In this document: piece after piece, positions 1-64,000 of the stretch
Layout of the letters: every line of letters starts with the position of its first letter
How positions within the stretch are numbered: position 1 is the stretch's first letter
DNA from: Patescibacteria group bacterium
GTDB lineage: Bacteria; Patescibacteriota; Patescibacteriia; UBA9934
Direction: 5' to 3'
Assembly: GCA_041660165.1 (NCBI GenBank)
Contig: JBAZWW010000003.1
Span: 68,352-132,351 of the forward strand
Length of the DNA stretch: 64,000 nucleotides
Translations under genes and position numbers: made by a program
The notes under the pieces: model-generated
The model's input: only the letters and a program-made list of their open reading frames with translations
What the model was told of the DNA's origin: nothing
The model's database searches: none

Positions 1-98
1 GTTTTCATATAAGGAAATCGTACCACATAAGGAAAACCCCCGGGGCTAAGTGCCGGCGGGGGTCTTTGGATCCAGAATCCGCGGGTGCGGGTTTGGAA

Positions 99-626
99 TT
101 ACGGGGTCCAGCTGAAGACGGCCATGAGATTCGGGCGTTTGGCTTCCGGATCATAGAGCGGGGCCGTCCAGAGCTCGAAGTGCTGTCCTGCGAATCCCAG
201 CCGAACGCCAAGGCCGTTGTAGCGTTTGGCTATGACGCCGAACTTGAAACAGCCAACGCGTTCCGTGATGTCCACGCGGTACCACGGGCCGGTTCCGCCA
301 TCCTCCAGGATGACAAAGCCTTTGAACCCTTTTTTCGCGTAGAGCACCTTTGCAGCCACCCGCCAGAGTGACGGACTTGATTCGATTCCCGCGGACACGC
401 TGAGCGCCAGCTGGTCGTTCGGCTTCCAGACGGGGCCGAGGTAGGCCAGCGAGTATCCGGCGCTGACGGCTGAGAACGCGCTGACAGACCAGTGATCCGC
501 CAGCTTGGAGTCCGTGAAGACTATCAGGCTGGGCGTTACGCCGTCTGTGTTGATCCGGTTTTCCGTGGCGATGAAGACGAACTTGTCGCCCGCGAATGCC
601 GACACAACTAAGAAAACGATGAGCAT
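99..626 (-). CDS. hypothetical secreted protein (N-terminal signal peptide, beta-rich)
   Basis: 175-aa ORF with a hydrophobic N-terminus MLIVFLVVSAFAG; the antisense ORF at 66..371 looks spurious; a terminator-like hairpin lies downstream at about 38-72 on the minus strand. Confidence 0.4.
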   Translation of the reverse strand: MLIVFLVVSAFAGDKFVFIATENRINTDGVTPSLIVFTDSKLADHWSVSAFSAVSAGYSLAYLGPVWKPNDQLALSVSAGIESSPSLWRVAAKVLYAKKGFKGFVILEDGGTGPWYRVDITERVGCFKFGVIAKRYNGLGVRLGFAGQHFELWTAPLYDPEAKRPNLMAVFSWTP

Positions 627-658
627 GATTTCCTCCGGCCCTGACCTTAGCGAAAAAG

Positions 659-1471
659 TTACTTCTGGTCAATTTCCAGAATCATCGGCAAGTGGTCAGA
701 AACCGGCTCGTCTGGTACCTCGAACGATTGAACGTGAACACCCGGTGAGACAAAAGTGTAGTCCGCAAATTCTTGAAAGCCGTATTTTCCGTGTTCGTGT
801 TGCGGATGGAGTTTTCGCATGTGGGAACCGCGAGTTGTTTTGATGTTGTACTCGACGACGAGGTTTCTGTAGCCGGCTCGCTCGAACATTTTGATACTCT
901 CGGTCTCTGGAAAAAGATTGAAATCGCCCATGACGACTGATTCGCCAGGAAGTTTTGACATCATGTCGAGGATTTTCTGCGACTGCGCTATGCGCTTTGG
1001 CGTGTCGAGCTTGTTGGCTGGTTCCGAAACGCCATGAATGTTGCAGATGTTGAGCATTGAGCTGCCCAGTTTAAGCCGAATATAGAGAGCATTCGCGCCC
1101 AGAGTCTCGTAATCATGGCCAACGAGCGAATTGAAGCCGTTCGCAATGAAGAAATTTCCGCTTCCGGCGATCGGAAGCTCATTTTTCACAAAAATTGCCA
1201 GTCCCTCATCCGAACTACCAAGGTCATTCTGGTCAAAACCAAACTTTTCTTGAGTGACTGAAAACAACTCCTGAAAATTCGGCAGTCTGGATCTCAATTC
1301 ACTCAGCAAATTCAGCCGTTCGCCCTGCTCAGGCTGTGGAAACTCGCCATGCGCATTATTCATGACTTCTTGGAAGCAGAACACGTCCGTATCCGGCGCC
1401 ATCCGCTCGACAAATTCCATGAGTGGCTCAAAAACGTGACCGCCGTAAGTGTTGAGAGAGATGATTTTCAT
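659..1471 (-). CDS. endonuclease/exonuclease/phosphatase (EEP) family protein
   Basis: Start trimmed to the internal Met (MKIISLNTYGG) so it does not overlap the upstream gene; EEP-like motifs (FCFQEV, GDFN, SDHLP). Confidence 0.7.
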   Translation of the reverse strand: MKIISLNTYGGHVFEPLMEFVERMAPDTDVFCFQEVMNNAHGEFPQPEQGERLNLLSELRSRLPNFQELFSVTQEKFGFDQNDLGSSDEGLAIFVKNELPIAGSGNFFIANGFNSLVGHDYETLGANALYIRLKLGSSMLNICNIHGVSEPANKLDTPKRIAQSQKILDMMSKLPGESVVMGDFNLFPETESIKMFERAGYRNLVVEYNIKTTRGSHMRKLHPQHEHGKYGFQEFADYTFVSPGVHVQSFEVPDEPVSDHLPMILEIDQK

Positions 1472-1475
1472 ATTT

Positions 1476-2387
1476 TTACGTGCTAAGAATATATGTTCCG
1501 ATGAGCATGACAACAATTGCAATCAGTTTTTGGGCGATGTGCTTTTTTGTGAGGCTTTCTTTGGCAATATGGGGGAAGAAGATGGTGAGAAGCGCACCGT
1601 AGAGGAAAATGAAGAACGGCTGGAAGCCATTGAGCGTGGAAAGGACTGCGAGCGGGAGGGTAAGTGACAGGAAGGCGAAGTTCAGCCCGCCAAGGATGGT
1701 GATGATTTCATTGAAGACATTGAGTCCCAAGATTGGCACGTTATTAGTTTTGATTACGGCCAGGAATTCACGGCGATATCTCGGCACACAAGTGAAGAAC
1801 GTGATGCCCATGAGGCCATCGCCCACATACGTCCAAAAGATAGCCGTCCAATACTCTGTGCCAAGCGCGCCCATTTTGAGTATGAGCCAGCCAAGGGAGA
1901 TGAGGAATGATGACACAAGCATGAGGCCGAGGATCTTCTTGTTGAGCTTTGGCAACCGTCCGCCAAGCTCGAATGACAAGCCCACAGCCGCCAAAAGGAT
2001 AATAATCGAGCCGAGAATCTGCCGGCCACTCAGCACCTCGTGTAAAAATACCGCGCCGAGGATGAAGCTGAAAATGGGAATCGTTTGATAAAGCGGAGCT
2101 ACGTAGGACGTCTCGCCTTCCTGCATGGCGTAGAGATAGAGGAGAACGGAGACAATCCAGGTAATGCCCGCCAGCGTCATGAAGAGTGCTTGGGAGATGG
2201 AAACGGCGAGCACTTCTGGCCGAAAAAGATAGATAACGGGCAGAAAAAACACCATGATGACGGAGGAAAAGATGATGAGCGCTCCCGTTCCTCCGCCCTT
2301 GAAATACTTGCTAACTAGGTATTTATCAATGTGGTTGCTCATGCTCCAGAGGGCGGGGGAGATGAGGGCCAGAAGAAAGACGTGCAT
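1476..2387 (-). CDS. DMT/EamA-family membrane transporter
   Basis: 303 aa with about 10 predicted TM helices; duplicated EamA-like halves. Confidence 0.65.
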   Translation of the reverse strand: MHVFLLALISPALWSMSNHIDKYLVSKYFKGGGTGALIIFSSVIMVFFLPVIYLFRPEVLAVSISQALFMTLAGITWIVSVLLYLYAMQEGETSYVAPLYQTIPIFSFILGAVFLHEVLSGRQILGSIIILLAAVGLSFELGGRLPKLNKKILGLMLVSSFLISLGWLILKMGALGTEYWTAIFWTYVGDGLMGITFFTCVPRYRREFLAVIKTNNVPILGLNVFNEIITILGGLNFAFLSLTLPLAVLSTLNGFQPFFIFLYGALLTIFFPHIAKESLTKKHIAQKLIAIVVMLIGTYILST

Positions 2388-2457
2388 ATGGCGCCAATCA
2401 TAACAACCTTGCCAACACTTGCCAAAAACGCTACCCTGCTTCTGTTTTCGACCAAAG

Positions 2458-2547
2458 GGAGAGGTGGCAGAGTGGTCGAATGCGCATGACTCGAAATCAT
2501 GTATACCTGAAAGGGTATCGAGGGTTCGACTCCCTCCCTCTCCGCCA
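2458..2547 (+). tRNA. tRNA-Ser (anticodon CGA)
   Basis: 90-nt cloverleaf: acceptor GGAGAGG/CCTCTCC, anticodon stem CATGA/TCATG with loop CTCGAAA, long variable arm, T-arm GAGGGTTCGACTCCCTC, encoded CCA. Confidence 0.9.
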
Positions 2548-2551
2548 TGTG

Positions 2552-2584
2552 AAACCGACCTGAAGGGGTCGGTTTTGCTTTTTG
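2552..2584 (+). terminator. rho-independent terminator after tRNA-Ser
   Basis: Hairpin AACCGACC-tgaagg-GGTCGGTT followed by a T-run. Confidence 0.6.
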
Positions 2585-2638
2585 CATGCTATACTTTTTT
2601 CGTCATTTGTTCTTTAAAATTAAATAATTATCTATGTT

Positions 2639-3118
2639 ATGTCGCCCTTAGCGAAGCTTGATAAGGAAAAGGGGGAGTTCCGATGTGGCGAGTGTGGAAA
2701 GCTCCTTGTAAAAATCGGGCCAGCCCCCGATTCATATGAGGTGAAGTGTGGCCGGTGTGGGGAGAAAAATACGATTCTTGGGCGGCTCATTGAGCATACG
2801 ATTGTAACCGATACAAAGGGCAAGATTCTTTATGCGAATAGCGTAGTAGAAAAAGCGACGGGCTACTTGATATCCGAGGTGATCGGCCAGACGCCCTCAC
2901 TTTGGGGAGGGAAGACAGGCGAGGAAAATTACACAAGACTTCTTGCCTCAGTTGAGCAGAATAAACAGCCGATAATGACCACGGTTACGAATACGCGAAA
3001 GGACGGGGTGGTTTATCAAGCGGCAATAACGGTATCTCCTGTGCTCGACTCAAAAAATGAGATACAATTCATCGTGTTCATGGAGAGATGTATTGATCGG
3101 GAGACCAGGAATTTATAA
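2639..3118 (+). CDS. Mu Com-like zinc-ribbon fused to a PAS domain protein
   Basis: N-terminus CGECGKLL...KCGRCG (four-Cys ribbon resembling phage Mu Com); the remainder looks like a PAS fold (ILYANSVVEKATGY...GVVYQAAITVSPV). Confidence 0.55.
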   Translation: MSPLAKLDKEKGEFRCGECGKLLVKIGPAPDSYEVKCGRCGEKNTILGRLIEHTIVTDTKGKILYANSVVEKATGYLISEVIGQTPSLWGGKTGEENYTRLLASVEQNKQPIMTTVTNTRKDGVVYQAAITVSPVLDSKNEIQFIVFMERCIDRETRNL

Positions 3119-3160
3119 TATTGCGCGCCACAGAGCGCCGTGCAATGAGTGAGAGGATCT

Positions 3161-3190
3161 CGAATCCCGATACGCGGATTCGTTTTTTTA
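3161..3190 (+). terminator. rho-independent terminator
   Basis: CGAATCC-cgatacg-CGGATTCG followed by TTTTTTT. Confidence 0.55.
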
Positions 3191-3242
3191 TATAACTTTA
3201 GAGAGCCTTTGAGCACCGGTACCGATCGTTTGATCAGGTGCT

Positions 3243-6200
3243 ATGCACAAATTTTACGGCAGTTTCACACAGCCTCTTTTCGCTAAACTTATCATAGTAT
3301 TTTTCTTTTTCGTATTTTCATTTTCTTCAATAGGTATTGCCCAGGCAACGGTTTATTTGCCGGGCGAAACGCTTGCTCCGGATTGTGCGCCGGGTGCTTC
3401 AAGTTGCGGTGTACTTCCTATCGGCGACGCGCATACGGGTTCCGGTGCACCTTCGCTTGTAAGCCCGAATACCGGCGCGCTCTACTTTGATACAGCGGGC
3501 GGTATTTTGTATTCGTACAACGGTACTTCATGGGTGAGCGTGGGAAGTGGAACGACAATAACCAGCTTGAATGGTCAGACGGGTGCCTCACAAACATTTG
3601 CAACGGGTACGTCAGGAGCTGACGTAAACTTCGTTTCTGCCGGAGATATCCACACGCTGAATATTCCAAGTGCCTCCGTGTTGAACCGCGGGCTTGTCAC
3701 TATTGGCGCGCAAACATTTGGCGGGGTGAAGACCTTTGCAGACGGACTCGTAATGAACGGAAACGTTGTTGCTCCAAGCGGAACAAACTACACAACAACC
3801 GGCACGCAAAATGACGTGGATCTTGGTACGGGCTCATTCTTCCGTTATACGGGCGCAGGAGTTGCGACCTTTACGGGTTTTGCGGGAGGAGCTGATGGTC
3901 GAATGGTCCGTGTCACAAACGCATCTTCATCAAATCTCACCATTCAGCATCAAAATACGGGATCTGTAGCTGCGAACAGAATTATCATCGAAACTGGGCT
4001 GGACGCGATCATCACGCCAAACTCTACGTTTGACATGCAGTATGACGCGAGTACTGCCCGTTGGCGTATTGCGGTGTTGCCAACCACCTCATCTCAAAGT
4101 TTTGCACAGGGCGGTAACGCTTTTGGTGGAGTAGCCACTATTGGAACCACGGATGCTAACGCTCTCAACATCATCAGCGGTGGGACAACACGTTTTACAC
4201 TTGCTGCCGGTGCCTCAACGCTCACGGGGTCTGGTTCCACATCACTCATTTCCACCGGCGCGCTCGCTCTTTCGTCGGGGACGGCCTCGACCATTGGCAT
4301 CACCACTGGCACAACGGGAGTGTTGACACTCGACTCCGGCACAACGGGTGCGGTAAACCTTGGGAACGGATCAAACTCGAAAATTATCACTATTGGCAAC
4401 ACTACCGGTACGACGGCCTTAAACTTGAACAGCGGTTCCGGAGGCATTTCGCTAGTCGGAAACACAACCGTTACGGGAAGTCATACGTTTGCGACGGGTA
4501 CGGGATTGACCACCATCAATTCAACCCAAATGACACTTGCCGGGAATGGGATGGTGATAGATATGACCGGCACAGGGACGCTTGGCCTCAACACTACAAC
4601 GGATAGACCAATCACAACGGGTACGGGACTGACCACTTTGTCCGGTGATACGGACGTGGGCGGTCACATGATTGTGGCGGGGAACTTTGCCACAACCAGG
4701 GGCGCAGATTATTCAACAACCGGTGTCCAGAATAACGTTAATCTTGGCGCGGGATCATTTATCCGTTTTACTGCCGCAGGGGACGCAACATTCACAGGTA
4801 TCCTTCCAGGAGTTGATGGTCAAGATCTCACGCTCATGAACGTGGCAGGAGCGGGTACACTGACGTTGGCAAATAACAGCTCATCATCAGTTGTGGCGAA
4901 TAGGATTATTACCGGTACCGGTGGAGATCTCAGCATTGCTCCGGATACAGCCGTGCTTCTTCAATATGAGCTAACCCCTTTAGGCGAATCCGAGTGGCAT
5001 GTTATTTCTCCGCCTTCAAGCGTGGCCGCTATCGCAACTGCCGCTTTTCTTCAAAATGGAAATTCTTTTGCGGGAACGGCAACTTTAGGAACGAATGACT
5101 TCTTTGGCTTAAATTTTGAAACGAATAACGTGACAGCATTGGCGCTTGATACTTCCGGGAACGGTACGCTGACGGGTGATCTGACGGTGACGGGCGGAGA
5201 CATTTCTACTCCGGCGGCAACAGCTTTGAACGTGAAGACCGGGACAACTGGTGCCCTGACGCTTGATTCGGGAACAACGGGTGCTATTAACATAGGCACT
5301 GGTGCCAATGAGAAAGTAATCACCATCGGGAACACAACCGGGGCTTCAGCCATTCATCTGGATGCTGGAACCGGCGGGCTTCATATCAATGCAAATACGA
5401 CATTCACAGATGGTAATGCCTTTAGTTCCGGCTCAGGGGTATTTTCTATCTTGGGTAACTTTGTCACCCCGAAGGGGACAGACTATGCTTTAACTGGTAC
5501 CCAGAATAACGTCGCTCTCGGTACGGGGATGTTGTTCCGTTTCACCGGAGTTGCCCCGGCGACTATTACTGGTATTGCCAATGGTGCGGACGGCAGGCAA
5601 ATCAGGATAACGAACGCCTCATCCTCAAATATATCCATCACCAATGAGGATTCCGGATCGTTAGTGGCGAATAGAGTCCTCACCGCGAATGGAACAACCG
5701 CTACGTTAAAACCGAACGGCTCTGTTGGTTTGTTGTATGACTCAGGATCACTACGCTGGCGCGTATTTAGCCTCCCCGTTGAGGATGTTGCCGTGGTGGC
5801 AGGCGGGAATACTTTGGGCGCGGTGTTGAACATAGGTACAGTGGACTCTTATGCGCTCAATCTTAAGACAAATAACGTTACTGCTTTAGCAATTGATACT
5901 TCAAGTAATGCAAACTTTACGGGAGATATCACGGTGACGGGAGGTGATATTGCTACACCAGCTACATCGGCATTAAATATTACGACTGGTACCACAGGCA
6001 TTCTCACTCTGGACTCTGGCAGTACCGGGGCCGTGAATCTTGGTACTGGGGCGAGTGCAAAAACAGTGACAGTTGGCAACACCACAACCACATCGACGTT
6101 GAACCTCCAGTCGGGAACCGGAAATATTAACTTACAAGTTGCGGGTACAAGCGCAATTGGCAACGTACAAATTGGCGCGGGCACGGGATCTGCCACGCCG

Positions 6201-9200
6201 GATCTTTTGGTGCTCGACATAAAAAATAATGATGGAACAGATCCTGCTGGCGGAATAAACGGTGCAAGCTACTACAATACAACGAGTAACAAGTTTCGTT
6301 GTTATGAAGGCGGGGGATGGAAGGATTGTGACACCACCGGCGGGACGACTACGTTGCAGTCCGCATATAACTCCGGCCAAACGATCACGACATCATCCGC
6401 GCATGACCTTGCGCTTACGCTCACGAGCGGAAATTTCACCGCGTCCGGTGCCGGTGCAGTCACATTAACGCCAACAGGTGCGTCAAGCTTTACGTCCGGT
6501 GGTGCGCTGACTTTGACTGGTGGTGCCGCCTCAACATGGGGAACTACAACCGGCAACCTTAACGTGCAGGTTGCGGGCACGGGGACAACGGGGAACGTAC
6601 AAATCGGCGCAGGCGGGGCGGGATCGGCCACGCCCGACTTCTTTGTTGTTGACACAAAGTCTGCGGTAAGCGGTTCGGGAGATCCGTTAGGCGGGACACC
6701 GGGCGCGAGTTATTACAATATTGCCAGCGATAAGTTCCGTTGTTATGAAGGTGCCGGGTGGAAAGATTGTGACACGGGTGGCGGAGTTGGCGCGCAAACG
6801 TTGAACGGCCAGGGCGGAGCATCACAAACGCTTGTTGTGGGCACAACCGGTACAGATTTCAACATTGTTTCTGCTCTCGATGTTCATACGTTCAATTTGC
6901 CTGACGCCTCTACCACCGCTCGCGGTCTGCTGACCACGGGCGTCCAAACGCTTGGCGGGGCAAAGACTTTCAATGACGATCTGTTGGTGAACGGCTTGAC
7001 CACCCTTGGCAATGCTACCGGTGACACCGTGACGGTAAATGGCTCAACCTTCACTTTTGCTGGCAATAGCACTGTTCTAGACATGACGGGAACCGGCGTG
7101 CTGAGTTTGAACACAGTGACAAATCGGCCAATTACCACCGGTACCGGACTCTTTACGGCAAGCGGCGCGGCAACAGTTGCGGGTACATTTTCTAACTCCG
7201 GAAATTACGTAACACCTAAGGGCACGGATTACACCACCACGGGATCACAAAACAATGTCAATCTCGGAACCGGCTCATTGATCCGCTATACCGGTATTTC
7301 CCAAGCAACATTTACCGGCTTGGCCGGTGGTACTGATGGTCGATTTATCCGTATTATTAATGCTTCATCGTCAGACCTCATCTTTACGAATCAGGACATT
7401 TCTTCGACAGACACAAATCGCATCATTACCACTACGGGTGGTGCTCTGACGATTGGTTCAGACGTTTCTATCAGTATGCAGTACGACTCCGGTGTTAGTC
7501 GTTGGCGAGTAATCATTCTACCGGTTACATCTGGTACTCTAGCTGACATCGCATTCATTCAGAATGGTAACGCCTTCGGTTCTGCGGCAAATCTTGGCAC
7601 TACAGATGCTTTTGCGCTCAATCTGAAGACAAACGGGGCGAATGCCTTAGTTCTTGATACCTCCGGCAATGGAGATCTGACCGGCGACTTTACCGTGACT
7701 GGTGGCGATGTCGTCACTCCGTCCGGTACGTCGCTTAACGTAACCGCTGGCACTACCGGCGTCTTGACGCTTGACTCCGGTTCTACGGGAGCAATCAATC
7801 TCGGTACCGGGGCAAATGCCAAAACAATCACGATCGGTAATACATCCGGTGCAACGGAGGTACATGTACTTTCCGGCTCGGGTAACTTTGATCTGACCGC
7901 GCCCAGTGCAACGTTCAAAACCGCCACAACCACAGACGACAAACTTGCGCTCGTTCCTCATACCGGCGCAGCTTCCTCTTTCACGGGATCAATTACTTCC
8001 GCAGATTTGACGGTGAGTGGAAAGACGTGGACTTTCCCAAACCTGACAGGCAACGTTCTGCTTGATACTTCAACTTGTCTTTCAACGGGCTCGATAACGT
8101 GTAATGCGGGAAACAATACCGGAGCAGCACTTTCGATTGGTACTTTAGACGCGAATGCGTTGGATCTTATGACTGGTGGCACTACCCGTTTCGCTGTTGC
8201 CGCTGCTTCTTCCACGCTCACCGGTACAGGTTCGACAACGCTTGCTTCCACCGGCGCGCTCGCTCTGTCATCTGCTGCGGCCTCGACCATAGGTATCACC
8301 ACAGGCACAACGGGTATCCTTACGCTTGATTCCGGAACAACGGGCGCAGTAAACCTTGGTACGGGTGCAAGTTCGAAAACAATCACCATTGGCAACACAA
8401 CAGGTACGACTACGCTGAATCTGAACAGCGGGTCAGGCGGGGTTGTGATGGGTGGCAACGCTTCAGTTTCTGGCACTAATACTTTTACAACCGGTACCGG
8501 CACAACCACCATCAATTCAACCGCCATCACGCTTGCCGGCGCAAGTGCGGTTATTGATTTGTCGAGTGGAACTCTTGGGATCAATACCGCAACAAATCAG
8601 GCGGTCACCTTTGGTTCCGGGTTGGTTACTATGAATGGAGGCCTTACGGTTACGGGAGCAATTTCCGCTTCTGACGGTTTTTCTACGCCAAAGGGTACGG
8701 ACTACTCCACTACAGGCATTACCAATGACGTTAATTTTGGAAATGGTTCACTATTCCGTTATACCGGAGTGGGTTCGGCAACAATCACCGGTTTTGCCGG
8801 TGGTTCTGATGGCAAATACGTCCGCTTCATGAATGCTTCCACATTCGGCCTCACTATTGATAATGAGTCTGTCAGTTCCATTGCGGCCAATAGAGTCATT
8901 ACCGGAACGGGTAGCGCTCTTACTATTCCGGCGGATGGAACTTTTTGTGCGCAATACGACATCACCGCTACACGGTGGCGTTTAGGATGTACCCCAGCGA
9001 ACGCGAGTACAATTAGTTCTTTTGGATTCATTCAGGGAGGAAATGCTTTTGCCGCCACCGCTACTCTTGGTACAACGGATGCGAACGCTTTGAACCTTCT
9101 GACGGGTGGTGCAACAAGGTTTGCGGTTGCTGCTGGCACACCTACGCTCACGGGTACAGGCTCGACCATTCATACGTCAACAGGGACAATGACACTTTCC

Positions 9201-11333
9201 TCTGCGGCCGGTTCAAATCTGACCGTTGATTCCGGAACAACAGGATCGGTTTTCCTGGGAACAGGCATAGCAGCAAAGACGATTACTATCGGAAATGGAG
9301 CGGATGACACGTTCTCGCTTAACTCCTCGGCTCTTGTTGTCTCAACGGCTGGAGCATTGACGGGTGTGGCTTCGCTTGACACCGTCGCAACATCAGCAAC
9401 CGCCTTTACCTTCGCCGGTGCCGGAGCTATTTCTTCAACAACATCATCTGCCATGACGATCGATTCCGGTTCAACGGGTGACGTGAACCTTGGTACTGGC
9501 GGTACGGCAAAAACGGTGAATGTAGGTAACGTAACGGGAGGTACGACATTGAACTTGAAATCAGGGACAGGCGGTATTTTGATGACGGTTGACAGCACTG
9601 CGTCAAGCGGCCAGGTACGTATTGGCAACAGCGCAACCGCCACGCCGGATTTATTAGTACTCGATAACGGAACGGCAGACCCAACCGGAGTGAATGGTGG
9701 GATGTATTACTCGACGGCCACAAACAAGTTCCGTTGTTATGAAAATGGCGCGTGGGCAAATTGCATAGGCGGTGGAACGAGCTCGACATCAAAATTCGTT
9801 GTGAAGGGTGCAGATGAAAATGTTCCAACAGGGAACACGCTCCAAACTGATGATGCACTGACGTTTGCGGTGGGAGCAAGCGAAACATGGGTGTTCCAAT
9901 TCAATCTCATGGTTGATAACTTGAGTAGCACGGCACCTGATTGGCAAGCAGCAATTTTGGGCGCATCGGGTTGGACCTGTAACTTCATCATGCACGGCGA
10001 GGAACCAGGCAGCTCTGCCTTCCCACAGTCAGCGGGAACCGATTGTGACAACGTGCCTACCGCGGTAGCAGACGGCACAATTGCTTCCAACGGTGGAATT
10101 CCATTTGAGGTAGTGTTGCAGGGAAGTATTACAACAACGAGCAGTGGATCAGTTACGCTGGAATGGGCTCCAAACACCAGCGGAAGCCTAACGGTGAAAG
10201 CGGGAAGCTTTGTTATCGCGCAGAAAGTTGGCGGTGCTGACTTGGCTGAAGTGTATTACACGAGGGATTCTGGAATGAGACCCGGAGATGTGGTGAGCAT
10301 TGATGGATCTATAGCGTCAGGGGTTAAGAAATCAACCGTTGCGCGTGATCCTAAGGTGATTGGCATTATTTCAACAAAACCGGGGTTGATCCTTGGCGAC
10401 GCAGAAGTGAACACGGAAGATTTCCCGGTTTTTGTAGCCCTGTCCGGAAGAGTGCCGGTGAGGGTAGTTACAGAAAATGGTTCGATTGGAGTTGGCGATT
10501 ACCTCACACCCGCTTCAGAACCGGGCACGGCCATGAAATCCGATGGGACAGGCCCTGTTATTGGACAGGCCATGTCTGCGTATGACGGCGAGGGGATTGG
10601 CACGGTTCTTGCCTTCGTTAAGAGTTTTGACTTGGGAGATGAGAGGCTGGTGCTTCTAGGAGACATCTCGCCAAAGCCGAAGGCCGACGGATCAGACAAT
10701 GGTCTTTCCACGTTCGTTGCCATGCTTCAGGCTGAGACGGCGCATGACCCTGTGATAATCATTGGCGAGAAGATTGCAGGCGGAAAGGACTTCCTTACAG
10801 ACTTTGTCTCCGCTCGCGTTACAGCAATCCGCGGATACTTTGATGAAGTGTTCGCAAAGAAAGTGCACACGGAACAGCTTTGTGTGAAGAAGGCGGATGG
10901 TACGGAGGCGTGTTTTGACGGAGACCAATTGCAACAGGCAATCAATGGGGAAGGGCCTCTAGCGAATTTCTCGGCGCCATCGAATAGCCCGGCACCTGCT
11001 CCGGCACCGGAGACCTTGACGTCGATGACCGATGTGATTGCGCCGACAGAAACAGCAACGCCGGAAATCATAGCCCTTCCTGCTGACGTGTCTTCTGACA
11101 CGGTACCAAATGAAGCAACGACAGATACTTCGGCTCCTGTAGTGGAGACGGTTCCAATTGTGGACGCCCCGGTTTCCGCCGAGGAACCGGTGAGCGAGCC
11201 TGTTGTCATTGAAGCGCCTGCGGGTGTTCCTGACATTGTGCCAGCGCCCTTGGACGTAGCCCCTGTGAGTGAGCCGGCACCAGCGCCAGAATCTGCACCA
11301 GAATCGGCTCCTGCTCCTGACCCAGCTCCTTAA
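3243..11333 (+). CDS. giant (2696 aa) secreted Thr/Gly-rich repetitive cell-surface protein
   Basis: N-terminal signal/TM; five copies of a module [21 protein letters not shown]...TITG.A.GADGR..R..NASSS...ANRIITGTG; three copies of a YYN...[15 protein letters not shown] module; a near-identical roughly 330-bp internal duplication (about 4200-4450 and 8210-8460); a globular C-terminal domain; an APAPAP Pro-rich tail. Confidence 0.8.
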
Positions 11334-11347
11334 ATCTAATTATTTCT

Positions 11348-12064
11348 ATGAACATCTCAAGAAGCCCTCTTCGCGTGATCCCCGCTATCGTCTCAAAAAT
11401 CTTTCACGCCCTGAGTATTGAGCGCGCATTGCTCGGTCTGCTCATTGTCATGGCTGTTGCCGGCACGGGGAGTTCTGTTTATTTCTATAAGCGCTACACC
11501 GCGCTCAAGGCAAACCCGAATGCAGAGGCGCAGAAAGAAAGCGCGGCTTTGCTTGAGGCGCTTGGCAAGCATATTGAGTTGCCAAAAGATGAGACGCCTT
11601 CGGTTGTGACTATTGTTGATAAAACAAAACTGGCTGATCAAGCATTTTTCAAAAATGCGGAGAATGGAGATGTGTTATTTGCCTACGTGACAACTAAAGA
11701 AGCTATTCTCTATCGGCCATCCACGAACAAAATCATCCAAGTGGCCTCTATTAACGTGAGCGCTGATGCGGCCACGCAGACCGCGCCTGCCGAGTTGTCG
11801 GTGGCCTATTACAACGGAACAACAACGGCTGGGCTTACGACCGCCACTGAAAAACTCGTTAAGGACGCCTTCAGTTCATACAAAACAGCGTCAGTCACAG
11901 TGGCAGCAAAAACAAATTACACACAAACCATTGTGGTAGATGTTTCAGGCAAACACGCTGAAGAAGCCGCGAAGGTCGCGGAAGTTGTCCATGGCATCGT
12001 TGCCGGATTGCCTGATGGGGAGGCCGTGCCAAACGCGGATTTGCTGATTATTTCAGGTAAGTAA
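11348..12064 (+). CDS. membrane-anchored LytR_C-like (LytR/CpsA/Psr C-terminal) domain protein
   Basis: N-terminal TM; C-terminus LSVAYYNGTTTAGLTTATEKL...TIVVDVSG...DLLIISGK matches the LytR_C pattern. Confidence 0.5.
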   Translation: MNISRSPLRVIPAIVSKIFHALSIERALLGLLIVMAVAGTGSSVYFYKRYTALKANPNAEAQKESAALLEALGKHIELPKDETPSVVTIVDKTKLADQAFFKNAENGDVLFAYVTTKEAILYRPSTNKIIQVASINVSADAATQTAPAELSVAYYNGTTTAGLTTATEKLVKDAFSSYKTASVTVAAKTNYTQTIVVDVSGKHAEEAAKVAEVVHGIVAGLPDGEAVPNADLLIISGK

Positions 12065-12069
12065 ATTGT

Positions 12070-13302
12070 ATGCGGAAGAGACTCGCCATACTTTTCTTGC
12101 TTGGCGTGTGTTTTCCGTTTCAGGCCCTTGCTTTCACCGGAAGCGTTTTGGCAGATCACGAATACGCTTGGAGCAATAATGTTGGCTACATCAGTTTCCG
12201 CAACGTGGTTATTACGGACAGCTCACTAAGCGGGTATGCCTGGTCCGCGAATAAGGGTTTTATTACGTTCAATCCCGCAAGGGGCGGGGTTCATAATGAC
12301 GGTAAGGGCAACTTATCCGGTTCAGCCTGGGGCGAGCAATTGGGTTGGATTGATTTTAGCGGGGTGGCGATAGATACATTCGGGCAATGGTCAGGGACAG
12401 CCACGGGGGATTTGGTAGGCACAATCACTTTTGATTGTCCGCAGTATTGCGATGTAAATACTGACTGGCGCGAAACAAAAGAGCCAACGTCTAGCAGAGC
12501 GTCCGTTCTCCCCTCGCAAGGGACGCCTACTCGTCTTGATGTAGTGGATCAACCGCTCATCACCGTTCCCGGCGAGTCCGGAAGTTTGACATTCAATACC
12601 CCGGTTGGGCCCGTTATTTTGGACGTCCCGACAAACACCTCATCAGGGCCAATCACGTTTATCATTACGCCCGTGCCATTAACTGCAGACAATAGGTATC
12701 TGGTGATTGGGAACACCGTGCTTGTGAACGGAGAGTTTTATGACCTTACCGCTTCGGATCCCAACGGTAGTCCCGTAGAATCTTTTTTTCCTCCGCTCGC
12801 TATCACGCTCCCGATAGACAGGAAGCTTTTGTCCGTGAATAATTTAGGACTGTATTTTTTTGACGAGTCTAATCAAGAATGGGCGCTTATCCCCGATGCA
12901 ATTTTTGAACCAAATAGCGTTACGGTTCAAATGGATCATTTAGCCCGGCTGGCGATCTTTGGCGGATTGGCTGAGGTGCCAAAACCGCCGGAGTTGCCGT
13001 TGCCAACGGTCATCACGCCGATCGTTCCCGTTACTCCGCCGGCTCCCATCCCAACTGTCCCCTCAAAGCCCGTCCCCACTGCACCGGGCGCAAAACCCAT
13101 TCCAGGAGGGCCATCGGCACCAGCTGGGGGAGTTGTGTCTCCGCCAAGCAGAGGCGAGATTGCGAACATCCCTTCGGTGCTAGCGAACGTCATTCCCGTG
13201 CTCCGGAGAAGCGTGCCTGTAGATATTATTATTGGTCTTGGTCTGAGTTCGCTCGCGCTTCTTTTATTGCTTCCTCGACTATTCAAACTGCTTAGGAAAT
13301 AG
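12070..13302 (+). CDS. secreted repeat protein with a Pro-rich linker and C-terminal membrane anchor
   Basis: Signal peptide; repeated G(Y/S)AWS..KGFI(T/D)F motifs; PxxP-rich region; C-terminal hydrophobic helix plus KLLRK. Confidence 0.5.
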   Translation: MRKRLAILFLLGVCFPFQALAFTGSVLADHEYAWSNNVGYISFRNVVITDSSLSGYAWSANKGFITFNPARGGVHNDGKGNLSGSAWGEQLGWIDFSGVAIDTFGQWSGTATGDLVGTITFDCPQYCDVNTDWRETKEPTSSRASVLPSQGTPTRLDVVDQPLITVPGESGSLTFNTPVGPVILDVPTNTSSGPITFIITPVPLTADNRYLVIGNTVLVNGEFYDLTASDPNGSPVESFFPPLAITLPIDRKLLSVNNLGLYFFDESNQEWALIPDAIFEPNSVTVQMDHLARLAIFGGLAEVPKPPELPLPTVITPIVPVTPPAPIPTVPSKPVPTAPGAKPIPGGPSAPAGGVVSPPSRGEIANIPSVLANVIPVLRRSVPVDIIIGLGLSSLALLLLLPRLFKLLRK

Positions 13303-13343
13303 GTTTTTGCATCTTTTGGCGCCAAGGGTATCATGGTCGCTAT

Positions 13344-13589
13344 ATGACGAATGATCTGAGTGCAATCGCGGGCCTGGGCCTTGGGCTTGGGATAGGGGTC
13401 CTCGTGCTTGTTATCTGGTCTATCTTCTGGAAGGGTTTAGCGCTTTGGCACTCGGCACGCCGGAATGAGCCATGGTGGTTTGTGATTCTTCTCATCGTCA
13501 ACACCGGCGGGATTCTGGAGATTATTTATCTGTTTGCGGTAGCGAAACTAGGGTTCGAGCAGTTATTTGATACAAAAAAGCTCTCGTAA
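13344..13589 (+). CDS. small two-TM membrane protein
   Basis: 81 aa with two hydrophobic helices. Confidence 0.4.
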   Translation: MTNDLSAIAGLGLGLGIGVLVLVIWSIFWKGLALWHSARRNEPWWFVILLIVNTGGILEIIYLFAVAKLGFEQLFDTKKLS

Positions 13590-13773
13590 GTTATGAGGTG
13601 AAATTGCCGAGTTGGGCTGGTTTTCATTGGCGAGCGCACTCGGACTGCCCGCGTATCCCGCTACGAAGGCGTTTTTACAGCAACTATCAACAGATTTGTG
13701 CTAAATATGTTTGACTTGCTTTTGTTAAGCATAGTACACTATGTGTAACAAGTAACTAACACATTTCTTATCT

Positions 13774-15231
13774 ATGGTTAGCGATAAAAGCGTTGAGTTT
13801 TATAAGAAGATTATTCACGCTAATTCTCCGTGGATCCAGGATCCTAGTAGATTGATAGAGCCTGAGGCGTACAGGAGAGAGGCATTTTTTCAAGTGAAGA
13901 AGGAGCTTTCGGCACCGCATGGAAACGCGGTTCTCATAAAAGGACCCCGCCGTGTCGGAAAGACAGAAACACAAAGGCAACTTATTCAAGATCTCGTGCA
14001 AAGTGGAGTTTCGCCAAAGTTTATTCTCTACCTTTCTTTTGATGATTTACAGATTATTTCTGAACGTCCAGATGATAGAGCGAGGACCGTTCAGCATATT
14101 CTTGATGCTTGGGCAGAGATACTTGGTTTTGACATGTACGATGAGATTGCTGTTCCCGCCTATTGTTTTTTTGATGAGGTGCAAGAGGTGAAGGATTGGG
14201 CGCATCTTGTGAAGAATCGTATTGAAAGAAACCATCATGTTCGAATTGTACTATCCGGTTCAGCAGCTCACTCTATTTTTGAAAAGGCTCTCAAAATATT
14301 ACTTGGGAGAGTCATTGACGTTAAACTCGCCCCTTTTTCATTTCGGGAATATCTTGAGATGAATAAATATATCTCCCAAGAAACGCTCGCCGGAGTTCGC
14401 CAGGTACAGTTAGATTTTGAGCGAGGGTTAAACCCGGTGAATTTGTATAACGACCTGAAGACAGCCACAATGAGCTGTGATGCAACGAAGATCCGTACGT
14501 ATATTTCCGAATTCCTTCTGAAGGGCGGGTTTCCACAGCTATGGAAGATGGATCAGTATAGACAGCTCGAGACAGCGCAATTCATGGATGATAATTATGT
14601 GAAAAAGGTAACGCTTGAGGATCTCATGCTCTTACAGTCTATTAAGAAGCCGGAACTGTACGAAAGACTTCTACGGCACTTGTTTGCTAGGCCGGGACAG
14701 GAATATAGCCAACAGAAGGTGGCTGTCGAGCTTGGTACAACGACGGTCACTTTGGCAGAGGGCATGCGTCTCCTTGAGCAGACAGATCTGCTTATCTTTG
14801 TTGAGAAGTTTTCCTTAAGAGCTGAGCCACTGAAACGGAGAAATATAAAGGTTTATCCTGTCGATTTAATGCTCACGACAGCTATGACAAAAGTAATTCC
14901 GCAACTCGAAACCTTAGAAAAGGGGATGATTGCAGAATCCCTTGTTGCTCAAACTACGCACCGTTTAAAAAATCTTAGTGCTTTGGCTTTCATGCAGTCG
15001 GATGATGTAAGGTTTGCTGGCGAGATTGATTTCTATTTGCGTGCAGATATGCACGATTGTCCTGTGGAGGTGAAGTACCAAACAGATATCCGAGGTCAGG
15101 ACATTGCGGCCCTGAAGCGCGTGGTCGGCGAAAGAGGGCTTATTGGCGGAATTCTTGTAACTGTTGATGAGTGGCATGTCTCGCAGAATATATACTCCAT
15201 TCCCTTATGGGCATTTATGCTTTTGGCATAA
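13774..15231 (+). CDS. AAA+ ATPase (AAA_14/DUF4143 family)
   Basis: Walker A GPRRVGKT, Walker B FFDEVQ, C-terminal DUF4143-like region. Confidence 0.7.
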   Translation: MVSDKSVEFYKKIIHANSPWIQDPSRLIEPEAYRREAFFQVKKELSAPHGNAVLIKGPRRVGKTETQRQLIQDLVQSGVSPKFILYLSFDDLQIISERPDDRARTVQHILDAWAEILGFDMYDEIAVPAYCFFDEVQEVKDWAHLVKNRIERNHHVRIVLSGSAAHSIFEKALKILLGRVIDVKLAPFSFREYLEMNKYISQETLAGVRQVQLDFERGLNPVNLYNDLKTATMSCDATKIRTYISEFLLKGGFPQLWKMDQYRQLETAQFMDDNYVKKVTLEDLMLLQSIKKPELYERLLRHLFARPGQEYSQQKVAVELGTTTVTLAEGMRLLEQTDLLIFVEKFSLRAEPLKRRNIKVYPVDLMLTTAMTKVIPQLETLEKGMIAESLVAQTTHRLKNLSALAFMQSDDVRFAGEIDFYLRADMHDCPVEVKYQTDIRGQDIAALKRVVGERGLIGGILVTVDEWHVSQNIYSIPLWAFMLLA

Positions 15232-15251
15232 GTGCAGGAATAATCAACAGT

Positions 15252-15854
15252 ATGATCGAAGTAGAAAAGAAATTTCTGTTGAGCGAAAGTGATGAGGCCC
15301 GCCTTTTAGAGGGTGCAGAGTTTTTGAGCGAGAAATCCTTTACGGACATCTATTATGATAGAGCGGACTACGCCCTGTCCGTGCAGGATAAGTGGCTGAG
15401 GGCCAGGGATGGGAAGTTCGAGCTAAAGGTGGCTATATCTTCGAGTACCGAGAGGCTTGTAGATCAGTATGATGAGCTTGAGGACGAGGCGAAAATCCGC
15501 GAAGCCCTCCATCTCGATGTGGTCGGAAGTTTTATCGAGGACATTGCGCGGGCTGGATACTCGCCCTTTTGTACGTGTAAGACGACCAGACGAAAATACT
15601 CGAAAGACGGTTTCATCATTGACCTTGATAGCGTTGATTTTGGCGATTTCACCTATAAGATTGGCGAGATCGAGCTTATGGTGGACGAGAAATCGCAAAT
15701 TGACGGCGCGATTGAGAAAATTTTTGCCTTTGCCAAAGAACATGGCCTGGCCATTGCCCCCGTGCGCGGAAAAGTCAGGGAATATCTTGAAAGAAAGCGT
15801 CCAGAACACTATCAAGCACTCATTACCGCCGGGATTATTGCCCCACTGCCATAA
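15252..15854 (+). CDS. CYTH domain protein (triphosphate tunnel metalloenzyme / class IV adenylate-cyclase-like)
   Basis: Start reassigned to MIEVEKKFLL (the CYTH EIERKF-like start); the gene sits directly downstream of the AAA ATPase. Confidence 0.6.
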   Translation: MIEVEKKFLLSESDEARLLEGAEFLSEKSFTDIYYDRADYALSVQDKWLRARDGKFELKVAISSSTERLVDQYDELEDEAKIREALHLDVVGSFIEDIARAGYSPFCTCKTTRRKYSKDGFIIDLDSVDFGDFTYKIGEIELMVDEKSQIDGAIEKIFAFAKEHGLAIAPVRGKVREYLERKRPEHYQALITAGIIAPLP

Positions 15855-16731
15855 GTACGTCGCCTTTTTTGGCGCGGAGCGTTTCTTTCCACCAGAGCGG
15901 AGTGCCGGAGGCGGGGGAGCGGAGGGTTGAGGATTTTCGGTTGTGCAGTTTCTGAAAGATACCAACCATGTCGCCCTTTTTGAACGAGTTTTGGACGGGC
16001 AGGCTTGGCCTCCATAGCCCGTTTGTGGGCGCGAGTAGATAGCGGACGCCTGTGAAAATAGTGGGGCTCGATAGTCTCTTTGGTTGAGCGTCAGTAAGCA
16101 TGCCAAGCACGCGCATGGTGGATTCGGCCCAGGAAATATGGCGGGCAATTGACGCCTCATCACGGTTTCCGCGCTCGCCAGACTCTGCCAAGATATACGC
16201 CGTGCCTGCACGAGCAAGTTTTTCAGCCTTCGAGTTTCGGCGAGCGCGCTCGATGACTACCCGCTCGGCGTCAAGGGAATGGACGAGTGTTTGCGTAAAC
16301 TCGTCTACGCTTGGCGTCCCCGTTTGATAGAGCGAAACAAATGGCCGGAGCCCTTCCGTAATGGCGCCGGCGTGCAGATCGTGCCAAACGTCGGCCTGTG
16401 AGATATAATTACTCGATAACCAATGCATTAAACGCTCAGTTGATGAGCCGTCGGCCTTTCCCGGGAATATGTACTTTGGAAATTTGCCGTCAAGAGGATT
16501 TTGACTGCACTCGCCTTCAAATCCCGGTATATTAACGATAGGAATGATAATGAGCCTTCCCTCAAATTGGCCGTTGCGGTACTTTTCCGCTAGTTGGTAG
16601 CCCGCTTCAATCCCGGCATACTCGTCCCCATCCATCCCGCCCGTGATTAGCAGGGTTTTCCCGGGCCGTTGTCCCCGAATTTCATGAACAGGAATGCGGA
16701 CAATGGCGTCCCCAAGGTTTACGCGAAGCAT
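15835..16731 (-). CDS. succinylglutamate desuccinylase/aspartoacylase (AstE/AspA) family zinc hydrolase
   Basis: ITGGMDGDEYAG and DLHAG motifs typical of the M14-like AstE_AspA fold. Confidence 0.65.
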   Translation of the reverse strand: MLRVNLGDAIVRIPVHEIRGQRPGKTLLITGGMDGDEYAGIEAGYQLAEKYRNGQFEGRLIIIPIVNIPGFEGECSQNPLDGKFPKYIFPGKADGSSTERLMHWLSSNYISQADVWHDLHAGAITEGLRPFVSLYQTGTPSVDEFTQTLVHSLDAERVVIERARRNSKAEKLARAGTAYILAESGERGNRDEASIARHISWAESTMRVLGMLTDAQPKRLSSPTIFTGVRYLLAPTNGLWRPSLPVQNSFKKGDMVGIFQKLHNRKSSTLRSPASGTPLWWKETLRAKKGDVLMAVGQ

Positions 16732-16760
16732 AGTATTTCTACTGTAACATATATCCCGTT

Positions 16761-18188
16761 ATGGATGATCATCTCCAGGAATTACACGTTTTGGCGGGGT
16801 CATTGGCGGAAAAGATGCATGTTTTTCGGCGCGCCATTGAAAGGAATCCCAGTTTCTCTCGTGCGGGGGCGCGGGCCAGCGTGCTTGCAGTTCTTGATGT
16901 CCTCGAGCGCGAAGTTATCAGTGTGTTTGCGGAGAATGCTGATGTTGCCGACAGCGCATCTCGCTTGCGGAGCCTCCAGGGGATGGTTGGTGCCATTTGT
17001 GCGTCGCTCGACTGGCAATCGCCGTCATTTCTTCATGCGCTTCAGAGCGAAGCCGGCCTGCAGACCGGAAGAATCCAGGGCACTATTAACGACTATAAGC
17101 GCGACCATCATTTGGATTCTGCGGACTACGAAAAAAGGTTTATCCGCGAATATGTTGATAGAAAAACCCCGCTTCCCGTGCGGGCCCATCTGACAGTCAG
17201 CGGGATGTCCGCCCTCGCCACTATTGTAAATTCGCTCCAGATGTACGGCGTGCTTCCCGGACCCATTCTTCTTGGGTGCTCTTCATACTTTGAAAATAAG
17301 ATGATCATTCACCGGCTGTTTCCAGGGCAGGTGGTTGAGGTGGATGAGGAGGACACGGAAGGGCTGATTGAGGCCGTCCGCCTGCACAAGCCGAAGGTAA
17401 TCTTTTTGGATTCGCTTTGTAACGCGCAAACGCTGGCCATGCCAGACCTGGCCCGGCTCATGCCCGCGCTGGCGAAGCTCGTCACCGAGGACACGTATTT
17501 GGTGCTTGATAACAGCGGGCTTGGGCCATCATGCCAACCGCTCCGTTTCATGCCCGCCGTGCCTACTCGTTTTCGGCTGGTAGTGTTTGAAAGCCTGAAC
17601 AAGCATCATCAGTTTGGCCTGGACAGGGTAACGGGCGGGGTTATTTGGACGCAGGAAATTTATTTCGGCTGGTTGAGCGGTGCCTGCATCCATTTGGGCA
17701 CGCAAATGCCGGATGTTTCAGTTCTCTCTCTCCCCACGCCCAACCGCGCGCTTTTGGATGCCCGTCTTGCGCTCATTGGCCGTAACGCGCAGGCCTTGGC
17801 CGAGGCGCTGGACACGCACGTACGTTCCCGTCCGCGTTCGCCCTTTGCCCGCGTAGCCTATCCGGGCCTGCCCGCGCATCCTTCATACGCCTGGGCGCGT
17901 GAACGTTCCTTTCATGGCGCCAGCTTAATCCCCATTTTTAAGGATGATCGGCAGGCTGTTAGATTATCAAAGATATTTCTTAGTCGAGCAATCAAAGAAG
18001 CCCGGAGTGCACACATTGATCTCACCGCCGGCACAAGTTTTGGTCTTGATACCACCCGCGTCTATTTAACTGCGCTCCACGCAAGCAAAGTGACCACGCC
18101 TTTCCTGCGCATCTCCGCCGGAACCGAGTCTCCTCAACAACTCGCCGTTTTGATCGAAGTCTTTAAGCGAGCCATGGATGCGCTGTAG
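16761..18188 (+). CDS. PLP-dependent Cys/Met-metabolism family enzyme (cystathionine gamma-synthase-like) with an N-terminal extension
   Basis: S-x-x-K PLP-lysine motif ESLNKHHQFGLD; Cys_Met_Meta_PP-like architecture; locally elevated GC. Confidence 0.6.
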   Translation: MDDHLQELHVLAGSLAEKMHVFRRAIERNPSFSRAGARASVLAVLDVLEREVISVFAENADVADSASRLRSLQGMVGAICASLDWQSPSFLHALQSEAGLQTGRIQGTINDYKRDHHLDSADYEKRFIREYVDRKTPLPVRAHLTVSGMSALATIVNSLQMYGVLPGPILLGCSSYFENKMIIHRLFPGQVVEVDEEDTEGLIEAVRLHKPKVIFLDSLCNAQTLAMPDLARLMPALAKLVTEDTYLVLDNSGLGPSCQPLRFMPAVPTRFRLVVFESLNKHHQFGLDRVTGGVIWTQEIYFGWLSGACIHLGTQMPDVSVLSLPTPNRALLDARLALIGRNAQALAEALDTHVRSRPRSPFARVAYPGLPAHPSYAWARERSFHGASLIPIFKDDRQAVRLSKIFLSRAIKEARSAHIDLTAGTSFGLDTTRVYLTALHASKVTTPFLRISAGTESPQQLAVLIEVFKRAMDAL

Positions 18189-18207
18189 CAATGCCGGCCC
18201 GAGTTGT

Positions 18208-18495
18208 TTAGCTTTGTTGCATGTATTCGACAACAATGGAGACTATTTCCTTAACCGTTGGAGAACAGTGTTTGAATTGAAGCCGATCAAGGATTTCTGA
18301 CCCGTATTTACGGAGGACGTCACTGATAAGTGCATGGATGAACGATTGCGTAGTTGAATCAACGCCCTCAAAGTTAAGGACAACGGTCTGTTGTTCTTGG
18401 AGCGCGGGGAGAATTTCGTTTAATCGGATATCACGGGCGGTATCCTTATTTTCAGCAAAGCTTCCGACTTTTGGGAGGAGGAGTATTTCTATCAT
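18208..18495 (-). CDS. STAS-like DUF4325 domain protein
   Basis: 95 aa; a similar protein occurs at 21408; translationally coupled to the upstream GHKL ATPase (4-bp overlap). Confidence 0.5.
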   Translation of the reverse strand: MIEILLLPKVGSFAENKDTARDIRLNEILPALQEQQTVVLNFEGVDSTTQSFIHALISDVLRKYGSEILDRLQFKHCSPTVKEIVSIVVEYMQQS

Positions 18496-19457
18496 ATGAA
18501 TTGGGGTTTGCGATATTTGGTGCGTTTACGCTCAGCCAGAGCCTTGGCATACGTGTCTCGGATAAGATCAAGCAGTTGAGAAAATTCCTTTGTTGTATCA
18601 AGCGAAATATCAAACCCCACTACGGTACCCTGCCAATAGGGAAGCATCGTTTTTTTTGAGTGCCGATCAGCAAAAGGATCGGCGTGCAACATGACTTTTG
18701 CAGTCGTGGCAAGGGGCTTGAGAAGCTTGTACATGGCGCTACCGCTATATATGACGAAGTGATTACGGTTCACTGTGGCGATGGATTTTGTAAAAAACAG
18801 TCCTGCTCCGGCATTTTGTTCAGTTCCACCCTCTCTTTTTGTTGTTCCAGTGATTCCCGGCATGAGTGCAAGCTGGAGCGCCTCAAGATCATTTTTTGCA
18901 TCATATGAGTGATTGATGGATGAGAGGACGCCAATGCCCGTATCTGCAATGCCAATGCCGATACGGTTGCTTTTCCTATAATACTGAGCGCAGATAAATG
19001 CGCCCTCTGGTGTATGTGCGTGTTCAAGAACATTGCGTACAATTTCGCTTACGACATACTTAATTGGCTCTGCATGCTTTTTATCAAGATGGAGTAGGGG
19101 AACCATGTCGGTGATGAATCGGGAGAGGTCCTCTGAACTAGTAATTTTTTGGAGAGGGATGAATCTTCCGGCGGATTCATGCTCGGTAACGGGATGCTTT
19201 GGGTTAACCCCTAAAAATGTAAAGAGTCCCATCCGTTCAAGGTGATGAGCTGAGGCCGCGGTAAATGGGGCCGTATGGATATTCTGTTTTTGGACGGTGG
19301 CACTCAGTGCCGCCATCATGGCGATGATCGCCGGATGGATGCTTATCCAGCTTGGATGGGCAGTAATGAAGAGTTCTTGGGGGTTTGAAAAATCACACTT
19401 TTTTAAGAAGGCGTCAAAAGTTCCCAGAAAAGCACTGTTTGGCAGGTGGATTTTCAC
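18492..19457 (-). CDS. GHKL (HATPase_c-like) ATPase
   Basis: Bergerat motifs EIVRNVLEHA, IADTGIGV and GAGLFFTKS. Confidence 0.6.
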   Translation of the reverse strand: MKIHLPNSAFLGTFDAFLKKCDFSNPQELFITAHPSWISIHPAIIAMMAALSATVQKQNIHTAPFTAASAHHLERMGLFTFLGVNPKHPVTEHESAGRFIPLQKITSSEDLSRFITDMVPLLHLDKKHAEPIKYVVSEIVRNVLEHAHTPEGAFICAQYYRKSNRIGIGIADTGIGVLSSINHSYDAKNDLEALQLALMPGITGTTKREGGTEQNAGAGLFFTKSIATVNRNHFVIYSGSAMYKLLKPLATTAKVMLHADPFADRHSKKTMLPYWQGTVVGFDISLDTTKEFSQLLDLIRDTYAKALAERKRTKYRKPQFI

Positions 19458-19603
19458 TGGCTCATTTTACCGGGATTCCCGGTATATTGTCAATTATTGT
19501 ATATCCCGGTGATTACTAGCCAAGATTTGGCAGTATTAGTGTTATTTCACCTTTAACCGGGAAACACTAGTTGGAAGGCCATGTATTGTGTATATTGGCC
19601 GAT

Positions 19604-20257
19604 ATGAAAGTACGAATCTGGAAGATTCTCGGCGCTGGCGTTTTTCTGTTTGTTGTAGGCCTCGCGCTCGGTTTTACTGCGGGGGCTTTTCGATTTGCGA
19701 AGACGATCACCCCTTCGGTGGCAGTTACCGGCACGGAATGGCGAGCTCGCGATGAGTTTGCACGCGATGCTGAGCCTGATTGGCGAACGCTGACTCTCAA
19801 TGGCTTTAGCCTGGCTCTTCCGTACTCGCCGGGCTGGTCTGTCTCGACGGTCGGTTTGTCAGTCTATGACCAGAGCGAGAATCTGAGCGACTCGCAATCC
19901 GATTCGATCACTTTTGGCCGGCCAGTAGACTTTGGGATGTCTATTTCTCGTCAGTACGGTCTGTCCCAAATGCCAAAAGAGAATCTTTTACAGGACCCTC
20001 GCGGTTTTGATCTTTGGAGCAGATTTAGCGAAGGCTGTCTCGGTCATCCTTTTGCGGAGCGCGAGCTAGTGGGTACGATTAACGGCATAAAATATTTAGT
20101 AGGCGGGGCCAAGGGATGTAATTTGGATTTCATTTTCAATGTTGGCGAGCATACCTACGATCTCTCGCAAAGCGTTGATTTTGGCGAGGTACCGCCGGAA
20201 GTAATTAGCGATGAAATGGCCAGGATTATCAAAAGCGTAACGGAACCAGAAGCATAG
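19604..20257 (+). CDS. hypothetical membrane-anchored or secreted protein
   Basis: Start at MKVRIWKIL followed by a TM helix; no recognisable domain. Confidence 0.4.
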   Translation: MKVRIWKILGAGVFLFVVGLALGFTAGAFRFAKTITPSVAVTGTEWRARDEFARDAEPDWRTLTLNGFSLALPYSPGWSVSTVGLSVYDQSENLSDSQSDSITFGRPVDFGMSISRQYGLSQMPKENLLQDPRGFDLWSRFSEGCLGHPFAERELVGTINGIKYLVGGAKGCNLDFIFNVGEHTYDLSQSVDFGEVPPEVISDEMARIIKSVTEPEA

Positions 20258-20278
20258 AGAATGCCCAACAACCCATCC

Positions 20279-20569
20279 TTACTTTTTCCCTTTTAGTCGT
20301 TCTTGCCAGGTGGGAATCCCTCGCCAAAGCGCTTGCCATTTGCCAAGGATGCCGGGCAATGGTTTGCGCAGAAACATGGCTAAGCATGAAATGATGAGAA
20401 TGAGGAAAATGCCAAGTTCTAGGACTCCATCCACAGTGGCTTGCGGATAGCCCCGGCTGTCCATGATATTGCCTATGACGCCCAGAGCCACGCAGGCGAG
20501 AATGATGGGCAAAGCAAAGCCAAAGGTCTTTCCCAGGCGCCTTTTATAAAAATTTCCAAGTGAGTTCAT
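20279..20569 (-). CDS. small membrane protein
   Basis: 96 aa, two TM helices. Confidence 0.35.
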   Translation of the reverse strand: MNSLGNFYKRRLGKTFGFALPIILACVALGVIGNIMDSRGYPQATVDGVLELGIFLILIISCLAMFLRKPLPGILGKWQALWRGIPTWQERLKGKK

Positions 20570-20610
20570 AGGTCTTTAGTATAGCGTGTGAAATGCCGGT
20601 GACGGGGTAC

Positions 20611-20640
20611 TTGACAACATGTATAGTTTTGTATACATTA
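20611..20640 (+). promoter_or_regulatory. candidate promoter (TTGACA -35) overlapping a 7-bp inverted repeat ATGTATA-n6-TATACAT (operator candidate)
   Basis: TTGACA at 20611-20616; perfect IR at 20619-20638, about 35 bp upstream of the HTH-GHKL gene. Confidence 0.4.
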
Positions 20641-20670
20641 TAGTATATAAGCTATACAAAGCTGTACAGT

Positions 20671-21399
20671 ATGTCAGATCAGGATTTTCTCTCGATCACA
20701 GAGGCCGCAAAGTCACTGGGGGTAGATAAACAAACATTACGCCGGTGGGATACGGCGGGGTCTTTGCGTCCTGATTTCCGATCTCCCGGAGGACATAGGA
20801 AATACAAGCGAGAAACGATTGATGCGTTTGCCACGGATCAGGCATCAGTGGCCGAACAATGGGCCTCATCAGAGTGTGGCGTATTGCCAAAAGCAAACTC
20901 CTATTGTGAAAATAGCGGCACATTTCAAGTCCGTCTCCACCGGCTTGAGGGCGAGCTTGTTGATCTGCTCGGCGACCTAAACTTTTCCGCCTTGATTACT
21001 GCAGTGGCAGGGGAGATTGGCAACAATTCATTTGATCATAACCACGGAAACTGGCCTGATGTCAGGGGGATTTTCTTTTCTGCGGATCTTCAAAAAAGAC
21101 AGATCGTGCTTGCAGATCGCGGGCAAGGAATCCTGGCCTCACTAAAAAGAGTTAGGCCGGAGCTTGAGGATCACAAACAGGCATTGAAAGTCGCATTCAC
21201 GGAGATTATTTCCGGCAGGGCGCCAGAACCAAGGGGGAATGGATTGAAATTTGTGTATGCCGTAGTGAGAGATAATCCTCTGCATCTTCTTTTTCAGTCC
21301 GGGGATGCCAGAGTAAACCTCAGCAAGGATTCGCCGGAGCTTGTTATTGGCCGTGCTCCGAAAAGTATTCGTGGAACATTTGCCGTGATAAAGTACTAA
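20671..21399 (+). CDS. MerR-type HTH fused to a GHKL (HATPase_c-like) ATPase
   Basis: N-terminus LSITEAAKSLGVDKQTLRRWD (MerR/excisionase-like HTH); C-terminus EIGNNSFDH, LADRGQGI, GNGLKFV (GHKL motifs). Confidence 0.6.
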   Translation: MSDQDFLSITEAAKSLGVDKQTLRRWDTAGSLRPDFRSPGGHRKYKRETIDAFATDQASVAEQWASSECGVLPKANSYCENSGTFQVRLHRLEGELVDLLGDLNFSALITAVAGEIGNNSFDHNHGNWPDVRGIFFSADLQKRQIVLADRGQGILASLKRVRPELEDHKQALKVAFTEIISGRAPEPRGNGLKFVYAVVRDNPLHLLFQSGDARVNLSKDSPELVIGRAPKSIRGTFAVIKY

Positions 21400-21407
21400 A
21401 TAATTTT

Positions 21408-21701
21408 ATGATTATTGCGCTGAAAAAGTTTGGAACAACACTGACGTCGCGACAAGGCGGGAAAGAGGCTTTCTCCGCCTTCCTGCCCATTTTGCGCGAA
21501 GTGAACGGTAGTGAGGACATTCTTGTCGATTTTGATGGCGTCATCACCTTCACCCCATCTTGGGGGGATGAATTTTTGCGCCCGCTCTTTGATATGTTTC
21601 CTGGCCGTGTACTCCTCAAGCAGACTGACAATGCCTCCGTTTTAGCTACTCTCAAGATGCTCGAGCGGGTATATAGCAGGCCTTTGCCGTTTGGATCGTG
21701 A
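21408..21701 (+). CDS. STAS-like DUF4325 domain protein
   Basis: 97 aa, similar to the protein at 18208; lies 8 bp after the GHKL gene. Confidence 0.5.
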   Translation: MIIALKKFGTTLTSRQGGKEAFSAFLPILREVNGSEDILVDFDGVITFTPSWGDEFLRPLFDMFPGRVLLKQTDNASVLATLKMLERVYSRPLPFGS

Positions 21702-21713
21702 AAGCACCTTTTG

Positions 21714-23024
21714 TTAGAGCACAGGGATATACGTTTCTTCCTTTGGCGAGGGTTTATAAGAGAGACTCGGCCCGTTTTTTTGGATGGAGATTAAAGCATC
21801 AACTAGCCGATCAATATCCTTAGTGGTGTTGAAGATGCCAAGACTGGCGCGCACGGCGCCATAGGATGCAAGACGATCGCCATTTTTTATTCGTTCCTCA
21901 ATTTTTTCTTGCGTTTTATCATCAATAGCAAACCAGCGCCGAACCAGCCGGTGATTGCAGATGGTCCCTGCCCGGGTCTCAATGCCGTATTCGTGGTCAA
22001 GGATAGCGGCCACCAGCGCATGATGGTAGCCCTTGAGCGTAAACGGAAAAGTGCCAATGCGGTCTTCAGCTTTGAACTTTTCAAGCGGGACATGATGAAT
22101 GACGTCCGGAATGCCTGACAAACGTTTTACGGCGTACTGAATGAGATCGCGTTCATGTTTGAGAATGGTGCTCCAGCCTGTGTTCGTCATGATCCGACAG
22201 CTTTCTGCCAGCGCCACAATGCCAACCACATTCCATGTTCCCGTTTGGTGCCGTTCCGCGCTTGGCGCCCACAGGATTCGTTCGGTTGAAATCATGTCGA
22301 TTGATCCTCCGCCGGGATCAACGGGCGTTCTTTCAAGCATATCTTTCGGTAACACAAGGACGCCTAAACCAAAGGGCGAGTAGATCTTGTGCGCGGAAAA
22401 AGCCAGCGCATCAATGCCCTGTTTCTTCATGTTGATCGGCCGGTGCGGGGCCAGCTGGGCGGCGTCAATGAACAAGCGCGCCCCGTGCAGGTGAGCAATG
22501 GCGGATAGGCGTTTCACATCCGGCACAAAACCGGCCAAGTTTGAGGCGCCGGTCATAGCAATCCATTTGAGCTGTTTGCTGTATTTTTTGGCCTTCTCCT
22601 CAAGATCGTCCATGTCTAGCGAGCCATCGCTAAAAGCCGAAACCTCCACTATTTTTGCTTTGGTGTTGTAACGCCAGGGGAGATTATTCGAGGTGTGCTC
22701 AATACATGAGGTGAGAATGACGTCTTCATTGGTCAGTACCATCAGGCGCGCCAGCTCATTGATGGCCGCGCTCGTGTTAGAGGTATAAAGCATCGCCTGT
22801 TCAGCGGACACGCCAAAGAACTCGCGAATGGTGGCAATTGCTTGTTCAGCAATTTCTACGGTTTTATTCGCATGCGGGCCGGCTCCGCGGTGGAGTGCGC
22901 CGTAGGAATCAAAGAATTTGTGAACGGCATCTGCAGTCTGCACGAATGGAGAAGTAGTGGCAGCATTATTCAGCTTCACCACAAGAGTGTCTGATCCAAT
23001 GACGGCTGGTATGAGTTTTTCCAT
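21714..23024 (-). CDS. aminotransferase class V (cysteine desulfurase / C-S lyase-like PLP enzyme)
   Basis: PLP-lysine motif SAHKIYSPFGLG; class V fold motifs. Confidence 0.75.
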   Translation of the reverse strand: MEKLIPAVIGSDTLVVKLNNAATTSPFVQTADAVHKFFDSYGALHRGAGPHANKTVEIAEQAIATIREFFGVSAEQAMLYTSNTSAAINELARLMVLTNEDVILTSCIEHTSNNLPWRYNTKAKIVEVSAFSDGSLDMDDLEEKAKKYSKQLKWIAMTGASNLAGFVPDVKRLSAIAHLHGARLFIDAAQLAPHRPINMKKQGIDALAFSAHKIYSPFGLGVLVLPKDMLERTPVDPGGGSIDMISTERILWAPSAERHQTGTWNVVGIVALAESCRIMTNTGWSTILKHERDLIQYAVKRLSGIPDVIHHVPLEKFKAEDRIGTFPFTLKGYHHALVAAILDHEYGIETRAGTICNHRLVRRWFAIDDKTQEKIEERIKNGDRLASYGAVRASLGIFNTTKDIDRLVDALISIQKNGPSLSYKPSPKEETYIPVL

Positions 23025-23031
23025 AGAGATG

Positions 23032-23742
23032 TTATTTTGTCACAAGTAAAAGCGCCGTGTTCCATTTGTAGAATAATCGTTTCACCTTACACCCCGTATC
23101 TATTAGCCATTGCTCTTGGTTTTCAATGGGCGCTAGGTTGTTCAGGAACATGTGGTGGTACGCCCAATCTCGTAATGTCGAACGGCTGTCAGAATGCTCG
23201 ACCAAGTGGTGGAAATGTCGAGCGTCCCTTTCCGCGGTTTCATGCGGGTCCGTGCTCGTCATCAGATCGCCAAAGAGAAACACTCCGCGTGGTTTCAGCA
23301 GGCCAGCAATCTTTTTGAACAAACGTTGTTTGCCGGCATGAGACTGATGGTGAATGCCGATGACCGAAAGAATGACGTCGTATTGTCCGTGAAAATGCAG
23401 TTTGCCAAAATCACCGAGTACGTAGGAAACGTTCTTTTGCCCGAGCCGTTTTTTAGCGTGGTCGAGCATTGTCGAAGAAAAATCGACCACCTCGAATCGG
23501 GCGCTTGGAAACGCTGATCTGACCAGGGCGGATGTGAGACCGGTGCCAACGCCGAGTTCAAGGATTCGCAACGGCTCATCTGAGCAGAAGCGTTTCTTCA
23601 GTTCCTTCAAGAGCGCCGTATGAATTTCCTTATGAAAAGGAATGGCCGAAATAATATTGCGGTCGTATTTGCTTTGGCTGTAATAGTGGTAGTTCAAATC
23701 TGTGGCTTGAACTAAGGGTTTTTGAGCCTTCATAGCGAACAA
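23032..23742 (-). CDS. class I SAM-dependent methyltransferase
   Basis: Motif I ILELGVGTG; probably in an operon with the class V aminotransferase. Confidence 0.65.
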   Translation of the reverse strand: MFAMKAQKPLVQATDLNYHYYSQSKYDRNIISAIPFHKEIHTALLKELKKRFCSDEPLRILELGVGTGLTSALVRSAFPSARFEVVDFSSTMLDHAKKRLGQKNVSYVLGDFGKLHFHGQYDVILSVIGIHHQSHAGKQRLFKKIAGLLKPRGVFLFGDLMTSTDPHETAERDARHFHHLVEHSDSRSTLRDWAYHHMFLNNLAPIENQEQWLIDTGCKVKRLFYKWNTALLLVTK

Positions 23743-23858
23743 TAATAGCAGAAAATTCCACCATAGTCAATAATCTATGTCACAGCATATTTACAATGTA
23801 GCCAATGTTAGGTATAAAATCTGGTAGGTGAAGAAGTGTCGATATATTTTGACAACAT

Positions 23859-24581
23859 ATGAATGCACAAGACGCACTTATTGCCATGGGTTTAACTAAA
23901 CAGGAGGCGGGAATGTACGTGGCCATGCTGAGGCAGGGCGGAGCTTCTGCGAGTGTTCTCGCTCGCGAGGTAGGGATTAAACGCACCACGGCCTATGCCG
24001 TTTTGAAGAATCTGACGGACAAGGGTTTTTCGGCCGTCTATTTTCGGAGCGGGAAACGAGTCTTTCATGCACAGAAACCACACAAAATCGCTGAGCTGGC
24101 TGAGCAGAAACTGCAAAGTTTCAATGAAGCAATACCCATGTTTGAATCCATGGATAGGGCGCAGACGCAGAAACTCGGCCTGCGTTTCATTGATAGCAAA
24201 AAAGAGCTGGAAAAGTTTTATGATGAAATTTTGCTTGATTACAAGAATAAAGAATATCTCGTGATCGGCAGTACGCCAGCGTGGGAAAGCATTGATCCCG
24301 AATACTTTGTGAAGTTTCGTGCTGATCGGGCCAAGGCTCAGATTAAGACGCGCTTGCTTCTCACTGCCGAATCGACCGAAATGAACCCAACGAACAATGA
24401 GCTCCTGCGCGAGGTTAGATTCCTACCAAAAAAATACGTCTTCAAAAGCACGCTCGATATTTTTGATGATAAAGTACTCATCGTCAGCCCGGAACTTGCC
24501 TCGCTCGCCGTTATTATTGCTGTACCAGCCATGGTGGACGTATTCAAATCAATTTTTGAAATGCTTTGGGATAACGTTTAA
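23859..24581 (+). CDS. TrmB-family transcriptional regulator
   Basis: N-terminal winged HTH (LTKQEAGMYVAMLRQGGASASVLAREVGIKRTTAYAVLKNL) plus a TrmB C-terminal-like domain. Confidence 0.6.
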   Translation: MNAQDALIAMGLTKQEAGMYVAMLRQGGASASVLAREVGIKRTTAYAVLKNLTDKGFSAVYFRSGKRVFHAQKPHKIAELAEQKLQSFNEAIPMFESMDRAQTQKLGLRFIDSKKELEKFYDEILLDYKNKEYLVIGSTPAWESIDPEYFVKFRADRAKAQIKTRLLLTAESTEMNPTNNELLREVRFLPKKYVFKSTLDIFDDKVLIVSPELASLAVIIAVPAMVDVFKSIFEMLWDNV

Positions 24582-24590
24582 ACAAGCCTT

Positions 24591-25481
24591 ATGCGAAATT
24601 GGTTTTACTATTGGTTTGGGCTTGGCATCCTTTTTGCAAATAAGGCGCGGTACTCCGTTACGGGGTATTGCCGGCCTCGTGAATTCCCGGTGAAGGAGAT
24701 TGAGCGAGCGGTTCAGTACGATCGTGAAGTAGTTGCGCGCTTCGAAAGCATGTTGAAAGAAAAAGGTTTTGGCGAGCGTCCCTTTGCCGGCCGGCGGATA
24801 CTTGAACTCGGTCCTGGCGCAGACCTTGGCGTTGGTCTCTTGCTTCTTGGCAAAGGGGCGGTGTCATATCTTGGTTACGACAAATACTCGCTGGCAGACA
24901 AGGCACCAAGGGGACTTCATTCGGCCATTGTCTGCTCGATCGAGGACGGCGAATGTCGGGCGCGAGTTAGTGATTCGCTCCTTGCTTACGAACAAGGCCA
25001 GCCGACTGCACTGCACTTCAGGCGAGACGCGAGTTTTTCCTTTTCAGGACTCGAAAATGAAAGCGTTGATCTCATTATGAGCAACGCGGCTTTTGAGCAT
25101 TTTGACGATGTGATAGGCGTACTTGAACAGTCAGCAAGAGTACTTGCAAGCGGGGGTGTGTTGTGTGCTGAAGTGGATCTGCAGACGCATACCAGGGTGA
25201 TCCGTGATCGGGATCCGCTCAATATTTATCGGTATCCTTCAACTATTTACGGCTTGGTTAAGTTTTCCGGCATACCAAATCGGATCCGGCCGAATGTGTA
25301 CGAGGAGAAACTTCGCGCCCTCGGTTTCTCCTTGGTTCTCGTTGTTCAGGGAACAATACTCGACGAACAGAGGACTACGCTTGTTCGGCCGTATTTGCAC
25401 GCGGATTATCAGGAAGATCCTGCTTTGCACGTCATGAGCTTTATGGTTGTCGCGAAGAAAGCGGAAGAGGTGGTAAAATGA
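24591..25481 (+). CDS. class I SAM-dependent methyltransferase
   Basis: ILELGPGADLG motif I. Confidence 0.55.
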   Translation: MRNWFYYWFGLGILFANKARYSVTGYCRPREFPVKEIERAVQYDREVVARFESMLKEKGFGERPFAGRRILELGPGADLGVGLLLLGKGAVSYLGYDKYSLADKAPRGLHSAIVCSIEDGECRARVSDSLLAYEQGQPTALHFRRDASFSFSGLENESVDLIMSNAAFEHFDDVIGVLEQSARVLASGGVLCAEVDLQTHTRVIRDRDPLNIYRYPSTIYGLVKFSGIPNRIRPNVYEEKLRALGFSLVLVVQGTILDEQRTTLVRPYLHADYQEDPALHVMSFMVVAKKAEEVVK

Positions 25482-25488
25482 TGACAAT

Positions 25489-26367
25489 ATGCCTGCCAAG
25501 ATGCAAAAGATCCGCAAAGCCATTATTCCTGTGGCCGGAATGGGTACCCGTTTCCTACCCGCCACTAAGGCTCAGCCCAAGGAAATGTTGCCGGTGGTTG
25601 ATAAACCGGTGATCCAATATATTGTCGAGGAAGCCGTGGCAGCTGGTATCGAGGAGATCATTTTCGTTACCGCCATGGGCAAGCGGGCGCTTGAGGATCA
25701 CTTTGACAGAAACTTTGAGCTTGAATATCGCCTGGAACAGAAGCACAAGATGAAAGAGCTGGAGGCCATTGAAAAGATCGGCAAGCTGGCCAAGTTCGCC
25801 TTTGTTCGCCAGCAGAAACCGCTTGGGGATGGCCACGCCATCCTGGCCGCTGCGCCTTTTGTTGGGAAGGATGAGGCTGTGGCTGTGCTTTTTGGCGATG
25901 ACATTATTTCCGGCGGTCAGCCGGCCATTGGCGAGCTTATTTCTGCCTACGAACGGTTCGATGCTCCGATTGCGGCTATCCAAGAAGTCCCGCGCGACAA
26001 AATTTCAAGTTACGGGATTATTGATGGCGTGGAAATTGATGGCAACACCTGGGAAGTAAAGAAATTTGTGGAAAAGCCTGAGCCGGAAGATGCGCCGTCA
26101 AACCTTGGCATTGTTGGCCGTTATGTGATTACGCCAAAAATCTTTCAGTTGCTCGCCAAACAAAAGCCGGGGAAGGACGGTGAGATACGTCTGGCCGATG
26201 CTTTTATTACTCTCGTCGAGTCCGGCAAATCCATGTACGGCTACAAGTTTTCCGGCAATCGTTATGATTGTGGCAACAAATTACAGTTTATCATTGCGCA
26301 GATTGAGCTTGGACTTGAGCATCCTGAAGTGGGTGAAGGGCTGGCCGAGTATTTGAGAAACCGATAG
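25489..26367 (+). CDS. galU: UTP--glucose-1-phosphate uridylyltransferase
   Basis: KAIIPVAGMGTRFLPATKAQPKEMLPVVDKP signature. Confidence 0.9.
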   Translation: MPAKMQKIRKAIIPVAGMGTRFLPATKAQPKEMLPVVDKPVIQYIVEEAVAAGIEEIIFVTAMGKRALEDHFDRNFELEYRLEQKHKMKELEAIEKIGKLAKFAFVRQQKPLGDGHAILAAAPFVGKDEAVAVLFGDDIISGGQPAIGELISAYERFDAPIAAIQEVPRDKISSYGIIDGVEIDGNTWEVKKFVEKPEPEDAPSNLGIVGRYVITPKIFQLLAKQKPGKDGEIRLADAFITLVESGKSMYGYKFSGNRYDCGNKLQFIIAQIELGLEHPEVGEGLAEYLRNR

Positions 26368-26428
26368 CGTCCCACTCTGAGCGAGAGCGAAGAGTCCGAC
26401 CCTCACGTCTGAAAGTCGGATCCTTCGC

Positions 26429-27043
26429 ATGGCTCAGGATGGGAATAGGATCGACATGGCCACTTTTTCGACCATCCTGTTGCTTCTCTTCGCCATCTTT
26501 CTTACTTTTTTTGTTTTGCCGTTTGTATTTCTCTTGGCCACAAGCATCATCTGGAATGGCGCGCCGTTTGTGCCGGTGCCATCGAGGGCCGTGCCAGGGA
26601 TCGTTGAGGCCCTTTTTGCGACGAAGGGGTTTAGCATCGCCAAACCCGTACATGCGCAAAGGGCCGTGGTGTATGATATGGGCTGTGGCGATGGGCGAGT
26701 GTTATGCTCGGCTGTGCGCTCGAATCCCAATGTTCGAGCAGTAGGCATCGAGTGTGCCTTATTGCCATATGCGCTTGCCAGGATTCGAGCAAGAAATCTG
26801 CCGATTGAGATACGTCGAAAAGACTTTTTTCAGGAGGATCTTTCGCAGGCAACTCACGTGGTCACCTATCTCTTCCCTGAACTAATGGCTCGCGTCGAGC
26901 AGAAACTTGCCGTCGAGCTGAAGCCAGGGACTCGAGTAGTCGCCATCGACTTTCCTTTGCCAACCTGGAAACCGATTGAGGTTATAAAGCAAAAAGTGCC
27001 GGGACTGAAGAGGGGAACGAATCTGTATATTTATCAACTATGA
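26429..27043 (+). CDS. membrane-anchored SAM-dependent methyltransferase (alternative start 26456)
   Basis: N-terminal TM helix followed by VYDMGCGDGRV motif I; the stop overlaps the next gene. Confidence 0.5.
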   Translation: MAQDGNRIDMATFSTILLLLFAIFLTFFVLPFVFLLATSIIWNGAPFVPVPSRAVPGIVEALFATKGFSIAKPVHAQRAVVYDMGCGDGRVLCSAVRSNPNVRAVGIECALLPYALARIRARNLPIEIRRKDFFQEDLSQATHVVTYLFPELMARVEQKLAVELKPGTRVVAIDFPLPTWKPIEVIKQKVPGLKRGTNLYIYQL

Positions 27044-28425
27044 AAAGATTTTTCTCGATATTTCTCGTACTTTCCACACTCGTCACCCTTGGCGCAGGCT
27101 GTGGCGGGGGAGGCGGTACGGCTTCAACTGCTACAGAAAAGGTTACGCTCAAATTTTGGAGCGTTTTTGATCAGCAGGATGCTTATCGTGAACTTATAAC
27201 AAAGTATAAAGGCGCCCATCCGAATGTAGACATTCAATATCGAGTTTTCAGGCCGGAGGAATATGACAAAGAACTCATTCGGGCGCTGGCAGAAGGAACG
27301 GGGCCGGACATTTTTTCCGTTTCAAATTCGCGCGTGGGCGAGTTTCAGGGCCTTTTGAAACCCATGCCCACTACACTCAATGTGAGCTCTCTTGTGACGC
27401 AGGGAACTCTCCAGAAAAAGACGTCTCTTGTGGCAAAGCAAGAGTCAACACCCTCGCAAAAAGCTTTCAAACAGCAATTTGTTGACGTGGTGGCAAATGA
27501 CGTCATCATGAGCTATCAGCCAGACCCTAAGAAACCCGCGGAACAGCGCGTCTTTGGCGTGCCGTTTGCCGTGGACAACCTCGCCCTTTTTTATAACAAG
27601 GATCTTTTGAACTCTGCCGGTATTGCCCAGGTTCCCGCCAACTGGGATGATTTTCGCTCGGCCGTGCAGAAGCTGACAAAATATGACGCTACCGGGGGAG
27701 TGGCTCAGTCCGGCGCCGCCCTTGGCACGGGCAAGAATGTTGACCGCGCGTCTGACATTATTTCCGTGCTCATGATGCAAAACGGTGCGCCCATGGTGGA
27801 TGAGCGCGGTAAACCCGCCTTTGACACTATCCCGGCCGGAACACAGCGGGGAATTTTTCCAGGGCTTGATGCTGTGCGCTTCTACACGGATTTTGCAAAT
27901 CCCGTAAAGGACGTTTACACCTGGAATGATACGTTTCCGGGTTCAGTAACGGCCTTCTCACGGGGGCAGACTGCCTTCATGCTCGGCTATAGCTATGACG
28001 TAGCGGCGCTTCAGGCAGCGGCGCCAAAGCTGAACTACGCCATTGCCCCGCTCCCGCAGATTGCCGGCGGGAAACAGATGAACATTGCCAACTACTGGGT
28101 GCAGGGTGTTTCAAAAACCAGCAAATTTTCTGACTACGCTTGGAATTTCTTATTGTACGCCAGCAGTCCTGCAAACGTAACAAGCTATCTAGCAAAGTCC
28201 GGCAAGCCCACTGCTCTGCGGAGTTTGATTGGCACGCAGTCAACGGATGAGAAGATCAGCGTTTTTGCGGACCAGCTTCTGACCGCCAGCAGTTGGTACC
28301 ACGGCAAAGATGCAGTGGCTGCTGAAAAAGCCCTTACAGATCTGGCCGCTAACGTCCTTGCAGGAATCGATAAGCCTGAAGATGCTATTGGACAGGCTGT
28401 GAGAGTGGTCGGGCAGACGTATTAG
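27040..28425 (+). CDS. ABC transporter substrate-binding lipoprotein (family 1, sugar-type)
   Basis: Lipobox LGAGC followed by a Gly-rich linker; SBP_bac_1-like length and motifs. Confidence 0.75.
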   Translation: MKRFFSIFLVLSTLVTLGAGCGGGGGTASTATEKVTLKFWSVFDQQDAYRELITKYKGAHPNVDIQYRVFRPEEYDKELIRALAEGTGPDIFSVSNSRVGEFQGLLKPMPTTLNVSSLVTQGTLQKKTSLVAKQESTPSQKAFKQQFVDVVANDVIMSYQPDPKKPAEQRVFGVPFAVDNLALFYNKDLLNSAGIAQVPANWDDFRSAVQKLTKYDATGGVAQSGAALGTGKNVDRASDIISVLMMQNGAPMVDERGKPAFDTIPAGTQRGIFPGLDAVRFYTDFANPVKDVYTWNDTFPGSVTAFSRGQTAFMLGYSYDVAALQAAAPKLNYAIAPLPQIAGGKQMNIANYWVQGVSKTSKFSDYAWNFLLYASSPANVTSYLAKSGKPTALRSLIGTQSTDEKISVFADQLLTASSWYHGKDAVAAEKALTDLAANVLAGIDKPEDAIGQAVRVVGQTY

Positions 28426-28551
28426 CAAGCTCCCACCCCGACGTGAGGAGGGGTAGCGAGGAGGCAACCAATTCTACCCCTCGTCTCCTCGGGGTGGGAT
28501 GTTCAGGGTTGAACGATGGGTAGAAATGAACCGTGTTACAATACGTATGCT

Positions 28552-29094
28552 ATGCATCTAGCTCGTTCAGTTTTTGTTTCACTTTTCCTTGTCCTAGCCG
28601 GTGCCTGTTTTTTTTCGTCCGCCAAACCTGCCCAGGCCCAAACGGTAAGCGAGGGTTATACGCAGATCATGTCTCAGGGTTTGGTTTTTGGAAACATTTG
28701 TCCGGCTGATAAGACCGTGGCTTGTCCATGTAGAGACGATGGCACGTGCCAGCTTTCAGACATGCTCCAGATTTTTGTAAACTTGTCGATTGGCATTCTG
28801 GCGATTTCAGGCTCCGTTGCCCTTCTCATGTTTTTCTACGGTGGTTTCACCTGGGTGACAAGCATGGGAAATGCCAAGAATGTGGAAAAGGGTAAGGAGA
28901 TCATTACCCGCGCGGTCATTGGCCTGGCTATCATCTTTGGGGCGTACGCCTTTGTGAACTTTCTCATCTTTGCTATCTCGGATACAAAAACCCGCGGTGA
29001 TCTTCCCGGTGCTACCATTGAACAAACCATTGATAAATCCGTCACCGGCCAGGAAGGGGGAGCGCCGGCAGGAAACATTCTGAACACCCAATAA
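28552..29094 (+). CDS. TrbC/VirB2-like pilin-family protein (paralog 1)
   Basis: Signal peptide; Cys-rich N-terminal region; conserved C-terminus LLMFFYGGFTWVTSMGNAKNVEKGKEIITRAVIGLAIIFGAYAF. Confidence 0.65.
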   Translation: MHLARSVFVSLFLVLAGACFFSSAKPAQAQTVSEGYTQIMSQGLVFGNICPADKTVACPCRDDGTCQLSDMLQIFVNLSIGILAISGSVALLMFFYGGFTWVTSMGNAKNVEKGKEIITRAVIGLAIIFGAYAFVNFLIFAISDTKTRGDLPGATIEQTIDKSVTGQEGGAPAGNILNTQ

Positions 29095-29095
29095 T

Positions 29096-29713
29096 ATGAA
29101 GAAGCTATTATTTTTTCTCGTCTTCGGAGCACCCTTTCTTTTCCCCCTCTCGGCTTTAGCGAATTGTCGTTCTGTACTTGATTCATGCGTTGCCGCGTGT
29201 GGCTCAGATGGTCTCTGTAGTCTGGCCTGTAATGAGGCGTATTTAGGATCTGTTGCTACATATGCGCCGGATCCTGTGCCAAGCGGTCACAATGTTCAGG
29301 CCTGTGTTGACCCCGCTCCGCCCTCAACTCCTCCGCCTTCAAACGCATCTGCAAATCTGCCCTCAACTAATGGCACAACAACCTTGTCAGACGCAAACAA
29401 GCCAGTCACGCTCATCAATCCATTGGGCACCACGGATCCCCGGGAGATTATTGGAAACCTAATTAAGGCGGTCATCTCCATCATTGGTTCTATCACGCTT
29501 CTCATGTTTGTTTATGGGGGCGTGTTATGGATTACGTCCATGGGTGATGATAAGAAGGTGATGAAGGGCAAACAGATCCTGGTGTGGTGCGTGGCCGGGC
29601 TGGCCATCATTGCCGGCGCCTATGCGCTCACTAACGCGGTGATTAGCGGGCTGACCACGGGGAGCGTTATCCCCACCACTGCCACGGGAGGATCAACCAC
29701 ACCACAGCAATAA
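29096..29713 (+). CDS. TrbC/VirB2-like pilin-family protein (paralog 2)
   Basis: Signal peptide; Cys-rich N-terminus; IGNLIKAVISIIGSITLLMFVYGGVLWITSMGDDKKVMKGKQIL...AGAYALTNAV. Confidence 0.7.
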   Translation: MKKLLFFLVFGAPFLFPLSALANCRSVLDSCVAACGSDGLCSLACNEAYLGSVATYAPDPVPSGHNVQACVDPAPPSTPPPSNASANLPSTNGTTTLSDANKPVTLINPLGTTDPREIIGNLIKAVISIIGSITLLMFVYGGVLWITSMGDDKKVMKGKQILVWCVAGLAIIAGAYALTNAVISGLTTGSVIPTTATGGSTTPQQ

Positions 29714-29760
29714 TCCTGTGCTATACTTCTTTTAAGAAATTCACTATTTCTATTATTACT

Positions 29761-30171
29761 ATGGTGAAAGCAATCGTGCGGTTCGGGATGAGCGTTGCCT
29801 TGGGTCTGGCCATGTCACTCCCGTTTGTCCGCTTGGTTCCGTCTCTCATGCCGGTAGCCCACGCTCAACCGCTGGCTGCAGAAGACATTATCAATCCGCA
29901 GTTTGGCGACGCTACGGGTCTTGGCCAGGGAGATCTGAAACAGACCATTGGCAATTTGATCCGCGTGGCTCTTGGATTCCTGGGCGTGGTAGCAGTGGTC
30001 ATTGTTCTCTACGGTGGTTTCAAGTGGATGGTGGCCGGCGGTAATGATGAGAAGGTGGGCGAGGCTAAGAAGCTCATCATCTCCGGCATTATTGGTCTGG
30101 CTATCATTCTCTCAGCTTACGCCATCACCACGTTTGTCATCTCAAGCTTCATGACCGCCACCACAGCGTAG
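29761..30171 (+). CDS. TrbC/VirB2-like pilin-family protein (paralog 3)
   Basis: IGNLIRVALGFLGVVAVVIVLYGGFKWMVAGGNDEKVGEAKKLI...SAYAITTFV. Confidence 0.7.
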   Translation: MVKAIVRFGMSVALGLAMSLPFVRLVPSLMPVAHAQPLAAEDIINPQFGDATGLGQGDLKQTIGNLIRVALGFLGVVAVVIVLYGGFKWMVAGGNDEKVGEAKKLIISGIIGLAIILSAYAITTFVISSFMTATTA

Positions 30172-30225
30172 TTGTCTCCTATCGAACTCCGCATCTTTCT
30201 TCTGGAAAGGTGCGGAGACGATATG

Positions 30226-30639
30226 CGAAAACTGGCAGCCGCCGCCTTCCTGACCATGGCTTTTTTTGCACCGCTTCGTCAGTGCTTGGCCTTTAGCGTG
30301 AATGACACTGGTCTGGAAACAACGGCTTTTGCCGCTAAGTACAGTACAGGTGACAACGTAAAAAACATCGGTACATTCATTGGCTTTTATATTATTCAGC
30401 CGGTGCTAGGTATCTTGGGTCTCCTTTTCTTGGTTCTCATGATTTACGCCGGTGTTCTCTGGATGACCGCTTCCGGCAATGAAAAGCGTGTACAGAAAGC
30501 AAAAGACATTTTGATCGCTGCCGTTATTGGCGCCACCATTATTGTGGGTGCATACGCAATCACAAATGCCCTCTTTAGTGCACTTTCTTCGGGATCTATT
30601 ACCGGTGCGCCCGCCACTACCTCCACTCCAACGCCTTAA
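30226..30639 (+). CDS. TrbC/VirB2-like pilin-family protein (paralog 4; ORF opens at 30172)
   Basis: LMIYAGVLWMTASGNEKRVQKAKDILIAAVIGATIIVGAYAITNAL. Confidence 0.65.
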   Translation, partial: RKLAAAAFLTMAFFAPLRQCLAFSVNDTGLETTAFAAKYSTGDNVKNIGTFIGFYIIQPVLGILGLLFLVLMIYAGVLWMTASGNEKRVQKAKDILIAAVIGATIIVGAYAITNALFSALSSGSITGAPATTSTPTP

Positions 30640-30644
30640 ACTCT

Positions 30645-30986
30645 ATGCCTTTTACTACCGGGCTTTCTGACGCAGCTACGGGTAATTATTCCACCACGCA
30701 AACGCTTGGCCAGCTGATTGGCATGCTGATTAGCGCCGTGCTTGGCATCCTTGGTGTAATTTTGCTGGTTCTTGTGGTCTATGCCGGATTTCTTTGGATG
30801 ACCGCAGCCGGTGATGACAAGAAAATTAAGAAGGCTAAAGATATTCTTGCATCCGCGGTTGTGGGTATGATTATTGTGGTGGCCTCTTACTCTATTTCTA
30901 CGTTTGTTATTGGTGCTTTGCAGGGGACAACAAACGGAGCGAACAATACTTCTAATCAGAATATGGTGAATCAACAGCAACCGTAG
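30645..30986 (+). CDS. TrbC/VirB2-like pilin-family protein (paralog 5)
   Basis: LGQLIGMLISAVLGILGVILLVLVVYAGFLWMTAAGDDKKIKKAKDIL. Confidence 0.7.
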   Translation: MPFTTGLSDAATGNYSTTQTLGQLIGMLISAVLGILGVILLVLVVYAGFLWMTAAGDDKKIKKAKDILASAVVGMIIVVASYSISTFVIGALQGTTNGANNTSNQNMVNQQQP

Positions 30987-31036
30987 GCAGTTAGGTTTTT
31001 AATGGTGTATACTCTCAGTAAGAATTAATTATAACT

Positions 31037-31411
31037 ATGAACAAGCTCAAGCAATTGGTTATCGGTACCGCAATCGCTGTTATGCCTTTCAGCGCCGTGG
31101 CCCTTACGGTGCACGCCGCGGATCTCACTTCACAGTTGAGCGACGTAAACCAGACTGCAGGGTTTGGAACAAAGACCCCGCAGGAAACCATTGGTCAGCT
31201 TATCAGCGTATTCCTGGGCGTGCTTGGTATCGTCTTCTTGCTTCTCACTATTTACGCCGGTTTCCTCTGGATGACGGCGGCTGGTGATGACAAGAAAGTT
31301 GCTTCCGCCAAGAACATCCTTATCTCAGCGGTAGTTGGACTGGTGGTTATTCTCTCTGCTTACGCTATCAGCAGTTTCGTGATCCAACAGCTTCAGACAG
31401 CAACAACGTAA
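31037..31411 (+). CDS. TrbC/VirB2-like pilin-family protein (paralog 6)
   Basis: IGQLISVFLGVLGIVFLLLTIYAGFLWMTAAGDDKKVASAKNIL. Confidence 0.7.
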   Translation: MNKLKQLVIGTAIAVMPFSAVALTVHAADLTSQLSDVNQTAGFGTKTPQETIGQLISVFLGVLGIVFLLLTIYAGFLWMTAAGDDKKVASAKNILISAVVGLVVILSAYAISSFVIQQLQTATT

Positions 31412-31426
31412 ATTTTCTTAGAAGGA

Positions 31427-31474
31427 AATGCCCCCGAGGTCCTGTTAGACAGGACGAAGGGGCATTTTGTTTTG
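31427..31474 (+). terminator. rho-independent terminator ending the pilin array
   Basis: AAATGCCCC...GGGGCATTT stem with a nested hairpin, followed by TTGTTTTG. Confidence 0.6.
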
Positions 31475-31538
31475 TAACGAAAACTGACCCCCGCGTTAGC
31501 GTTGGGGGCCAGTATATTTGCGCTCAGTCGGCGCACGC

Positions 31539-32177
31539 TTAGAGGCAGGATTGCCCGAGAGTAATCCAGAAGTGGTTGCCCGGGGCCTTGGGCTCGTAGT
31601 GGAGGTCCATTGTGCCCGTCATGGGCTGGGGCCGGCACTGGCGTCCCTGCAGGAGGTCGAACACGAAGTTCGTGTCCGCATTGAGCGCCTTCATGGGCAT
31701 CTTGGTGCCCTCCACCCACAAGGCGTCCACGTTCCACGTGGCGGAGGTCTCATAGACCGTGCCCTTCACCACAACCCGTCCATCGGTGACGCCGAGTTTG
31801 ACCCAGGCGTCCCCGAAGGGGAGGCAGGGAGCAGGCTCGCCGTCCGCGTTGATCACGGTGACGGAGGCGTATACGCCGCTGCGCGGATCGAGCCCGATGA
31901 CCACCGGCAGTGCTCCGCCCGTGATGTCCGGGGTGGTGCACGTACCGCGGTTGGGGTTCGTCACCTTGATGAGGCTGGTCAGCTTGTCACAGCCGTCCGG
32001 CCAATCAAGGAGGTAGACGCCCTCTTCGATGTTGTTGTGACCGCCTTCGCACTGCGGTTTCTTGAACCGCAGGTCCGTGTGCAGGTCGCTTGACCCGCGG
32101 TAGACGGCCACTTCCTTCGCGATGGCGGACGTGGTGACGGCCAGAACGGCGGCGACGATTCCAATGTAGCGGAACAT
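31539..32177 (-). CDS. secreted Cys-containing hypothetical protein (within the GC-rich island)
   Basis: Signal peptide MFRYIGIVAAVLAVTTSAIA; high GC3; antisense ORFs judged spurious. Confidence 0.5.
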   Translation of the reverse strand: MFRYIGIVAAVLAVTTSAIAKEVAVYRGSSDLHTDLRFKKPQCEGGHNNIEEGVYLLDWPDGCDKLTSLIKVTNPNRGTCTTPDITGGALPVVIGLDPRSGVYASVTVINADGEPAPCLPFGDAWVKLGVTDGRVVVKGTVYETSATWNVDALWVEGTKMPMKALNADTNFVFDLLQGRQCRPQPMTGTMDLHYEPKAPGNHFWITLGQSCL

Positions 32178-32350
32178 GATGCCTCCAAGGGGTGCGGATT
32201 TCAGCGAGACATGACGGAGAGCTTATGGGCCTTCCGTCCTGTCTGCAGTAGATCCGGCCTCCCCTCAATGAAGAAGGGAGACACGGGAGCCTCGCGTGTG
32301 GGCTCATCGATGACGTACCGTAGGGACGAGGCTCGGCCTCGTCCTTGTCG

Positions 32351-33109
32351 TTACGGTTTTTCGGCCGGTGTGGGCGTGGCCAGGGTGGCCCCGATCTTGG
32401 CGGCGGCCGTCTGCACGTCCGCCACTGAGGACCCGAGGTCGGCCTGACCGAGCGCCTCTGCGTCGATCTTGGCCTGTTCCTCGGGCGTCACGGGTACGCC
32501 GTCGGGCTTGTCCGCTAGCGTGCCGGTGTCTGGGATGGTGCCGGTCTTGGGCGTACGGCCGTAGAGGTCTCCGCGGAAGTCTGCGATGACCCCGCTTCCG
32601 CCGTACCTGTAACCACCGGCGCCGAAGCTGGAACCACGGCCGTTGCTCGTGACCGCCGTCGCCAGCGCCACGTCCGTACCAACGGCGAACGTGTCGCCGC
32701 TGATGAACACGGGCCGGCCGGACGAGATCGCGCTCGTCACCGCCGAACTGCGCGTCTGCGCGTCCGTGAACGCGGGCAGGATCTGCACGCTGGCGATCGT
32801 GACGTTCGCGCTGGTCCGCGCGAGCTCCACGCGCTCGTCGCTCTGGATGCGGGCGAGGGCGATGGTCCGATCGGCGCACTGCGTGGCGAACTTGGTGCCG
32901 GCACGCGTGGTCGTGTGAGACGGCTCCAGCGTGACGCCGGCGCAGTCGCCGTAGAACGTCGCCCGGCCCACGTTCGGCCCGTTTTGCGGGTCGGCCGTGG
33001 TGGCGGTGCTGACCGGGCCCCAGTTCGGTGCCGGGGTGGCCGTGGCGTCCTGGGCCATGGCGGACCCGGAAGCCAGAGTGAAAAGAATCGAAACCAGATA
33101 CTTGCGCAT
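32351..33109 (-). CDS. secreted hypothetical protein (within the GC-rich island)
   Basis: Signal peptide MRKYLVSILFTLASGSAMA; Thr/Ala-rich; high GC3. Confidence 0.5.
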   Translation of the reverse strand: MRKYLVSILFTLASGSAMAQDATATPAPNWGPVSTATTADPQNGPNVGRATFYGDCAGVTLEPSHTTTRAGTKFATQCADRTIALARIQSDERVELARTSANVTIASVQILPAFTDAQTRSSAVTSAISSGRPVFISGDTFAVGTDVALATAVTSNGRGSSFGAGGYRYGGSGVIADFRGDLYGRTPKTGTIPDTGTLADKPDGVPVTPEEQAKIDAEALGQADLGSSVADVQTAAAKIGATLATPTPAEKP

Positions 33110-33243
33110 GTTTACCTCGCGCTTGGGTGGTCGGTCCTAGGCTCAGCAATCGGACAGTCCGACGGCTTTGCCCAGACCCTTTAGAATAGCAAAAAAATGG
33201 GTTTTTGTCAATGTTTCAAAGAGGGTGTTTCTTGGCTAATCTA

Positions 33244-33272
33244 TTGACATTTTTGAAAATTTGGGGTATTCT
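33244..33272 (+). promoter_or_regulatory. sigma70-like promoter (TTGACA-17-TATTCT) in the AT-rich divergent region
   Basis: TTGACA at 33244-33249 and TATTCT at 33267-33272; the only AT-rich stretch in the island. Confidence 0.45.
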
Positions 33273-33338
33273 CTTTTGTCTTCCTCCCCGTGCTTGCACA
33301 AGGAGGAATGACCGTCTTGGTTAGGAATACCGTTCAAC

Positions 33339-35129
33339 ATGGGGCAACGGCAAAGCCGATCCCCGGAGGAAATGATCATGCGTCGTACCCGAAATGCCGG
33401 TACCCCGGCTCTCACTCCCGGTCAGGAGCGTGCTTCTGACCTGTGGGATCGAATCGTTGATCTGCGGTTCCTCCCGGGCCGTACGATCCGCGGTCGCGCG
33501 CCGGTTCGCGGTCCGGAGATCGTGGATCGCCCGACAGAGATCCAGGTGCTCAACTGGATCATGCTCAACTGGCTCCCTGGCAATCAGGGGGTCTTGAGCC
33601 TGCTCCCGGACATGACGGTGCCGGATGCGGGAGTGGGGAATTTCGACGTGGATACTCTGTTCCGCGTGCGCGACCCTGATCCCGTTCCACCCGCCGTGGA
33701 CACTCGGCCCACCCCCGCAGAGCGCGAAGCCGCCACCCAGGCGATTTACGCACTGCTGGACGGTCCGTTTGCCCCGTTCGAGCAGGCACTCCGCGCAGGC
33801 GGAACCCCGGCCATCCCGTGGTGGCTTCGGCCCTGGTTCGAAGGTCTGGACTTCGTGGATGACCACCTGACTGTGGCCAGCCAGGCGTTCTTGCCCCAAT
33901 GGAGGCTGGTTCTCGGGGCTCTTCGCGGAGTGGGCGGATTCGCGGGCATGTTCACGCTCGGGTTCGTTGGAGCCACGCTGGCCGTTCTCTGTGCGGGGAT
34001 GCCGTTCGTGGCCTTCATCTTGTTCCTGGGCGTGCTCTTCCTCGGTCGGCGCGCTCTCGGCCGGATCTGGGGATGGATCACGGGCGCTGCGGATTGGATC
34101 GTGGAACAGCCGGCGCGTATCTGGAACGCCATGTTCCCCGCGCTCGTGACGTCCCTGACACCGCCTCCCAGGCCTCCGACCGACCCCAACTTCGTGGAGG
34201 GCGTGTCGGATCTGTCGCCCATCGAGCGTCGTGTCATCGGGCGTCGGAACGCATGGGGTGTGGTGGCTGCCGTTATCTTCGGCGGTATCCCGTTCGCCTA
34301 CGGCATCATCATGTCCACGATCGGCCTGTACCACATCTACGAGCCGATCGCGGCTGGTGCCGTGAACCCTGTGTTTGAAGGCCTTGGCAACGGGGCATTC
34401 AACCCGGCATCGTTCAACCTGAACTACTATATGTTCATGGTTGAAATCTCCCGGTACATCCTGATGATTACGGAAGTCATTACGATGAGTGCCTGGGGGG
34501 TTCCGCGTATCCGTGAGTTCGACAACAACCTCGCTGACGGCACCGTGGTGGCTCATCCGACGGATTTCCGTCGCTTGATCGAGCGGTTTGGTCTTCTCAT
34601 GGTGTGGTTCCGCCTGGGTGCGTCCGGTCGATTCCGTCCGCACTTCATCACGATCTGCATCATCGTCGACTCCATCGCTGTTCTGCTGAATGGGTACGTA
34701 TACCCTATTCATCACACGGCTCAGGGGTGGGCCTGGTCCTCGACGTTGTTGACTTGGTGGTTGATCCTCATCATTAACGTGGGCATTCGCTTCGGCGGGT
34801 GGTTCAACTTCAATGATCGGGAGAAGCTCGTCAAGTCGCTTACGGGGTACCTGTTCACTGGCCTGGGTGCTCCGCTCGCCGTCATGCTGGTCATGGGGTT
34901 CCTTCCCCCCCGGCACGGTGATGACGTGATGACGCTGGCGCAGACGGCCGGTGGCAACGCGATGGTTGCCGCTAGCAACTACGTGGGCCCGGCAAAGCTC
35001 GATCGCCCGCCCGTCCTTCCGCGCCCCGAGTGCGCGAATGCGAAGGCCAAGGTGGCCGTGCTCGAAGCCAAGATCCCTGGCATCTGCCTGCGGAACCCCG
35101 GAAAGGTTCCCTGTAGCTGCCCGAAGTAG
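33339..35129 (+). CDS. large polytopic membrane protein (at least 8 TM) of unknown function, high GC
   Basis: Multiple hydrophobic helices (e.g. FAGMFTLGFVGATLAVLCAGMPFVAFILFLGVLFLG, WAWSSTLLTWWLILIINVGI); the antisense 614-aa ORF is R/H/D-rich junk. Confidence 0.55.
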   Translation: MGQRQSRSPEEMIMRRTRNAGTPALTPGQERASDLWDRIVDLRFLPGRTIRGRAPVRGPEIVDRPTEIQVLNWIMLNWLPGNQGVLSLLPDMTVPDAGVGNFDVDTLFRVRDPDPVPPAVDTRPTPAEREAATQAIYALLDGPFAPFEQALRAGGTPAIPWWLRPWFEGLDFVDDHLTVASQAFLPQWRLVLGALRGVGGFAGMFTLGFVGATLAVLCAGMPFVAFILFLGVLFLGRRALGRIWGWITGAADWIVEQPARIWNAMFPALVTSLTPPPRPPTDPNFVEGVSDLSPIERRVIGRRNAWGVVAAVIFGGIPFAYGIIMSTIGLYHIYEPIAAGAVNPVFEGLGNGAFNPASFNLNYYMFMVEISRYILMITEVITMSAWGVPRIREFDNNLADGTVVAHPTDFRRLIERFGLLMVWFRLGASGRFRPHFITICIIVDSIAVLLNGYVYPIHHTAQGWAWSSTLLTWWLILIINVGIRFGGWFNFNDREKLVKSLTGYLFTGLGAPLAVMLVMGFLPPRHGDDVMTLAQTAGGNAMVAASNYVGPAKLDRPPVLPRPECANAKAKVAVLEAKIPGICLRNPGKVPCSCPK

Positions 35130-35226
35130 GTCCTGCCCGTAGGGGAAACGGGAAGGGCCTCGCAACGGCCGGATGACATGAGCAGAAATGCTTATGACAA
35201 CCGGTCGTTTTCTAATTTAGAGAGAG

Positions 35227-36675
35227 GTGGGTTATACTTTCCCCATGTCTTCAGCCCTCGCCAAAAACTCAGCTTTACAGGTAGGGGGAAAGCTTCTCGG
35301 CACCCTTTTTGGCCTAGTGACTTTTTATTTACTTCTTCAGTATTTCGGAACTGCAGGCTACGGGCTGATCACGACAGCCATCACCTACGTGACAATTTTT
35401 GGCGTAATTGTTGATTTTGGCCTGACGCTCACTACCACGCAGATGATTTCTGAGCACGGGGCCAATGAGGAAAAGATTTTGGGGAACTTGCTGGCGCTTC
35501 GCGTGCTTACGGCATTGGTCTTTCTTTCTATCGCCCCAATTTCCGCCATCTTTGTTCCCGGCGTGAAGGACGTCCTTGTCCTAGTCTCAATTATTACGGC
35601 TACCACGTTCTTCGCTTCCGTGGCGCAGACATTCATTGGCGTTTTTCAGAAGCGCCTCGCCCTTGGCATCCCTGTTCTTGGAGAAATGCTGAACCGCTTG
35701 GTGGCGCTTGTCCTTATCATTCTAGTTGGTACCGCACATTTAGGGCTGGCCGCTTCGGCGGTTGCCTTTACCATTGGCAATTTTGTACAGTTTGCGCTCA
35801 TGCTTCTTGGCACGGCCCGTTACGTGAAACTTCGTCCCCGGCTGGAATGGAAAGTATGGCGAGAGATAATCGTGCGGAGCTGGCCGATTGGCGTGTCTAT
35901 TTTCTTTAACCTTTTGTACTTGAAGGGCGATATTTTGTTCATGGCTTTTTTCCACCGGAGTTTCACGGAAATTGGCCAGTACGGTTCTGCATATAAGGTG
36001 GTGGATGTAATGACCATGATTCCTGTGACGTTTATGGGTCTCATGCTCCCGCTTCTCTCCGTTGCCTGGAGCGAGAAGAACCGAGAGAAATTCGATCGTC
36101 ATTTACAACAGACGTTTGATATCTTTGCCATGATCGCTATTCCGTTTGCGGTCGGCTCTATTCTCCTTGGCGTACCGGTTATGACCGCCGTGAAGCCTGA
36201 TCTTATTCTGGCCGGCCAAGTGCTGAGCGTGCTTGGCCCCGCCTCCGCCGTAGTGTTTTTCAATTCGCTCTACGGCCACGCGGTAGTGGCTGTGAAGCGC
36301 CAGCGTGTTATGCTATTAGGCTACTGTTTTGTGGCCGTGGTTGCCATTTTGGGCTACGTTCTTTACATTCCTCTTTACGGCGCCTGGGCCGCCGCCTGGG
36401 TAACGCTTATTTCAGAGTCATTGATTGGCCTGTGTTCATTTGCTGTCGTTGCTTCCGCTACTAGGCGCTGGCCTAACCTTCTCTCTCTTGGCCGAGCATT
36501 GATCGCTACGGCAGTCATGTCCGCCTCGATTCTCCTCATTCCTGGTCTTCCTATTCTGGTCGAGCTACCACTCGCTATCATGGTGTACGCTCTCGCCCTC
36601 GTGGCTCTTGGGGGTCCAAAACCCAAGCACGTGATGGCCCTGTTTATGCCTGATAAGCCATCCGTCGAGGTTTGA
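35227..36675 (+). CDS. Wzx-type polysaccharide flippase (MOP superfamily)
   Basis: 482 aa, about 12-14 TM helices; polysaccharide-biosynthesis-protein-like N-terminus. Confidence 0.7.
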   Translation: MGYTFPMSSALAKNSALQVGGKLLGTLFGLVTFYLLLQYFGTAGYGLITTAITYVTIFGVIVDFGLTLTTTQMISEHGANEEKILGNLLALRVLTALVFLSIAPISAIFVPGVKDVLVLVSIITATTFFASVAQTFIGVFQKRLALGIPVLGEMLNRLVALVLIILVGTAHLGLAASAVAFTIGNFVQFALMLLGTARYVKLRPRLEWKVWREIIVRSWPIGVSIFFNLLYLKGDILFMAFFHRSFTEIGQYGSAYKVVDVMTMIPVTFMGLMLPLLSVAWSEKNREKFDRHLQQTFDIFAMIAIPFAVGSILLGVPVMTAVKPDLILAGQVLSVLGPASAVVFFNSLYGHAVVAVKRQRVMLLGYCFVAVVAILGYVLYIPLYGAWAAAWVTLISESLIGLCSFAVVASATRRWPNLLSLGRALIATAVMSASILLIPGLPILVELPLAIMVYALALVALGGPKPKHVMALFMPDKPSVEV

Positions 36676-36822
36676 GTGTCCGGTCCTACTCCGACGACAG
36701 GAGGAGTAGCCTTGGATGCCATTGGATAAGGATTCTGACAAATTACAGTAAGCCAATTCTATCCCTCGCTTTGCTCGGGATGGGATCCATCGGCTCGGGG
36801 TGGGAAGTTAGAAATACACGCT

Positions 36823-38031
36823 ATGCCGAAGTTCAAAGACTTTCTCATTCTTCTCTTGGCCGTTTTGCCAACTTATCTTTTGCGTTTTCATCTTGGGCCG
36901 GTGCCAACTACTGTGCTCGAAATATATATATTGTTGATTATTGGGTACTGGTTTATTTTTGAGCAGGGTTATCGGTTAGATTTCTTGCGAACAATGGGCG
37001 CGTACCGGGTGCCATTCCTACTTCTCCTCGCTACTTCATGTTTTGCCGTGGCCGTGGCGCCGGATCCGATCTCGGCACTCGGCACCTGGAAGGCATTTTA
37101 TGTCGAGCCGATTTTGTTGTTTTTCGTTTTTCGTTCAACGTTCCTCGCGCGCGAGGATTGGACGCTCGCCCTTGGCGCTCTTGGCATCTCGGTGATTTCT
37201 ATTTCGATCTTTGCCGTTTTCCAACGAGTGACGGGCCTCGGCATTCCGGTGCCATGGGATATCGAGCTTCGAGCAACCTCGATCTTTGATTTCCCGAACG
37301 CCGTTGGCTTATTTGTCGGTCCGGCGGTTGCCGTGTTTGTCGTGCTCGCTGTAGACAAGGCTCGAGCACTCCGGGAACGAGTATTTTTCGGCATCTCAGC
37401 CATGTTCGGTGTCATCGCGATTGTTCTCTCGCAAACCGAGGCGCTATTCATTGCCTTGCCGGTAGCGTTTCTGTTCTCGCTTTTGCTGTCGAGCGCCCCG
37501 AAGAAGCTCAAGCTCGGCATCATTGGCGCGAGCATTTTCCTTGGCGTCATCGCCTTTGCGGGCAGTTCGACCGTTCGTGAGAAGCTGCTGCTTGAAGACC
37601 TTTCCGGTCAGGTTCGCCGTTCACAGTGGACGGAAACACTCGCCCTTCTAAAAGATCATCCCATTTTTGGCGCTGGCCTCCAGGGCTATCCCGCTGTTTT
37701 TGCTAAGTACCATGACCCGCGTCTGTACGAAATCTTCCAGTACCCGCATAACATTTTGCTGAATTTTTGGGTTGAGCTTGGCTTCCTTGGCGTGATCACG
37801 CTCGTTGTTTTCATTCTTTCAGTTCTTCAGGTGACATATATGCGCCGGACAGACATTTTTAGCCTCGTAGCCTTTGCCGGACTCGCCACCATGTGTATCC
37901 ACGGTCTGGTTGATGTGCCATTTTTCAAGAATGATCTGGCGGTACTGACGGTGTTCTTGTTGGCCCTGAGCTCGACCTCCTCTGGCTCCTCCTTGGAAAG
38001 GAGGAGGATCACTTATGACCCTGATCTATAA
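36823..38031 (+). CDS. O-antigen ligase/polymerase-like (Wzy_C) membrane protein
   Basis: Multi-TM with a central periplasmic loop; motifs SQTEALFIALP and FGAGLQGY; the C-terminal tail SSLERRR is encoded by the hairpin at 37987-38007. Confidence 0.65.
   Translation: MPKFKDFLILLLAVLPTYLLRFHLGPVPTTVLEIYILLIIGYWFIFEQGYRLDFLRTMGAYRVPFLLLLATSCFAVAVAPDPISALGTWKAFYVEPILLFFVFRSTFLAREDWTLALGALGISVISISIFAVFQRVTGLGIPVPWDIELRATSIFDFPNAVGLFVGPAVAVFVVLAVDKARALRERVFFGISAMFGVIAIVLSQTEALFIALPVAFLFSLLLSSAPKKLKLGIIGASIFLGVIAFAGSSTVREKLLLEDLSGQVRRSQWTETLALLKDHPIFGAGLQGYPAVFAKYHDPRLYEIFQYPHNILLNFWVELGFLGVITLVVFILSVLQVTYMRRTDIFSLVAFAGLATMCIHGLVDVPFFKNDLAVLTVFLLALSSTSSGSSLERRRITYDPDL
37987..38007. repeat. palindromic hairpin CTCCTCC-TTGGAAA-GGAGGAG (family A variant, left flank of DUF559 gene 1)
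   Basis: Perfect 7-bp stem; loop identical to the 63561-63577 copy upstream of the second DUF559 gene. Confidence 0.6.
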
Positions 38032-38410
38032 CCCATCATGGAGCATTGAACGGAGAAAGGAGCTTCGGATGAGAGCAACATTCGCTGAAATTGTGCTTTG
38101 GAATCTTTTGAGAAATAGGCAACTCATGAATGTGAAGTTTCGTCGGCAGTATGGTGTAGACGGGTACATTGTCGATTTTTATGCTGCCCAATTGAAATTT
38201 GCAATTGAGCTTGATGGGGCCGTTCACGATACTGAAGAGGCAAGAAGATACGACCAAATTAGAGACGAGCACTTGAGGGGAATCGGCATCGAAATACTAC
38301 GATTACGAAACGAGGAGGTTGTACTGGGGCAGGAGTCAGCTCTCAAGCGAATCACTGAAGCGATGCGCTCTCGTCAGGCGCGTTACCCCTCCTTACCAAG
38401 GAGGGGATAG
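38015..38410 (+). CDS. DUF559 (Vsr/restriction-endonuclease-like) domain protein
   Basis: Aligns from Met1 with the second DUF559 protein at 63608 (M-T-x-I-x-N-x-x-W-S-(I/L)-E-R-R-(K/R)-(E/D)-L-R, FRRQYG, (I/L)-(I/V/T)-D-F-Y, ELDG); the C-terminal tail RYPSLPRRG is encoded by the hairpin at 38386-38406. Confidence 0.7.
   Translation: MTLIYNPSWSIERRKELRMRATFAEIVLWNLLRNRQLMNVKFRRQYGVDGYIVDFYAAQLKFAIELDGAVHDTEEARRYDQIRDEHLRGIGIEILRLRNEEVVLGQESALKRITEAMRSRQARYPSLPRRG
38386..38406. repeat. palindromic hairpin CCCCTCC-TTACCAA-GGAGGGG (family A variant, right flank of DUF559 gene 1)
   Basis: Perfect 7-bp stem; loop in inverted orientation relative to the left-flank copy. Confidence 0.6.
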
Positions 38411-38433
38411 GGGAGGTATAATCACCTCACACT

Positions 38434-40320
38434 ATGCTCCCTCTTCTCAAACGCGCCTTTTCAGGTTTTCTTTTGCTGGTCACGCTCCTTCTTGGCGTCC
38501 CTTTTACGGCTTTTGCCTCGAGTATTCCTTATTCAGCTCTACGCATAACCACCACCGGCGGGGGGAATATCACTTTGGCGCCGGGGGAGGTGAAGAATAT
38601 TGCCGTTTCTTTTCAAAACAAGGGTTCGCAGACGTGGAAAAATGATGGCAACGGCTACATTTCGCTTTATACCTACGGCCCAAAGTACCGGGCGAGTGTT
38701 TTTGACCCAGGTACCTGGCTCACGCCCTCGCAGGTGAAGCGGATGGGGGAGGAAGGCGTGAAGCCCGGCGCCACGGGCACATTTTTGTTCAGCTTGAAAG
38801 CGCCAAAGACCCTTGGCACATACAAAGAAACTTTCGCCCTGGCGTCTGAGAATATCAATTGGGTTACGGGAGGTGACTTCACTTTGAATATCACCGTGCA
38901 AGCGTCGAGTACTGCCAATGCGCCAGCTGTAGACCCCCGCCCGGACGATCCGGTCGGACGGGCTTCCTCACGTCAGGGTCTGGTTCCCGTTTCCACCGTC
39001 GCTCCCGATGCCTCTATTGGCTACTCAGCCAGTCTGGTCACCCAAACCGCTTCCAAAATGAAGGTCCTGGCTAAGAAAACAATCTCATTTTCGGCCGTTA
39101 TTCAGAACACGGGAACAAAGACATGGAAGAACATTGGGCTCTCGTCTTCAGCCATGAACATTGCTTCTGGGTCGAGTGATTTTAGGAACAGCACATGGTC
39201 TGGCAATCAGGTTGCCCTCCTCTCGCAAACAGTGAAGCCTGGCGCTACGGCCACGGTTCAGTTTTTCTTCACCTCGCCCAGCGTCAACGGAACACATACC
39301 GCGAAGTTTCAGATTACTGCAGACGGCATCAGTATTCCTGACAGCTTCGTGACCATTCCCGTTGAAGTAACCGGCGGATCGGCTGAAGCACTCGACGCCC
39401 CATTAGAAAGCGGGGTTTCCAACCCCTCCTCCGTGCCGGCCGCACTGATAACTGAACCAACTATCCGCGTGGGCGTGTTGATTGTGGACGAGGAGACAAA
39501 AGACGAGGCGGTCATCACCTCATTTGAAAGCGATTTTGATTTAATTGATACAGATGGCACGATCCTTGGTTCTTATCCAAGAGGGAAAGAGATCCGGACG
39601 GCATGGGATGGAGCGAATTATCTCTATAACGACGGTGCACACAAAAAGTCCTCGAAACCGCTCCGTTTCGTTCCAAAGACGCCAAACGCAGTCATGACCA
39701 TTACAAATTTTGATCGTCGGCTCACTCGCGGAACCTCGTTCGCAAACAACACTTTTAGAAACGTACTCGAACTCCGCTACAACACGCCGAATAATCGCAC
39801 TTGGGTTATAAATGAACTCCCGCTCGAATATTATTTACGAGGATTGGCTGAAACGTCTGATTCCTCGCCCGTTGAATTTCAGAAAGCGTTGTTAACCGCG
39901 GCCAGGACATACGCTTTTTATCACTGGACGCACAGCACTAAGCACAGAGCCGAAGGATTCCACGTAGACGCTTACCAAGACCAGGTGTACTGGGGCTATG
40001 ACCAGGAGGCCAGGACTCCGCGTATTACCGGAGGCGTGCAGGCCACGCGCGGTCAGATTGTCACGTACAACGGTGATACCGCCGTCACCTCATTCTTTTC
40101 TCGCTCGGATGGCAGAACTCGCAACTGGTCAGAAGTTTGGGGCGGAAACGTTCCGTATGCCAAATCCGTCCCCGTGCCGTGTGACGTTGGCAAGACTTTG
40201 TGGGGCCACGGCGTAGGCATGTCCGCTTCCGGCGCTCTCTGCATGGCCAAAGACGGTCAGGATTGGCAATCCATTCTCAAATATTTCTACACCGGCGTTG
40301 ATATTTCACAACGCTGGTAA
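38434..40320 (+). CDS. SpoIID/LytB-domain cell-wall protein with N-terminal Ig-like repeats
   Basis: Signal peptide; two TWKN-containing Ig-like repeats; C-terminal SpoIID/LytB-like region (NELPLEYYLRG...YWGYDQE...LWGHGVGMS). Confidence 0.7.
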   Translation: MLPLLKRAFSGFLLLVTLLLGVPFTAFASSIPYSALRITTTGGGNITLAPGEVKNIAVSFQNKGSQTWKNDGNGYISLYTYGPKYRASVFDPGTWLTPSQVKRMGEEGVKPGATGTFLFSLKAPKTLGTYKETFALASENINWVTGGDFTLNITVQASSTANAPAVDPRPDDPVGRASSRQGLVPVSTVAPDASIGYSASLVTQTASKMKVLAKKTISFSAVIQNTGTKTWKNIGLSSSAMNIASGSSDFRNSTWSGNQVALLSQTVKPGATATVQFFFTSPSVNGTHTAKFQITADGISIPDSFVTIPVEVTGGSAEALDAPLESGVSNPSSVPAALITEPTIRVGVLIVDEETKDEAVITSFESDFDLIDTDGTILGSYPRGKEIRTAWDGANYLYNDGAHKKSSKPLRFVPKTPNAVMTITNFDRRLTRGTSFANNTFRNVLELRYNTPNNRTWVINELPLEYYLRGLAETSDSSPVEFQKALLTAARTYAFYHWTHSTKHRAEGFHVDAYQDQVYWGYDQEARTPRITGGVQATRGQIVTYNGDTAVTSFFSRSDGRTRNWSEVWGGNVPYAKSVPVPCDVGKTLWGHGVGMSASGALCMAKDGQDWQSILKYFYTGVDISQRW

Positions 40321-40334
40321 GGAAAAATAAATCC

Positions 40335-40916
40335 TTACTTCTCAACCACCAGTCCCGTACTGTCATCTACCTTGTCGCTGTGCCCATGATGGAGCTTGCA
40401 GGCTTCGACTAGTTTGCTGATAGTTATCTTCACGTCATCAGGATTGTCGATATTTTTGAATTGGAATCTATCCTTGGCCGCTGCGGTTTGGATAAAGACA
40501 TCGCCAAAGGTGAGGAATGTGGCCAGGAATCCTTTCATCTCGCTTGTAATGTCCTGGATTTGCCGTAAGTGGAGCTCTGACACTACTCGATTAAACAAGC
40601 CCTTTTGTTCAATGTCTATAACGCGTTCGCTCGTTACAATCCAGACGTCCAGCCAGTAATCTGTGATGGCGGTAATGGTGAGCACAAACACCAGTAGGAA
40701 ATAGGCGCTGAAAACTACGGCGGAAATCGGACCAGTGGCCGGGTCATTGAAAATATCAACCTTGGTAAGGTTGAAATAGATAAGGATGACTACGGGAACA
40801 ATGAGAAGCATGCCTGTAAAGATGAGCAGGCGGACCACATCAATCCAGTGCCGGCGCAACACTAAGACCACTTTTTCCTCTGGCTCGCTGTTGGGGAGTT
40901 CAGTAAGGCGCATCAT
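40335..40916 (-). CDS. bacterial PH-domain (bPH_2, YdbS/YdbT-like) membrane protein
   Basis: Two N-terminal TM helices followed by a bPH_2-like domain. Confidence 0.55.
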   Translation of the reverse strand: MMRLTELPNSEPEEKVVLVLRRHWIDVVRLLIFTGMLLIVPVVILIYFNLTKVDIFNDPATGPISAVVFSAYFLLVFVLTITAITDYWLDVWIVTSERVIDIEQKGLFNRVVSELHLRQIQDITSEMKGFLATFLTFGDVFIQTAAAKDRFQFKNIDNPDDVKITISKLVEACKLHHGHSDKVDDSTGLVVEK

Positions 40917-41185
40917 AGGCCGTATTGGCTAGTATTTGTGCCGGTGTTTACGTGGATAACGGCCAGCGGATCCACTCTCACGCTCCAGTCATAGCGCGAA
41001 AGAAGACCCATACTCATGCCAAAGATGATAAAAAACCCGCCTACATAAAGGGCGAGTATGGCGTACGCTTTTCCGGAATCAATGCTGAACTTCTGGATGT
41101 GATAAACATTAAAAAACAGAAACAGTCCCGCAAAAAGCACCACGCCCAAAAACGGTAGGAGAATGTACCAGACGGGAAAGGTCAT
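40913..41185 (-). CDS. small membrane protein
   Basis: 90 aa, 2-3 TM helices; translationally coupled to the bPH_2 gene. Confidence 0.4.
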   Translation of the reverse strand: MTFPVWYILLPFLGVVLFAGLFLFFNVYHIQKFSIDSGKAYAILALYVGGFFIIFGMSMGLLSRYDWSVRVDPLAVIHVNTGTNTSQYGL

Positions 41186-41203
41186 ATCGGGATTATTGTA
41201 ACA

Positions 41204-42235
41204 CTAAACCAAGGTCGAGCGTCCGCCCGTGAGTCCCATGTGCTCGTAAGCCCGGGGAGTTGCGACTCGACCGCGGGGTGTGCGCTCAAGGAAGCCAAGT
41301 TGCAACAGGAATGGTTCGTAAATTTCTTCGATCGTCTCGGTCTCTTCCTGTGTAGCAGCGGCGAGTGTTCCGAGACCAACTGGTCCGCCCTGGAATTTCT
41401 CGATAAGTGTCCGCAAAAGATGCCGATCAACATTGTCGAGGCCAAGCGGGTCAATCGCGAGCATGGTCAGCGCGTCATTGGCGATGTCTGTCGTGATACT
41501 GCCGTCATGCTTGATTTCGGCGTAGTCTCTCACGCGTTTCAGCAGGCGGTTAGCTATTCTCGGCGTCCGGCGCGAGCGGTTGGCGATGGCTACCGTAGCC
41601 GGTTCGTCGATAGTAACGTCGAGGATACCCGCACTGCGCTTCACAATCTGTGCCATGTGGTCATTTTCGTAGAAGTTCAAATGAAAGGTCGAGCCAAATC
41701 TGTCGCGTAGTGGCGCGGACAAGAGCGAGAGTCGAGTTGTCGCGCCAATAATCGTAAACGGTTCGAGACCGAGCCTGAGTGTGCGCGCTGAGGGGCCTTT
41801 GCCGACAATGAGATCGAGCGCAAAATCTTCCATGGCGGGGTAGAGCACCTCCTCAATCGTTTTATTCATTCGATGAATCTCGTCGATGAATAGCACGTCG
41901 CCTTTCGCGAGGTTCGACAAGATCGCCGCTAGGTCGCCGACTCTTTCAAGCGCCGGCCCGCTCGTTACTCGGACATTCGCCCCCATCTCTCGGCCGATGA
42001 TATGAGCCAGCGTGGTCTTGCCGAGCCCGGGATTGCCGTACAGCAAAATATGTTCGAGCGGTTCGTTTCTTTTTTTTGCCGCCTCGATAAAAATACCCAG
42101 GTTTGTCTTCAGCTCATCCTGCCCAATAAAATCCGAAAGCCGTTCGGGGCGCAGGCCGATCTCTACCTTCTGCTCCTCTTCAGTCGCCACCGGCGCAACT
42201 TCCCGGGGCTCTTCCATGGCTTGTTCTTCGATCAT
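41204..42235 (-). CDS. ruvB: Holliday junction branch migration ATPase RuvB
   Basis: [32 protein letters not shown], and an arginine finger region. Confidence 0.9.
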
Positions 42236-42366
42236 AGTGTGCCGATCGTCCTTGTCATCTCTAGGCCATCAGACGGCCGAGAGATCTCATGGTTCAGTAT
42301 CTCAATATTAGTCCAGTTAGCCCTCATAAGCAAAAAGAGCCTTTCGGGCTCTCTTTGCGTTAGTAG

Positions 42367-43254
42367 CTAGAACTGTACCGTTTGTTGGTCTGGTGAGATC
42401 GTTACTGTTTTAATGGCTTTGCGAGCGGTGATGGTTTTGCCAGTCGCGTCTCCGCAGGTGGCTCCTTCGCCACCGGTGGGAACCTGTTGGCAAAGTGGAG
42501 TCTTCGTTGAATAGATCGGTGCGTAAATCATTTTGCCCCCATCGCTCCATCCTGCAGACGTGAGTGGCTCTAGGTAGCCACCCATCTGGTTTGGTACATA
42601 ACTTGCGTATGAATACGAATAGCCGTCTGGCAGTTTTCCAATAATAGTTGTTGTATCAGTTTGCAGGTCAAGGAGCGTGAAAGAATACGTTTCGAAGGGA
42701 CAGTCTATGAAAGTTTGGCTGTCGCAGTCTGGAGATGGGGTGCCGTTTGGTATGAGGATCTTGTCTTCATTCGGTGAAACAACCATGCTAGTCGCATCAT
42801 TGCCGTTCGTCAGTATTTTTATAGTTCCCGTGGCGATGTCAATTCGCCAAATTGGGCCCCGGTTGCCCTTTTCTGCCTGGACAAGGTAGAGCGAATTCGT
42901 GTCTCCCGCCCTTGGTTCAAGGAGTATGGAGTAGTCAACTCCTGAATCTACATAGAAGGAATCGGTCTGCGCGATTGGTGTAAATTTCCCGGTTTTTGTG
43001 TCTGTGATGCCAGAGTCGTCAATGATGTACTGGCTCTCCGGGAGATTGTACTGATAACGGGCTCTATAGGTGCTCGTCCCCGCGTTAATTGTCTCTTGGA
43101 GTGTTGGAGTCGTTTCCGGAACCGAAACAATCACTGGTTGCCGTGATTTTGCCCAAATACCCGCGCCAACCATTGGCAATATGAGGCCAAGAACAAACGC
43201 CCCAAGAATGAATAACGGCGTTCGGTGCGCAATGCTCGACGATTTCTTTTTCAT
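42367..43254 (-). CDS. secreted hypothetical protein
   Basis: Signal/TM anchor; no recognisable domain. Confidence 0.45.
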   Translation of the reverse strand: MKKKSSSIAHRTPLFILGAFVLGLILPMVGAGIWAKSRQPVIVSVPETTPTLQETINAGTSTYRARYQYNLPESQYIIDDSGITDTKTGKFTPIAQTDSFYVDSGVDYSILLEPRAGDTNSLYLVQAEKGNRGPIWRIDIATGTIKILTNGNDATSMVVSPNEDKILIPNGTPSPDCDSQTFIDCPFETYSFTLLDLQTDTTTIIGKLPDGYSYSYASYVPNQMGGYLEPLTSAGWSDGGKMIYAPIYSTKTPLCQQVPTGGEGATCGDATGKTITARKAIKTVTISPDQQTVQF

Positions 43255-43291
43255 AGTTCAATGAAAAGTATAGCATCCAAATAAAAAAAGC

Positions 43292-43558
43292 TTATGAGTA
43301 GATAGCGTGGTCATCTACGTCAATGAATGAAACAACTCCATCACTTTCTATGGCGAACATGATTCGATATGACCCCGTGATAGAAAAGGACCAGAATTCT
43401 TTAAGATGGCCACTGAGTTTGTGGGTTTTGAGCTTTGGATCAAAGCAATTTGCTCGAAATGATATCTCACGCTCCAGAACTTCTTCTTTGAGGTTTTTTG
43501 GTAGTTTCTTGAAGGCGCGTTTGAAATGTGAAGAATAGGAGATCTGTTTGATCTTCAT
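43292..43558 (-). CDS. type II toxin, RelE/ParE family
   Basis: 88 aa; KKLPKNLKEEV...LSGHLKEFWSFSITGSYRIMFAI pattern. Confidence 0.65.
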   Translation of the reverse strand: MKIKQISYSSHFKRAFKKLPKNLKEEVLEREISFRANCFDPKLKTHKLSGHLKEFWSFSITGSYRIMFAIESDGVVSFIDVDDHAIYS

Positions 43559-43559
43559 A

Positions 43560-43787
43560 TTACTTCATGAGACTAGCCAGTGATCCTTTGAGCACTTTGA
43601 GTTTTCCGGTTTTCCGCTCGGTTTCATATACGGCAACCGCTTCGAGCGCGCCCTGTTCCTCAATAAATCGGCGAAGTGCTGTCCGAAGAAGCTCGGAACG
43701 GGTCATATGATGTCTCTTGGCCATTCTCTCTGATTGCACAACGAGCGCCGGGGGGAGTGAAATCGTGACCAGGGATGTGGTGCGCAT
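43560..43787 (-). CDS. ribbon-helix-helix (CopG/ParD-like) antitoxin
   Basis: 75 aa; LVTISLPPALVVQSERMAKRHHMTRSELLRTAL; 1-bp gap to the toxin gene. Confidence 0.6.
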   Translation of the reverse strand: MRTTSLVTISLPPALVVQSERMAKRHHMTRSELLRTALRRFIEEQGALEAVAVYETERKTGKLKVLKGSLASLMK

Positions 43788-43901
43788 AAAGGTTGTTACT
43801 TAGTATTAACCTCAGTGTACTCATTGTGATTATCTACGTCAAACGAGAAAAGTTGGCGTCAAGTTGATCTTTTGTATCGAAACAGGCACAATATACTCTG
43901 T

Positions 43902-43986
43902 GCCGGGATGGCGAAATGGCAGCCGCGAGGCCCTTAAGAGGCCTTATCCGAAAGGGTGTGCGGGTTCGAGTCCCGCTCCCGGTACC
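43902..43986 (+). tRNA. tRNA-Leu (anticodon TAA)
   Basis: Anticodon stem AGGCC/GGCCT with loop CTTAAGA; long variable arm; T-arm CGGGTTCGAGTCCCG; encoded CCA. Confidence 0.85.
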
Positions 43987-43993
43987 ATCAAAT

Positions 43994-44022
43994 GATCGAG
44001 CCTAATGGCTCGATTTTTTGTT
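43994..44022. terminator. bidirectional rho-independent terminator
   Basis: ATCGAGCC-taat-GGCTCGAT followed by TTTTTTG; sits between tRNA-Leu(+) and the MFS gene(-). Confidence 0.55.
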
Positions 44023-45180
44023 TTGTCGAACGGCCATGAAGATGATCAGCAGTACCGCAGAGAAGCCCGAGACGATGGCCCCAAAGTAAAACGGGGCAGA
44101 GGGGGAGACGCGGTCCCAGAGGAGGCCGGCGATTAGACTCGATGGAAGGGAGAGGACGCCGATAGTGGTATTGAAGAGGCCATATGCTCGTCCTCTGTGC
44201 GATTCGGGGACCATGTCAGCCACGAATGCTTTGGCTACGCCGTAAGTGGTGGCGTAATAGAGGCCGTAGAAGGCGAAGAGGATCCAGATGTGAATAGCCG
44301 AGGTCGCGCTTGCGAATCCGAGGTAGGCGAGGGCGTAGGCCAGCCAGCCGATGAGCATCACCTTTTCTCGACCAATCCGATCGGAGAGACTGCCGAGCGG
44401 GACTGAGGCGGTGGCGTACACAAAGTTAAAGACGGCATAGACAAGGGGGATGGCGAGCAATGTGACGCCCACGTTCTGCGCTCGCAGAATGAGAAAAGCG
44501 TCAGACGAGTTGCCAATAGCAAAAATGGTGATGATGACCAGAAAAACGTAGAACTGTGAGGGGATAGCGCCGTGGTTTGGTTCGGCGCGTTTTGCGCGCG
44601 GAATACTTGACGCCTCCTTAACCTTCCAGACCAGGATGCCGAGTGTGAAGACGAGCGGGATAGCGGAGAGGAGCAAGATGAGGTGATATTTGTATTCGTG
44701 ATCTTGGAAAATGTATAAAAGGGCAAAGAGGAGGAGCGGGCCGGCCACAGAACCCAGCGTGTCGAGCATTCTGGCGATGCCAAAGCTCTTGCCACGAGAA
44801 GTAGACACGCTTGATGAAGCAATAAGTGCGTCCTTGGGCGAGTCCTTAATCCCTTTGCCAGCACCGTCTAGAAAGCGCAGGCCGAGGACTGCCACACCGC
44901 CCGTGACGAACGCAAGTAGTGGCCGAGCCACCATTGAGAAAAAGTAGCCGGCAAAGATAATCGGTTTTTTCTTGCCGTATTTATCCGTCAGATAGCCGGC
45001 CAGCAGGCGGAAGATGCTCGCCCCAGCGGTGACCAGGCCCTCAGACAGGCCAATGAGCGCGGCGTCCAGGTGCAAGATGTTCTTGAGGTACAACGGCAGG
45101 ATCGGCACAAAAATATCCTGGCTAATACCGCCAAAAAAACTGAGGAGGCCAATGAAGAAGACGTTCATACTTTCGTTCAT
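44002..45180 (-). CDS. MFS transporter
   Basis: 12 TM helices; MFS motif LTDKYGKKKP. Confidence 0.75.
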   Translation of the reverse strand: MNESMNVFFIGLLSFFGGISQDIFVPILPLYLKNILHLDAALIGLSEGLVTAGASIFRLLAGYLTDKYGKKKPIIFAGYFFSMVARPLLAFVTGGVAVLGLRFLDGAGKGIKDSPKDALIASSSVSTSRGKSFGIARMLDTLGSVAGPLLLFALLYIFQDHEYKYHLILLLSAIPLVFTLGILVWKVKEASSIPRAKRAEPNHGAIPSQFYVFLVIITIFAIGNSSDAFLILRAQNVGVTLLAIPLVYAVFNFVYATASVPLGSLSDRIGREKVMLIGWLAYALAYLGFASATSAIHIWILFAFYGLYYATTYGVAKAFVADMVPESHRGRAYGLFNTTIGVLSLPSSLIAGLLWDRVSPSAPFYFGAIVSGFSAVLLIIFMAVRQNKKSSH

Positions 45181-45207
45181 GATAGCAGAATGCTAAACTG
45201 CTCCCGT

Positions 45208-45669
45208 ATGAAAGGCTATCGCCCCAACGCAGGCATCATTGTGACGGACGGCAAAGGCCATGTGCTCATGTGCGAGCGCACGGATTTGAAATATGAGGGG
45301 ACATGGCAGACACCCCAGGGCGGGATTGATCCCGGGGAGACGGGGAGAGATACGGCGGTGCGCGAGCTTGGCGAGGAACTCGGCCTGGCGCCGGAAGAAT
45401 TCGATATTCTGGCGGAATCAACGCAGAAGTTTCGTTACGAGTGGCCGGAAAGCTATCAGATGATGAATCCATTACGAGAGTTTCGGGGCCAAGAACAGCA
45501 GTTTTTCCTAGCGCAAGTCCATCCGGGCGTGGAGTTTTATCTTGATTCTGCTGGTCATGGGGAATTCAGACGGGTAATGTGGGGGAGCCCGCAGGACTTG
45601 CTCAGCAAATGCTGGGAACCCAAGCGTCCGGGGCTTGAGTCTGCTATGAAAGAGTTTGGCCTTTTATGA
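45208..45669 (+). CDS. NUDIX hydrolase (RppH-like)
   Basis: Start at MKGYRPNAGIIV; Nudix box GGIDPGETGRDTAVRELGEELGL. Confidence 0.7.
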   Translation: MKGYRPNAGIIVTDGKGHVLMCERTDLKYEGTWQTPQGGIDPGETGRDTAVRELGEELGLAPEEFDILAESTQKFRYEWPESYQMMNPLREFRGQEQQFFLAQVHPGVEFYLDSAGHGEFRRVMWGSPQDLLSKCWEPKRPGLESAMKEFGLL

Positions 45670-46553
45670 AAAAAACTACGCCAAAGAAGATTGTCATCAT
45701 TGGGGGAGGAACTGGCACGGCCACCGTCCTCAAAGGACTGCGCCAGTATCCGCTTGAGCTTTCAGCCGTGGTTTCAATGGCTGATGACGGCGGTTCGACG
45801 GGAATCCTTCGGCGCGAGCTTGGCATTTTACCGGTTGGGGATATTCGCCAATGCCTGCTCGCGCTTTCAGACGCCGAGGATTCCGTGAAGGAACTATTCG
45901 GTTATCGCTTCGCCGAGGGGAGTCTCTCAGGACACAGCGCGGGCAATCTTCTCCTCGCCGCGCTCGTGAAATCTACGGGGGATTTCGAGGAAGCATTGGC
46001 CGTTGCCTCGAGAATGCTCGACATAAAGGGCGAAGTCATTCCCGTAACGCTCGATTTGACCACGCTCGGCGTTATTCATGGGAGTGATCGAGTGAAAGTG
46101 ATGGGCGAGCATGTGATTGATGACGGACTCGTGCTCAACCAACCGCGAGAATTCTTCCTTGAGCCCCGCGCGCAGATCAGCAGTCGAGCTCGAACCGCCA
46201 TCCTCGACGCCGATGTGATCGTGATCGGCCCCGGCTCGCTCGCCACCTCGCTCATACCAGCACTCATTGTAGAGGGAGTGCGCAAGGCGATTGGCGAGTC
46301 TAAGGCGAAGATCATCTATAACGTAAACCTCGCCCCAACGCCGGGGCAGACGGAGGGGTTCTCGGTAGCCGATTACGTGAAAGAGATCGAGTCATACTTG
46401 CCCCGCAAGATAGATTTTGTGACGAGCGGGGACGCGCTCAGGGATCCCTCGAAAGTAGAGAAAAAGGCTGGCGATCTCCTTGTCAGAAGCAGTGTTCGGC
46501 ATAATCCGGAGGCGCTTGGCCGGGTCATTATGGAATATATTGAGGCGCTATGA
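45666..46553 (+). CDS. YvcK/CofD-like (UPF0052, gluconeogenesis-factor family) protein
   Basis: KIVIIGGGTG...MADDGGSTG signature. Confidence 0.8.
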   Translation: MKKTTPKKIVIIGGGTGTATVLKGLRQYPLELSAVVSMADDGGSTGILRRELGILPVGDIRQCLLALSDAEDSVKELFGYRFAEGSLSGHSAGNLLLAALVKSTGDFEEALAVASRMLDIKGEVIPVTLDLTTLGVIHGSDRVKVMGEHVIDDGLVLNQPREFFLEPRAQISSRARTAILDADVIVIGPGSLATSLIPALIVEGVRKAIGESKAKIIYNVNLAPTPGQTEGFSVADYVKEIESYLPRKIDFVTSGDALRDPSKVEKKAGDLLVRSSVRHNPEALGRVIMEYIEAL

Positions 46554-47698
46554 AGATTTTTATTGATTTTGACCACACGCTAACCCGGGGCCGGGAGTTT
46601 GGGGATGCCATTTTGGGCGAACTGGGCGGGGAGTCAGCGGAAATTTTGCGCACCGCGCTTCGGGATTTTAGGCAAACGCATGATTTTACGTTGGAAGCCG
46701 TTTCTCAGCTCTTTGAACAGTTCGGCTTTCCGCCTGAGCGAACGATCAGTATGTATGAAGCGTATGCCAAGCGGATGGAGGAGTTTTTGGCGCCAGATGC
46801 CCATGAATTTCTGTCCGCTTTGAAGGCATTGGGCCACGAGCTGATACTCCTCACGCGTTCTCCTGACGTGGAAACATGGCAACGGCCAAAGGTGCTGGCG
46901 TCAGGGCTGAGTGAATATTTTACTGGCATTGAGATTACGAGCGGAGCAAAAGTGGACGTGATAGAGATGCTCGGCCACCAAGAGCCGTTTATATTTATTG
47001 ATGATCTCCCAAAGGAAACGGAAGAAATGCAAGCACGTTTTCCGGTGGCGCTTTGTATTACGCATGAAAAAGGCGCCCCGCTCATGGAGCATCTTTTCAC
47101 TATTGCCGGTTTTGCTAATCGTGACGAGCTAAAAACGCTTCCGTTGCCGATTAATACCGCGATCAACATCGGAAATCTTTCACTCGAGGACGGCGAACAG
47201 CTGGCCGTAACGTTTGGCCTCGACAAAAAAGCAGTCGACGCTTTCAAAAAGCGTTCGTGTGATGAAACGGATGAAGAGCTCATGCGTTTTACGAGTGATC
47301 ACGAGCGGATTTGCCTTGGTTCGTATGAAACTTGGTATGCCAAGGAGCGCTACCCGTTTGGCCTCATGAGCAAGTCCGGCGAACTGGCCGGCATTGCCTG
47401 GTTTGGCCCAAAGGCGTTTCCCTCGATTGAAAAAGCGGGGTTTCAAACCCCGCCCATGACCGCGAACGCCGAGTGGCATACCTTTGCTGTCCGCATGTAT
47501 AACCCGTATCGCGGAAAACGGCTGGCTTTCCCCTTTGCTTCCTTTGTTTTTAAGGCTTACAATACCTTTCTTCCTCCGCATCCGCTTTGGCTTGATACAA
47601 GTCCGGAAAACGCTGGCGCCATTCGGTTATACTCAAAGCTAGGATTCATCGAGCATGGACATCGAGAGGATGGCCGAGTAGTCATGATCCGCCCGTAA
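46550..47698 (+). CDS. HAD-like hydrolase fused to a GNAT acetyltransferase
   Basis: N-terminal DxD motif FIDFDHTL; C-terminal GNAT-like region; contains in-frame palindrome B at 47435-47453. Confidence 0.55.
   Translation: MKIFIDFDHTLTRGREFGDAILGELGGESAEILRTALRDFRQTHDFTLEAVSQLFEQFGFPPERTISMYEAYAKRMEEFLAPDAHEFLSALKALGHELILLTRSPDVETWQRPKVLASGLSEYFTGIEITSGAKVDVIEMLGHQEPFIFIDDLPKETEEMQARFPVALCITHEKGAPLMEHLFTIAGFANRDELKTLPLPINTAINIGNLSLEDGEQLAVTFGLDKKAVDAFKKRSCDETDEELMRFTSDHERICLGSYETWYAKERYPFGLMSKSGELAGIAWFGPKAFPSIEKAGFQTPPMTANAEWHTFAVRMYNPYRGKRLAFPFASFVFKAYNTFLPPHPLWLDTSPENAGAIRLYSKLGFIEHGHREDGRVVMIRP
47435..47453. repeat. palindromic hairpin GCGGGGTT-tca-AACCCCGC (family B, copy 1, in-frame in the HAD-GNAT gene)
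   Basis: Perfect 8-bp stem; encodes KAGFQTPP. Confidence 0.6.
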
Positions 47699-47700
47699 CT

Positions 47701-48981
47701 ATGCCTCGCGTTAAACTGACCGAATTTCGGGCGAAGAAGCTCATCCTCGGCAACACCTACGCCGGTGTTTCTTTTTGTGGTGTGGTGCGTTCTCCCTCTT
47801 TCCAAGAGGGCGTCAGTACGGGTGGGCGTTCCCCCTCTTTCCAAGAGGGTGTCAGGACGGATGGGCGCTCCCCCTCTTTCCAAGAGGGGGCTACGGGGGA
47901 GTCGGTGGTGCGTTGGGTGGTCAAAGTCGATCAAGGTATCAAAAAGCGCTTCAAGCAAGGCCTCGTCAAAGTGAATATCTCGGCGGACGAGATTTTGAGC
48001 GCTGTCGAGCCTTGGAAGGCAAAGGGCTTCTCGCAATTCATTGCCGAGCCGTTTGTCGAGCACTCGGCGAACGAGGAACAGTATCTTTCGCTTGAGCGCG
48101 TGCGTGAGGGGGTTCGCATTTTGCATACCGCCGAGGGCGGAGTTGATATTGAGGCGCATCCGGAAGCTGTCCGATCATATGTCGTCGAAAATGCGGGCGA
48201 GATTTCATTGATCGCTAAAGAGACGAAGATTCCGCAGGCATTCCTTGAACAGTTAATTTCAACTTTTAACGATAAGATGTTTGCATTTCTTGAGATCAAT
48301 CCGCTTGTGATCAAGGGTGATCGAGTCTATTTGCTCGACGCTGCCGTGCTCGTGGACAGCGCAGGAATCTTCTTTGTGCACGGCGCGTGGACGGCGAGTG
48401 ATCTTGTTCTGCCCACCGCCAAGCATCCGGCTGAAGCGCGGGTCGAGGAATTAGCGAAAACCACTCCCGCCTCGCTCAAATTGTCCGTGCTGAATCCTGA
48501 CGGAGCATTGTTTTTCTTGTTGTCTGGCGGTGGGGGATCAATCGTGATCGCAGATACCGTCATGAACAAAAGCGGGGTTTCAAACCCCGCCCACGGCGCG
48601 GGCCAACTGATCGGCAACTACGGCGAGTACAGCGGAGGGCCCACGCGCGAAGAGACGTTTTTGTACACTCGCGAGGTACTCGGTTTGTTGCTCGGATCGA
48701 GCGCGCCGAAGAAGGCGCTCATAATTGCCGGGGGAGTGGCAAACTTTACGGATGTGAAGCGGACGTTTGCAGGCATCATTGACGCGTTGACCGAGCGCTC
48801 AGCCGAACTCCGTAAGCAGGGCGTTAAGGTGTTTGTGCGCCGGGGCGGACCGAATGAACAGGCGGGACTGGCCATGATGCGTGAGTTCCTGACCGCCGAG
48901 GGATTGCTCGGTGCCGTTTATGGATCAGAGGCGGTGATGACTAAGGCGGTAGAAGACGCCATAGCTTTTGTAAAAGTATGA
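47701..48981 (+). CDS. ATP-grasp subunit resembling ATP-citrate lyase beta / succinyl-CoA synthetase beta (AclB-like)
   Basis: ATP-grasp plus CoA-ligase fold; near the N-terminus carries three tandem 13-aa in-frame repeats (SPSFQEGxxTxGR) from element A, and a family B hairpin at 48572-48590. Confidence 0.65.
   Translation: MPRVKLTEFRAKKLILGNTYAGVSFCGVVRSPSFQEGVSTGGRSPSFQEGVRTDGRSPSFQEGATGESVVRWVVKVDQGIKKRFKQGLVKVNISADEILSAVEPWKAKGFSQFIAEPFVEHSANEEQYLSLERVREGVRILHTAEGGVDIEAHPEAVRSYVVENAGEISLIAKETKIPQAFLEQLISTFNDKMFAFLEINPLVIKGDRVYLLDAAVLVDSAGIFFVHGAWTASDLVLPTAKHPAEARVEELAKTTPASLKLSVLNPDGALFFLLSGGGGSIVIADTVMNKSGVSNPAHGAGQLIGNYGEYSGGPTREETFLYTREVLGLLLGSSAPKKALIIAGGVANFTDVKRTFAGIIDALTERSAELRKQGVKVFVRRGGPNEQAGLAMMREFLTAEGLLGAVYGSEAVMTKAVEDAIAFVKV
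47784..47903. repeat. three tandem 39-bp copies of palindromic element A (GGTGCGTT-CCCCCTCTTTCCAAGAGGGGG-CTACGGGGGAGTC)
   Basis: Direct reading of the sequence; in-frame within the AclB-like CDS. Confidence 0.85.
48572..48590. repeat. palindromic hairpin GCGGGGTT-tca-AACCCCGC (family B, copy 2, in-frame in the AclB-like gene)
   Basis: Identical 19-mer, read in a different frame (KSGVSNPAHG). Confidence 0.6.
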
Positions 48982-50798
48982 ACGTCATTGAAACCATAAG
49001 AACGGGGCAGGATGGTATTCTCGTCCTTGGCAACCATCCAGAAATCGTGCAATCCATTTTGGATTTTGATTATTTGTCGGGCAAGGCTCATCCCTCGATT
49101 TTGGGGATTGTGACTCAGAACCGAAAGGCCTTAAAATGTTTTTTTGGCGCGCGGGAGATGCTGGTTCCGTGTTTTAAGAGCGTTAATGCGGTGCCGAAAG
49201 TGATCGGCGAGAATGTGCGCTGGATGCTGAACGCGCAGTCTGGCCGGCGCGCGTATGACTCGACCGTTTCGTTTTTCGAGGCCTTTCCGAAGGCACTCGG
49301 CGGGCACATTTTTGCGGAGAATATGCCGGAGATCCACGCGACCGAGCTGATTCGCCGTTATGGATTCTCGAAACTCATCGCTGGGCCATCCGGCGTTGGT
49401 CTCCTCGTCCCTGGCCATCTCAAACTTGGCGCCAGCGGGGGAGTGGGCGTGCCCCAGCTTGTGCAGGGGAAACTAGCGAATCCTGGCTCGGTCGCCGTTG
49501 TCTCGACATCTGGCGGAATGACGAACGAGTTGATTGTGGCCGTGGCGAATGCGGGCAAGGGGACCTCGTTTTCCGTTTCTATCGGCGGGGATAGGTTTCC
49601 GATCACTTCGCTAACTGATGTGTTGATGCTGGCGGAGGGAGACGCGCAGACAGAAGCGATCGTCTATTTCGGCGAGCTTGGCGGAGCGGACGAGTATGAG
49701 ATTGTGAAATTACTCGACGAGAAAAAGCTGACGAAGCCAATCATTTGTTATATTGCCGGGATCATTGACGAAGCTTTTGATCAGCACATGCAGTTTGGCC
49801 ACGCCAAGGCACTGGTAGCGCATAAAGATGAGAGCGCTCGAGCGAAAAGAGTTGCGCTCGCAAAAGCCGGAGCCATTGCCCCGGAGACGTTCCCTGAGTT
49901 TCTCTCGGTCATCCCAAGCATCAATATCATCTCGAGCGGAGCGAGAGATTTGATTGGCCAATCAGATCCTTCGCCTGTCAAACAAGCTCAGGATGACGCT
50001 TACATTAAACCCCTTATGGAAAGACAAAAAAGTATTCTCTCGACACGAAAAATTGTTGACCTAGAATCCGTTCCGCAGTACGTCAAAGACGGCAAGCTGG
50101 CTAAACCGCGGGCGAATGCGTTCGCCTCGGCTTCTCTGCGAGCACTGCTCGGTCGTGAACCTTCAGCCCTAGTTTCGGCCTTTGTTGAGAACATTTTCGA
50201 GTTATTGATCGATCACGGCGGGAACGTTTCCGGCGCGGTGAACACCATGATTACCGCCAGGGCCGGCAAAGATCTCGTCTCCTCGCTCGCCTCAGGCTTG
50301 TTAACGATCGGTCCGCGTTTTGGTGGGGCGGTCAATGATTCAGCCAAGACCTGGATGCAGGGCGTAGTGTCAAAAAAGTCCGCCTCTGACTTTGTTGAGG
50401 AGAAAACCAAAGCTGGCGATCTGCTCGCGGGCATTGGACATAGAAAATATCGTGTAGGCATTCCTGATCCACGCGTAGCTTCCTTGTCCGAGTTTGCTTC
50501 GCTCCTTTCAAGTCATCCGCATTACGATTTCGCGCGAGCAGTCGAGGCAGTGACCACGAGCAAGAATGGCAACCTCATCTTGAACGTGGACGGCGTCATG
50601 GCTTCGCTCCTCCTAGACATTCTTGCCGAGTCCGATAAATTCTCGCCCGAAGAACTTCAAGAACTGGTTGACGCTGAATTCTTTAACGCCCTCTTTGTCA
50701 TCCCCCGCACCGTTGGCTTCATTTCACACTTTATCGAACAGAAGAGGAACGACGAGGGACTATTCCGCTTGCCGGACGAGCTGTTGTTTGAGAGATAG
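48978..50798 (+). CDS. ATP-citrate lyase alpha-like subunit (SCS-alpha CoA-binding domain plus citrate-synthase-like C-terminal domain)
   Basis: 606 aa; phosphohistidine loop MQFGHAKAL; citrate-synthase-like GIGHRKYRVGIPDPRV; 4-bp overlap with the upstream ATP-grasp subunit. Confidence 0.7.
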   Translation: MNVIETIRTGQDGILVLGNHPEIVQSILDFDYLSGKAHPSILGIVTQNRKALKCFFGAREMLVPCFKSVNAVPKVIGENVRWMLNAQSGRRAYDSTVSFFEAFPKALGGHIFAENMPEIHATELIRRYGFSKLIAGPSGVGLLVPGHLKLGASGGVGVPQLVQGKLANPGSVAVVSTSGGMTNELIVAVANAGKGTSFSVSIGGDRFPITSLTDVLMLAEGDAQTEAIVYFGELGGADEYEIVKLLDEKKLTKPIICYIAGIIDEAFDQHMQFGHAKALVAHKDESARAKRVALAKAGAIAPETFPEFLSVIPSINIISSGARDLIGQSDPSPVKQAQDDAYIKPLMERQKSILSTRKIVDLESVPQYVKDGKLAKPRANAFASASLRALLGREPSALVSAFVENIFELLIDHGGNVSGAVNTMITARAGKDLVSSLASGLLTIGPRFGGAVNDSAKTWMQGVVSKKSASDFVEEKTKAGDLLAGIGHRKYRVGIPDPRVASLSEFASLLSSHPHYDFARAVEAVTTSKNGNLILNVDGVMASLLLDILAESDKFSPEELQELVDAEFFNALFVIPRTVGFISHFIEQKRNDEGLFRLPDELLFER

Positions 50799-50874
50799 TA
50801 CTTTCTCCATCCCGAGCCATGCGAGGGATCCGACTTTCCCTGCGAGAAGTGGGGGGGGGGCGGATAAGGGCGCA

Positions 50875-51942
50875 TTAGCGCGAGATCTCGAGAATCCCCG
50901 TTGGCACCCCGAGCGTCTCAAGCATTTGCTTCGCCTTCTCCTCGCTGGCCGGCATCATTTGGCGTTTTTGGAGGTAGAGCGGTTCGAATTTGAGCGTCAG
51001 TTTGTCAGCCTCGACGGTTAAGCGGACAGCCAGCCCGCTTTTTGTAGCTTCCGAGAAATCTTGATCGAACAAGAAATTGCCGAGCGAATAGACGATCGGG
51101 ACATTTTTGTATGTTTCGACGGTTTCAATGACATGCGGATGTCCGCCAATGACGGCGTCTGCGCCAGCGTCAACAAATTGATGCCCCGCAAAGATCTGTG
51201 AGCTGGACGGATTGTGCTGATACTCCACGCCCCAGTGAGGCATAACGATCACGAAATTGCCGGCGGATTTTTCAAGTTTGATGGCCTCGACAATGCCAGC
51301 GGTTGTTTCGTTAAAAGCGTGGTAGCCAATAAAGGCAAAAGTTATTCCGTTCACGGTTTTGTGGGCTACAAACTTTCCGCCTTCCCACGCATCGCCAAAC
51401 GGAGTCATGCCGGCGTTCGTGATTGTTGTCCTGGTGAGCTCCGCGGTTGCCCGGCCATAATCATCAGCATGATTGTTCGACAATGAAAGCAAGTCGAATC
51501 CTTGGGTGGCGAGCATTGAAACATTGCCGGGCGTGGTGTCAAAGTTCATGACGTTTGTTCCTTCGATGTTTTCTTTTTCGCGTACTGTTCCCTCAAAATT
51601 ACCGATAAGCAGGTCACTATTTGAAAGCAAATCTCCAACCTTCGCAAACGGATATTCGGTGCCGTAAAGTTTTATGTATTGCTCCACGTTTCTTGCGAGC
51701 ATAATGTCGCCCACGAATTCAAGAGTCGTGCTCGAGTCGTTCGGTGAGGGCACGATATCCGCCGTAGGGGTCGATCCATGTATCGACCCCGCAGTGACGA
51801 TGCGATCTCCCGCCATGGTCAGATGCGCCCTTCGAGAGATTTCGATGGACGAATTTGCTTTAGAAAACGGCGATACCACAAGAAATCCGATGAGAACGGT
51901 GAGTCCAAGCGCGGTTAACAGTATGGCGAGTTTTGGGGTCAT
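50875..51942 (-). CDS. CapA/PGA_cap-family metallophosphatase-like protein
   Basis: N-terminal TM; motifs FVGDIM, NFEG, NNHADDYG, GGHPHV; carries in-frame element C at 51767-51790. Confidence 0.7.
   Translation of the reverse strand: MTPKLAILLTALGLTVLIGFLVVSPFSKANSSIEISRRAHLTMAGDRIVTAGSIHGSTPTADIVPSPNDSSTTLEFVGDIMLARNVEQYIKLYGTEYPFAKVGDLLSNSDLLIGNFEGTVREKENIEGTNVMNFDTTPGNVSMLATQGFDLLSLSNNHADDYGRATAELTRTTITNAGMTPFGDAWEGGKFVAHKTVNGITFAFIGYHAFNETTAGIVEAIKLEKSAGNFVIVMPHWGVEYQHNPSSSQIFAGHQFVDAGADAVIGGHPHVIETVETYKNVPIVYSLGNFLFDQDFSEATKSGLAVRLTVEADKLTLKFEPLYLQKRQMMPASEEKAKQMLETLGVPTGILEISR
51767..51790. repeat. palindromic hairpin GGGGTCGAT-ccatgt-ATCGACCCC (family C, copy 1)
   Basis: Perfect 9-bp stem; encodes GSIHGSTPTA on the minus strand. 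Confidence 0.7.
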
Positions 51943-51954
51943 GAACGCATAATC

Positions 51955-52662
51955 TTACTCTGTTGGCTCGATAAATTCAAGACTCTTCACGAGTTTTTCG
52001 ATATTCGTTGAAGCGTTTTCAAAATTAACGTCGTCGGCCAGCCGTTCGTCAGACACGATGATGTTGTCAAAAAGTGTGCCGGTGTGGGGGAGAAGGTAAA
52101 CGTTGGCGGATGATGAGCTGACGCTCAATTTTGCTACGGCATTTTTGTCGCTTGTGGCGATACTTTCGCAGGGAGCAGAGCTGATGAGCACTTTGAGGTT
52201 TGTTGGCAGTTCAGACGAAGGTTTTTTTGCGAATGAACAAACGTCAGAAATGTTTTGCCAGTTTGGCCCGGCATCGTAATACCAGCCAAGGTCGCCCCAG
52301 TATGCATTCCGTCCTTCAGGTTTTTCCCTCGACAAATCCATGAACACTTGGCGCGAATTATCGCCGGAGTTCATCGCAGTTTTCGGTAAGAACGTAAGGA
52401 AAAGCCGAGCGCCGTAATGTTCGACCTGGACGGTTCCAAAACTTTTTGGGAATCCAAATCGCAGGCCAAGTTTGGCATTTTCATAAAGCATCGCTTCCGT
52501 TCCGGGTAGTTCGTGGCTTTTACCGGTATTGAAGTCGAGTACTTCCGCAGGCAATGGCACCGGATTCCTGGTGGTCGTCTTCGGGTTAAGGCTGGTCATA
52601 ATCAGCAGAGCCACCCCGGCCAAAACGCCAATAATACCGATCACAAGCGAATAGCGTTGCAT
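51955..52662 (-). CDS. hypothetical membrane-anchored protein
   Basis: Start moved to MQRYSLVIGIIG so it does not overlap tRNA-Gly. Confidence 0.4.
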   Translation of the reverse strand: MQRYSLVIGIIGVLAGVALLIMTSLNPKTTTRNPVPLPAEVLDFNTGKSHELPGTEAMLYENAKLGLRFGFPKSFGTVQVEHYGARLFLTFLPKTAMNSGDNSRQVFMDLSREKPEGRNAYWGDLGWYYDAGPNWQNISDVCSFAKKPSSELPTNLKVLISSAPCESIATSDKNAVAKLSVSSSSANVYLLPHTGTLFDNIIVSDERLADDVNFENASTNIEKLVKSLEFIEPTE

Positions 52663-52707
52663 ATGTTTGCAGTATAACAAAAATACCTCGTTTCCGAGAT
52701 ATTTTTG

Positions 52708-52782
<75 letters not shown>

Positions 52783-52835
52783 AATTCGGTCAAAACTTTA
52801 TCACGCGGGAGTTTGACCGTCAAACAGTGGGAATC

Positions 52836-53126
52836 TTAGCGGCTATACGCTCTTCGTGCTATGGGCTGTCTGCCTACCAGCTGGTCAACTATTTCTCTAG
52901 TTTCAACGGTTGTTTGAGAAACGGTGTGCAGGATGTGTTCGTGGATGCTCAGCGCCTCCCTCGTTTCTTTTCGAAAGTCGCGGAGTTCTTGCATGATGGC
53001 ATTTTGACTATTTTGTAGTGCGTCCAGGGCGGTTTCGGTTGTTTGTTTTTTCATATTTTTGTCTCGATGATTATTTCGAGTATAGCACCTTGAAGGGGCC
53101 GGGCAACCGGCCCCCTTCTTGTGCAA
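52836..53126 (-). CDS. small hypothetical protein
   Basis: ORF only; probable start at the internal Met MKKQTTE. Confidence 0.3.
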   Translation of the reverse strand: MHKKGAGCPAPSRCYTRNNHRDKNMKKQTTETALDALQNSQNAIMQELRDFRKETREALSIHEHILHTVSQTTVETREIVDQLVGRQPIARRAYSR

Positions 53127-53132
53127 AAAGCG

Positions 53133-53357
53133 TTATGCCGCTATCGGTTCGGCGGTTGGTTTTCCTTCTCCGCGCATCTGTTTGCGCAACCAGGAGATGC
53201 CGGAATTATTTCCACGAATGTACTGCTCCTTGGAGATCTGGAAGACGAAGTTGTAGATTTCATGACTGATATCTTCCGGCATGTCGAATTTTGACATGAG
53301 GGTGTTGAAACGATCTTCTAAAACTTCGAACCACGGCTTCTTGTTTGTCTTGTCCAT
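53133..53357 (-). CDS. small hypothetical protein
   Basis: ORF only. Confidence 0.3.
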   Translation of the reverse strand: MDKTNKKPWFEVLEDRFNTLMSKFDMPEDISHEIYNFVFQISKEQYIRGNNSGISWLRKQMRGEGKPTAEPIAA

Positions 53358-53410
53358 ATTGTTGATGTAGGGGCCGATTTATATATCGGCCCAGATTATG
53401 ATTATTTCAT

Positions 53411-55261
53411 TTACGTAACGAACGGTAACGTGATCCCCTTAGCCTTGGCCAACCAATAGCCAAGCGCCCCCAAACTGGTAGTGAGTAACCCGCCTCCCAC
53501 CCACGGAATTTGTTTCGTGGGCGGGGGAGCGATGAGATTGTGATTCCTCTCCCCGCTAGGGGAGGAAGTAGGTAGGGGGGTTGTCATATCTGCCGTAGGG
53601 GTCGATCCATGTATCGACCCCGTAAGCACGCTCATCCCCTTCGTCTCCGTTATGGCGAGCGTCCACGCTCCGCTCTTCACTCGCGCCACGCCCGTCACTG
53701 CAATACGGTCGCCGAAGGCCAGGTCAGCAAAGTTGATGGCCACATGCGGAGCAGATGCTATGGCAAGGGTGTCGCCATTTTCGAGTTCCACCGTTACTCC
53801 GCCTTTGGCCATGTCCGTGACCGAGCCTTCCAGACTGAAGTATCCGCCTTGGACAGCTTCGTCGAGTGAGTTAAGCGAGTCTGGCGCCAGCGCGTCCTGG
53901 CCGGTTGTTTTAATGTCCAACCGTTTGCTTATCTTGAGACGCACATAGCCGTCTTTTTGTTGAACCACGCCGGTAACCTGCACGTGTGCCATGTATTTCA
54001 GCTTTGGCCAGTCGGCTTTGTTGAAATACACTTCAAGTCCATTTAGATACATCAGCTGTTTGCCGAATACTCCCGGCAGGCCAACCACTACGCCATCAAC
54101 GGTCACAATTTCTCCATCCGGGACATCGCCGAGTTCTGAGACGTCGAGTACCGTCAGGGTGGTTCCTCTCCCCGTGAGGGGAGAGGCTAGGTGAGGGGTA
54201 GCGGTGGCCGGGGGCAGGGGGGAGGCTACGCTGTCCGCCACCGTTGTTGCGAGCTCCAGCCGAACAGGGCTTGGGGCGGGGGCATCAGGGTTAGTTCCTT
54301 GAGCTTGGTCTTGAACGGCCGGATCAGGGTTGATAACGGCAGGAGTGTTGATTGTCGTCTCATATGTTGTATTCGTTGTGTCGTAGGGGTCGATCCATGT
54401 ATCGACCCTCGTATTAATGGCGAGCGGAGTGGGATCAGATTCAATCCACGTTCCGTCGGGTTGTTTAGCGAGTGATTTTCCTTTTTTCGGCGCCGTTTTG
54501 CCGGTGTACGATATCGCGTCAATCGTTGCTCCGGTTCCATCGAACAGGAAGATTGAGTCGCCATCGTTATTGAGTTTGCCCTTCGGGTTTTGTAGGACAA
54601 AGAAGGCGTGCGCCGGCAGAATCTGATCGGGCAACGGAGTTTTACTTGTCGTCGCATCTTTAACCGTCCACCCGCCGAGAGAGATTTCGTCTTCGGTTGT
54701 GTTGAGAAGCTCAATCCATTCCACACCATCGGCCGGATCAGATACGAATTCATTGATGAGGACGGAGCCAGTGGGATACGGGATTGGCCCGGGTGCCACG
54801 GGCGGTACCACGGGCGCGGTTGATGGCGCGGGCGTTAGGGTGGTCAATGGGGGTGCCGTAGGGGTCGATCCATGTATCGACCCCGCCTCGGTAGGCGTGA
54901 TGATCGGCGCGGGCGCCTCAATCGGCAATGGCTCGATGACCGTGATTGGCGCAACGGGTTCTGGTTCAGGTTCCGGTGCAACTGGTTCCGGTGCCGGCAA
55001 TGGGGCCGTCTGCACCGGACACAGCAGGCACGGATCCCCGGCGTCATCCCCTCCTTGTGAGGGAGGCTCGCCCGTAGGTTGCGAAGTTACGCCCGAGGAG
55101 GGCAGAGGGATGGAGGGGGCCAAGGGGGTGGCTACGTCTCCACCGGTCCCAGCGCTTTCGACGGTTTCGACGATCGCGGTTTCGGATGCGTCTTCTGCTC
55201 TCGCGGGTAGAGGAGACACAAAGGGCAAGAGGGTGAGGATTCCCAAGAGTCCATAGTACAT
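53411..55261 (-). CDS. secreted lamin-tail-domain (LTD) protein, Pro/Thr-rich, with a C-terminal membrane anchor
   Basis: LTD pattern VLINEFVSDPADGVEWIELLNTTEDEISLGGWTVKD...LNNDGDSIFLFD; signal peptide; C-terminal TM; contains three family C and two family D hairpin elements in-frame. Confidence 0.65.
   Translation of the reverse strand: MYYGLLGILTLLPFVSPLPARAEDASETAIVETVESAGTGGDVATPLAPSIPLPSSGVTSQPTGEPPSQGGDDAGDPCLLCPVQTAPLPAPEPVAPEPEPEPVAPITVIEPLPIEAPAPIITPTEAGSIHGSTPTAPPLTTLTPAPSTAPVVPPVAPGPIPYPTGSVLINEFVSDPADGVEWIELLNTTEDEISLGGWTVKDATTSKTPLPDQILPAHAFFVLQNPKGKLNNDGDSIFLFDGTGATIDAISYTGKTAPKKGKSLAKQPDGTWIESDPTPLAINTRVDTWIDPYDTTNTTYETTINTPAVINPDPAVQDQAQGTNPDAPAPSPVRLELATTVADSVASPLPPATATPHLASPLTGRGTTLTVLDVSELGDVPDGEIVTVDGVVVGLPGVFGKQLMYLNGLEVYFNKADWPKLKYMAHVQVTGVVQQKDGYVRLKISKRLDIKTTGQDALAPDSLNSLDEAVQGGYFSLEGSVTDMAKGGVTVELENGDTLAIASAPHVAINFADLAFGDRIAVTGVARVKSGAWTLAITETKGMSVLTGSIHGSTPTADMTTPLPTSSPSGERNHNLIAPPPTKQIPWVGGGLLTTSLGALGYWLAKAKGITLPFVT
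53544..53566. repeat. palindromic hairpin TTCCTCTCCCC-gct-AGGGGAGGAA (family D, copy 1)
   Basis: Near-perfect stem; encodes PSGERN in the LTD protein. Confidence 0.55.
53598..53621. repeat. family C hairpin, copy 2
   Basis: GGGGTCGATCCATGTATCGACCCC, identical to copy 1. Confidence 0.7.
54165..54186. repeat. palindromic hairpin CCTCTCCCC-gtg-AGGGGAGAGG (family D, copy 2)
   Basis: Perfect 9-bp stem; encodes ASPLTGRG in the LTD protein. Confidence 0.6.
54386..54408. repeat. family C hairpin, copy 3
   Basis: GGGGTCGATCCATGTATCGACCC. Confidence 0.7.
54861..54884. repeat. family C hairpin, copy 4
   Basis: GGGGTCGATCCATGTATCGACCCC. Confidence 0.7.
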
Positions 55262-55465
55262 AGTGTTTAATTGTTAAGGATCAGCAAACCGGATTCAACA
55301 AACGCGCGTTCAAACAACAAACCCCACAGCTATCCTTCGGGGAAAGGAAGCCATGGGGAGTTTGTTTGTACATTCATTGCAACATATCTCCGGAGCTGTT
55401 CGAGTGTGGGGTGGGGATAACTAAAAACAACGGCTCTGCGCCGATGTTTTATGAATATTTCTTTT

Positions 55466-55550
55466 TGGTGGGCGAGGAGGGACTTGAACCCTCACGGCCG
55501 AAGCCACATGCTCCTAAGGCATGCGTGTATGCCAATTTCACCACTCGCCC
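55466..55550 (-). tRNA. tRNA-Leu (anticodon TAG)
   Basis: Reverse complement: acceptor GGGCGAG/CTCGCCC; anticodon stem CATGC/GCATG with loop CTTAGGA; long variable arm; T-arm AGGGTTCAAGTCCCT; CCA. Confidence 0.85.
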
Positions 55551-55630
55551 ATAAAGAAAACCTGCTTCAATTTAGCAAAATACCGCGGACTTTGCAATAA
55601 ATTACCCAGCGGGTGCTAGAATGTTCCCGT

Positions 55631-56623
55631 ATGCTGTCTTCTTTTCTCATCACCGCCCTGCTTTCAACACAACTATCCGGCAGAATTCTTTTGGCAGTGG
55701 AGTCTCATGGGGAGGCTTGGTATGTAAACCCCGTTGATCATCTGCGCTACTCGCTCGGCTCGCCGGATGACGCCTGGAACCTGATGCGCGGTTTGGCCCT
55801 TGGGATTTCGAATGCCAACCTTGCTAGGCCACTCCCTACTGAACTTTCCGGTCGGATTCTGCTTGCTGTTGAGGACCACGGCAAGGCGTTTTACGTAAAC
55901 CCGCTGACCATGAAGCTATATTATCTTGGCCGACCCGCAGACGCTTTTCGTATCATGTCCGAACTCGGCCTTGGCATTACAAATGTGGATTTGTCTAAAA
56001 TCCCTTCTTCAAATATCGTTCCCCTTCCATCCTCTCTCTCCTCTCCCTCCCCTGTCGTCCTCTTCACTTCTCAGGCTCCCTTTGGCGAATGGTCAGACCC
56101 TCGCCAGCAGGATGGCTGTGAGGAGGCTTCAGTCTTCATGGCGGTGAAGTGGGCGCTTAGCCAAACCTTTACGCCGGATGAGGCTAAAACGGCGATTATA
56201 GGAATGTCTGATTGGGAGAAGATCACCTTTGGTTCATTCATGGACACCTCTATAGATGACACCGCGGACAGACTGCTACGGCAGTATTTGAATTTCACAA
56301 ATTTCGAGGTGAAGAAGAATATCGGCCCCGCAGACATTCGGGCAGAGCTCGCGCTTGGCCGAGTGGTGATCATTCCGATCGACGGTACCAAACTGAACAA
56401 CTCGAATTTTACTGACGGCGGACCCCTGCGCCACATGCTCGTCGTGACAGGTTTTGATGAAGCTTCAAGCGAGTTCATCACGAATGATCCTGGCACCAGA
56501 ATGGGGGAGGGCTACCGGTATTCCTCGTCCACCATTGCCTCCGCGCTTCGTGATTATCCCTCAGGCGATCATTCGCAGATAACCTCGCTACCCACGGCCT
56601 TTATTGCCGTTCGGAAGAAATAA
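55631..56623 (+). CDS. secreted protein with an N-terminal tandem about 50-aa repeat and a C39-like (papain-fold) peptidase domain
   Basis: Repeats LSGRILLAVE(S/D)HG(E/K)A(W/F)YVNP... occur twice; C-terminus QQDGCEEASVFMAVKW ... RHMLVVTGFD (Cys/His dyad). Confidence 0.5.
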   Translation: MLSSFLITALLSTQLSGRILLAVESHGEAWYVNPVDHLRYSLGSPDDAWNLMRGLALGISNANLARPLPTELSGRILLAVEDHGKAFYVNPLTMKLYYLGRPADAFRIMSELGLGITNVDLSKIPSSNIVPLPSSLSSPSPVVLFTSQAPFGEWSDPRQQDGCEEASVFMAVKWALSQTFTPDEAKTAIIGMSDWEKITFGSFMDTSIDDTADRLLRQYLNFTNFEVKKNIGPADIRAELALGRVVIIPIDGTKLNNSNFTDGGPLRHMLVVTGFDEASSEFITNDPGTRMGEGYRYSSSTIASALRDYPSGDHSQITSLPTAFIAVRKK

Positions 56624-56659
56624 GGTAGAATACGCTCCAAGGAGTAATTTATTTTTTCT

Positions 56660-57826
56660 ATGGTAGATCAATACACGACCGTCACCACCAAAGGCTACGG
56701 CTCACGCATTATGGAATCTATTCAGGGAGTCGTCATCGGCTTCTTGCTTTTCATCGTGTCATTTGGTGTTTTGTACTGGAATGAAGGCCGGGTTGATTTG
56801 TCGAGTATTGCCAAGAAGTCCGTTGAAATCAGCGGAACAGAGTTGGCGAGCGGTCAGGATGGATCCTTTGTCTCGGCCAGCGGGACGGTGATGAGTGACG
56901 AAGTGCTTGGTGATGGCGACATGCTGAAGCCGGGCAAGTACTTGTCCGTAGAACGCAACGTAGAAATGTATGCTTGGGTTGAGAAGAAAGATACGCAGAC
57001 AAAGAGCAACACGGGCGGATCGGAAACAACCACCACTACATATTCTTACGCGCAGGAGTGGACCAGTAAGCCCGCGGCTTCCGGCTCTTTCCACGTGCCA
57101 GAAGGCCACACTAATCCAAGTTTGGCCGTGCAGGATGTGAATGTAAAAGTGAGCGCGCTTAAGGTTGGGGTGTATTCCGTGGACGGCAAAACCGTTTCCT
57201 TGCCGGGCGGGGAGAAGCTTTCATTGACGCCGGATATGCTGGCCTTGCCGGTGACGGCAAAGATTTCCGCTGACGCCGTTTATCTGAACAATGCGAATCC
57301 GACCTCGCCGATTGTGGGCGATGTCCGTGAGTCCTACTCAGCTTTGGCTTCCGGTTTTGATGGCACCGTCTTCGGTGAGCTTCATGGAAGCAAAATCACC
57401 AAGTACACGGACGCCAAGGGCAATGAGCTGTACCGCGTCTTTACGGGTGGCCGCGCAGCTGCCCTGGCCACTATGCACGGTGAGTTTGTCATGATGCTCT
57501 GGATCTTCCGCTTGGTTGGCTTCTTCATGATGTGGGGTGGTTTGTCCATGATTCTGGCGCCGGTGGCCATCATCTTGGACTTCTTCCCGATCCTTGGTTC
57601 CCTGGGCAAAATGGCCATCAGCATCATCACGCTGGCAGTCGCCTTGCCACTCGCCATAATTACGATCATTGTCTCGGCAGTTTTACACTCGATTATCGCT
57701 CTTCTGATCGTCCTCGCCGCCTCCTTGGCTGGCGTGGGTTACCTGATTTATAAGAACAAAGATAAGGTGAAGATGCCAAAAATGCCTTCCATGGGTGATG
57801 TGGCAGGAAAGATGATGGGGAAATAA
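56660..57826 (+). CDS. TMEM43/DUF1625-like membrane protein
   Basis: N-terminal TM, large extracytoplasmic domain, C-terminal cluster of TM helices. Confidence 0.45.
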   Translation: MVDQYTTVTTKGYGSRIMESIQGVVIGFLLFIVSFGVLYWNEGRVDLSSIAKKSVEISGTELASGQDGSFVSASGTVMSDEVLGDGDMLKPGKYLSVERNVEMYAWVEKKDTQTKSNTGGSETTTTTYSYAQEWTSKPAASGSFHVPEGHTNPSLAVQDVNVKVSALKVGVYSVDGKTVSLPGGEKLSLTPDMLALPVTAKISADAVYLNNANPTSPIVGDVRESYSALASGFDGTVFGELHGSKITKYTDAKGNELYRVFTGGRAAALATMHGEFVMMLWIFRLVGFFMMWGGLSMILAPVAIILDFFPILGSLGKMAISIITLAVALPLAIITIIVSAVLHSIIALLIVLAASLAGVGYLIYKNKDKVKMPKMPSMGDVAGKMMGK

Positions 57827-57868
57827 CTGAAGAACAGATTTACACAGATCTCTAAAAGCGCGACAGAT

Positions 57869-57905
57869 GAGACACAGATTAACCCCTGTGTCTCTTCTTA
57901 TTTGT
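57869..57905 (+). terminator. rho-independent terminator
   Basis: GAGACACAG-attaacccc-CTGTGTCTC followed by a T-rich run. Confidence 0.5.
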
Positions 57906-57950
57906 GTAAAATCTGTTGACCTGCTTTAATCTGTGTAAATTTACCTTGAT

Positions 57951-58547
57951 ATGAGAGTAATACTTATCCACGGCTATAAGGCCACCCCAGACTCAAACTT
58001 TTGGCCTTGGCTTAAGCGCGAGTTGATTGACCGTCGTTTTGAGGTCGTCATGCCAGAGTTGCCGAATCCCGCCGAACCGGATAGGGACGCCTGGACAAAA
58101 GCCGTGCTTGATTCCGTGGGTCCGCTTAAGGATACGGATATCATCATTGGTCATTCCCTCGGTGGTGCTACGGCTTTGCGGTTTCTCGAGGCCGCCGAAG
58201 CCAGAACCACGCCTCACGCCTGCATTCTTATTTCTACCCCTTGGATGATTAAGGACGAGCGTTTCCGCAGTTTCTTTCTGACAGAACTCGATCATGATGT
58301 GCTCATGTGGCGCGCCAGCAAGTTTGTGGTCATTCACGCCAAGGACGACCCGGTCATTCCCTTTGAGCATGCTGAACGTTATGCCGAAGTTTTCCACGCC
58401 AAACTCGTCGCTCCCGAAACCGGCAGACATTTTGATGGTCCTGAATATCCCATCATCCTCGACACTATTCTCAGCATTGCTGAAGAGCCCGTTGAGTACG
58501 CGCCAGGCATGTCCTTGAGCGATGAATTTGCGGAACTCATTAAATAA
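57951..58547 (+). CDS. alpha/beta hydrolase, RBBP9/YdeN-like serine hydrolase
   Basis: ILIHGY...GHSLGG nucleophile elbow; about 190 aa. Confidence 0.65.
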   Translation: MRVILIHGYKATPDSNFWPWLKRELIDRRFEVVMPELPNPAEPDRDAWTKAVLDSVGPLKDTDIIIGHSLGGATALRFLEAAEARTTPHACILISTPWMIKDERFRSFFLTELDHDVLMWRASKFVVIHAKDDPVIPFEHAERYAEVFHAKLVAPETGRHFDGPEYPIILDTILSIAEEPVEYAPGMSLSDEFAELIK

Positions 58548-58575
58548 GAGTTATTCACAGGTTGTTGACTCCGGC

Positions 58576-58690
58576 CCATTCCGTATGTTGTAATGGATTT
58601 ACCTGCTGGAGAAATCCATCGCTGGGTGATACAAAAGCAAACTCCCCTTTATTGGCGGGGTTTGTATTTGTTTTTATGGCAGATTCAAAG
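58576..58690 (+). promoter_or_regulatory. conserved 5'-UTR element (copy 1): promoter-like TTGACT-18-TGTAAT, structured leader, intrinsic-terminator-like hairpin
   Basis: About 75% identical over about 110 nt to 62815-62930; hairpin TGGATTT...AAATCCA; terminator AAACTCCCC...GGGGTTTGT plus a T-run. Confidence 0.35.
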
Positions 58691-58715
58691 ATTACGTGTA
58701 CAATAAGATCATTCT

Positions 58716-59231
58716 ATGAAAACCTCAAAACTTCTCATTGGTGCCAGTGCGGTAGCTGTGCTCCTTGGTGCCGGTTGTATCCCAAGCCCGAAGAATCTGA
58801 TTGAGAACGCCGTTGAGAGTAAAATCAACGCTGAACTTGGCGGGAACGGCGCTGTTGAGATCAAAGACAACGGCATTACGATTAAGGATAAAGAAAACGG
58901 CGGGACCACAAGTTTCGGTGAGGACATGAAATTGCCGGATGACTTTCCAAAGGATGTGGTCATTATGGCTAATGCGGTTATTTCCGGCTCATCCACCAGT
59001 AAGGATGGCGGTTGGGTGTTGTACTCCGTTTCAAAGAGTCCAGCGGAGGTGATCGCTTGGTACAAAGACCAGCTCACGGCCTCGGGTTGGGATAAATACG
59101 GTTCTACTTCCACAACAGGAGAGGAAACGGGCGCGTTTACAAAAGGCGATGCCTGGATGAACGTAGTTGCCAGCGCGGGAGATGATGGAAAAACGGACGT
59201 GACCGTCACAAGAGCTACGCAGACTCAGTAA
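58716..59231 (+). CDS. lipoprotein of unknown function
   Basis: Lipobox LLGAGC; Gly/Thr-rich. Confidence 0.5.
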   Translation: MKTSKLLIGASAVAVLLGAGCIPSPKNLIENAVESKINAELGGNGAVEIKDNGITIKDKENGGTTSFGEDMKLPDDFPKDVVIMANAVISGSSTSKDGGWVLYSVSKSPAEVIAWYKDQLTASGWDKYGSTSTTGEETGAFTKGDAWMNVVASAGDDGKTDVTVTRATQTQ

Positions 59232-59343
59232 GAAAGGGCAAGTTGCAAAAAACCGACCGTTGTGGCCGGTTTTTTGATTGTGTAGAAAAGTAATCAACAG
59301 GATAGATAGCGTATTGTTGCTTATGTTAGCAAAGCATTGTAAC

Positions 59344-59365
59344 TTATCCACAGTAGTGTGGATAA
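59344..59365 (+). promoter_or_regulatory. operator-like inverted repeat TTATCCACA-gtag-TGTGGATAA
   Basis: Perfect 9-bp IR ending 12 bp before the TrmB-like gene start. Confidence 0.45.
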
Positions 59366-59376
59366 TATTTCTCCAT

Positions 59377-60171
59377 ATGTCAGATTCCGTATATTTTAAC
59401 GCTGAGCTCAAGGAGCTTGCAGAAGCACTGAAAATGCTAGGGGCAACCCAAAACGCGGTTGCTTTGTACATGGCGAGTTTTACTACCGGACGTACGACGG
59501 TGGGGAAGCTGGCCAGTATCTGCCAGATGGATCGTTCCTCGGCCTATATTGCGGTCGAGCAGTTGCGAGAGCTTGGTGTGCTTGAGACTGACGAGACTTC
59601 GGCTAGAAAAACCATTCTCGCCAGGCCACCAAAGGCTGTTCTTTCGCGCTTGCGAACGGAGATGCGTCGATTGCGTCGTCAGCACGATACGATTGAAGAA
59701 TCGCTTCCCGGCCTTCTCGCCTCTTATGTAGCTCACGAGTCGAAACCGACCTTGCAGTTCTTTTCGGGCATCGAAGGTCTCCATCAGATTGCTGACGATG
59801 TACTCGAATACGGGAAGGAGGAGGTTCTCTTGTATACGAACCAGGCAACGGAAGAAAATGTTTTTAGCGAGGCTGATCACAAAGAGTTTATTGCCGAGCG
59901 TTTGCGTCGAGGGCTCTCGATCCGTGTGTTAGCGGCCGATGTACCTGAGTCGTACGAGCTTCAGAGGCGCGACAAACAGTGTCGTCGAGAGACGAGAATT
60001 GTTGATGGTGAGCCGTTTACCAGCGAAACGTATATCTATGCAGATAAAGTGGCCATGCTCAGCTTTGATAAAGAAATCATTGGTTTTGTTGTTCGCTCGA
60101 AAGACTTCGCTCAAGCCCAGCGCTGGATGTTTGAACAAATCTGGGAAAAACACGGAGGAAAAAATGCCTAA
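59377..60171 (+). CDS. TrmB-family transcriptional regulator (second copy)
   Basis: N-terminal wHTH LKELAEALKMLGATQNAVALYMASFTTGRTTVGKLA; start moved to MSDSVYF. Confidence 0.6.
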   Translation: MSDSVYFNAELKELAEALKMLGATQNAVALYMASFTTGRTTVGKLASICQMDRSSAYIAVEQLRELGVLETDETSARKTILARPPKAVLSRLRTEMRRLRRQHDTIEESLPGLLASYVAHESKPTLQFFSGIEGLHQIADDVLEYGKEEVLLYTNQATEENVFSEADHKEFIAERLRRGLSIRVLAADVPESYELQRRDKQCRRETRIVDGEPFTSETYIYADKVAMLSFDKEIIGFVVRSKDFAQAQRWMFEQIWEKHGGKNA

Positions 60172-60751
60172 ACCAGTTTTTGTCCCGCAAGTTGAACCGC
60201 GTGAGAGCGTCGAGGAACAACTCGAAAACCGTAAAGAGGAGGATCTGAACCTCCCGCACTGGAATTGGTGCGCTATCTGTTGTGTCCGCATGATCGTTCT
60301 CGGTCTCGGGTTCGAGGTTCCGGACATGATCGACATGTATAACACGGCCACCGAGAAATACGGTGTCTACAGGCTCGTCGACGGGCGGATTATCGGCGCG
60401 TATCACCGTGAGCTAGCAAGCTATGTAAAGGGCGAGTTCGGCCTCAAGGCCCGCGCTCTGCGTCGGCAATCGACTGACAACGTCGCGAGGTGGATCAGCC
60501 GAGGCTATTACTTCATCGCCTCGGTCAGCTCAGACATCCGTAAGACCGGCGCCGAGGTTCCAATCCGGCAGAACGGCCACCTCGTGCTCGTGTATGACGT
60601 CCTTGAGACATCCGAGGGACGATTCTTCATTCTCCACAACTCAGCGGGGTTTTCTCGAACGAACACCCAGTCTGAAGTCCTTGTCTCTGAAAACCGCTTC
60701 GCGCAGTGCTTCTCAGGGAACGGCCTCATCATTTCTGGCGATCATTCGTGA
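60164..60751 (+). CDS. hypothetical protein, possibly a papain-fold (C39-like) cysteine peptidase
   Basis: NWCAICCVRMIVLG (Cys) and NGHLVLVYD (His) spacing; start at MPKPVF. Confidence 0.4.
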   Translation: MPKPVFVPQVEPRESVEEQLENRKEEDLNLPHWNWCAICCVRMIVLGLGFEVPDMIDMYNTATEKYGVYRLVDGRIIGAYHRELASYVKGEFGLKARALRRQSTDNVARWISRGYYFIASVSSDIRKTGAEVPIRQNGHLVLVYDVLETSEGRFFILHNSAGFSRTNTQSEVLVSENRFAQCFSGNGLIISGDHS

Positions 60752-60781
60752 TTGCCGTGCTTACTATCGTGAACCTTATTT

Positions 60782-61729
60782 ATGACCAAGAAACGCCTTG
60801 CCATTTTAACTGGCGGGACAAGCGCTGAGCGTGACATTGCTCTGGCGTCCGCAAAAACAGTCGCTGATCTGCTTGCCGAACGGTATGACATAACCAAGTT
60901 CGATTTTCCAAGTGAGATTGACGCATTCCTAGCGCAACGAGATACCTTCGATGTCGCAATCCCCATCTTCCACGGTAAGGGCGGGGAAGACGGAACCGTG
61001 CAGGGCTTCTTGAAAACGCTCGGCGTGCCATTTCTATTCTCGGACGTCACCGCACATGCCATTGGCATGGACAAGACCTTGGCGAAAACCGTTGTGTCTA
61101 CCGTCGGTCTTCATACGCCGAGCTCGATCGTTCTGACTCGTGTTGAGTTCCTTCAGGGTGGCTCCCCCTCTTTCCAAGAGGGGGCCAGGGGGAGTCTCGG
61201 GATGGTCAGGGTGGTCAAGCCTCTGGATTCCGGCAGTACCCTCGGCATCACCATCGTCCGCTCTTCCAACGACCTACAGTCAGCCCTCGAAAACGCTTTT
61301 AAGCATTCCGATAAAGTGCTCATTGAGGATTTCATTGGAGGCGACGAATTCACCGTGGCTGTGATCGACGAACATGGCGAATCAATCGCCTTGCCCGTGA
61401 TTCAAATCGTCTCGCCGAACGGGATATACGATCACTCCGCCAAGTACGGCCCACAGCCAGCCGAGAAACTTTGCCCGGCGCCGATTAGCGAAGATCTCAC
61501 TTTACGCCTTCAAGAATCCGCCGTCACCGCGCACAAAGCCATCGGCGCCAGGCATTTGTCGCGGACAGATTTCATCGTTGACCGAGAGGGGACAATTTGG
61601 TTCCTTGAAATCAACACCATTCCCGGCCAATCCGTCTTATTTCCAAAAGCCGTAAAAGCATCAGGCCGTGATTTTGCAGAGATATTTGCCGACTGGATTG
61701 AGTCTGTCTACCTTGCCAAATCCTCCTGA
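60782..61729 (+). CDS. ddl: D-alanine--D-alanine ligase
   Basis: Ddl N-terminus RLAILTGGTSAERDIALASAK, ATP-grasp motifs, EINTIPG; carries a 39-bp in-frame insertion of element A (encoding GGSPSFQEGARGS). Confidence 0.9.
   Translation: MTKKRLAILTGGTSAERDIALASAKTVADLLAERYDITKFDFPSEIDAFLAQRDTFDVAIPIFHGKGGEDGTVQGFLKTLGVPFLFSDVTAHAIGMDKTLAKTVVSTVGLHTPSSIVLTRVEFLQGGSPSFQEGARGSLGMVRVVKPLDSGSTLGITIVRSSNDLQSALENAFKHSDKVLIEDFIGGDEFTVAVIDEHGESIALPVIQIVSPNGIYDHSAKYGPQPAEKLCPAPISEDLTLRLQESAVTAHKAIGARHLSRTDFIVDREGTIWFLEINTIPGQSVLFPKAVKASGRDFAEIFADWIESVYLAKSS
61157..61196. repeat. palindromic element A inserted in-frame in ddl
   Basis: GGTGGCTCCCCCTCTTTCCAAGAGGGGGCCAGGGGGAGTC. Confidence 0.85.
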
Positions 61730-62259
61730 CTGTAGCCTTTTGCCCTCATGCGCAGATAGAGATCAACATACTGTTTGTAGAGAGCTTCTTTGGACACGTC
61801 TGCACCCTGCTCCATGGACGTGCCTCGAATGTCATCAAAGGTGAGCGAGTATCCCGCTTCGAAAAGACATTCATCAAGGTCTGCTACGAGTCTTTGGCGG
61901 GTTCGCCGTTCTTCCTCGCTCTGCGCTTCAAGCGTTCGGTTACCGCCCCCGGGAAGCCACAGCGAAAAATTATTGAGGAGGTAGCCAGCTTTTTTCAGGG
62001 GATCAAGATTGCCAGTGTATTTTGCTAGGCCTTCTTCTATTGCAGAATCACGTTTATCCGCCGGTAGAAGCTTGAGTTCAACCAGTTTATCAACGTATTT
62101 CATTCTCGCCTCGCGTTTATGCGCCAGGAATTGCTCATAGTCCTCATCAAACGCCGGCCCAAAACTTGTCTCTTTTTCTTCTTCTCCTTTTCTCCCTTCG
62201 CTTTCTTTCATATACTCGGCATGATACTGGATCCCCCTCGCAATCGTAAACGCCTTCAT
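61708..62259 (-). CDS. hypothetical protein
   Basis: 183-aa charged ORF. Confidence 0.4.
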   Translation of the reverse strand: MKAFTIARGIQYHAEYMKESEGRKGEEEKETSFGPAFDEDYEQFLAHKREARMKYVDKLVELKLLPADKRDSAIEEGLAKYTGNLDPLKKAGYLLNNFSLWLPGGGNRTLEAQSEEERRTRQRLVADLDECLFEAGYSLTFDDIRGTSMEQGADVSKEALYKQYVDLYLRMRAKGYSQEDLAR

Positions 62260-62342
62260 GGAGTCGGGTTGTTTACATGATGATAGATCTTTTTAGTTGG
62301 CTAGTTTATAGTGGGATGTAGAGGTTAAATTAATCAATCACT

Positions 62343-62753
62343 ATGCCAGACTTTGAAGGACGGGGAGATCGATCATCACAGGCCGACACCATTGAAGCCC
62401 TGGAGTCCGGACCAATGAGGCACACTTTTGCTCATATTTTTGTTAAGACGGCCGGAGATTTGTGGGGGTTTAATCCGTCATTGAGCCAAGGGTTGAAAAA
62501 GAATTGGGAACCTAGAGAAACGGTTGATGGACTGCAGGGCAGGTTTTGGGATTCGTTAACCGCAGGAGTCCCCGCCAGTTCTATTCTGGCGGAGATTGAT
62601 CGTATCTCCGGGCACCTTTCACCCGAAGACGCAACAACAGTGCGTGAAGCTTTGCGCTTGGCTGAAGATGAATATGATGAAGCGATCAAGAATGATCCTC
62701 GCATGAGAAAACCTCCGTCCATTGTCATGCCGGATCCATACAAGCGCGCGTAA
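62343..62753 (+). CDS. hypothetical protein
   Basis: 136-aa ORF; preferred over the antisense ORF at 62432..62947. Confidence 0.4.
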   Translation: MPDFEGRGDRSSQADTIEALESGPMRHTFAHIFVKTAGDLWGFNPSLSQGLKKNWEPRETVDGLQGRFWDSLTAGVPASSILAEIDRISGHLSPEDATTVREALRLAEDEYDEAIKNDPRMRKPPSIVMPDPYKRA

Positions 62754-62814
62754 ACCCACGGTGGATCTGGGGTATTTGTTCGTTCGGTCGAGTTATCAAC
62801 ACGGTCAGGACGAT

Positions 62815-62930
62815 GTTCGTAAGGATATGTTGTAATGGAAATACCTGTTGGAGCAATCCAAAGCAAGGTGACACAAAACACGAACTCCCCATTCATTTGG
62901 CGGGTTTGTTTTTGTTTTGTGCCGGAGTGT
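62815..62930 (+). promoter_or_regulatory. conserved 5'-UTR element (copy 2)
   Basis: Homologous to 58576-58690 (ATGTTGTAATGGAAATACCTGTTGGAGCAATCCA...ACTCCCCATTCATTTGGCGGGTTTGTTTTTGTTTT). Confidence 0.35.
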
Positions 62931-62965
62931 GGGGGCTCCAAAGACAATAATTAATTGGGTAAAAT

Positions 62966-63535
62966 ATGAGAAAGATGACTGGTGCGCGTGAAGTGACGGA
63001 AACGCAGTTGATGGGCTGGGCTCATGAGGGAACGGTTGAGAGTGCCAGAAAGATTAAGGAATTCAGGGATACGAACGAGGACGACGAGCTCGAGGCCTAT
63101 GCCGAGCTGGCGTATGGCGAGGCGATCTATTTCGCTTATTCGCCCGACAATGATGAGGAAGAACGTGATTTTCTGCTCGGTCGCATGATTCACGAGGCCG
63201 AAGGGAGAATGTGTGATCTGTTTGTAAAGAAGTTTCCCTTGCAAAGAAAACAGCTTGAGGGAGATATCGAACGCGCGATTCATACAAAACTCATGAAACA
63301 GGTGTCGAAGGAAGAGAAAGATGAGTGGCAATATAACTTCAGCGAAGATTACTACACGTGGGAACGCGGGAGACTCCAGATTGTCGAAGACGAAATTGCG
63401 TATCTGGAGGTTTGGCTCAAGCAAGCCAAGCAGATGTTTGCGCTTGAGAAATATCGAGATGCACCTCAAGAAGTCTACGAGAATATCCATTCTGATGATG
63501 TCATTGATCCGTTTGAGGGGGAAGAAGAGAACTGA
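62966..63535 (+). CDS. acidic hypothetical protein
   Basis: 189 aa, rich in Glu/Asp/Tyr; preferred over the antisense 225-aa ORF. Confidence 0.45.
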   Translation: MRKMTGAREVTETQLMGWAHEGTVESARKIKEFRDTNEDDELEAYAELAYGEAIYFAYSPDNDEEERDFLLGRMIHEAEGRMCDLFVKKFPLQRKQLEGDIERAIHTKLMKQVSKEEKDEWQYNFSEDYYTWERGRLQIVEDEIAYLEVWLKQAKQMFALEKYRDAPQEVYENIHSDDVIDPFEGEEEN

Positions 63536-63545
63536 TGCGACGCGC

Positions 63546-63604
63546 GACTCCCCCGTAGCCCCCTCTTGGAAAGAGGGGGAGCGCACACCCTGACAGCACG
63601 CACC
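63546..63604. repeat. palindromic element A (inverted orientation, left flank of DUF559 gene 2)
   Basis: GACTCCCCCGTAGCCCCCTCTTGGAAAGAGGGGGAGCGCACACC..GCACGCACC is the reverse complement of element A. Confidence 0.8.
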
Positions 63605-63607
63605 ACT

Positions 63608-64000
63608 ATGACGGAAATATTCAACCAAAAATGGAGCCTGGAGAGGCGCAGAGATTTACGAAATGGAATGACCAAACCGGAGATCTTGCTGTGGTTAGCT
63701 ATCAAGGCAGATCAACTTGGCGTTCGTTTTAGAAGGCAGTACGGAATTGGTCGGTACATAACCGATTTTTATGTCCCGCGATTACGACTCGTGGTTGAAT
63801 TGGACGGCTCGCAGCATTACACCCCGGAAGGTAGGCGATATGATGAGATTCGAACCAAATCTTTCGAAAGCATCGGCATCCAGGTCATCCGTTTCGCAAA
63901 CGACGAAGTTTGCAGAAATCTGCACGGCGTTCTTCAGCGTCTCCGCATTGCGATAGCGGACCGTCAGAATGGTCAGGTGCGTTCCCCCTCTTTCCAAGAG
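63608..64000 (+). CDS. DUF559 (Vsr/restriction-endonuclease-like) domain protein, 3'-truncated by the window end
   Basis: ATG at 63608; MTEIFNQKWSLERRRDLR...FRRQYGIGRYITDFY...VVELDG, homologous to the protein at 38015; the ORF continues into element A (…QNGQVRSPSFQE). Confidence 0.6.
   Translation, partial: MTEIFNQKWSLERRRDLRNGMTKPEILLWLAIKADQLGVRFRRQYGIGRYITDFYVPRLRLVVELDGSQHYTPEGRRYDEIRTKSFESIGIQVIRFANDEVCRNLHGVLQRLRIAIADRQNGQVRSPSFQE
63976..64000. repeat. palindromic element A (forward orientation, right flank of DUF559 gene 2; truncated by the window end)
   Basis: GGTGCGTTCCCCCTCTTTCCAAGAG. Confidence 0.8.

Follow-up and report, generated by a model that had tools for sequence, protein, structure and literature searches.

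An ultra-short palindromic repeat carried in frame by unrelated genes of a Patescibacteria clade

Results

The same palindrome occurs in two neighbouring genes

We analysed a stretch of 64 kb of Patescibacteria DNA, hereafter the window, in which two adjacent genes of the + strand share a short palindrome. The first gene (46550..47698) encodes a HAD-like hydrolase of 382 aa with a C-terminal half that is weakly acetyltransferase-like; exactly the same protein is found in a Patescibacteria MAG (P0121). The second (47701..48981) encodes a protein resembling the beta subunit of ATP-citrate lyase (AclB-like), of 426 aa against ~383 aa in its orthologs. A more degenerate form of the palindrome lies upstream, in a + strand gene (38434..40320) for a 628-aa SpoIID/LytB-domain protein with an Ig-like domain. 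An earlier note on this DNA had labelled the first gene 'HAD-GNAT'; Pfam detects no GNAT domain in the window protein and only a faint one in its homologues.

The scan of the window placed the exact 19-mer GCGGGGTTTCAAACCCCGC at 47435-47453 and 48572-48590 of the + strand, as the earlier note had reported, and we found that the identity reaches 26 nt, AAAAGCGGGGTTTCAAACCCCGCCCA, at 47431..47456 (copy 1, HAD-like gene) and 48568..48593 (copy 2, AclB-like gene). Copy 3 (GCGGGGTTTCCAACCCCTC, 39410..39428, + strand) has decayed, with 2 mismatches to GCGGGGTTTCAAACCCCGC, and sits in the hypervariable inter-domain linker of the SpoIID-like protein. We refer to these sequences as family B. With up to 3 mismatches allowed, 3 sites of the window give 6 strand-matches, where dinucleotide shuffles predict 0.03, and the observed count is reached in 0/100 shuffles. 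All three copies are inside intact ORFs, which gives a density of ~1 per 20 kb (3 copies in 64 kb), and there is no further copy in the 7.7 kb beyond the window. The same copies recur in four independent assemblies (L119, L225, L122, and L153).

As DNA, GCGGGGTTTCAAACCCCGC is a perfect 9+1+9 palindrome; as RNA, it is predicted to fold into the 8-bp stem previously proposed, closed by a 3-nt loop (-13.9 kcal/mol). The full palindrome is GC-rich, spans 21-25 nt at most around the 19-nt core, and has the consensus AAGGCGGGGTTT-N-AAACCCCGCCTT, preceded by AAR and followed by C or CC. Comparing the flanks of the copies revealed no conserved sequence beyond ~25 nt, unlike the ~42-nt unit of family A described below. 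The window as a whole is enriched in perfect hairpins: 15 have a stem of 9 bp or more, where shuffled sequences give 2.4 +/- 1.6. At the gathering threshold, Rfam has no match at the element, and its only matches in the window are 4 tRNAs; we thus discarded a tRNA or Rfam origin for family B. Read on the antisense strand, the window copies form a hairpin followed by TTTT(T), and 2 of the 3 were flagged as terminator-like by the scan. The copies in relatives, all of which are also inside ORFs, lack this antisense T-run and have AAGGCGGGG as the flank.

The HAD-like ORF reads ..IEKAGFQTPPM.. across copy 1, with K-A-G-F-Q-T-P-P encoded by the element. The AclB-like ORF reads ..MNKSGVSNPAHG.. across copy 2, one frame over, where the element is a clean 24-nt (8-codon) insertion, KSGVSNPA, that follows the invariant GGGGSIVIAD. 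The SpoIID-like ORF reads ESGVSNPSS across copy 3 (E-S-G-V-S-N-P-S from the element), in the same frame as the AclB copy. The peptides given before for the two exact copies, KAGFQTPP and KSGVSNPAHG, and their translation in different frames of intact ORFs are therefore correct as described. In the AF2 model of the AclB-like protein, the insert lies in coil with pLDDT <50, as does a triplet of family A palindromes in the same protein; confidence is low over residues 277-298, conserved residues included, which means that the term 'loop' is only loosely backed by this model.

Family B recurs with identical codons in unrelated genes

Related metagenome contigs contain more than 10 copies of family B, inside long ORFs on Patescibacteria-like contigs, and families A and C occur alongside it there. 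Copies with identical codons were found in an SMC gene (two copies, L128 and L176), a membrane protein (two copies, L137 and L154), and an acidic protein (two copies and a variant, L167), with others on L173 and L159. The similar flank SVPA had made the L154 gene a candidate ortholog of the SpoIID-like gene, but it encodes an unrelated membrane protein and was discarded. There is no synonymous variation among copies in unrelated genes, and the copies have no consistent position relative to gene starts, gene ends, or domain borders. The earlier note would have taken the match for chance had there been only two copies, at residues common to the orthologs; the copies on related contigs show otherwise.

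The translation of these copies is biased. At least 10 of ~13 independent copies are read in the frame that gives GVSNP, mostly as GGVSNPA, and the use of different frames, which holds for the two exact copies of the window, is therefore not a rule of the family. In copies read as GVSNP, the coding strand has C or T at the centre in every case; G and A, which would produce TGA or TAA, never occur there. Since the centre base never makes a stop codon, family B appears to be translated and filtered by selection. Among 14 copies, covariation involves one pair only: two subfamily members have a compensated stem change (GCGAGG..CCTCGC), and one sequence has an uncompensated one. Taken as evidence of a maintained stem, this is suggestive but weak.

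Family B was gained in particular lineages, and one copy is decaying

Comparisons between orthologs, which the earlier note had proposed, revealed presence and absence in all three host genes. Among 22 sequences of the AclB-like gene, the 8-codon element is restricted to the window and its nearest relative (L122/P0001, 89% aa identity), and human ACLY also lacks the insert. The SpoIID-like gene carries the element in 2 of 24 sequences (the window and P0130/L224), and the copy is decaying in both of these lineages, as expected if the DNA is neutral. At the HAD site the distribution departs from the tree: family B is present in the window and missing from its closest relative (L122), and L120 and L121, which are more distant, carry GCGGGGTTATCAACCCCGC, a variant in the loop, at this very codon. 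The alignments thus show lineage-specific gains of family B. Together with the identical codons in unrelated genes, they support the suggestion that the element acts at the level of DNA or RNA rather than as a protein motif.

The gain adds 8 codons to the AclB-like gene and only 4 to the HAD-like and SpoIID-like genes. In these last two, resident codons must have been partly overwritten, which fits conversion better than simple insertion. We found no direct repeat beside the AclB insertion, and the sole empty site for which there is DNA (L120) is 71% identical, with the flanking codons changed from EAAL to TVMN. The nearest empty sites are too diverged for a target-site duplication to be defined. 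The N-terminal loop of the AclB-like protein varies in a comparable way: the window carries three units of family A there, L122 has a peptide of family C, and L120 and L121 have other palindromes. To judge from these relatives, permissive sites turn over fast.

Once present, some of the stems change little. The window and L122 are identical at 26/26 nt, with a gene-wide nucleotide identity of 82.8%; the window and L120 agree at 16/16 stem positions (63.5% gene-wide), and L120 and L121 at 24/24 nt (74.7% gene-wide). On these comparisons, the HAD and AclB stems are conserved beyond neutral expectation. Such an excess could result from selection on the hairpin, i.e., from a function, or from recurrent conversion or re-insertion.

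Families A and C, and the genes bracketed by palindromes

Two other families of palindromes lie in the window. In the variable N-terminal loop of the AclB-like protein, family A is represented by three palindromes in tandem (CCCCCTCTTTCCAAGAGGGGG plus two close variants of it; 47792..47890, + strand, units 47770-47905), each translated as SPSFQEG. Four family C palindromes (GGGGTCGATCCATGTATCGACCCC) start at 51767, 53598, 54386, and 54861 (span 51767..54884), in PGA_cap and LTD-domain genes of the - strand.

Family A is also associated with genes for DUF559, a Vsr-like nuclease domain. A first DUF559 ORF (cassette 1; 38015..38410, + strand) has A-like palindromes on either side (37986-38006 and 38386-38406), and AAGGAGG is present in these arms. 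At the same position L121 lacks the cassette, and L224 has it in truncated form. A second DUF559 gene (63559..64000 with its flank, + strand) starts at 63668 and runs beyond the end of the window, between inverted family A units of ~42 nt at 63559-63579 and at window-equivalent positions 63984-64004. These ends are 41/42 identical to each other and match both the solo in-frame units of the AclB-like gene and units found upstream of SMC in L128 and L176. Around the DUF559 cassette, relatives have palindromes of different sequence at orthologous positions, and these remain perfect. In Poribacteria, one locus has a DUF559 homologue that is bracketed in the same way. Pfam detected neither a transposase (Y1 included) nor a RAYT nor any other gene with an evident mobilising role in the 55 ORFs of the window or in the 7.7 kb beyond, and no gene was bracketed by family B copies in any locus examined. 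Our search of the literature found nothing on in-frame palindromes in CPR/Patescibacteria, or on a link between DUF559 and repeats.

Discussion

A probable dispersed repeat tolerated within genes

We favour, with a probability of roughly 60%, the interpretation that family B is a dispersed ultra-short palindromic repeat that is copied to new sites in the genomes of one Patescibacteria clade, is selfish or neutral, and is tolerated within genes. These genomes are ~88% coding, so that new copies land in genes. The copies that survive would be those that lengthen the gene by a multiple of three bases, contain no stop, and fall in tolerant loops or linkers; the peptide that they encode would be small, polar, and turn-like, and usually (E/K)-G/S-G-V-S-N-P-A. 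We infer that family B amounts to REP-like DNA of an essentially selfish or neutral kind, and that it would spread by a conversion-type copy-over rather than by cut-and-paste with target duplication. The copying might proceed by template switching guided by the hairpin or by microhomology, or by repair of a nuclease break templated by another copy, and the palindrome itself would presumably be required for it. Several points weigh against this interpretation: neither the window nor the 7.7 kb beyond it has an obvious mobilising gene, the diverged empty sites define no target-site duplication, 64 kb contain only 3 copies, and the stems change less than neutral drift predicts. Selection for the peptide might also, in principle, be the source of the frame bias.

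The hairpin may instead be a functional nucleic-acid structure kept by selection: an antisense terminator, a signal for mRNA processing or stability, a pause site in translation or transcription, or a site for a protein that recognises DNA structure, as proposed for REPs. We consider this possible though unlikely. It would account for the AclB and HAD stems conserved past the divergence of their genes, the compensated change in two subfamily members, the palindromes that differ around the DUF559 cassette of relatives yet stay perfect, the stable predicted fold, and the antisense T-run of the window copies, two of them terminator-like. It sits poorly with elements that come and go among close relatives in conserved enzymes, with a SpoIID copy that decays in both lineages, with relatives' copies that lack the T-run, and with copies that keep no fixed place relative to either end of a gene or to the borders of domains. 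The covariation is thin, with 2 compensated sequences against 1 uncompensated. Quasi-palindrome mutagenesis is an established process, and this kind of templated correction from arm to arm would keep palindromes perfect in the absence of any function. A purely selfish element and a maintained structure are both compatible with the data: the HAD and AclB stems are conserved beyond neutral expectation, and the SpoIID copy is decaying.

The bracketed DUF559 genes lead to another account, in which the palindromes are non-autonomous solo ends of selfish cassettes encoding a Vsr-like PD-(D/E)XK enzyme: the putative nuclease would make breaks, repair would copy a palindromic end into them, and a separate cassette at another genomic site would be the partner of family B. 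Both DUF559 genes of the window are indeed flanked by inverted palindromes, the second by ~42-nt ends matching solo units in the AclB-like gene and upstream of SMC; cassette 1 is missing or truncated in relatives, and the Poribacteria homologue is bracketed likewise. However, the association concerns family A only, no gene bracketed by family B copies was seen in the loci examined, and family B has no conserved sequence past ~25 nt. A palindrome beside a small gene could also be a terminator or a hairpin at the ribosome-binding site, as AAGGAGG in the arms of cassette 1 would suggest, and three cassettes make up the sample. We regard this account as decidedly improbable. Its broadest form, which we rate as improbable, would make families A, B, and C non-autonomous ends of an undescribed class of selfish cassettes, each a putative DUF559 nuclease gene between inverted palindromes, with solo ends spreading into coding sequence, in whole codons, by break-induced copying. 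If such a class exists, the surface loops of conserved enzymes would be continually remodelled in these ultra-small bacteria.

A conserved or convergent protein motif, e.g., a short linear motif GGVSNPA with incidental DNA palindromy, would explain the dominance of one frame and the loop-friendly peptide, but it is effectively refuted by the two exact copies read in different frames and by identical codons without synonymous variation in unrelated genes; it is also absent from nearly all orthologs, and a perfect symmetry of 9-10 bp has no protein-level cause. Chance, assembly artefact, and a DNA-uptake-type signal are equally remote: chance predicts 0.03 matches, independent assemblies contain the same copies, there are 0 matches in viral contigs, and, even though Patescibacteria depend on DNA uptake and the uptake sequences of other bacteria lie in tolerant coding frames, these occur roughly once per kb and in both orientations, against 3 copies in 64 kb and three coexisting, unrelated families.

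Patescibacteria have tiny, gene-dense genomes that are thought to be repeat-poor. At least three families of ultra-short palindromes nevertheless lie inside their conserved genes, including ATP-citrate-lyase-like, SMC, SpoIID, and Ddl genes, and the copies turn over even where relatives have kept 83-89% identity. The palindromes are a source of variation in protein loops and make orthologs differ in length. They also explain a practical nuisance for assembly and annotation, in that contigs are broken at the repeats. The dispersed repeat that we favour would also be a tractable test case for the copying of a minimal hairpin repeat, with DUF559 as the candidate enzyme for one family. If the hairpins are kept for a function, they would represent a rare case of selected nucleic-acid structure within the coding sequence of many genes.

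Comparison with known elements

Short GC-rich palindromes also spread in other compact genomes, such as the GC clusters and hairpin elements of mitochondria and the MJRE of Methanocaldococcus jannaschii, and occasionally lie in coding regions without harm; some mitochondrial elements are bypassed in translation. Their hosts and sequences are different, and the frame bias and stop avoidance of family B point to normal translation.

Rickettsia palindromic elements (RPEs) are inserted in frame in unrelated functional genes, translated as a peptide compatible with the fold, and present as several families per reduced genome with little intergenic space (PMC10969869, PMC3733652). Family B is likewise palindromic, translated, and in frame in unrelated genes, with several palindrome families per genome, and the comparison of orthologs places it within functional ORFs (8 codons gained in the AclB-like gene, lineage-specific presence in the SpoIID-like and HAD-like genes). 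RPEs are however much longer (~100-150 bp, encoding 30-50 aa), end in CGTC, and belong to Alphaproteobacteria, whereas family B is an element of 19-25 nt and 8 codons in Patescibacteria, with a 24-nt insert and conservation over ~25 nt at most. It has neither a CGTC nor a GTAG tag and no sequence similarity to RPEs.

REPs have a GTAG or CGTC tetranucleotide at one end, and some lie inside genes, for which the encoded amino acids have been listed (PMC3733652). Like family B, REPs and BIMEs are dispersed GC-rich stem-loops with several families per genome, REPs being 20-40 nt long. They differ in being overwhelmingly extragenic and associated with an IS200/IS605-type tyrosine transposase (RAYT), while the family B copies of the window and of Patescibacteria-like contigs are all intragenic, in long ORFs, and no RAYT was found in the window. 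The tetranucleotides are missing from family B, and Saprospiraceae copies of the same core carry CGTCG. The candidate partner here, for family A only, is a PD-(D/E)XK nuclease. The DUF559 cassettes with inverted family A units resemble the layout of a REPtron, and can be likened to a 'REPtron' built on a different enzyme, seen in Patescibacteria and Poribacteria.

MITEs, among them the QMITEs of Coxiella, ERIC, and Correia elements, are described as non-autonomous repeats that can produce in-frame fusions or insertions in ORFs (PMC10969869; PMC5896051), as family B does. They are 70-300 bp long and IS-derived, with terminal inverted repeats of 15-30 bp and target-site duplications, whereas family B is a single minimal hairpin of at most 25 nt with no direct repeat beside the AclB insertion, the empty site being much diverged.

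Candidatus Poribacteria have a REP-like repeat with the identical core GCGGGGTTTCAAACCCCGC; its copies across MAGs number more than 100 among the matches listed in our 19-mer scan of reference genomes, matches that Poribacteria dominate and that give no count for Patescibacteria genomes. This repeat has a longer palindrome, CTGCAG-core-CTGCAG, set within a larger repeat, and its flanks show no relationship to the ones around the copies in Patescibacteria. It is mostly extragenic (among the matches listed, 14% lie in open frames of 450 nt or more, where 82% of random positions do). Generic AAAGCGGGGTT..AACCCCGCTTT terminators are widespread, and the core common to the two groups probably reflects convergence on a common terminator-type stem.

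A short palindrome repeated in three genes

The exact 19-mer GCGGGGTTTCAAACCCCGC occurs twice on the + strand of the window (47435-47453 and 48572-48590), as the earlier note had described, and identity between the two sites spans 26 nt (AAAAGCGGGGTTTCAAACCCCGCCCA). A third, decayed copy (GCGGGGTTTCCAACCCCTC) lies at 39410-39428, giving three sites with at most 3 mismatches, against 0.03 matches in dinucleotide-preserving shuffles of the window. The DNA is a perfect 9+1+9 palindrome, and its RNA is predicted to fold into a 3-nt loop on an 8-bp stem (-13.9 kcal/mol). All three copies sit within ORFs. The copy in the HAD-like ORF (46550-47698) reads KAGFQTPP, and the one in the ORF resembling the beta subunit of ATP-citrate lyase (AclB-like, 47701-48981) reads KSGVSNPA(HG), one frame over; both peptides had been quoted correctly. 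The third, in the SpoIID-like ORF (38434-40320), reads ESGVSNPS in the frame of the AclB copy. This element, which we call family B, is real and repeated, was gained by copying, and appears to be translated.

Perfect hairpins with stems of at least 9 bp are enriched throughout the window (15 versus 2.4 in shuffles) and sort into at least three families: A (CCCCCTCTTTCCAAGAGGGGG), B, and C (GGGGTCGATCCATGTATCGACCCC). Within the window, the copies of each family are all oriented alike relative to the host gene. Those of family C (51767-51790, 53598-53621, 54386-54409, and 54861-54884) lie inside PGA_cap and LTD-domain genes on the - strand; three read GSIHGSTP and one is in a different frame. 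The ninth stem pair of family C variants in L128, a contig of a relative, varies by compensated changes (T-A, A-T, G-C). For the same organism, a separate assembly from short reads (Logan contig L119, 4092-4145, about window 47794-47847) stops within tandem family A repeats, which indicates that such palindromic repeats break assemblies.

Presence and absence among orthologs

In the ortholog comparison that the earlier note had proposed, family B is present in some orthologs of each host gene and absent from others. A conserved protein motif is therefore not the explanation, and the reading as a DNA- or RNA-level element is supported. In an alignment of 22 AclB-like sequences, eight extra residues (24 nt of DNA) directly follow the invariant GGGGSIVIAD in the window and its closest relative (P0001, from L122; 89% amino acid identity over aligned positions); they are absent from the next relative (P0002, from L120), from 19 others, and from human ACLY. 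The SpoIID-like copy, ESGVSNP(S/T)SVP, is found in 2 of 24 sequences, those of the window and its closest relative (P0130, from L224); it sits in a hypervariable linker and adds four residues net. At the HAD-like site the distribution is at odds with the tree. Family B is present in the window; L122, the closest relative, has unrelated sequence there and is four residues shorter. At the codon where the window has family B, L120 and L121, which are more distant, have a variant that shares the stem but not the loop (GCGGGGTTATCAACCCCGC); distant orthologs have nothing. Separately, five AclB orthologs (P0007, P0017, P0020, P0034, P0073) have extra C-terminal tails of the PAPLE(R/H)S type (alignment A1, columns 501-520) missing in others; these may be palindromes overlapping the 3' end of the gene.

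Where copies are shared, the AclB gene of the window and that of L122 have 82.8% nucleotide identity (64% at third positions), and the element matches at 26/26 positions. For the HAD-like gene, identity is 63.5% between the window and L120, with 16 of 16 stem positions in agreement, and 74.7% between L120 and L121, with 24/24 element positions in agreement. The SpoIID copy, by contrast, is decayed in each of the two lineages that have it. A stem change (GCGAGG..CCTCGC) is compensated in two family B variants and uncompensated in one ortholog. At the N-terminal loop of AclB, the window has three family A units of 39 nt in tandem (47770-47905), L122 (about 620-660) has a peptide of family C (GVDPCIDP), and L120 (2207-2229) and L121 (11231-11253) have other perfect palindromes; judged from these sequences, the loop is a hot spot of fast turnover. 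The comparisons together show that permissive sites rapidly gain, exchange, and lose copies, whose arms remain complementary for as long as they last.

Copies in relatives

A metagenome scan with AARGCGGGGTTNNNAACCCCGC matched many generic terminators of unrelated bacteria and a coherent subset of contigs of about 52% GC, where the element lies within long ORFs. The count in relatives that the earlier note had called for yielded further copies. An SMC gene holds two (L128, with L176 as ortholog), as does a membrane protein gene (L137/L154); an acidic protein gene has two and a variant (L167), L173 and L159 carry others, and L153 has the AclB copy once more. Families A and C are on the same contigs, indicating that all three families go together in this clade. 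Relatives have a consensus stem of 10-12 bp, AAGGCGGGGTTT-N-AAACCCCGCCTT, and no conservation past about 25 nt was seen in the window or in relatives' copies. Copies tend to pair within one gene or adjacent genes, 0.1-1.6 kb apart (window 47435/48572; L128 4519/5503; L167 2568/4164; L137 9369/9453; L173 1025/1325), which suggests local spread, at an apparently modest excess over expectation. In L137 (9354-9388) a palindrome of another sequence (CCGCCCTTTGAAAGGGCGG) overlaps one family B copy at its end, showing that palindromes can nest or abut.

Translation and the mode of spread

Five of the six frames of family B read stop-free, and at least 10 of about 13 independent copies use a single one (G-V-S/L-N-P). 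In that frame a central G or A would yield TGA or TAA; the central base on the coding strand is C or T in every copy, including that of L159, despite flanks indicating the opposite element orientation. Stop-codon avoidance explains the shared orientation of the family B copies in the window. An AlphaFold model computed from the alignment of 22 AclB-like sequences places both the AclB insert and the triple insert of family A in coil with pLDDT below 50; this lends weak support to a surface loop, neighbouring conserved residues being modelled with low confidence too.

We favour, at roughly 60%, the reading that family B is a REP-like dispersed palindrome, spread by a copy-and-paste process that would need the hairpin. 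In a gene-dense genome (coding fraction of about 88% in a crude ORF map) the element would be restricted to such loops, and selection would retain only in-frame, stop-free copies. The net gain is eight codons in AclB and four each in HAD and SpoIID, an inequality from which we infer copying over resident sequence rather than simple insertion. This suggests that family B overwrites resident sequence by a conversion-type event. No transposase was seen in the window or 7.7 kb beyond, and no target duplication could be defined. The main rival, that the hairpins are kept for a function, seems less likely to us: the window copies do resemble intrinsic terminators on the antisense strand, but those of relatives have no T-run.

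A lead for a copying enzyme of the dispersed palindromes comes from family A, on sequence grounds. Both DUF559 genes of the window (Vsr-like nuclease fold; 38015-38410 and 63668 onward) have inverted perfect palindromes on either side (37986-38410; 63559-64000, on into L225 12778-13276). The brackets of the second are family A units of about 42 nt (GTGCGYTCCCCCTCTTTCCAAGAGGGGGCTACGGGGGAGTC). They match units that stand alone and in frame in AclB, and others that lie upstream of SMC in relatives. L121 lacks the first cassette; L224 (857-1398) has it in truncated form, with other perfect palindromes at its sides. The layout recurs around a DUF559 homologue of Poribacteria (L054 7258-7945), and the arrangement resembles REPtrons, where REPs flank a RAYT transposase gene. 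The literature searched yielded nothing on such an association, and the loci examined yielded no equivalent partner gene for family B.

Comparison with known repeats

In-frame palindromic repeats are known as the RPEs of Rickettsia, and for several species there are lists of REPs located within genes (PMC10969869, PMC3733652). Like these, family B is a short hairpin rich in GC, is dispersed, belongs to one of several families in its genome, and resides in frame in functional genes. It differs in having just eight codons, in lacking GTAG or CGTC tags, in being seen solely within genes, and in its hosts, which are Patescibacteria, no RAYT having been seen in the window. Since it departs from REPs in extragenic location and tag, from RPEs in length, and from MITEs in terminal repeats and target duplication, it fits best as a variant of in-frame palindromic repeats. 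The same 19-nt core is at the centre of an abundant, mostly extragenic repeat of Poribacteria, a longer palindrome (CTGCAG-GCGGGGTTTCAAACCCCGC-CTGCAG) inside a larger repeat, with more than 100 copies among the matches listed (L001-L118, MAGs of the sponge symbionts Candidatus Poribacteria and others). The shared core probably reflects convergence on a common terminator-type stem. In Saprospiraceae the core has ACGTCG/CGACGT flanks, that is, the CGTC-tagged REP type.

Host organism and other features of the window

Homologues of the host proteins are nearly all from Patescibacteria (MAGs of the Kaiserbacteria/Paceibacterota type), and the HAD-like and SpoIID-like proteins match those of a Patescibacteria group bacterium MAG at 100%. 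They are encoded there on a contig of 256,942 bp, and the portion of it that was compared agrees with the window in every base. A GC-rich island (32001-35165; 0.64 versus about 0.51 elsewhere) has strongly negative AT skew, two singleton perfect palindromes (32052 and 32324), and long - strand ORFs without Pfam hits (32304-33149 and 33321-35165). An ORF of 2,696 aa (3243-11333) likewise has no Pfam match, and a paralogous cluster at 28516-31411 comprises five small genes in a row, each with a T4SS_pilin domain.

Follow-up and report, generated by a model that had tools for sequence, protein, structure and literature searches.

A predicted triplex-motif repeat in a threefold in-frame array within an AclB-like gene of a Patescibacteria genome, and copies of its family beside DUF559 nuclease genes

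Results

Three 39-bp units lie in frame in an AclB-like gene

We analyzed a 64,000-nucleotide stretch of Patescibacteria DNA, hereafter the window, in which an ORF at 47701-48981 (plus strand) encodes a 426-aa protein. The Pfam domains Citrate_synth_N (9e-30) and Citrate_bind (3e-49), a PDB match to ACLY (3e-60) and 2853 homologues, those with names being from Patescibacteria, identified the product as an ATP-citrate-lyase beta-type subunit and agreed with the AclB-like identity proposed in an earlier sequence-only reading. The gene of an AclA-like subunit comes next (48978-50798). The typical AclB orthologue has 381 to 385 aa and is devoid of 39-bp units.

Tandem Repeats Finder reported a single array at 47782-47888 (period 39, 2.7 copies, 91% matches, score 170), the strongest tandem array of the window. 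Set in codon register, three diverged plus-strand units of 39 bp span 47788-47904, that is, 117 bp in frame with the AclB-like ORF. Unit 1 (RSPSFQEGVSTGG, 47788-47826) comprises a left arm and the 7-bp hairpin CCCTCTT-tcc-AAGAGGG (47794-47810), and unit 2 (RSPSFQEGVRTDG, 47827-47865) carries a 7-bp hairpin at 47833-47849; both lack a mirrored third segment. Unit 3 (RSPSFQEGATGES, 47866-47904), with its extra GGGGGAGT segment, is the only complete triplex-type element of the array: a first segment S1 (CCCCCTCTT, 47870-47878), the loop TCC, a second segment S2 (AAGAGGGGG, 47882-47890), the linker CTAC and a third segment S3 (GGGGGAGT, 47895-47902), which mirrors S2 across the linker (GAGGGGG / GGGGGAG). 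The unit is followed by a junction or right arm (GTGGTGCGTTGGGTGGTCAA, 47905-47924, plus strand) that codes for VVRWVVK and runs into the conserved ATP-grasp lysine strand. Since the third segment is absent from units 1 and 2, the array is not simply the product of three insertions.

We considered whether the copy number, or the whole array, could be an assembly artefact, as short repeats are prone to misassembly and the genome is metagenome assembled. No entry of the public gene collection is identical to the window's AclB-like protein, which leaves the array unconfirmed by a second assembly. However, the units are 35/39, 29/39 and 26/39 identical to one another, and such differences at 4 to 13 of 39 positions are unlike a duplicated or collapsed read path. 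In addition, the frame is kept, the flanks align cleanly to orthologues and related tandem arrays occur at other loci in other assemblies. We therefore regard an artefact as very unlikely.

The ORF has no stop codon across the array, and the tandem copies placed by the sequence-only reading at 47784-47903, together with the peptides read from them, were confirmed. The core of the element is stop free and the array is open in five of the six frames. The start codon might have been located downstream of the repeats, but the 27 codons that precede them are conserved: 8 residues are invariant family-wide, and comparison with the closest relative revealed 8 synonymous and 4 nonsynonymous codon differences. 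This conservation places the true start codon upstream of the repeats. Another possibility is that the mature protein lacks the insert, through excision of an intron- or intein-like element or through programmed bypassing by ribosomes, and hairpin-rich mobile inserts that ribosomes bypass have been published for phage genes. Nevertheless, the ORF contains neither a stop nor a frameshift to bypass, an intein would be far larger than these units, and plain read-through yields an intact, well-modelled protein. Searches of Rfam at permissive thresholds, covering 47-64 kb of the window and five DUF559 loci, matched no family to element A (the repeat to which the units belong) or to the DUF559 leaders, and no intron or other RNA family was found. 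We consider removal or bypass extremely improbable.

The array occupies a loop of AclB that varies between close relatives

In 120 Patescibacteria homologues, the loop between the motifs GVxF/L and WVxKVDQG has ∼12 residues, compared with 46 in the window protein, a net gain of ∼34 aa, which established the array as an insertion relative to orthologues. We then modelled the AclB-like protein with AlphaFold (pLDDT 87, pTM 0.80). Residues 27-71, between the strands at 23-26 and 72-76, had no secondary structure and a pLDDT of 34 to 64. Thus, the 40-odd residues encoded by the insert form an unstructured, low-confidence excursion directly before the VVK strand, and the suspicion that the insert falls in a surface loop ahead of the ATP-grasp domain was borne out by the model, in which this loop is predicted to be disordered.

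The same loop is a hotspot, since it holds a different palindromic insert in each of five relatives: L022 has a family B palindrome there, L023 and L105 have other triplex variants, and L106 and L107 have further palindromes. A second palindrome in the window's AclB-like gene, family C (GCGGGGTTTCAAACCCCGC, 48572-48590, plus strand), is unrelated to element A and adds 8 aa (the KSGVSNPAHGAG region), with low pLDDT at residues 291-293; this insert is shared only with the closest relative. We compared the window with L022, a syntenic relative that is 82% identical. Family C in AclB is common to both, whereas family B in a PGA_cap gene and family C in HAD/GNAT are found in the window only. The family B copy, one of five GTAG-tagged palindromes, lies at 51755-51791 (plus strand), in frame in the PGA_cap gene at 50875-51942 (minus strand), and is absent from the L022 orthologue. 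Such differences in presence and absence between genomes this similar demonstrate a recent turnover of inserts.

Element A is a dispersed repeat with the layout of a triplex motif

We counted 10 strand-matches to a 17-nt core of the element (CCCTCTTTCCAAGAGGG) in the window where shuffles predicted 0.13, which establishes element A as a real dispersed repeat. Beyond the array, core matches were located at 61164, at 63559 (minus strand) and from 63984 to the window end. Altogether, the 64 kb contain nine copies: AclB units 1 to 3, one copy in a D-Ala-D-Ala ligase (Ddl) gene, one at 54165 and four that flank DUF559 genes. Five of the nine are inside coding sequence. All have pyrimidine/purine hairpin stems with a loop of 3 to 6 nt; stem length is 7 bp for units 1 and 2, as against 9 bp for the other copies. 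A mirrored second purine segment is present in unit 3, in the Ddl copy and at 54165, 38386 and 37974, and is absent from AclB units 1 and 2. Judging by this layout, in which a pyrimidine-run/purine-run hairpin precedes a mirrored purine run, element A is a G/C-rich class II intrastrand triplex motif of the BoxC/PIT/TM type. When the units were folded as single-stranded DNA with ViennaRNA, which models the hairpin only, every AclB unit made a hairpin. The third segment could instead be the complement of an extended S1, forming an alternative hairpin, but variants at 38386 and other loci refuted this pairing and fit a mirror repeat.

The Ddl gene (ORF 60782-61729) contains a single complete copy with both arms (61153-61218, plus strand), which is in frame, reads QGGSPSFQEGARGSLGMVRVVK and stands directly before the VVKP strand. 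The string GGGTGGTCAA is present 3' of both the AclB and the Ddl copies, and this common sequence suggests that insertion was not random. Direct repeats of 8 to 11 nt flank the AclB and Ddl copies and were evaluated as target-site duplications. We rejected this possibility, because the same TCAGGGTGGTC arms flank copies at unrelated Uhrbacteria sites, so the arms are part of the element. The copy near 54165 (54154-54198, plus strand; z = -3.9) is a variant triplex element with a TCAGGGTGGT arm followed by CCTCTCCCC-gtga-GGGGAGAGG-cta-GGTGAGGGG, inside a minus-strand ORF (53411-55261) whose product has a Lamin-tail domain. As a side observation, the element A copies in window genes all share strand and frame (SPSFQEG); this could point to a constraint on the peptide, although few independent events are involved and frames differ in other hosts.

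The family extends to other genomes. The exact 21-nt core recurred in 21 stretches, which belong to CPR, Gammaproteobacteria, Bacteroidota, Nitrospinota and Clostridia. This spread, like the incompleteness of units 1 and 2, had gone unnoticed in the sequence-only reading. Among 156 related hairpins, 100 possessed a perfect 8/8 mirrored third segment (rule G->G, A->A/T), and the mean mirror score was 7.15, compared with 6.08 ± 0.06 for permuted pairings, ∼17 standard deviations above. Tandem arrays with a period of 35 to 39 occur at two other family loci (L043 and L029), and in-frame elements were detected in genes of other genomes, namely TsaD, LeuRS, ABC-F and MnmA in CPR relatives, and GT2.

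Several of these observations bear on a possible adaptive role, in which a flexible SPSFQEG loop would provide AclB, and Ddl, with a new interaction or regulatory surface, or the hairpins in mRNA or DNA would tune expression through a translational pause before the ATP-grasp domain folds or as a copy-number rheostat. The SPSFQEG frame and peptide recur in three window genes (AclB, Ddl and the tail of a DUF559 gene) and, outside the window, in LeuRS (L009) and MnmA (L003), the element immediately precedes the VVK strand in both ATP-grasp enzymes and so occupies equivalent positions in their structures, and each unit forms a hairpin as single-stranded DNA. In contrast, other hosts read the element in other frames and on the other strand, for example as APSWKEGE in TsaD and ABC-F, most AclB orthologues contain no insert, the closest relatives have wholly different loop sequences, and the encoded loop is predicted to be disordered. 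Furthermore, steps of 39 bp keep the frame, so changes in copy number would not create an on/off switch. The RNA fold of the 146-nt region was no better than that of shuffles (z = 0.09), and we therefore dropped the idea of an mRNA structure. The literature that Holder et al. (PMC4666352) cite holds that RNA does not form purine-motif triplexes. The sequence-only reading had offered either tolerance at a surface loop or a regulatory RNA structure: orthologues and model favor the first, while the fold and the unrelated inserts of relatives speak against the second. Our examination of orthologues, structure model and RNA fold yielded no evidence for the array as an adaptation, which we judge unlikely.

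Copies of the motif bracket DUF559 genes

DUF559 proteins are small Vsr-like nucleases and include YcjD of E. coli. DUF559 gene 1 (38015-38410, plus strand) encodes 132 aa. A variant triplex element, GACCTCCTC-tgg-CTCCTCCTT-gga-AAGGAGGAG, lies on the minus strand 8 nt upstream of it (37974-38006), and another on the plus strand, CCCCTCCTT-acc-AAGGAGGGG-ata-GGGGAGGT (38386-38417), overlaps its stop codon. DUF559 gene 2 (63608-64000, plus strand), cut by the window end, encodes a Vsr-like PD-(D/E)XK nuclease (Pfam DUF559, 2.5e-29; PDB 3HRL, 6e-15). Element A is present in reverse orientation (63546-63594, minus strand) in the gap between ORF 62966-63535 and this gene, and again at its 3' end (63971-64000, plus strand; D7, 90%), where the arm, S1, the loop and the start of S2 are visible before the window end cuts the copy. 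Thus, inverted copies of the motif bracket both DUF559 genes of the window.

We extended this comparison to 79 or 80 DUF559 loci picked by protein similarity alone, using the ends of neighbouring genes as a control. The motif was found at 51 of 76 upstream and 47 of 73 downstream ends, compared with 4/57 and 4/62 for neighbouring genes. The flanking motif loops were inverted in 17 cases and direct in 5, and the bracketing spans many phyla. In E. coli, ycjD and a motif-bearing spacer are present together in ∼62% of genomes; those without them have a different gene block there and not a clean empty site. In the literature covered by our searches, no paper connected DUF559, YcjD or Vsr-like proteins with palindromes or triplex motifs, a result that does not prove such a link to be unpublished.

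Discussion

The 117-bp segment is probably a tandem array of a dispersed, self-folding triplex-motif repeat that landed in a permissive loop of AclB, expanded there by slippage and is tolerated as selfish or structural DNA. The element would have entered a length-variable, solvent-exposed loop just upstream of the ATP-grasp lysine strand, its triplication being most likely due to replication slippage or template switching at the hairpin, and the array would be translated as a loop of ∼46 residues. Copies may survive because no stop occurs in frame, the units measure 13 codons and the loop tolerates disordered residues. We take the array to be tolerated DNA rather than an enzyme adaptation. Other CPR housekeeping genes may have acquired the element in the same way, in genomes so compact that little intergenic room is left.

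These results suggest that triplex-motif elements shape protein sequence as well as intergenic DNA. At this Patescibacteria locus, triplex motifs appear as predicted translated loops of essential enzymes, with repeated insertion at one permissive site and turnover between close relatives. For annotation, the elements explain odd low-complexity inserts, such as SPSFQEG and PSWKEGE, in otherwise conserved proteins.

The strong association of DUF559 with the motif across phyla points to a concrete candidate enzyme for triplex structures. At somewhat less than even probability, DUF559 would be the REPtron-like nuclease partner of BoxC/PIT/TM repeats, recognizing or nicking the folded motif. A gene bracketed by TM copies would then be the autonomous unit, and copies elsewhere, whether solo, doublet or tandem, its nonautonomous offspring, among them the AclB triplet and the inserts in other CPR housekeeping genes. 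If true, this partnership would also account for the genome instability reported around triplex motifs. Because ycjD and TM_ECO are both present in E. coli, the DUF559-triplex question can be addressed in this model organism.

Triplex-motif repeats (BoxC/PIT/TM), known since the 1990s, have been regarded as intergenic, and to our knowledge nobody has assigned them a function, an origin or a mobility factor. In E. coli, TM_ECO is reported to be always intergenic with no mobility gene nearby, and its triplex folding was demonstrated by CD and NMR on oligonucleotides only (Holder et al., 2015, NAR, PMC4666352). That article cites earlier work, including that of Hoyne & Maher and the BoxC studies, and its TM pattern, including a TTA second loop, agrees with the element A family. 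Published work reports that DNA polymerase is blocked at triplex motifs in vitro and that the motifs are a mark of unstable loci. Like these repeats, the element A family is multicopy, dispersed, often arranged in inverted pairs and tied to local genome variability. Unlike those of E. coli, its members here lie in frame in essential-type genes, form one threefold tandem array and bracket DUF559 genes; element A also departs from the TM_ECO consensus by its CCCCCTCTT/AAGAGGGGG variant and by the missing third strand of AclB units 1 and 2.

Rickettsia palindromic elements (RPE) are ∼100-150 bp long and restricted to Rickettsia; they differ from purine/pyrimidine mirror repeats and are not known to be associated with a nuclease gene. 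They are the elements that Ogata et al. reportedly described in 2000 as "selfish DNA in protein-coding genes." Element A behaves similarly, as a palindromic in-frame insert in conserved genes that would add a surface segment, is tolerated and differs between close relatives. However, it measures 39 bp (∼65 bp with arms) and resides here in Patescibacteria, so that the likeness is one of behavior only and not of membership. Like miniature inverted-repeat elements (MITEs), element A is small, nonautonomous, structured, dispersed and at times located within genes, but its units of 39 to ∼65 bp are smaller than typical MITEs and no transposase was identified.

The REP/REPIN/REPtron systems with RAYT transposases consist of short, GC-rich, multicopy palindromes, often in inverted doublets, and in a REPtron two inverted copies of the repeat enclose the small, single-copy gene of the enzyme to which they belong (Bertels & Rainey, 2011, PMC3116915; Di Nocera et al., 2013, PMC3733652). 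The GTAG/CGTC tag of REP is missing from element A, whereas the family B palindromes (GTAGGGGTCGAT...) carry a GTAG tag. Both DUF559 genes of the window and most of the sampled DUF559 loci have a REPtron-like layout, but with a Vsr-like PD-(D/E)XK enzyme of the DUF559 type as the bracketed gene product in place of a RAYT or Y1 (IS200/IS605-type) transposase.

A tandem in-frame array extends a loop of the AclB-like protein

The ORF at 47701..48981 encodes an ATP-citrate-lyase beta-type subunit (Pfam Citrate_synth_N plus Citrate_bind; human ACLY matched at 3e-60) and is directly followed by an AclA-like subunit gene. Within it, Tandem Repeats Finder reported an array at 47782-47888 (period 39, 2.7 copies, 91% matches, score 170). 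The three units, at 47788-47826, 47827-47865, and 47866-47904, are read in the frame of the ORF as RSPSFQEGVSTGG, RSPSFQEGVRTDG, and RSPSFQEGATGES, respectively, in agreement with the sequence-only reading, which had described in-frame tandem repeats in this gene. Since the units diverge from one another (pairwise identities of 35/39, 29/39, and 26/39), a simple duplication by the assembler is argued against. The core of element A, CCCTCTTTCCAAGAGGG, had 10 strand-matches in the window versus 0.13 in shuffles, and additional copies are present at 61164, 63559 (minus strand), and from 63984 to the window end.

The array is an insertion relative to orthologues. In an alignment of 120 homologues, 46 residues separate 'GVxF/L' from 'WVxKVDQG' in the window protein versus ~12 in the homologues, and its length is 426 aa versus typically 381 to 385 aa. 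The 27 codons 5' of the repeats hold the family-invariant M1, R3, K5, E8, A11, K12, G17, and G22 and show 8 synonymous and 4 nonsynonymous changes when compared with the closest relative. Thus, translation starts upstream and the repeats lie inside the coding sequence; a start downstream of them, which the earlier reading had raised as a possibility, does not fit. In an AlphaFold2 model built on 102 sequences (pLDDT 87.3, pTM 0.80), residues 27 to 71 lacked secondary structure and had a pLDDT of 34 to 64, between strands 23-26 and 72-76. The proposal that the insertion is tolerated in a surface loop is therefore borne out, the loop being longer than in homologues and disordered in the model.

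Separately, we observed that the gene order CofD - HAD/GNAT - AclB - AclA is kept across several Patescibacteria contigs (window 45666-50798; comparison contigs L022, L023, and L105). As homologues of the AclB-type subunit also number in the thousands, those with a source name being from Patescibacteria (Paceibacteria/Kaiserbacteria), an ATP-citrate-lyase-type enzyme appears to be a regular trait of this group.

Element A has the layout of a triplex motif

Alignment of six window copies resolved element A into a left arm (GTCAGG..GTG.GCGYT), a pyrimidine stem S1 (CCCCCTCTT), a TCC loop, a purine stem S2 (AAGAGGGGG), a linker of 3 to 4 nt, and a third segment, S3 (GGGGGAGT). Of the AclB units, unit 3 alone has the complete motif, units 1 and 2 consisting of arm plus hairpin. 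The exact 21-nt core, which has no stop codon in any frame, was found in 21 stretches from widely differing phyla, each time followed by a GGGGGAGT-like segment; the entire AclB array is open in 5 of 6 frames. Variants ruled out S3 as the complement of S1 and identified it as the mirror image of S2: GGAGGGG occurs with GGGG(A/T)GG and GGGGGAG with GAGGGGG. Among 156 hairpins from 79 independent loci, 100 showed complete mirroring (8/8) in the segment that follows a linker of 2 to 4 nt, often TTA. The mean mirror score was 7.15, compared with 6.10 when the segment was read as a direct repeat and 6.08 ± 0.06 when pairings were permuted. Positions of S3 facing an A of S2 were A 146 times, T 150 times, and G and C 14 times each.

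Judged from sequence, this pairing pattern corresponds to the antiparallel purine-motif triplex code, and element A thereby belongs to the known repeat class BoxC / PIT elements / 'TM'. In the published TM pattern, a C-rich stem and a G-rich stem enclose a loop of 3 to 6 nt, and a 3-nt loop then leads to a second G-rich stem that mirrors the first (Holder et al. 2015, PMC4666352). Triplex folding of the E. coli version was demonstrated by CD and NMR, and purine-motif triplexes do not form in RNA (PMC4666352).

Palindromic elements recur within genes and differ between close relatives

Element A is also in-frame in the Ddl gene of the window, where it reads QGGSPSFQEGARGSLG; the nearest Ddl orthologues are 10 to 13 residues shorter at this site, immediately 5' of the V(V/I)KP strand. 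In the ATP-grasp fold, the insertion points in AclB and Ddl are equivalent, just 5' of the lysine-bearing strand. In both genes the element is followed by GGGTGGTCAA, which codes the conserved (W/R)VVK strand. This sequence occurs four times in the window (47915-47924, 61209-61218, 54838-47, and 6996-7005(-)) versus 0.15 expected, three times directly beside palindromic-element copies, and a similar 'TCAGGGTGGTC' arm adjoins the element at unrelated sites of an Uhrbacteria genome (L007, L009, L017). The shared GGGTGGTCAA may stem from preferred targeting, from a homology anchor, or from chance. A triplex-element variant lies inside the window gene for a Lamin-tail-domain protein; one Uhrbacteria MAG has the identical core in-frame in TsaD, LeuRS, and an ABC-F ATPase, and other genomes have it in-frame in MnmA and a family-2 glycosyltransferase. 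In-frame copies are thus a pattern in CPR genomes.

Two palindrome families unrelated to element A act alike in settling within ORFs. Family B (GTAGGGGTCGATCCATGTATCGACCCC) has five copies (51755-51791, 53358-53394, 53586-53622, 54374-54410, and 54849-54885). The four with a strict core all lie within ORFs (PGA_cap, Lamin-tail-domain protein) and read AGSIHGSTPTA or RVDTWIDPYDT; the divergent copy at 53358-53394 is just outside ORF 53411..55261. The three copies of family C (GCGGGGTTTCAAACCCCGC; 39410-39428, 47435-47453, and 48572-48590) are inside ORFs for a SpoIID-domain protein, a HAD/GNAT fusion, and AclB.

The closest relative, syntenic contig L022 (~82% nucleotide identity; its AclB, P0001, is 84% identical in amino acids), holds family B at exactly the AclB loop. 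This loop contains other triplex-motif variants in L023 and L105 and other, longer palindromes in L106 and L107. Together with element A in the window, these different inserts indicate that the loop was hit independently at least six times. Compared with L022, the family B copy in PGA_cap and the family C copy in the HAD/GNAT gene are specific to the window, so elements moved within the time separating two 82%-identical genomes. The family C copy in AclB, an 8-aa insertion, is common only to the window and its closest relative (2 of 102 sequences).

The array is most likely tolerated selfish or structural DNA. An element would have landed in the permissive AclB loop, the arm-plus-hairpin module would have been duplicated twice via slippage or template switching, and selection would have retained only frame-preserving, stop-free outcomes. 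This scenario, of which slippage and a neutral insert are inferred parts, is supported by tandem arrays of period 35 to 39 at other loci of the element family, by the reported ability of triplex motifs to stall polymerases (PMC4666352), and by the lack of conservation of the insert among relatives.

The window has other repeats and compositional features. A giant 2696-aa ORF (3243-11333) without a Pfam match contains many internal repeats of 57 to 300 nt at 60 to 75% identity, and three neighboring small ORFs (30172-31411), which look like paralogous small membrane proteins, have a common GVLWMTASGNEK-like block of 69 nt (74 to 78% identity). The G+C content is 0.64 at 32001-34000 versus ~0.50 to 0.55 elsewhere, and the stretch from 34 to 38 kb has a strongly negative AT skew.

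Triplex motifs bracket DUF559 genes

Both DUF559 genes of the window are bracketed by inverted triplex-motif copies: gene 2 (63608..64000) by element A itself, in the variant of AclB and Ddl, and gene 1 (38015..38410) by two other variants. DUF559 genes also adjoin the element in Gammaproteobacteria and Bacteroidaceae among loci selected by the element. For an unbiased test, we took 80 metagenome DUF559 loci picked by protein similarity alone. Strict Y/R hairpins numbered 3.9 per kb in gene-end zones versus 0.24 per kb elsewhere, with none in the DUF559 gene body. A hairpin lay upstream in 51 of 76 cases, typically starting ~40 nt before the start codon, and at or just past the stop codon in 47 of 73; when both were present, the two loops were reverse complementary 17 times and identical 5 times. 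For other genes of the same loci, the corresponding counts were 4/57 (upstream) and 4/62 (downstream), with odds ratios of ~26 to 27 and p ~5e-13. Two loci, L057 and L065, have an 82%-identical module from upstream to downstream motif within 1.5-kb flanks that are unrelated, also by tblastx, showing that the module is found as a discrete unit in differing surroundings. DUF559 may mobilize the motifs, home into them, or use them as expression signals. Its closest solved structure is 3HRL, an uncharacterized protein.

A DUF559 subgroup of A+T-rich genomes (L026, L030, L034, L074) lies in a conserved ~650-nt module (about -200 to +45 around the gene), in which the 200-nt leader looks structured and a hairpin lies downstream, without a triplex motif or Rfam match. 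The flanks are unrelated between loci, and the module could represent another type of mobile DUF559 unit.

In E. coli K-12 (L108, NC_000913.3 1351040-1351830), ycjD, a DUF559 gene, reads into a degenerate Y/R hairpin located at the stop codon, followed by a duplicated fragment of the gene's 3' end and a canonical TM_ECO ~170 nt downstream. Of 5426 complete E. coli genomes, ~62% have both ycjD and the TM_ECO-bearing spacer. The examined strains without ycjD (L109, L110) have TetR and RND-efflux genes beside fabI in its place, so its presence or absence is not a clean test.

Comparison with known repeat systems

Family B is REP-like, bearing the GTAG tag of classical REPs. A threefold triplex-motif array of period 36 lies beside a DUF559 gene in L043 (275-380), and in L029 triplex motifs beside DUF559 genes form repeated inverted doublets 38 nt apart (1191-1260, 1422-1490, 2121-2190) that resemble REPIN-like doublets. 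No mobility function was found near E. coli TM motifs (PMC4666352), and the literature searched contained no paper linking DUF559 to triplex motifs. In its layout, the DUF559 locus is reminiscent of a REPtron in which a Vsr-like nuclease (DUF559) takes the place of RAYT. Whereas the E. coli TM motif is always intergenic (PMC4666352), the element described here is intragenic, presumably translated, and tandem. This state, the repeated use of one loop, and the DUF559 association go beyond what has been published on the BoxC/PIT/TM class (Holder et al. 2015).

Follow-up and report, generated by a model that had tools for sequence, protein, structure and literature searches.

GTAG-tagged palindromic repeats within genes of a Patescibacteria group bacterium and their probable pairing with a RayT-like transposase

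Short palindromic repeats in the genes of a Patescibacteria group bacterium very probably represent a family of GTAG-tagged REP elements that is mostly intragenic and apparently paired with a RayT-like transposase. They would belong to a known kind of system with an unusual layout, in which a pair of REPs lies within the transposase gene, and this reading accounts for the repeat family, its conserved flanks and its presence and absence among relatives. Here, we describe the repeats in a 64-kb stretch of DNA (64,000 nucleotides, hereafter the window), together with related sequences from metagenomes.

The repeat unit and its copies in the window

The palindrome GGGGTCGATCCATGTATCGACCCC occurs exactly at positions 51767, 53598 and 54861 and with one mismatch (final C>T) at 54386, against a chance expectation of 0.00 from shuffles, which bears out the four copies of the original prediction, one in a CapA gene and three in a lamin-tail-domain (LTD) gene, all within minus-strand ORFs (Table 1). 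A fifth, diverged copy had been missed, namely GTAGGGGCCGATTTATATATCGGCCC at 53367-53392, 18 nt beyond the stop codon of the LTD ORF, and a scan of the 64 kb allowing up to nine mismatches gave these five copies and no more. All five are confined to 3.2 kb, with GTAG on the plus strand immediately 5' of the stem. The conserved unit spans about 30 nt of the plus strand, GCCGTA and then the 24-nt palindrome, and typically has a 9-bp stem and a 6-nt loop; the perfect 9-bp stem ascribed to each of the four copies first noted is present in all but that at 54386, where it is 8 bp. The 5' flank is conserved as (G/T)CCGTA or GTCGTA, so that the predicted conserved flanks and distinct palindromic family both stand, the flank being a GTAG tag that had gone unseen. 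As single-stranded DNA, the hairpin has a dG of -9.8 kcal/mol (z = -3.9).

Table 1 Position, strand and description of genes and hairpins in the window
Feature	Position	Strand	Description
CapA/PGA_cap family protein, 355 aa	50875..51942	-	Pfam PF09587, E = 5.7e-55, residues 73-294
LTD protein, secreted, membrane-anchored, 616 aa	53411..55261	-	Pfam PF00932, E = 1.7e-17; ortholog alignment
Putative REP copy 1	51761..51790	+	GCCGTA + GGGGTCGAT-CCATGT-ATCGACCCC; within minus-strand CapA ORF
Putative REP copy 2	53592..53621	+	C-terminal linker of LTD ORF
Putative REP copy 3	54380..54409	+	GTCGTA + GGGGTCGATCCATGTATCGACCCT, 8-bp stem; within LTD ORF
Putative REP copy 4	54855..54884	+	Pro-rich N-terminal linker of LTD ORF
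Putative REP copy 5	53364..53392	+	GATGTAG + GGGCCGAT-TTATAT-ATCGGCCC; intergenic
Different GTAG-tagged hairpin	32320..32344	+	GTAG + GGACGAGGC-TCG-GCCTCGTCC
Second hairpin family, GTAG-tagged	63555..63579	+	GTAG + CCCCCTCTT-GGA-AAGAGGGGG
Second hairpin family (as at 63555)	47870..47894	-	GTAG on minus strand

Changes in the stem are compensatory, as in copy 5 (T>C with A>G), in a GAT/ATC to GAC/GTC variant (T/A to C/G at one pair) and in a GTCGAT/ATCGAC to GCCGAT/ATCGGC variant (T/A to C/G at another pair). When metagenomes were scanned with mismatched Y/R permitted, we read 0 mismatched stems among the listed matches flanked by GTA, while mismatched stems were read in the untagged matches L068, L077 and L090. 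Judged from these sequences, the hairpin structure appears to be maintained by compensatory stem changes, and the anatomy of the unit is that of a GTAG-tagged REP.

The window includes three further hairpins with GTAG, one of which, at 47870, comes third in a tandem array of three 39-nt units that is translated within an ATP-citrate-lyase-like ORF. Perfect hairpins with stems of at least 8 bp number 34, compared with 2-10 in shuffles, and GTAG or CGTA is found at nine of the 116 flank positions of perfect hairpins with stems of at least 7 bp (0.27 expected), these nine being spread over four different hairpin sequences.

With a length of about 10 codons, the unit is open in five of six frames. 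In CapA, copy 1 is translated as AGSIHGSTPTA and belongs to the linker that joins the N-terminal TM helix to the PGA_cap domain; copies 2 and 4 give TGSIHGSTPTA and AGSIHGSTPTA, respectively, in the LTD protein. Every copy had been said to encode GSIHGSTPT, which is true of three of the four; copy 3 is shifted by one frame and gives RVDTWIDPYD, and conservation is therefore that of DNA and not of peptide. The copies of relatives occur in other reading frames and in both orientations.

A RayT-like transposase carrying the same repeats

A metagenome search with the palindrome only gave GTA adjoining the palindrome in about 18 of 30 loci, by our reading of the listed matches, and RayT-like ORFs lay around the motif or up to about 200 nt from it in L065, L073/L086 and L075; in L013, the distance was about 100 nt. 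The protein P0201, named 'REP element-mobilizing transposase RayT' at JGI, is a RayT-like HUH/Tyr transposase 87% identical to that of L065. It is recorded on a 256,942-bp contig, the same figure that is given for the longest contig in record P0001, to which the CapA protein of the window is 100% identical. Its gene holds two in-frame copies of the window family in opposite orientations: GCCGTAGGGGTCGATCCATGTATCGACCCCG, which matches window copies 1 and 2 with 100% identity over 32 nt, and an inverted copy. From the matching protein-cluster records and the identical repeat, rather than from overlapping DNA, P0201 apparently resides on the window's own contig.

The REP and the inverted REP sit in two loops of the transposase ORF, and the 20.6 kb around RayT contain 2 copies, both within the RayT gene. 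On a 366-kb contig of a more distant relative, all copies, six dispersed in L093 and both RayT-internal ones in L095, are of the variant GGGTCGAC-GCATGG-GTCGACCC (GTCGAC stem), and the RayT-internal variant is the same as the dispersed variant in two genomes.

The RayT-like protein has a conserved HUH motif (MPNHIHG) and Tyr (YIRRNP), and matches Pfam Y1_Tnp with 37 bits (cut-off 23 bits). Its best sequence match in the PDB is 4er8 TnpArep, and the best 30 Foldseek matches of its AF2 model (pLDDT 82) are all IS200/IS605 or TnpArep structures. The best NCBIfam model, REP_Tyr_transpos, scored 50 bits, under its curated cut-off of 80, which points to a distant clade. Additionally, the downstream neighbourhood of RayT is alike in L094 and L095, which suggests that it behaves as a resident gene.

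Occurrence among relatives and alternative explanations

The comparison with relatives proposed in the original prediction revealed copies that are present or absent depending on the relative, with those at 51767, 54386 and 54861 lacking in some. Copy 1 is missing in a relative with 81% nucleotide identity (L059); at this site, the window is longer by a block of 45 nt. The 72%-identical LTD ortholog P0122/L092 shares copy 2 with the window at the orthologous site and lacks copy 3, with a 33-nt gap, as well as copy 4; copy 2 is missing in P0124, P0125 and P0127. The edges of the insertions are unclean, as the gaps relative to these sequences are 45 and 33 nt and not 30 nt. Another relative has its own GTCGAC variant at the alignment position of copy 3 (P0123/L093) and its own variant at the same place after the LTD stop as copy 5 (L093 12164). 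Further, relatives sometimes hold a different hairpin family at a site lacking the window's copy, and the ATP-citrate-lyase-like gene of L059 has a GGGGTCGAT-family copy at the protein position of the window's 47870 hairpin.

Such exchange of hairpin families at the same protein positions would fit conversion or replacement at hot spots, and we consider it possible, if unlikely, that the REP-like hairpins are not, or no longer, mobilised by RayT and spread via gene conversion, replication slippage or template switching, RayT being a domesticated gene with another role that was itself invaded by hairpins. The clustering of copies, the lineage-specific variants at the same protein positions in distant relatives, and a Daviesbacteria RayT with internal hairpins and no dispersed copies found in 11.5 kb are in line with this, and how REPs disseminate has yet to be proven even in E. 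coli (PMC8266576). However, the motif-only search repeatedly recovered RayT-like genes beside the motif on unrelated contigs, the variants inside RayT agree with the dispersed ones in two genomes, and the GTAG tag, which is needed for TnpA-REP cleavage in the systems studied, is strictly conserved.

Recombinase core sites likewise consist of arms around a spacer, a geometry similar to the two 9-bp arms and asymmetric 6-bp spacer seen here, and the 9-6-9 palindromes could be sites of a tyrosine (Xer-/Cre-like) recombinase that varies the LTD protein by programmed in-frame deletions or inversions. The copies cluster at a surface-protein locus, and 1263 nt (421 codons) separate the copies at 53598 and 54861, which are directly repeated and share a reading frame. 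This explanation is very unlikely, as a scan of 20 window ORFs gave no recombinase, the two assemblies available showed neither deleted nor inverted alleles, a conserved one-sided GTAG tag would be unexpected, and the same unit is present in CapA, RayT, an ATP-citrate-lyase-like enzyme and unrelated contigs adjoining RayT genes.

A selected peptide, in which GSIHGSTPT(A) is a linker, glycosylation or sorting motif and the palindrome is incidental, is highly improbable and already largely refuted. The GS[IT]HGSTPT frame is used in three of the four genic copies and in many metagenomic ones, and the peptide is Ser/Thr/Pro-rich, like the linkers of its secreted or anchored hosts. Yet the identity covers the whole 24 nt, synonymous positions among them, a different frame is used by one copy and another is intergenic, close orthologs do without copies, the RayT gene and the L059 ATP-citrate-lyase-like gene, with the opposite orientation, read VGVDPCIDP, and stem changes that are compensatory in DNA alter the peptide.

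Collapse or chimeric joining at a repeat, conceivable for exact 30-nt repeats within 3 kb of a short-read metagenome assembly and named in the original prediction as its potential refutation, has a negligible probability and does not apply here: the ORFs are intact with conserved domains on both sides, JGI protein record P0121 (longest contig 133,816 bp) agrees with the LTD protein at 100% identity along 462 aa that include the 54386 and 53598 copies, L092 holds the 53598 copy at the orthologous site, and 30 nt is shorter than typical assembly k-mers.

Relation to known repeat systems and proposed spread

The REPtron, a TnpA-REP/RAYT with its cognate REPs, was reportedly described by Nunvar (2010) and Bertels & Rainey (2011). 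As in REPtrons, especially 'group 3' with short perfect palindromes (Corneloup et al. 2021, PMC8266576), a perfect palindrome is preceded by GTAG, an HUH/Y1 transposase-like protein occupies a conserved genomic position, nearby REPs match the dispersed copies, and REP and transposase appear to co-evolve. In contrast, REPs flank the transposase gene in the classical REPtron and lie inside the ORF here, and the putative transposase stays under the NCBIfam RAYT cut-off.

Our units also agree with those in the survey of the GTAG REP superfamily (Di Nocera, De Gregorio & Rocco 2013, PMC3733652) in length (20-40 nt), stem size (5-13 bp), shortness of the loop, the unpaired GTAG at one terminus, complementary stem changes among subfamilies and several families per genome. 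Location in linkers or termini of ORFs or just 3' of them is shared as well, including with the intragenic REPs of Opitutus terrae, and so is degeneration of the tag, e.g. to GTTG in a relative. In the survey, intragenic copies are a minority, whereas four of the five known copies are intragenic here, the phylum Patescibacteria is absent, copy number here looks low and clustered by comparison, and the stem and loop sequences, compared by description only, are unlike those of the families described. Classical REPs occur in hundreds and are mostly extragenic.

The Rickettsia palindromic elements (RPE), reportedly described by Ogata et al. in 2000, are likewise selfish palindromic DNA in-frame in the genes of a small genome, adding extra peptide at permissive sites. 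RPE-1 is, however, about 100-150 bp long, there is no sequence similarity, and RPE-4 and RPE-6, classed as CGTC REPs (PMC3733652), bear the tag CGTC and lack an associated transposase. IS200/IS605 subterminal hairpins and their miniature derivatives share the predicted enzyme fold and the recognition of an ssDNA hairpin with a 5' tetranucleotide 'guide' position, but an IS structure is lacking here, each dispersed unit consists of one hairpin instead of paired left and right ends, and the transposase gene is syntenic between two relatives rather than present in multiple mobile copies. The small dispersed repeats (SDR) of Nostoc and other cyanobacteria, reportedly described by Elhai et al. in 2008, are said to be similarly short (21-27 nt), hairpin-capable and mobile. 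SDR can sit within other sequences and, unlike the units here, to our knowledge lack a GTAG tag and are not known to be linked to RAYT.

The unit class fits published definitions, intragenic REPs included (PMC3733652, PMC8266576). As ssDNA, the unit would fold into (G)CCGTAG, a 9-bp GC-rich stem, a 6-nt loop and a return arm, with unpaired GTAG at the 5' foot, the substrate form of REP-associated HUH/Y1 tyrosine transposases (RAYT/TnpA-REP). P0201, apparently encoded in the window's genome with a REP and inverted REP of the exact family in its gene, would cleave and move the units via single-stranded DNA, the link between RayT and REP being correlative. The transposase, or recombination between copies, would add or remove units at permissive, partly recurrent sites. 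Many insertions would hit genes because intergenic space is small in the compact Patescibacteria genome, and those surviving there would be ones that keep the frame, introduce no stop and fall in a disordered linker. What would let the unit persist within genes is that it lengthens flexible protein linkers by about ten codons free of stops, and the encoded peptides would be neutral linker filler.

Hairpin units in the window

The palindrome GGGGTCGATCCATGTATCGACCCC was recovered by pattern search exactly at positions 51767, 53598 and 54861 and with one mismatch at 54386, against 0.00 expected from shuffles, so the four copies of the original prediction are real. One lies in the CapA-family gene and three in the gene for the lamin-tail-domain (LTD) protein, both on the minus strand, as had been proposed. 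The further claim that every copy encodes GSIHGSTPT(A/T) does not hold, since translation gives (A/T)GSIHGSTPTA in three of them and RVDTWIDPYD, in another frame, at 54386. A repeat search added a fifth, diverged copy (see table), in which the stem change is compensatory (T>C / A>G), and a scan allowing up to nine mismatches found no further member of this family in the 64 kb. All five copies have the same orientation and lie inside 3.2 kb. The predicted flank conservation was borne out by the copy alignment, with TACGGC retained on the 3' side of the coding strand (GCCGTA on the plus strand), and because this flank is conserved beside the palindrome the unit is taken as ~30 nt, or ten codons. 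Read directly off the sequence, only one of its six frames contains a stop (G-TAG).

In two accounts of REP elements (PMC3733652; PMC8266576), GTAG-tagged REPs are palindromes of 20-50 nt preceded by a conserved tetranucleotide, usually GTAG, with stems of 5-13 bp, loops of 2-20 nt and complementary stem changes among subfamilies. The same accounts describe them as dispersed in tens to thousands of copies per genome, with several families possibly coexisting in one genome and intragenic units documented as an accepted minority. The present unit, with its 9-bp stem and 6-nt loop, falls within the 20-50 nt range of REP stem-loops and folds as single-stranded DNA (dG -9.8 kcal/mol, z = -3.9). GTAG stands straight before the stem on the plus strand in all five window copies, and across the loci of this lineage the tag is GTAG or CTAG at 24 of 30 sites and GTTG at the remaining six, consistent with a REP tetranucleotide. 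The stems form the subfamilies GTCGAT/ATCGAC, GTCGAC/GTCGAC and GCCGAT/ATCGGC, the complementary changes expected of GTAG REPs, and no mismatched Y/R stem combination was seen among the GTA-tagged metagenome hits. The location is less typical: four of the five window copies, and four of the six in the relative L093, sit in intact ORFs, so the family is not predominantly extragenic as GTAG REPs are, although the accepted intragenic minority leaves it within the class. Seven copies occur in the readable 85 kb of the genome, clustered in two loci, and related contigs from the same metagenome hold more. At gathering thresholds Rfam reported four tRNAs in the window and assigned none of the elements to an RNA family.

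The window is rich in hairpins more generally, with 34 perfect ones (stem at least 8 bp, loop 3-8 nt) compared with 2-10 in shuffles. Around window hairpins with stems of at least 7 bp, GTAG/CGTA occupies 9 of 116 flank positions (0.27 expected), and these tags belong to four different hairpin sequences; folded as single-stranded DNA, each of the four gives a z near -4. The several palindromic families of the window share one ordinary explanation, namely REP-type hairpins.

Other repeats and features were observed along the way. The CCCCCTCTT family, common to the related contigs L079 and L080, includes three tandem 39-nt units in-frame (RSPSFQEG x3) near the N-terminus of an ATP-citrate-lyase-like ORF and one in-frame copy in D-Ala-D-Ala ligase, where GSPSFQEG stands between LQG and LGMVRVVKP; GTAG tags two of the copies, and CTGG or CCAG tags others. 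A third family is flanked by CTAG or CTGG, not GTAG, and a related hairpin lies in the CapA linker of the relative L059, near the position of the window's GGGGTCGAT unit. The AAAAAGCGGGGTTTCAAACCCCGC repeats resemble intrinsic terminators on the minus strand (hairpin plus T-run), two of them fall within plus-strand ORFs, and L059 is without the hairpin of this type at the site aligned with 47435. A terminal CCCCTCCTT-ACC-AAGGAGGGG hairpin encodes the last residues, YPSLPRRG, of a DUF559 ORF. The segment with GC 0.60 (about 0.51 elsewhere) has long ORFs overlapping on both strands, its minus-strand translations are Arg/His/Pro-rich and spurious-looking, and the GTAG hairpin 4 lies at its edge.

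Coordinates of hairpins, host genes and RayT-like genes in the window and in other loci
Feature	Sequence	Positions	Strand	Remarks
PGA_cap/CapA protein ORF	window	50875-51942	minus	host ORF, 355 aa
Lamin-tail-domain protein ORF	window	53411-55261	minus	host ORF, 616 aa; signal peptide and C-terminal anchor
Fifth, diverged copy	window	53358-53394		reads GTAGGGGCCGATTTATATATCGGCCC; 18 nt past LTD stop codon
GTAG/CGTA-flanked hairpin 1	window			present family
GTAG/CGTA-flanked hairpin 2	window			GCCGAT variant of present family
GTAG/CGTA-flanked hairpin 3	window	63559; 47870	plus; minus	CCCCCTCTT-GGA-AAGAGGGGG
GTAG/CGTA-flanked hairpin 4	window	32324		GGACGAGGC-TCG-GCCTCGTCC
Second family	window	47778-47903; 61150-61197; 63545-63593; 63970-64000		CCCCCTCTT-TCC/GGA-AAGAGGGGG
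Third family	window	53540-53579; 54159-54198		CCTCTCCCC-(GCTA/GTGA)-GGGGAGAGG; twice in LTD ORF, two frames (SSPSGER, ASPLTGRG)
Hairpin related to third family	L059	1376-1396		
AAAAAGCGGGGTTTCAAACCCCGC repeats	window	39407-39449; 47432-47474; 48569-48611		
ORFs containing two AAAAAGCGGGGTTTCAAACCCCGC repeats	window	46550-47698; 47701-48981	plus	
DUF559 ORF	window	38015-38410		Vsr-like endonuclease
GC-rich segment	window	32001-36000		
Overlapping long ORFs	window	33321-35165; 33339-35129	minus; plus	
2,696-aa ORF	window	3243-11333		internal 300-nt and ~70-nt repeats (4140/8136; 6261/6702/9696)
Run of small paralogous membrane proteins	window	28516-31411		common segment (I/V)YAG(V/F)LWMTA(S/A)G(N/D)(E/D)K(K/R)
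P0201 gene (RayT-like)	L094	10001-10618		internal copies 10124-10147 and 10324-10347
RayT-like ORF	L065	4777-5403		contains motif
RayT-like gene	L095	10001-10720		
RayT-like gene	L096	888-1502		
RayT-like ORF (Faecousia)	L013	3725-4279		start ~100 nt from motif
Hairpin clusters (examples)	L013	3620-3745; 4640-4714		around and inside RayT-like gene
RayT-like ORF	L073/L086			start ~200 nt from motif
RayT-like ORF, degraded	L075			motif inside ORF
Hairpin upstream of RayT start	L094; L065	9960-9981; 4736-4757		ttacGGATCGAC-ATATGA-GTCGATCCttac

RayT-like genes associated with the hairpins

A metagenome-wide scan for the palindrome without its tag returned 30 loci with GC from 0.39 to 0.69, and in a reading of the listing GTA stood directly beside the palindrome in about 18 of them. 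RayT-like ORFs were identified in five of these loci (L013, L073, L086, L075 and L065) by tblastn, for which sequences of E. coli RayT and IS608 TnpA served as bait only, every match then being confirmed by Pfam, NCBIfam or PDB searches. Within the window none was detected by Pfam in 20 ORFs or by tblastn with its three probes, which was the sole screen for some 45 ORFs that were smaller or otherwise outside the Pfam set.

The L065 ORF encodes a 208-aa protein in which MPNHIHG forms the HUH motif and the tyrosine lies in YIRRNPKKW, and the ORF carries two in-frame copies of the present family in opposite orientation to each other (VGVDPCIDP and GSIHGSTPTA). A homolog of it with 87% identity, P0201, which JGI calls 'REP element-mobilizing transposase RayT', is encoded on a contig of 256,942 bp, and the same figure stands in the record of the longest contig for P0001, a protein labelled 'Patescibacteria group bacterium' at NCBI and 100% identical to the window CapA. 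P0201 therefore appears to belong to the same genome as the window, on the basis of database records and identical repeat sequence rather than overlapping DNA. As in a REPtron, cognate REPs accompany a RayT-like gene of what appears to be the same genome, its placement on the same contig being inferred from the records. The P0201 gene contains GCCGTAGGGGTCGATCCATGTATCGACCCCG, which over 32 nt has 100% identity with copies 1 and 2 of the window (51767 and 53598), together with an inverted copy with the loop ACACGG. No cognate REPs flank the gene; the cognate copies lie inside the ORF, and only a different hairpin, GGATCGACATATGAGTCGATCC, is located 20 nt upstream. A conserved ttacGGATCGAC/GTCGATCCttac hairpin, related to the REP stem and with TTAC on both sides, occurs ~20 nt upstream of the RayT start in both L094 and L065 and could be a regulatory or recognition site.

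In the relative with the 366-kb contig, both copies inside the RayT gene (L095) carry that genome's own GTCGAC/GCATGG variant, so that RayT-internal and dispersed hairpins change together. The downstream neighbours are alike in L094 and L095 (a ~2,950-aa CBM_4_9 protein, then TSP3_bac and RrnaAD), a shared neighbourhood that resembles the resident, housekeeping-like behaviour of RAYTs, which are typically single-copy genes (PMC8266576).

P0201 retains the HUH motif MPNHIHG and the catalytic tyrosine in YIRRNP, as expected of the Y1 fold, and passes Pfam Y1_Tnp (PF01797) with 37.2 bits against a cut-off of 23 bits. Its best NCBIfam model is REP_Tyr_transpos (NF047646) at 50.1 bits, with IS200 at 24.3 bits, but the curated equivalog cut-off of NF047646 is 80 bits, and P0201 falls short of strict membership. 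E. coli TnpA-REP (4er8) was the best match of the clade profile in the PDB. The AlphaFold (AF2) model of P0201 has a pLDDT of 81.9, and its top 30 Foldseek matches are all IS200/IS605-family transposases or 4er8, with 4er8_A giving the best TMq (0.50); the second REP-encoded segment is modelled as a loop at residues 108-119 with pLDDT <50. Together these results characterise P0201 as a distant RAYT-like HUH/Y1 enzyme.

Variation among relatives and the proposed spread of the units

The comparison drew on L059/L060, syntenic with 81% nucleotide identity over window 47.1-53.2 kb, on L092, with an LTD ortholog 72% identical, and on L093, the same locus on the 366-kb contig of a more distant relative (~50% amino acid identity). 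Variation in copies, which the original prediction had put forward for checking, was found among the relatives compared: L059 is without the 45-nt block holding the CapA copy and has a different hairpin, CCTCTCCCAGGATGGGAGAGG, ~24 nt further on that is absent from the window, and L092 has the 53598 copy and is missing both the 54386 copy (33-nt gap) and the 54861 copy. In the ATP-citrate-lyase-like protein, the insertion between conserved GVSFCG and VVKVDQG consists of the three tandem CCCCCTCTT units in the window and of one present-family copy in opposite orientation in L059 (VGVDPCIDP, tag GTTG). L093 carries six copies of a GGGTCGAC-GCATGG-GTCGACCC variant, three of them at window-like positions: one in the LTD column equivalent to 54386, one just past the stop codon of LTD and one in the linker near the N-terminus of CapA. 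Units are thus gained, lost and replaced, with different families reusing some sites.

What is conserved is DNA and not peptide, because the 24 nt stay identical in copies translated in two different frames and in the one between genes, relatives read the unit in further frames and in opposite orientation (GVDTGVDP, GVDPCIDP), and stem changes are compensatory. A repeat maintained at the peptide level is ruled out by frame, orientation, synonymous-site identity and the compensatory changes.

In the mechanism we propose, RayT, working on single-stranded DNA, would insert and excise units, and selection would then remove insertions that break the frame, bring in a stop or fall outside disordered linkers. 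The placement in the host proteins fits such selection, because in CapA the insert separates the TM helix from the PGA_cap domain, in the LTD protein the inserts occupy linkers rich in Pro and Thr, and homolog alignments are gapped at these points. GC skew is positive across almost the whole window, and GTAG lies on the plus strand in seven of the eight GTAG-tagged hairpins. IS200/IS605 elements prefer the lagging-strand template. Should the leading strand be the one marked by this skew, the lagging-strand template would here be the active strand, one weak hint toward a RayT mechanism on single-stranded DNA. TnpA-REP enzymes need the GTAG tag for cleavage in the systems studied (PMC8266576), and P0201 would be predicted to cleave and join single-stranded REPs in a GTAG-dependent manner.

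Gene conversion or replacement at hot spots, which would spread copies and keep them uniform, is a live alternative to transposition by RayT. The reading as recombinase sites was prompted by the arm-spacer-arm geometry (9-6-9) and by two copies lying 1263 nt apart in the same frame, but it is not supported: the 20 window ORFs scanned yielded no recombinase, GTAG tags one side only, and the element goes with RayT. The CapA copy lies between 5-nt direct repeats of ATCGT and the 54386 copy between repeats of AATAC, which are inconsistent at the other copies; their interpretation as target-site duplications was discarded for this inconsistency and because the corresponding 'empty' sites of relatives have diverged too far to set boundaries, divergence from the window blurring those of the insertions. 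MITEs, which derive from DDE transposons, carry target-site duplications and take their terminal inverted repeats from a parent IS, whereas the present unit is a single ~30-nt hairpin for which no parent IS was seen and whose 5-nt flanking repeats, present at two copies, are inconsistent. Rickettsia palindromic elements differ in length (RPE-1, 100-150 bp) or tag (RPE-4/RPE-6, CGTC) from this ~30-nt unit with GTAG.

Hairpins inside the transposase gene and their significance

Among 120 homologs, a G-x(5-6)-PT segment follows the HUH strand in 50, some with tandem arrays, and VG-x(5-7)-P precedes it in 18; the embedded REP pair looks general for the clade. A GTAG hairpin and an inverted hairpin lie in-frame at two fixed loop positions of the RayT-like genes at L094, L065, L095, L096 and L013, and the internal hairpins resemble others of the same genome in the window's lineage, the 366-kb relative and Faecousia. 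In Faecousia, hairpins of the GGGCCGAT/GGGCCAAT type are present in-frame within the RayT, and the gene has related GTAG hairpins on its flanks. In a Daviesbacteria contig of GC 0.40, the RayT gene keeps two GC-rich internal hairpins with no dispersed copy in 11.5 kb. 

A scan of genome contigs with GTAGGGGTCGATN6ATCGACCCC gave 58 loci in which the stem recurs around the loop GCCCAC, most of them from Oscillospiraceae or other Clostridia. The hairpins of these Clostridia gut MAGs (L001-L058) read GTAGGGG(T/C)CGAT-GCCCAC-ATCG(A/G)CCCC(TAC), often with GTAG on both sides, and lie mostly in AT-rich, intergenic-looking flanks, the coding context having been checked in L013 alone.

We put forward only tentatively, as a rather doubtful generalisation, that a distinct REPtron layout, with a cognate REP and an inverted REP in-frame in two fixed transposase loops (after beta-1 and after the HUH strand), extends across a broad RayT-like clade of Patescibacteria (including Daviesbacteria, GC 0.40), Oscillospiraceae and others; that the internal hairpins match each genome's dispersed copies and, since they persist as GC-rich islands where the 11.5 kb read held no dispersed copy, would act as master copies or as autoregulatory binding sites for the enzyme; and that coding linkers are the main targets into which REPs spread, at recurrent hot spots where one hairpin family replaces another.

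Intragenic GTAG REPs (PMC3733652) and REP/RAYT co-evolution (PMC8266576) have been described before. The present system differs from known REP/RAYT systems in its phylum, its mostly intragenic location and its low, clustered copy number (in the readable 85 kb), and from the classical REPtron in that the REP and inverted REP lie in-frame in two transposase loops instead of flanking the gene. A literature search found no paper on REP/RAYT in Patescibacteria or on RAYTs in the candidate phyla radiation, and nothing relevant on REPs inside RAYT genes. The survey of Bertels et al. 2017 covered extragenic flanks only, and surveys of this kind would miss intragenic systems.

The units illustrate how selfish hairpin DNA can survive in a highly compact genome, disguised as translated linker codons; essential enzymes are among the hosts, for example D-Ala-D-Ala ligase and the ATP-citrate-lyase-like protein. 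For annotation, the units make lineage-specific protein insertions that are not to be taken as functional motifs. A testable handle on the way RAYTs recognise and control their substrates comes from the REP pair embedded in-frame within the transposase gene, and equally from the protein sites that different hairpin families occupy again and again.
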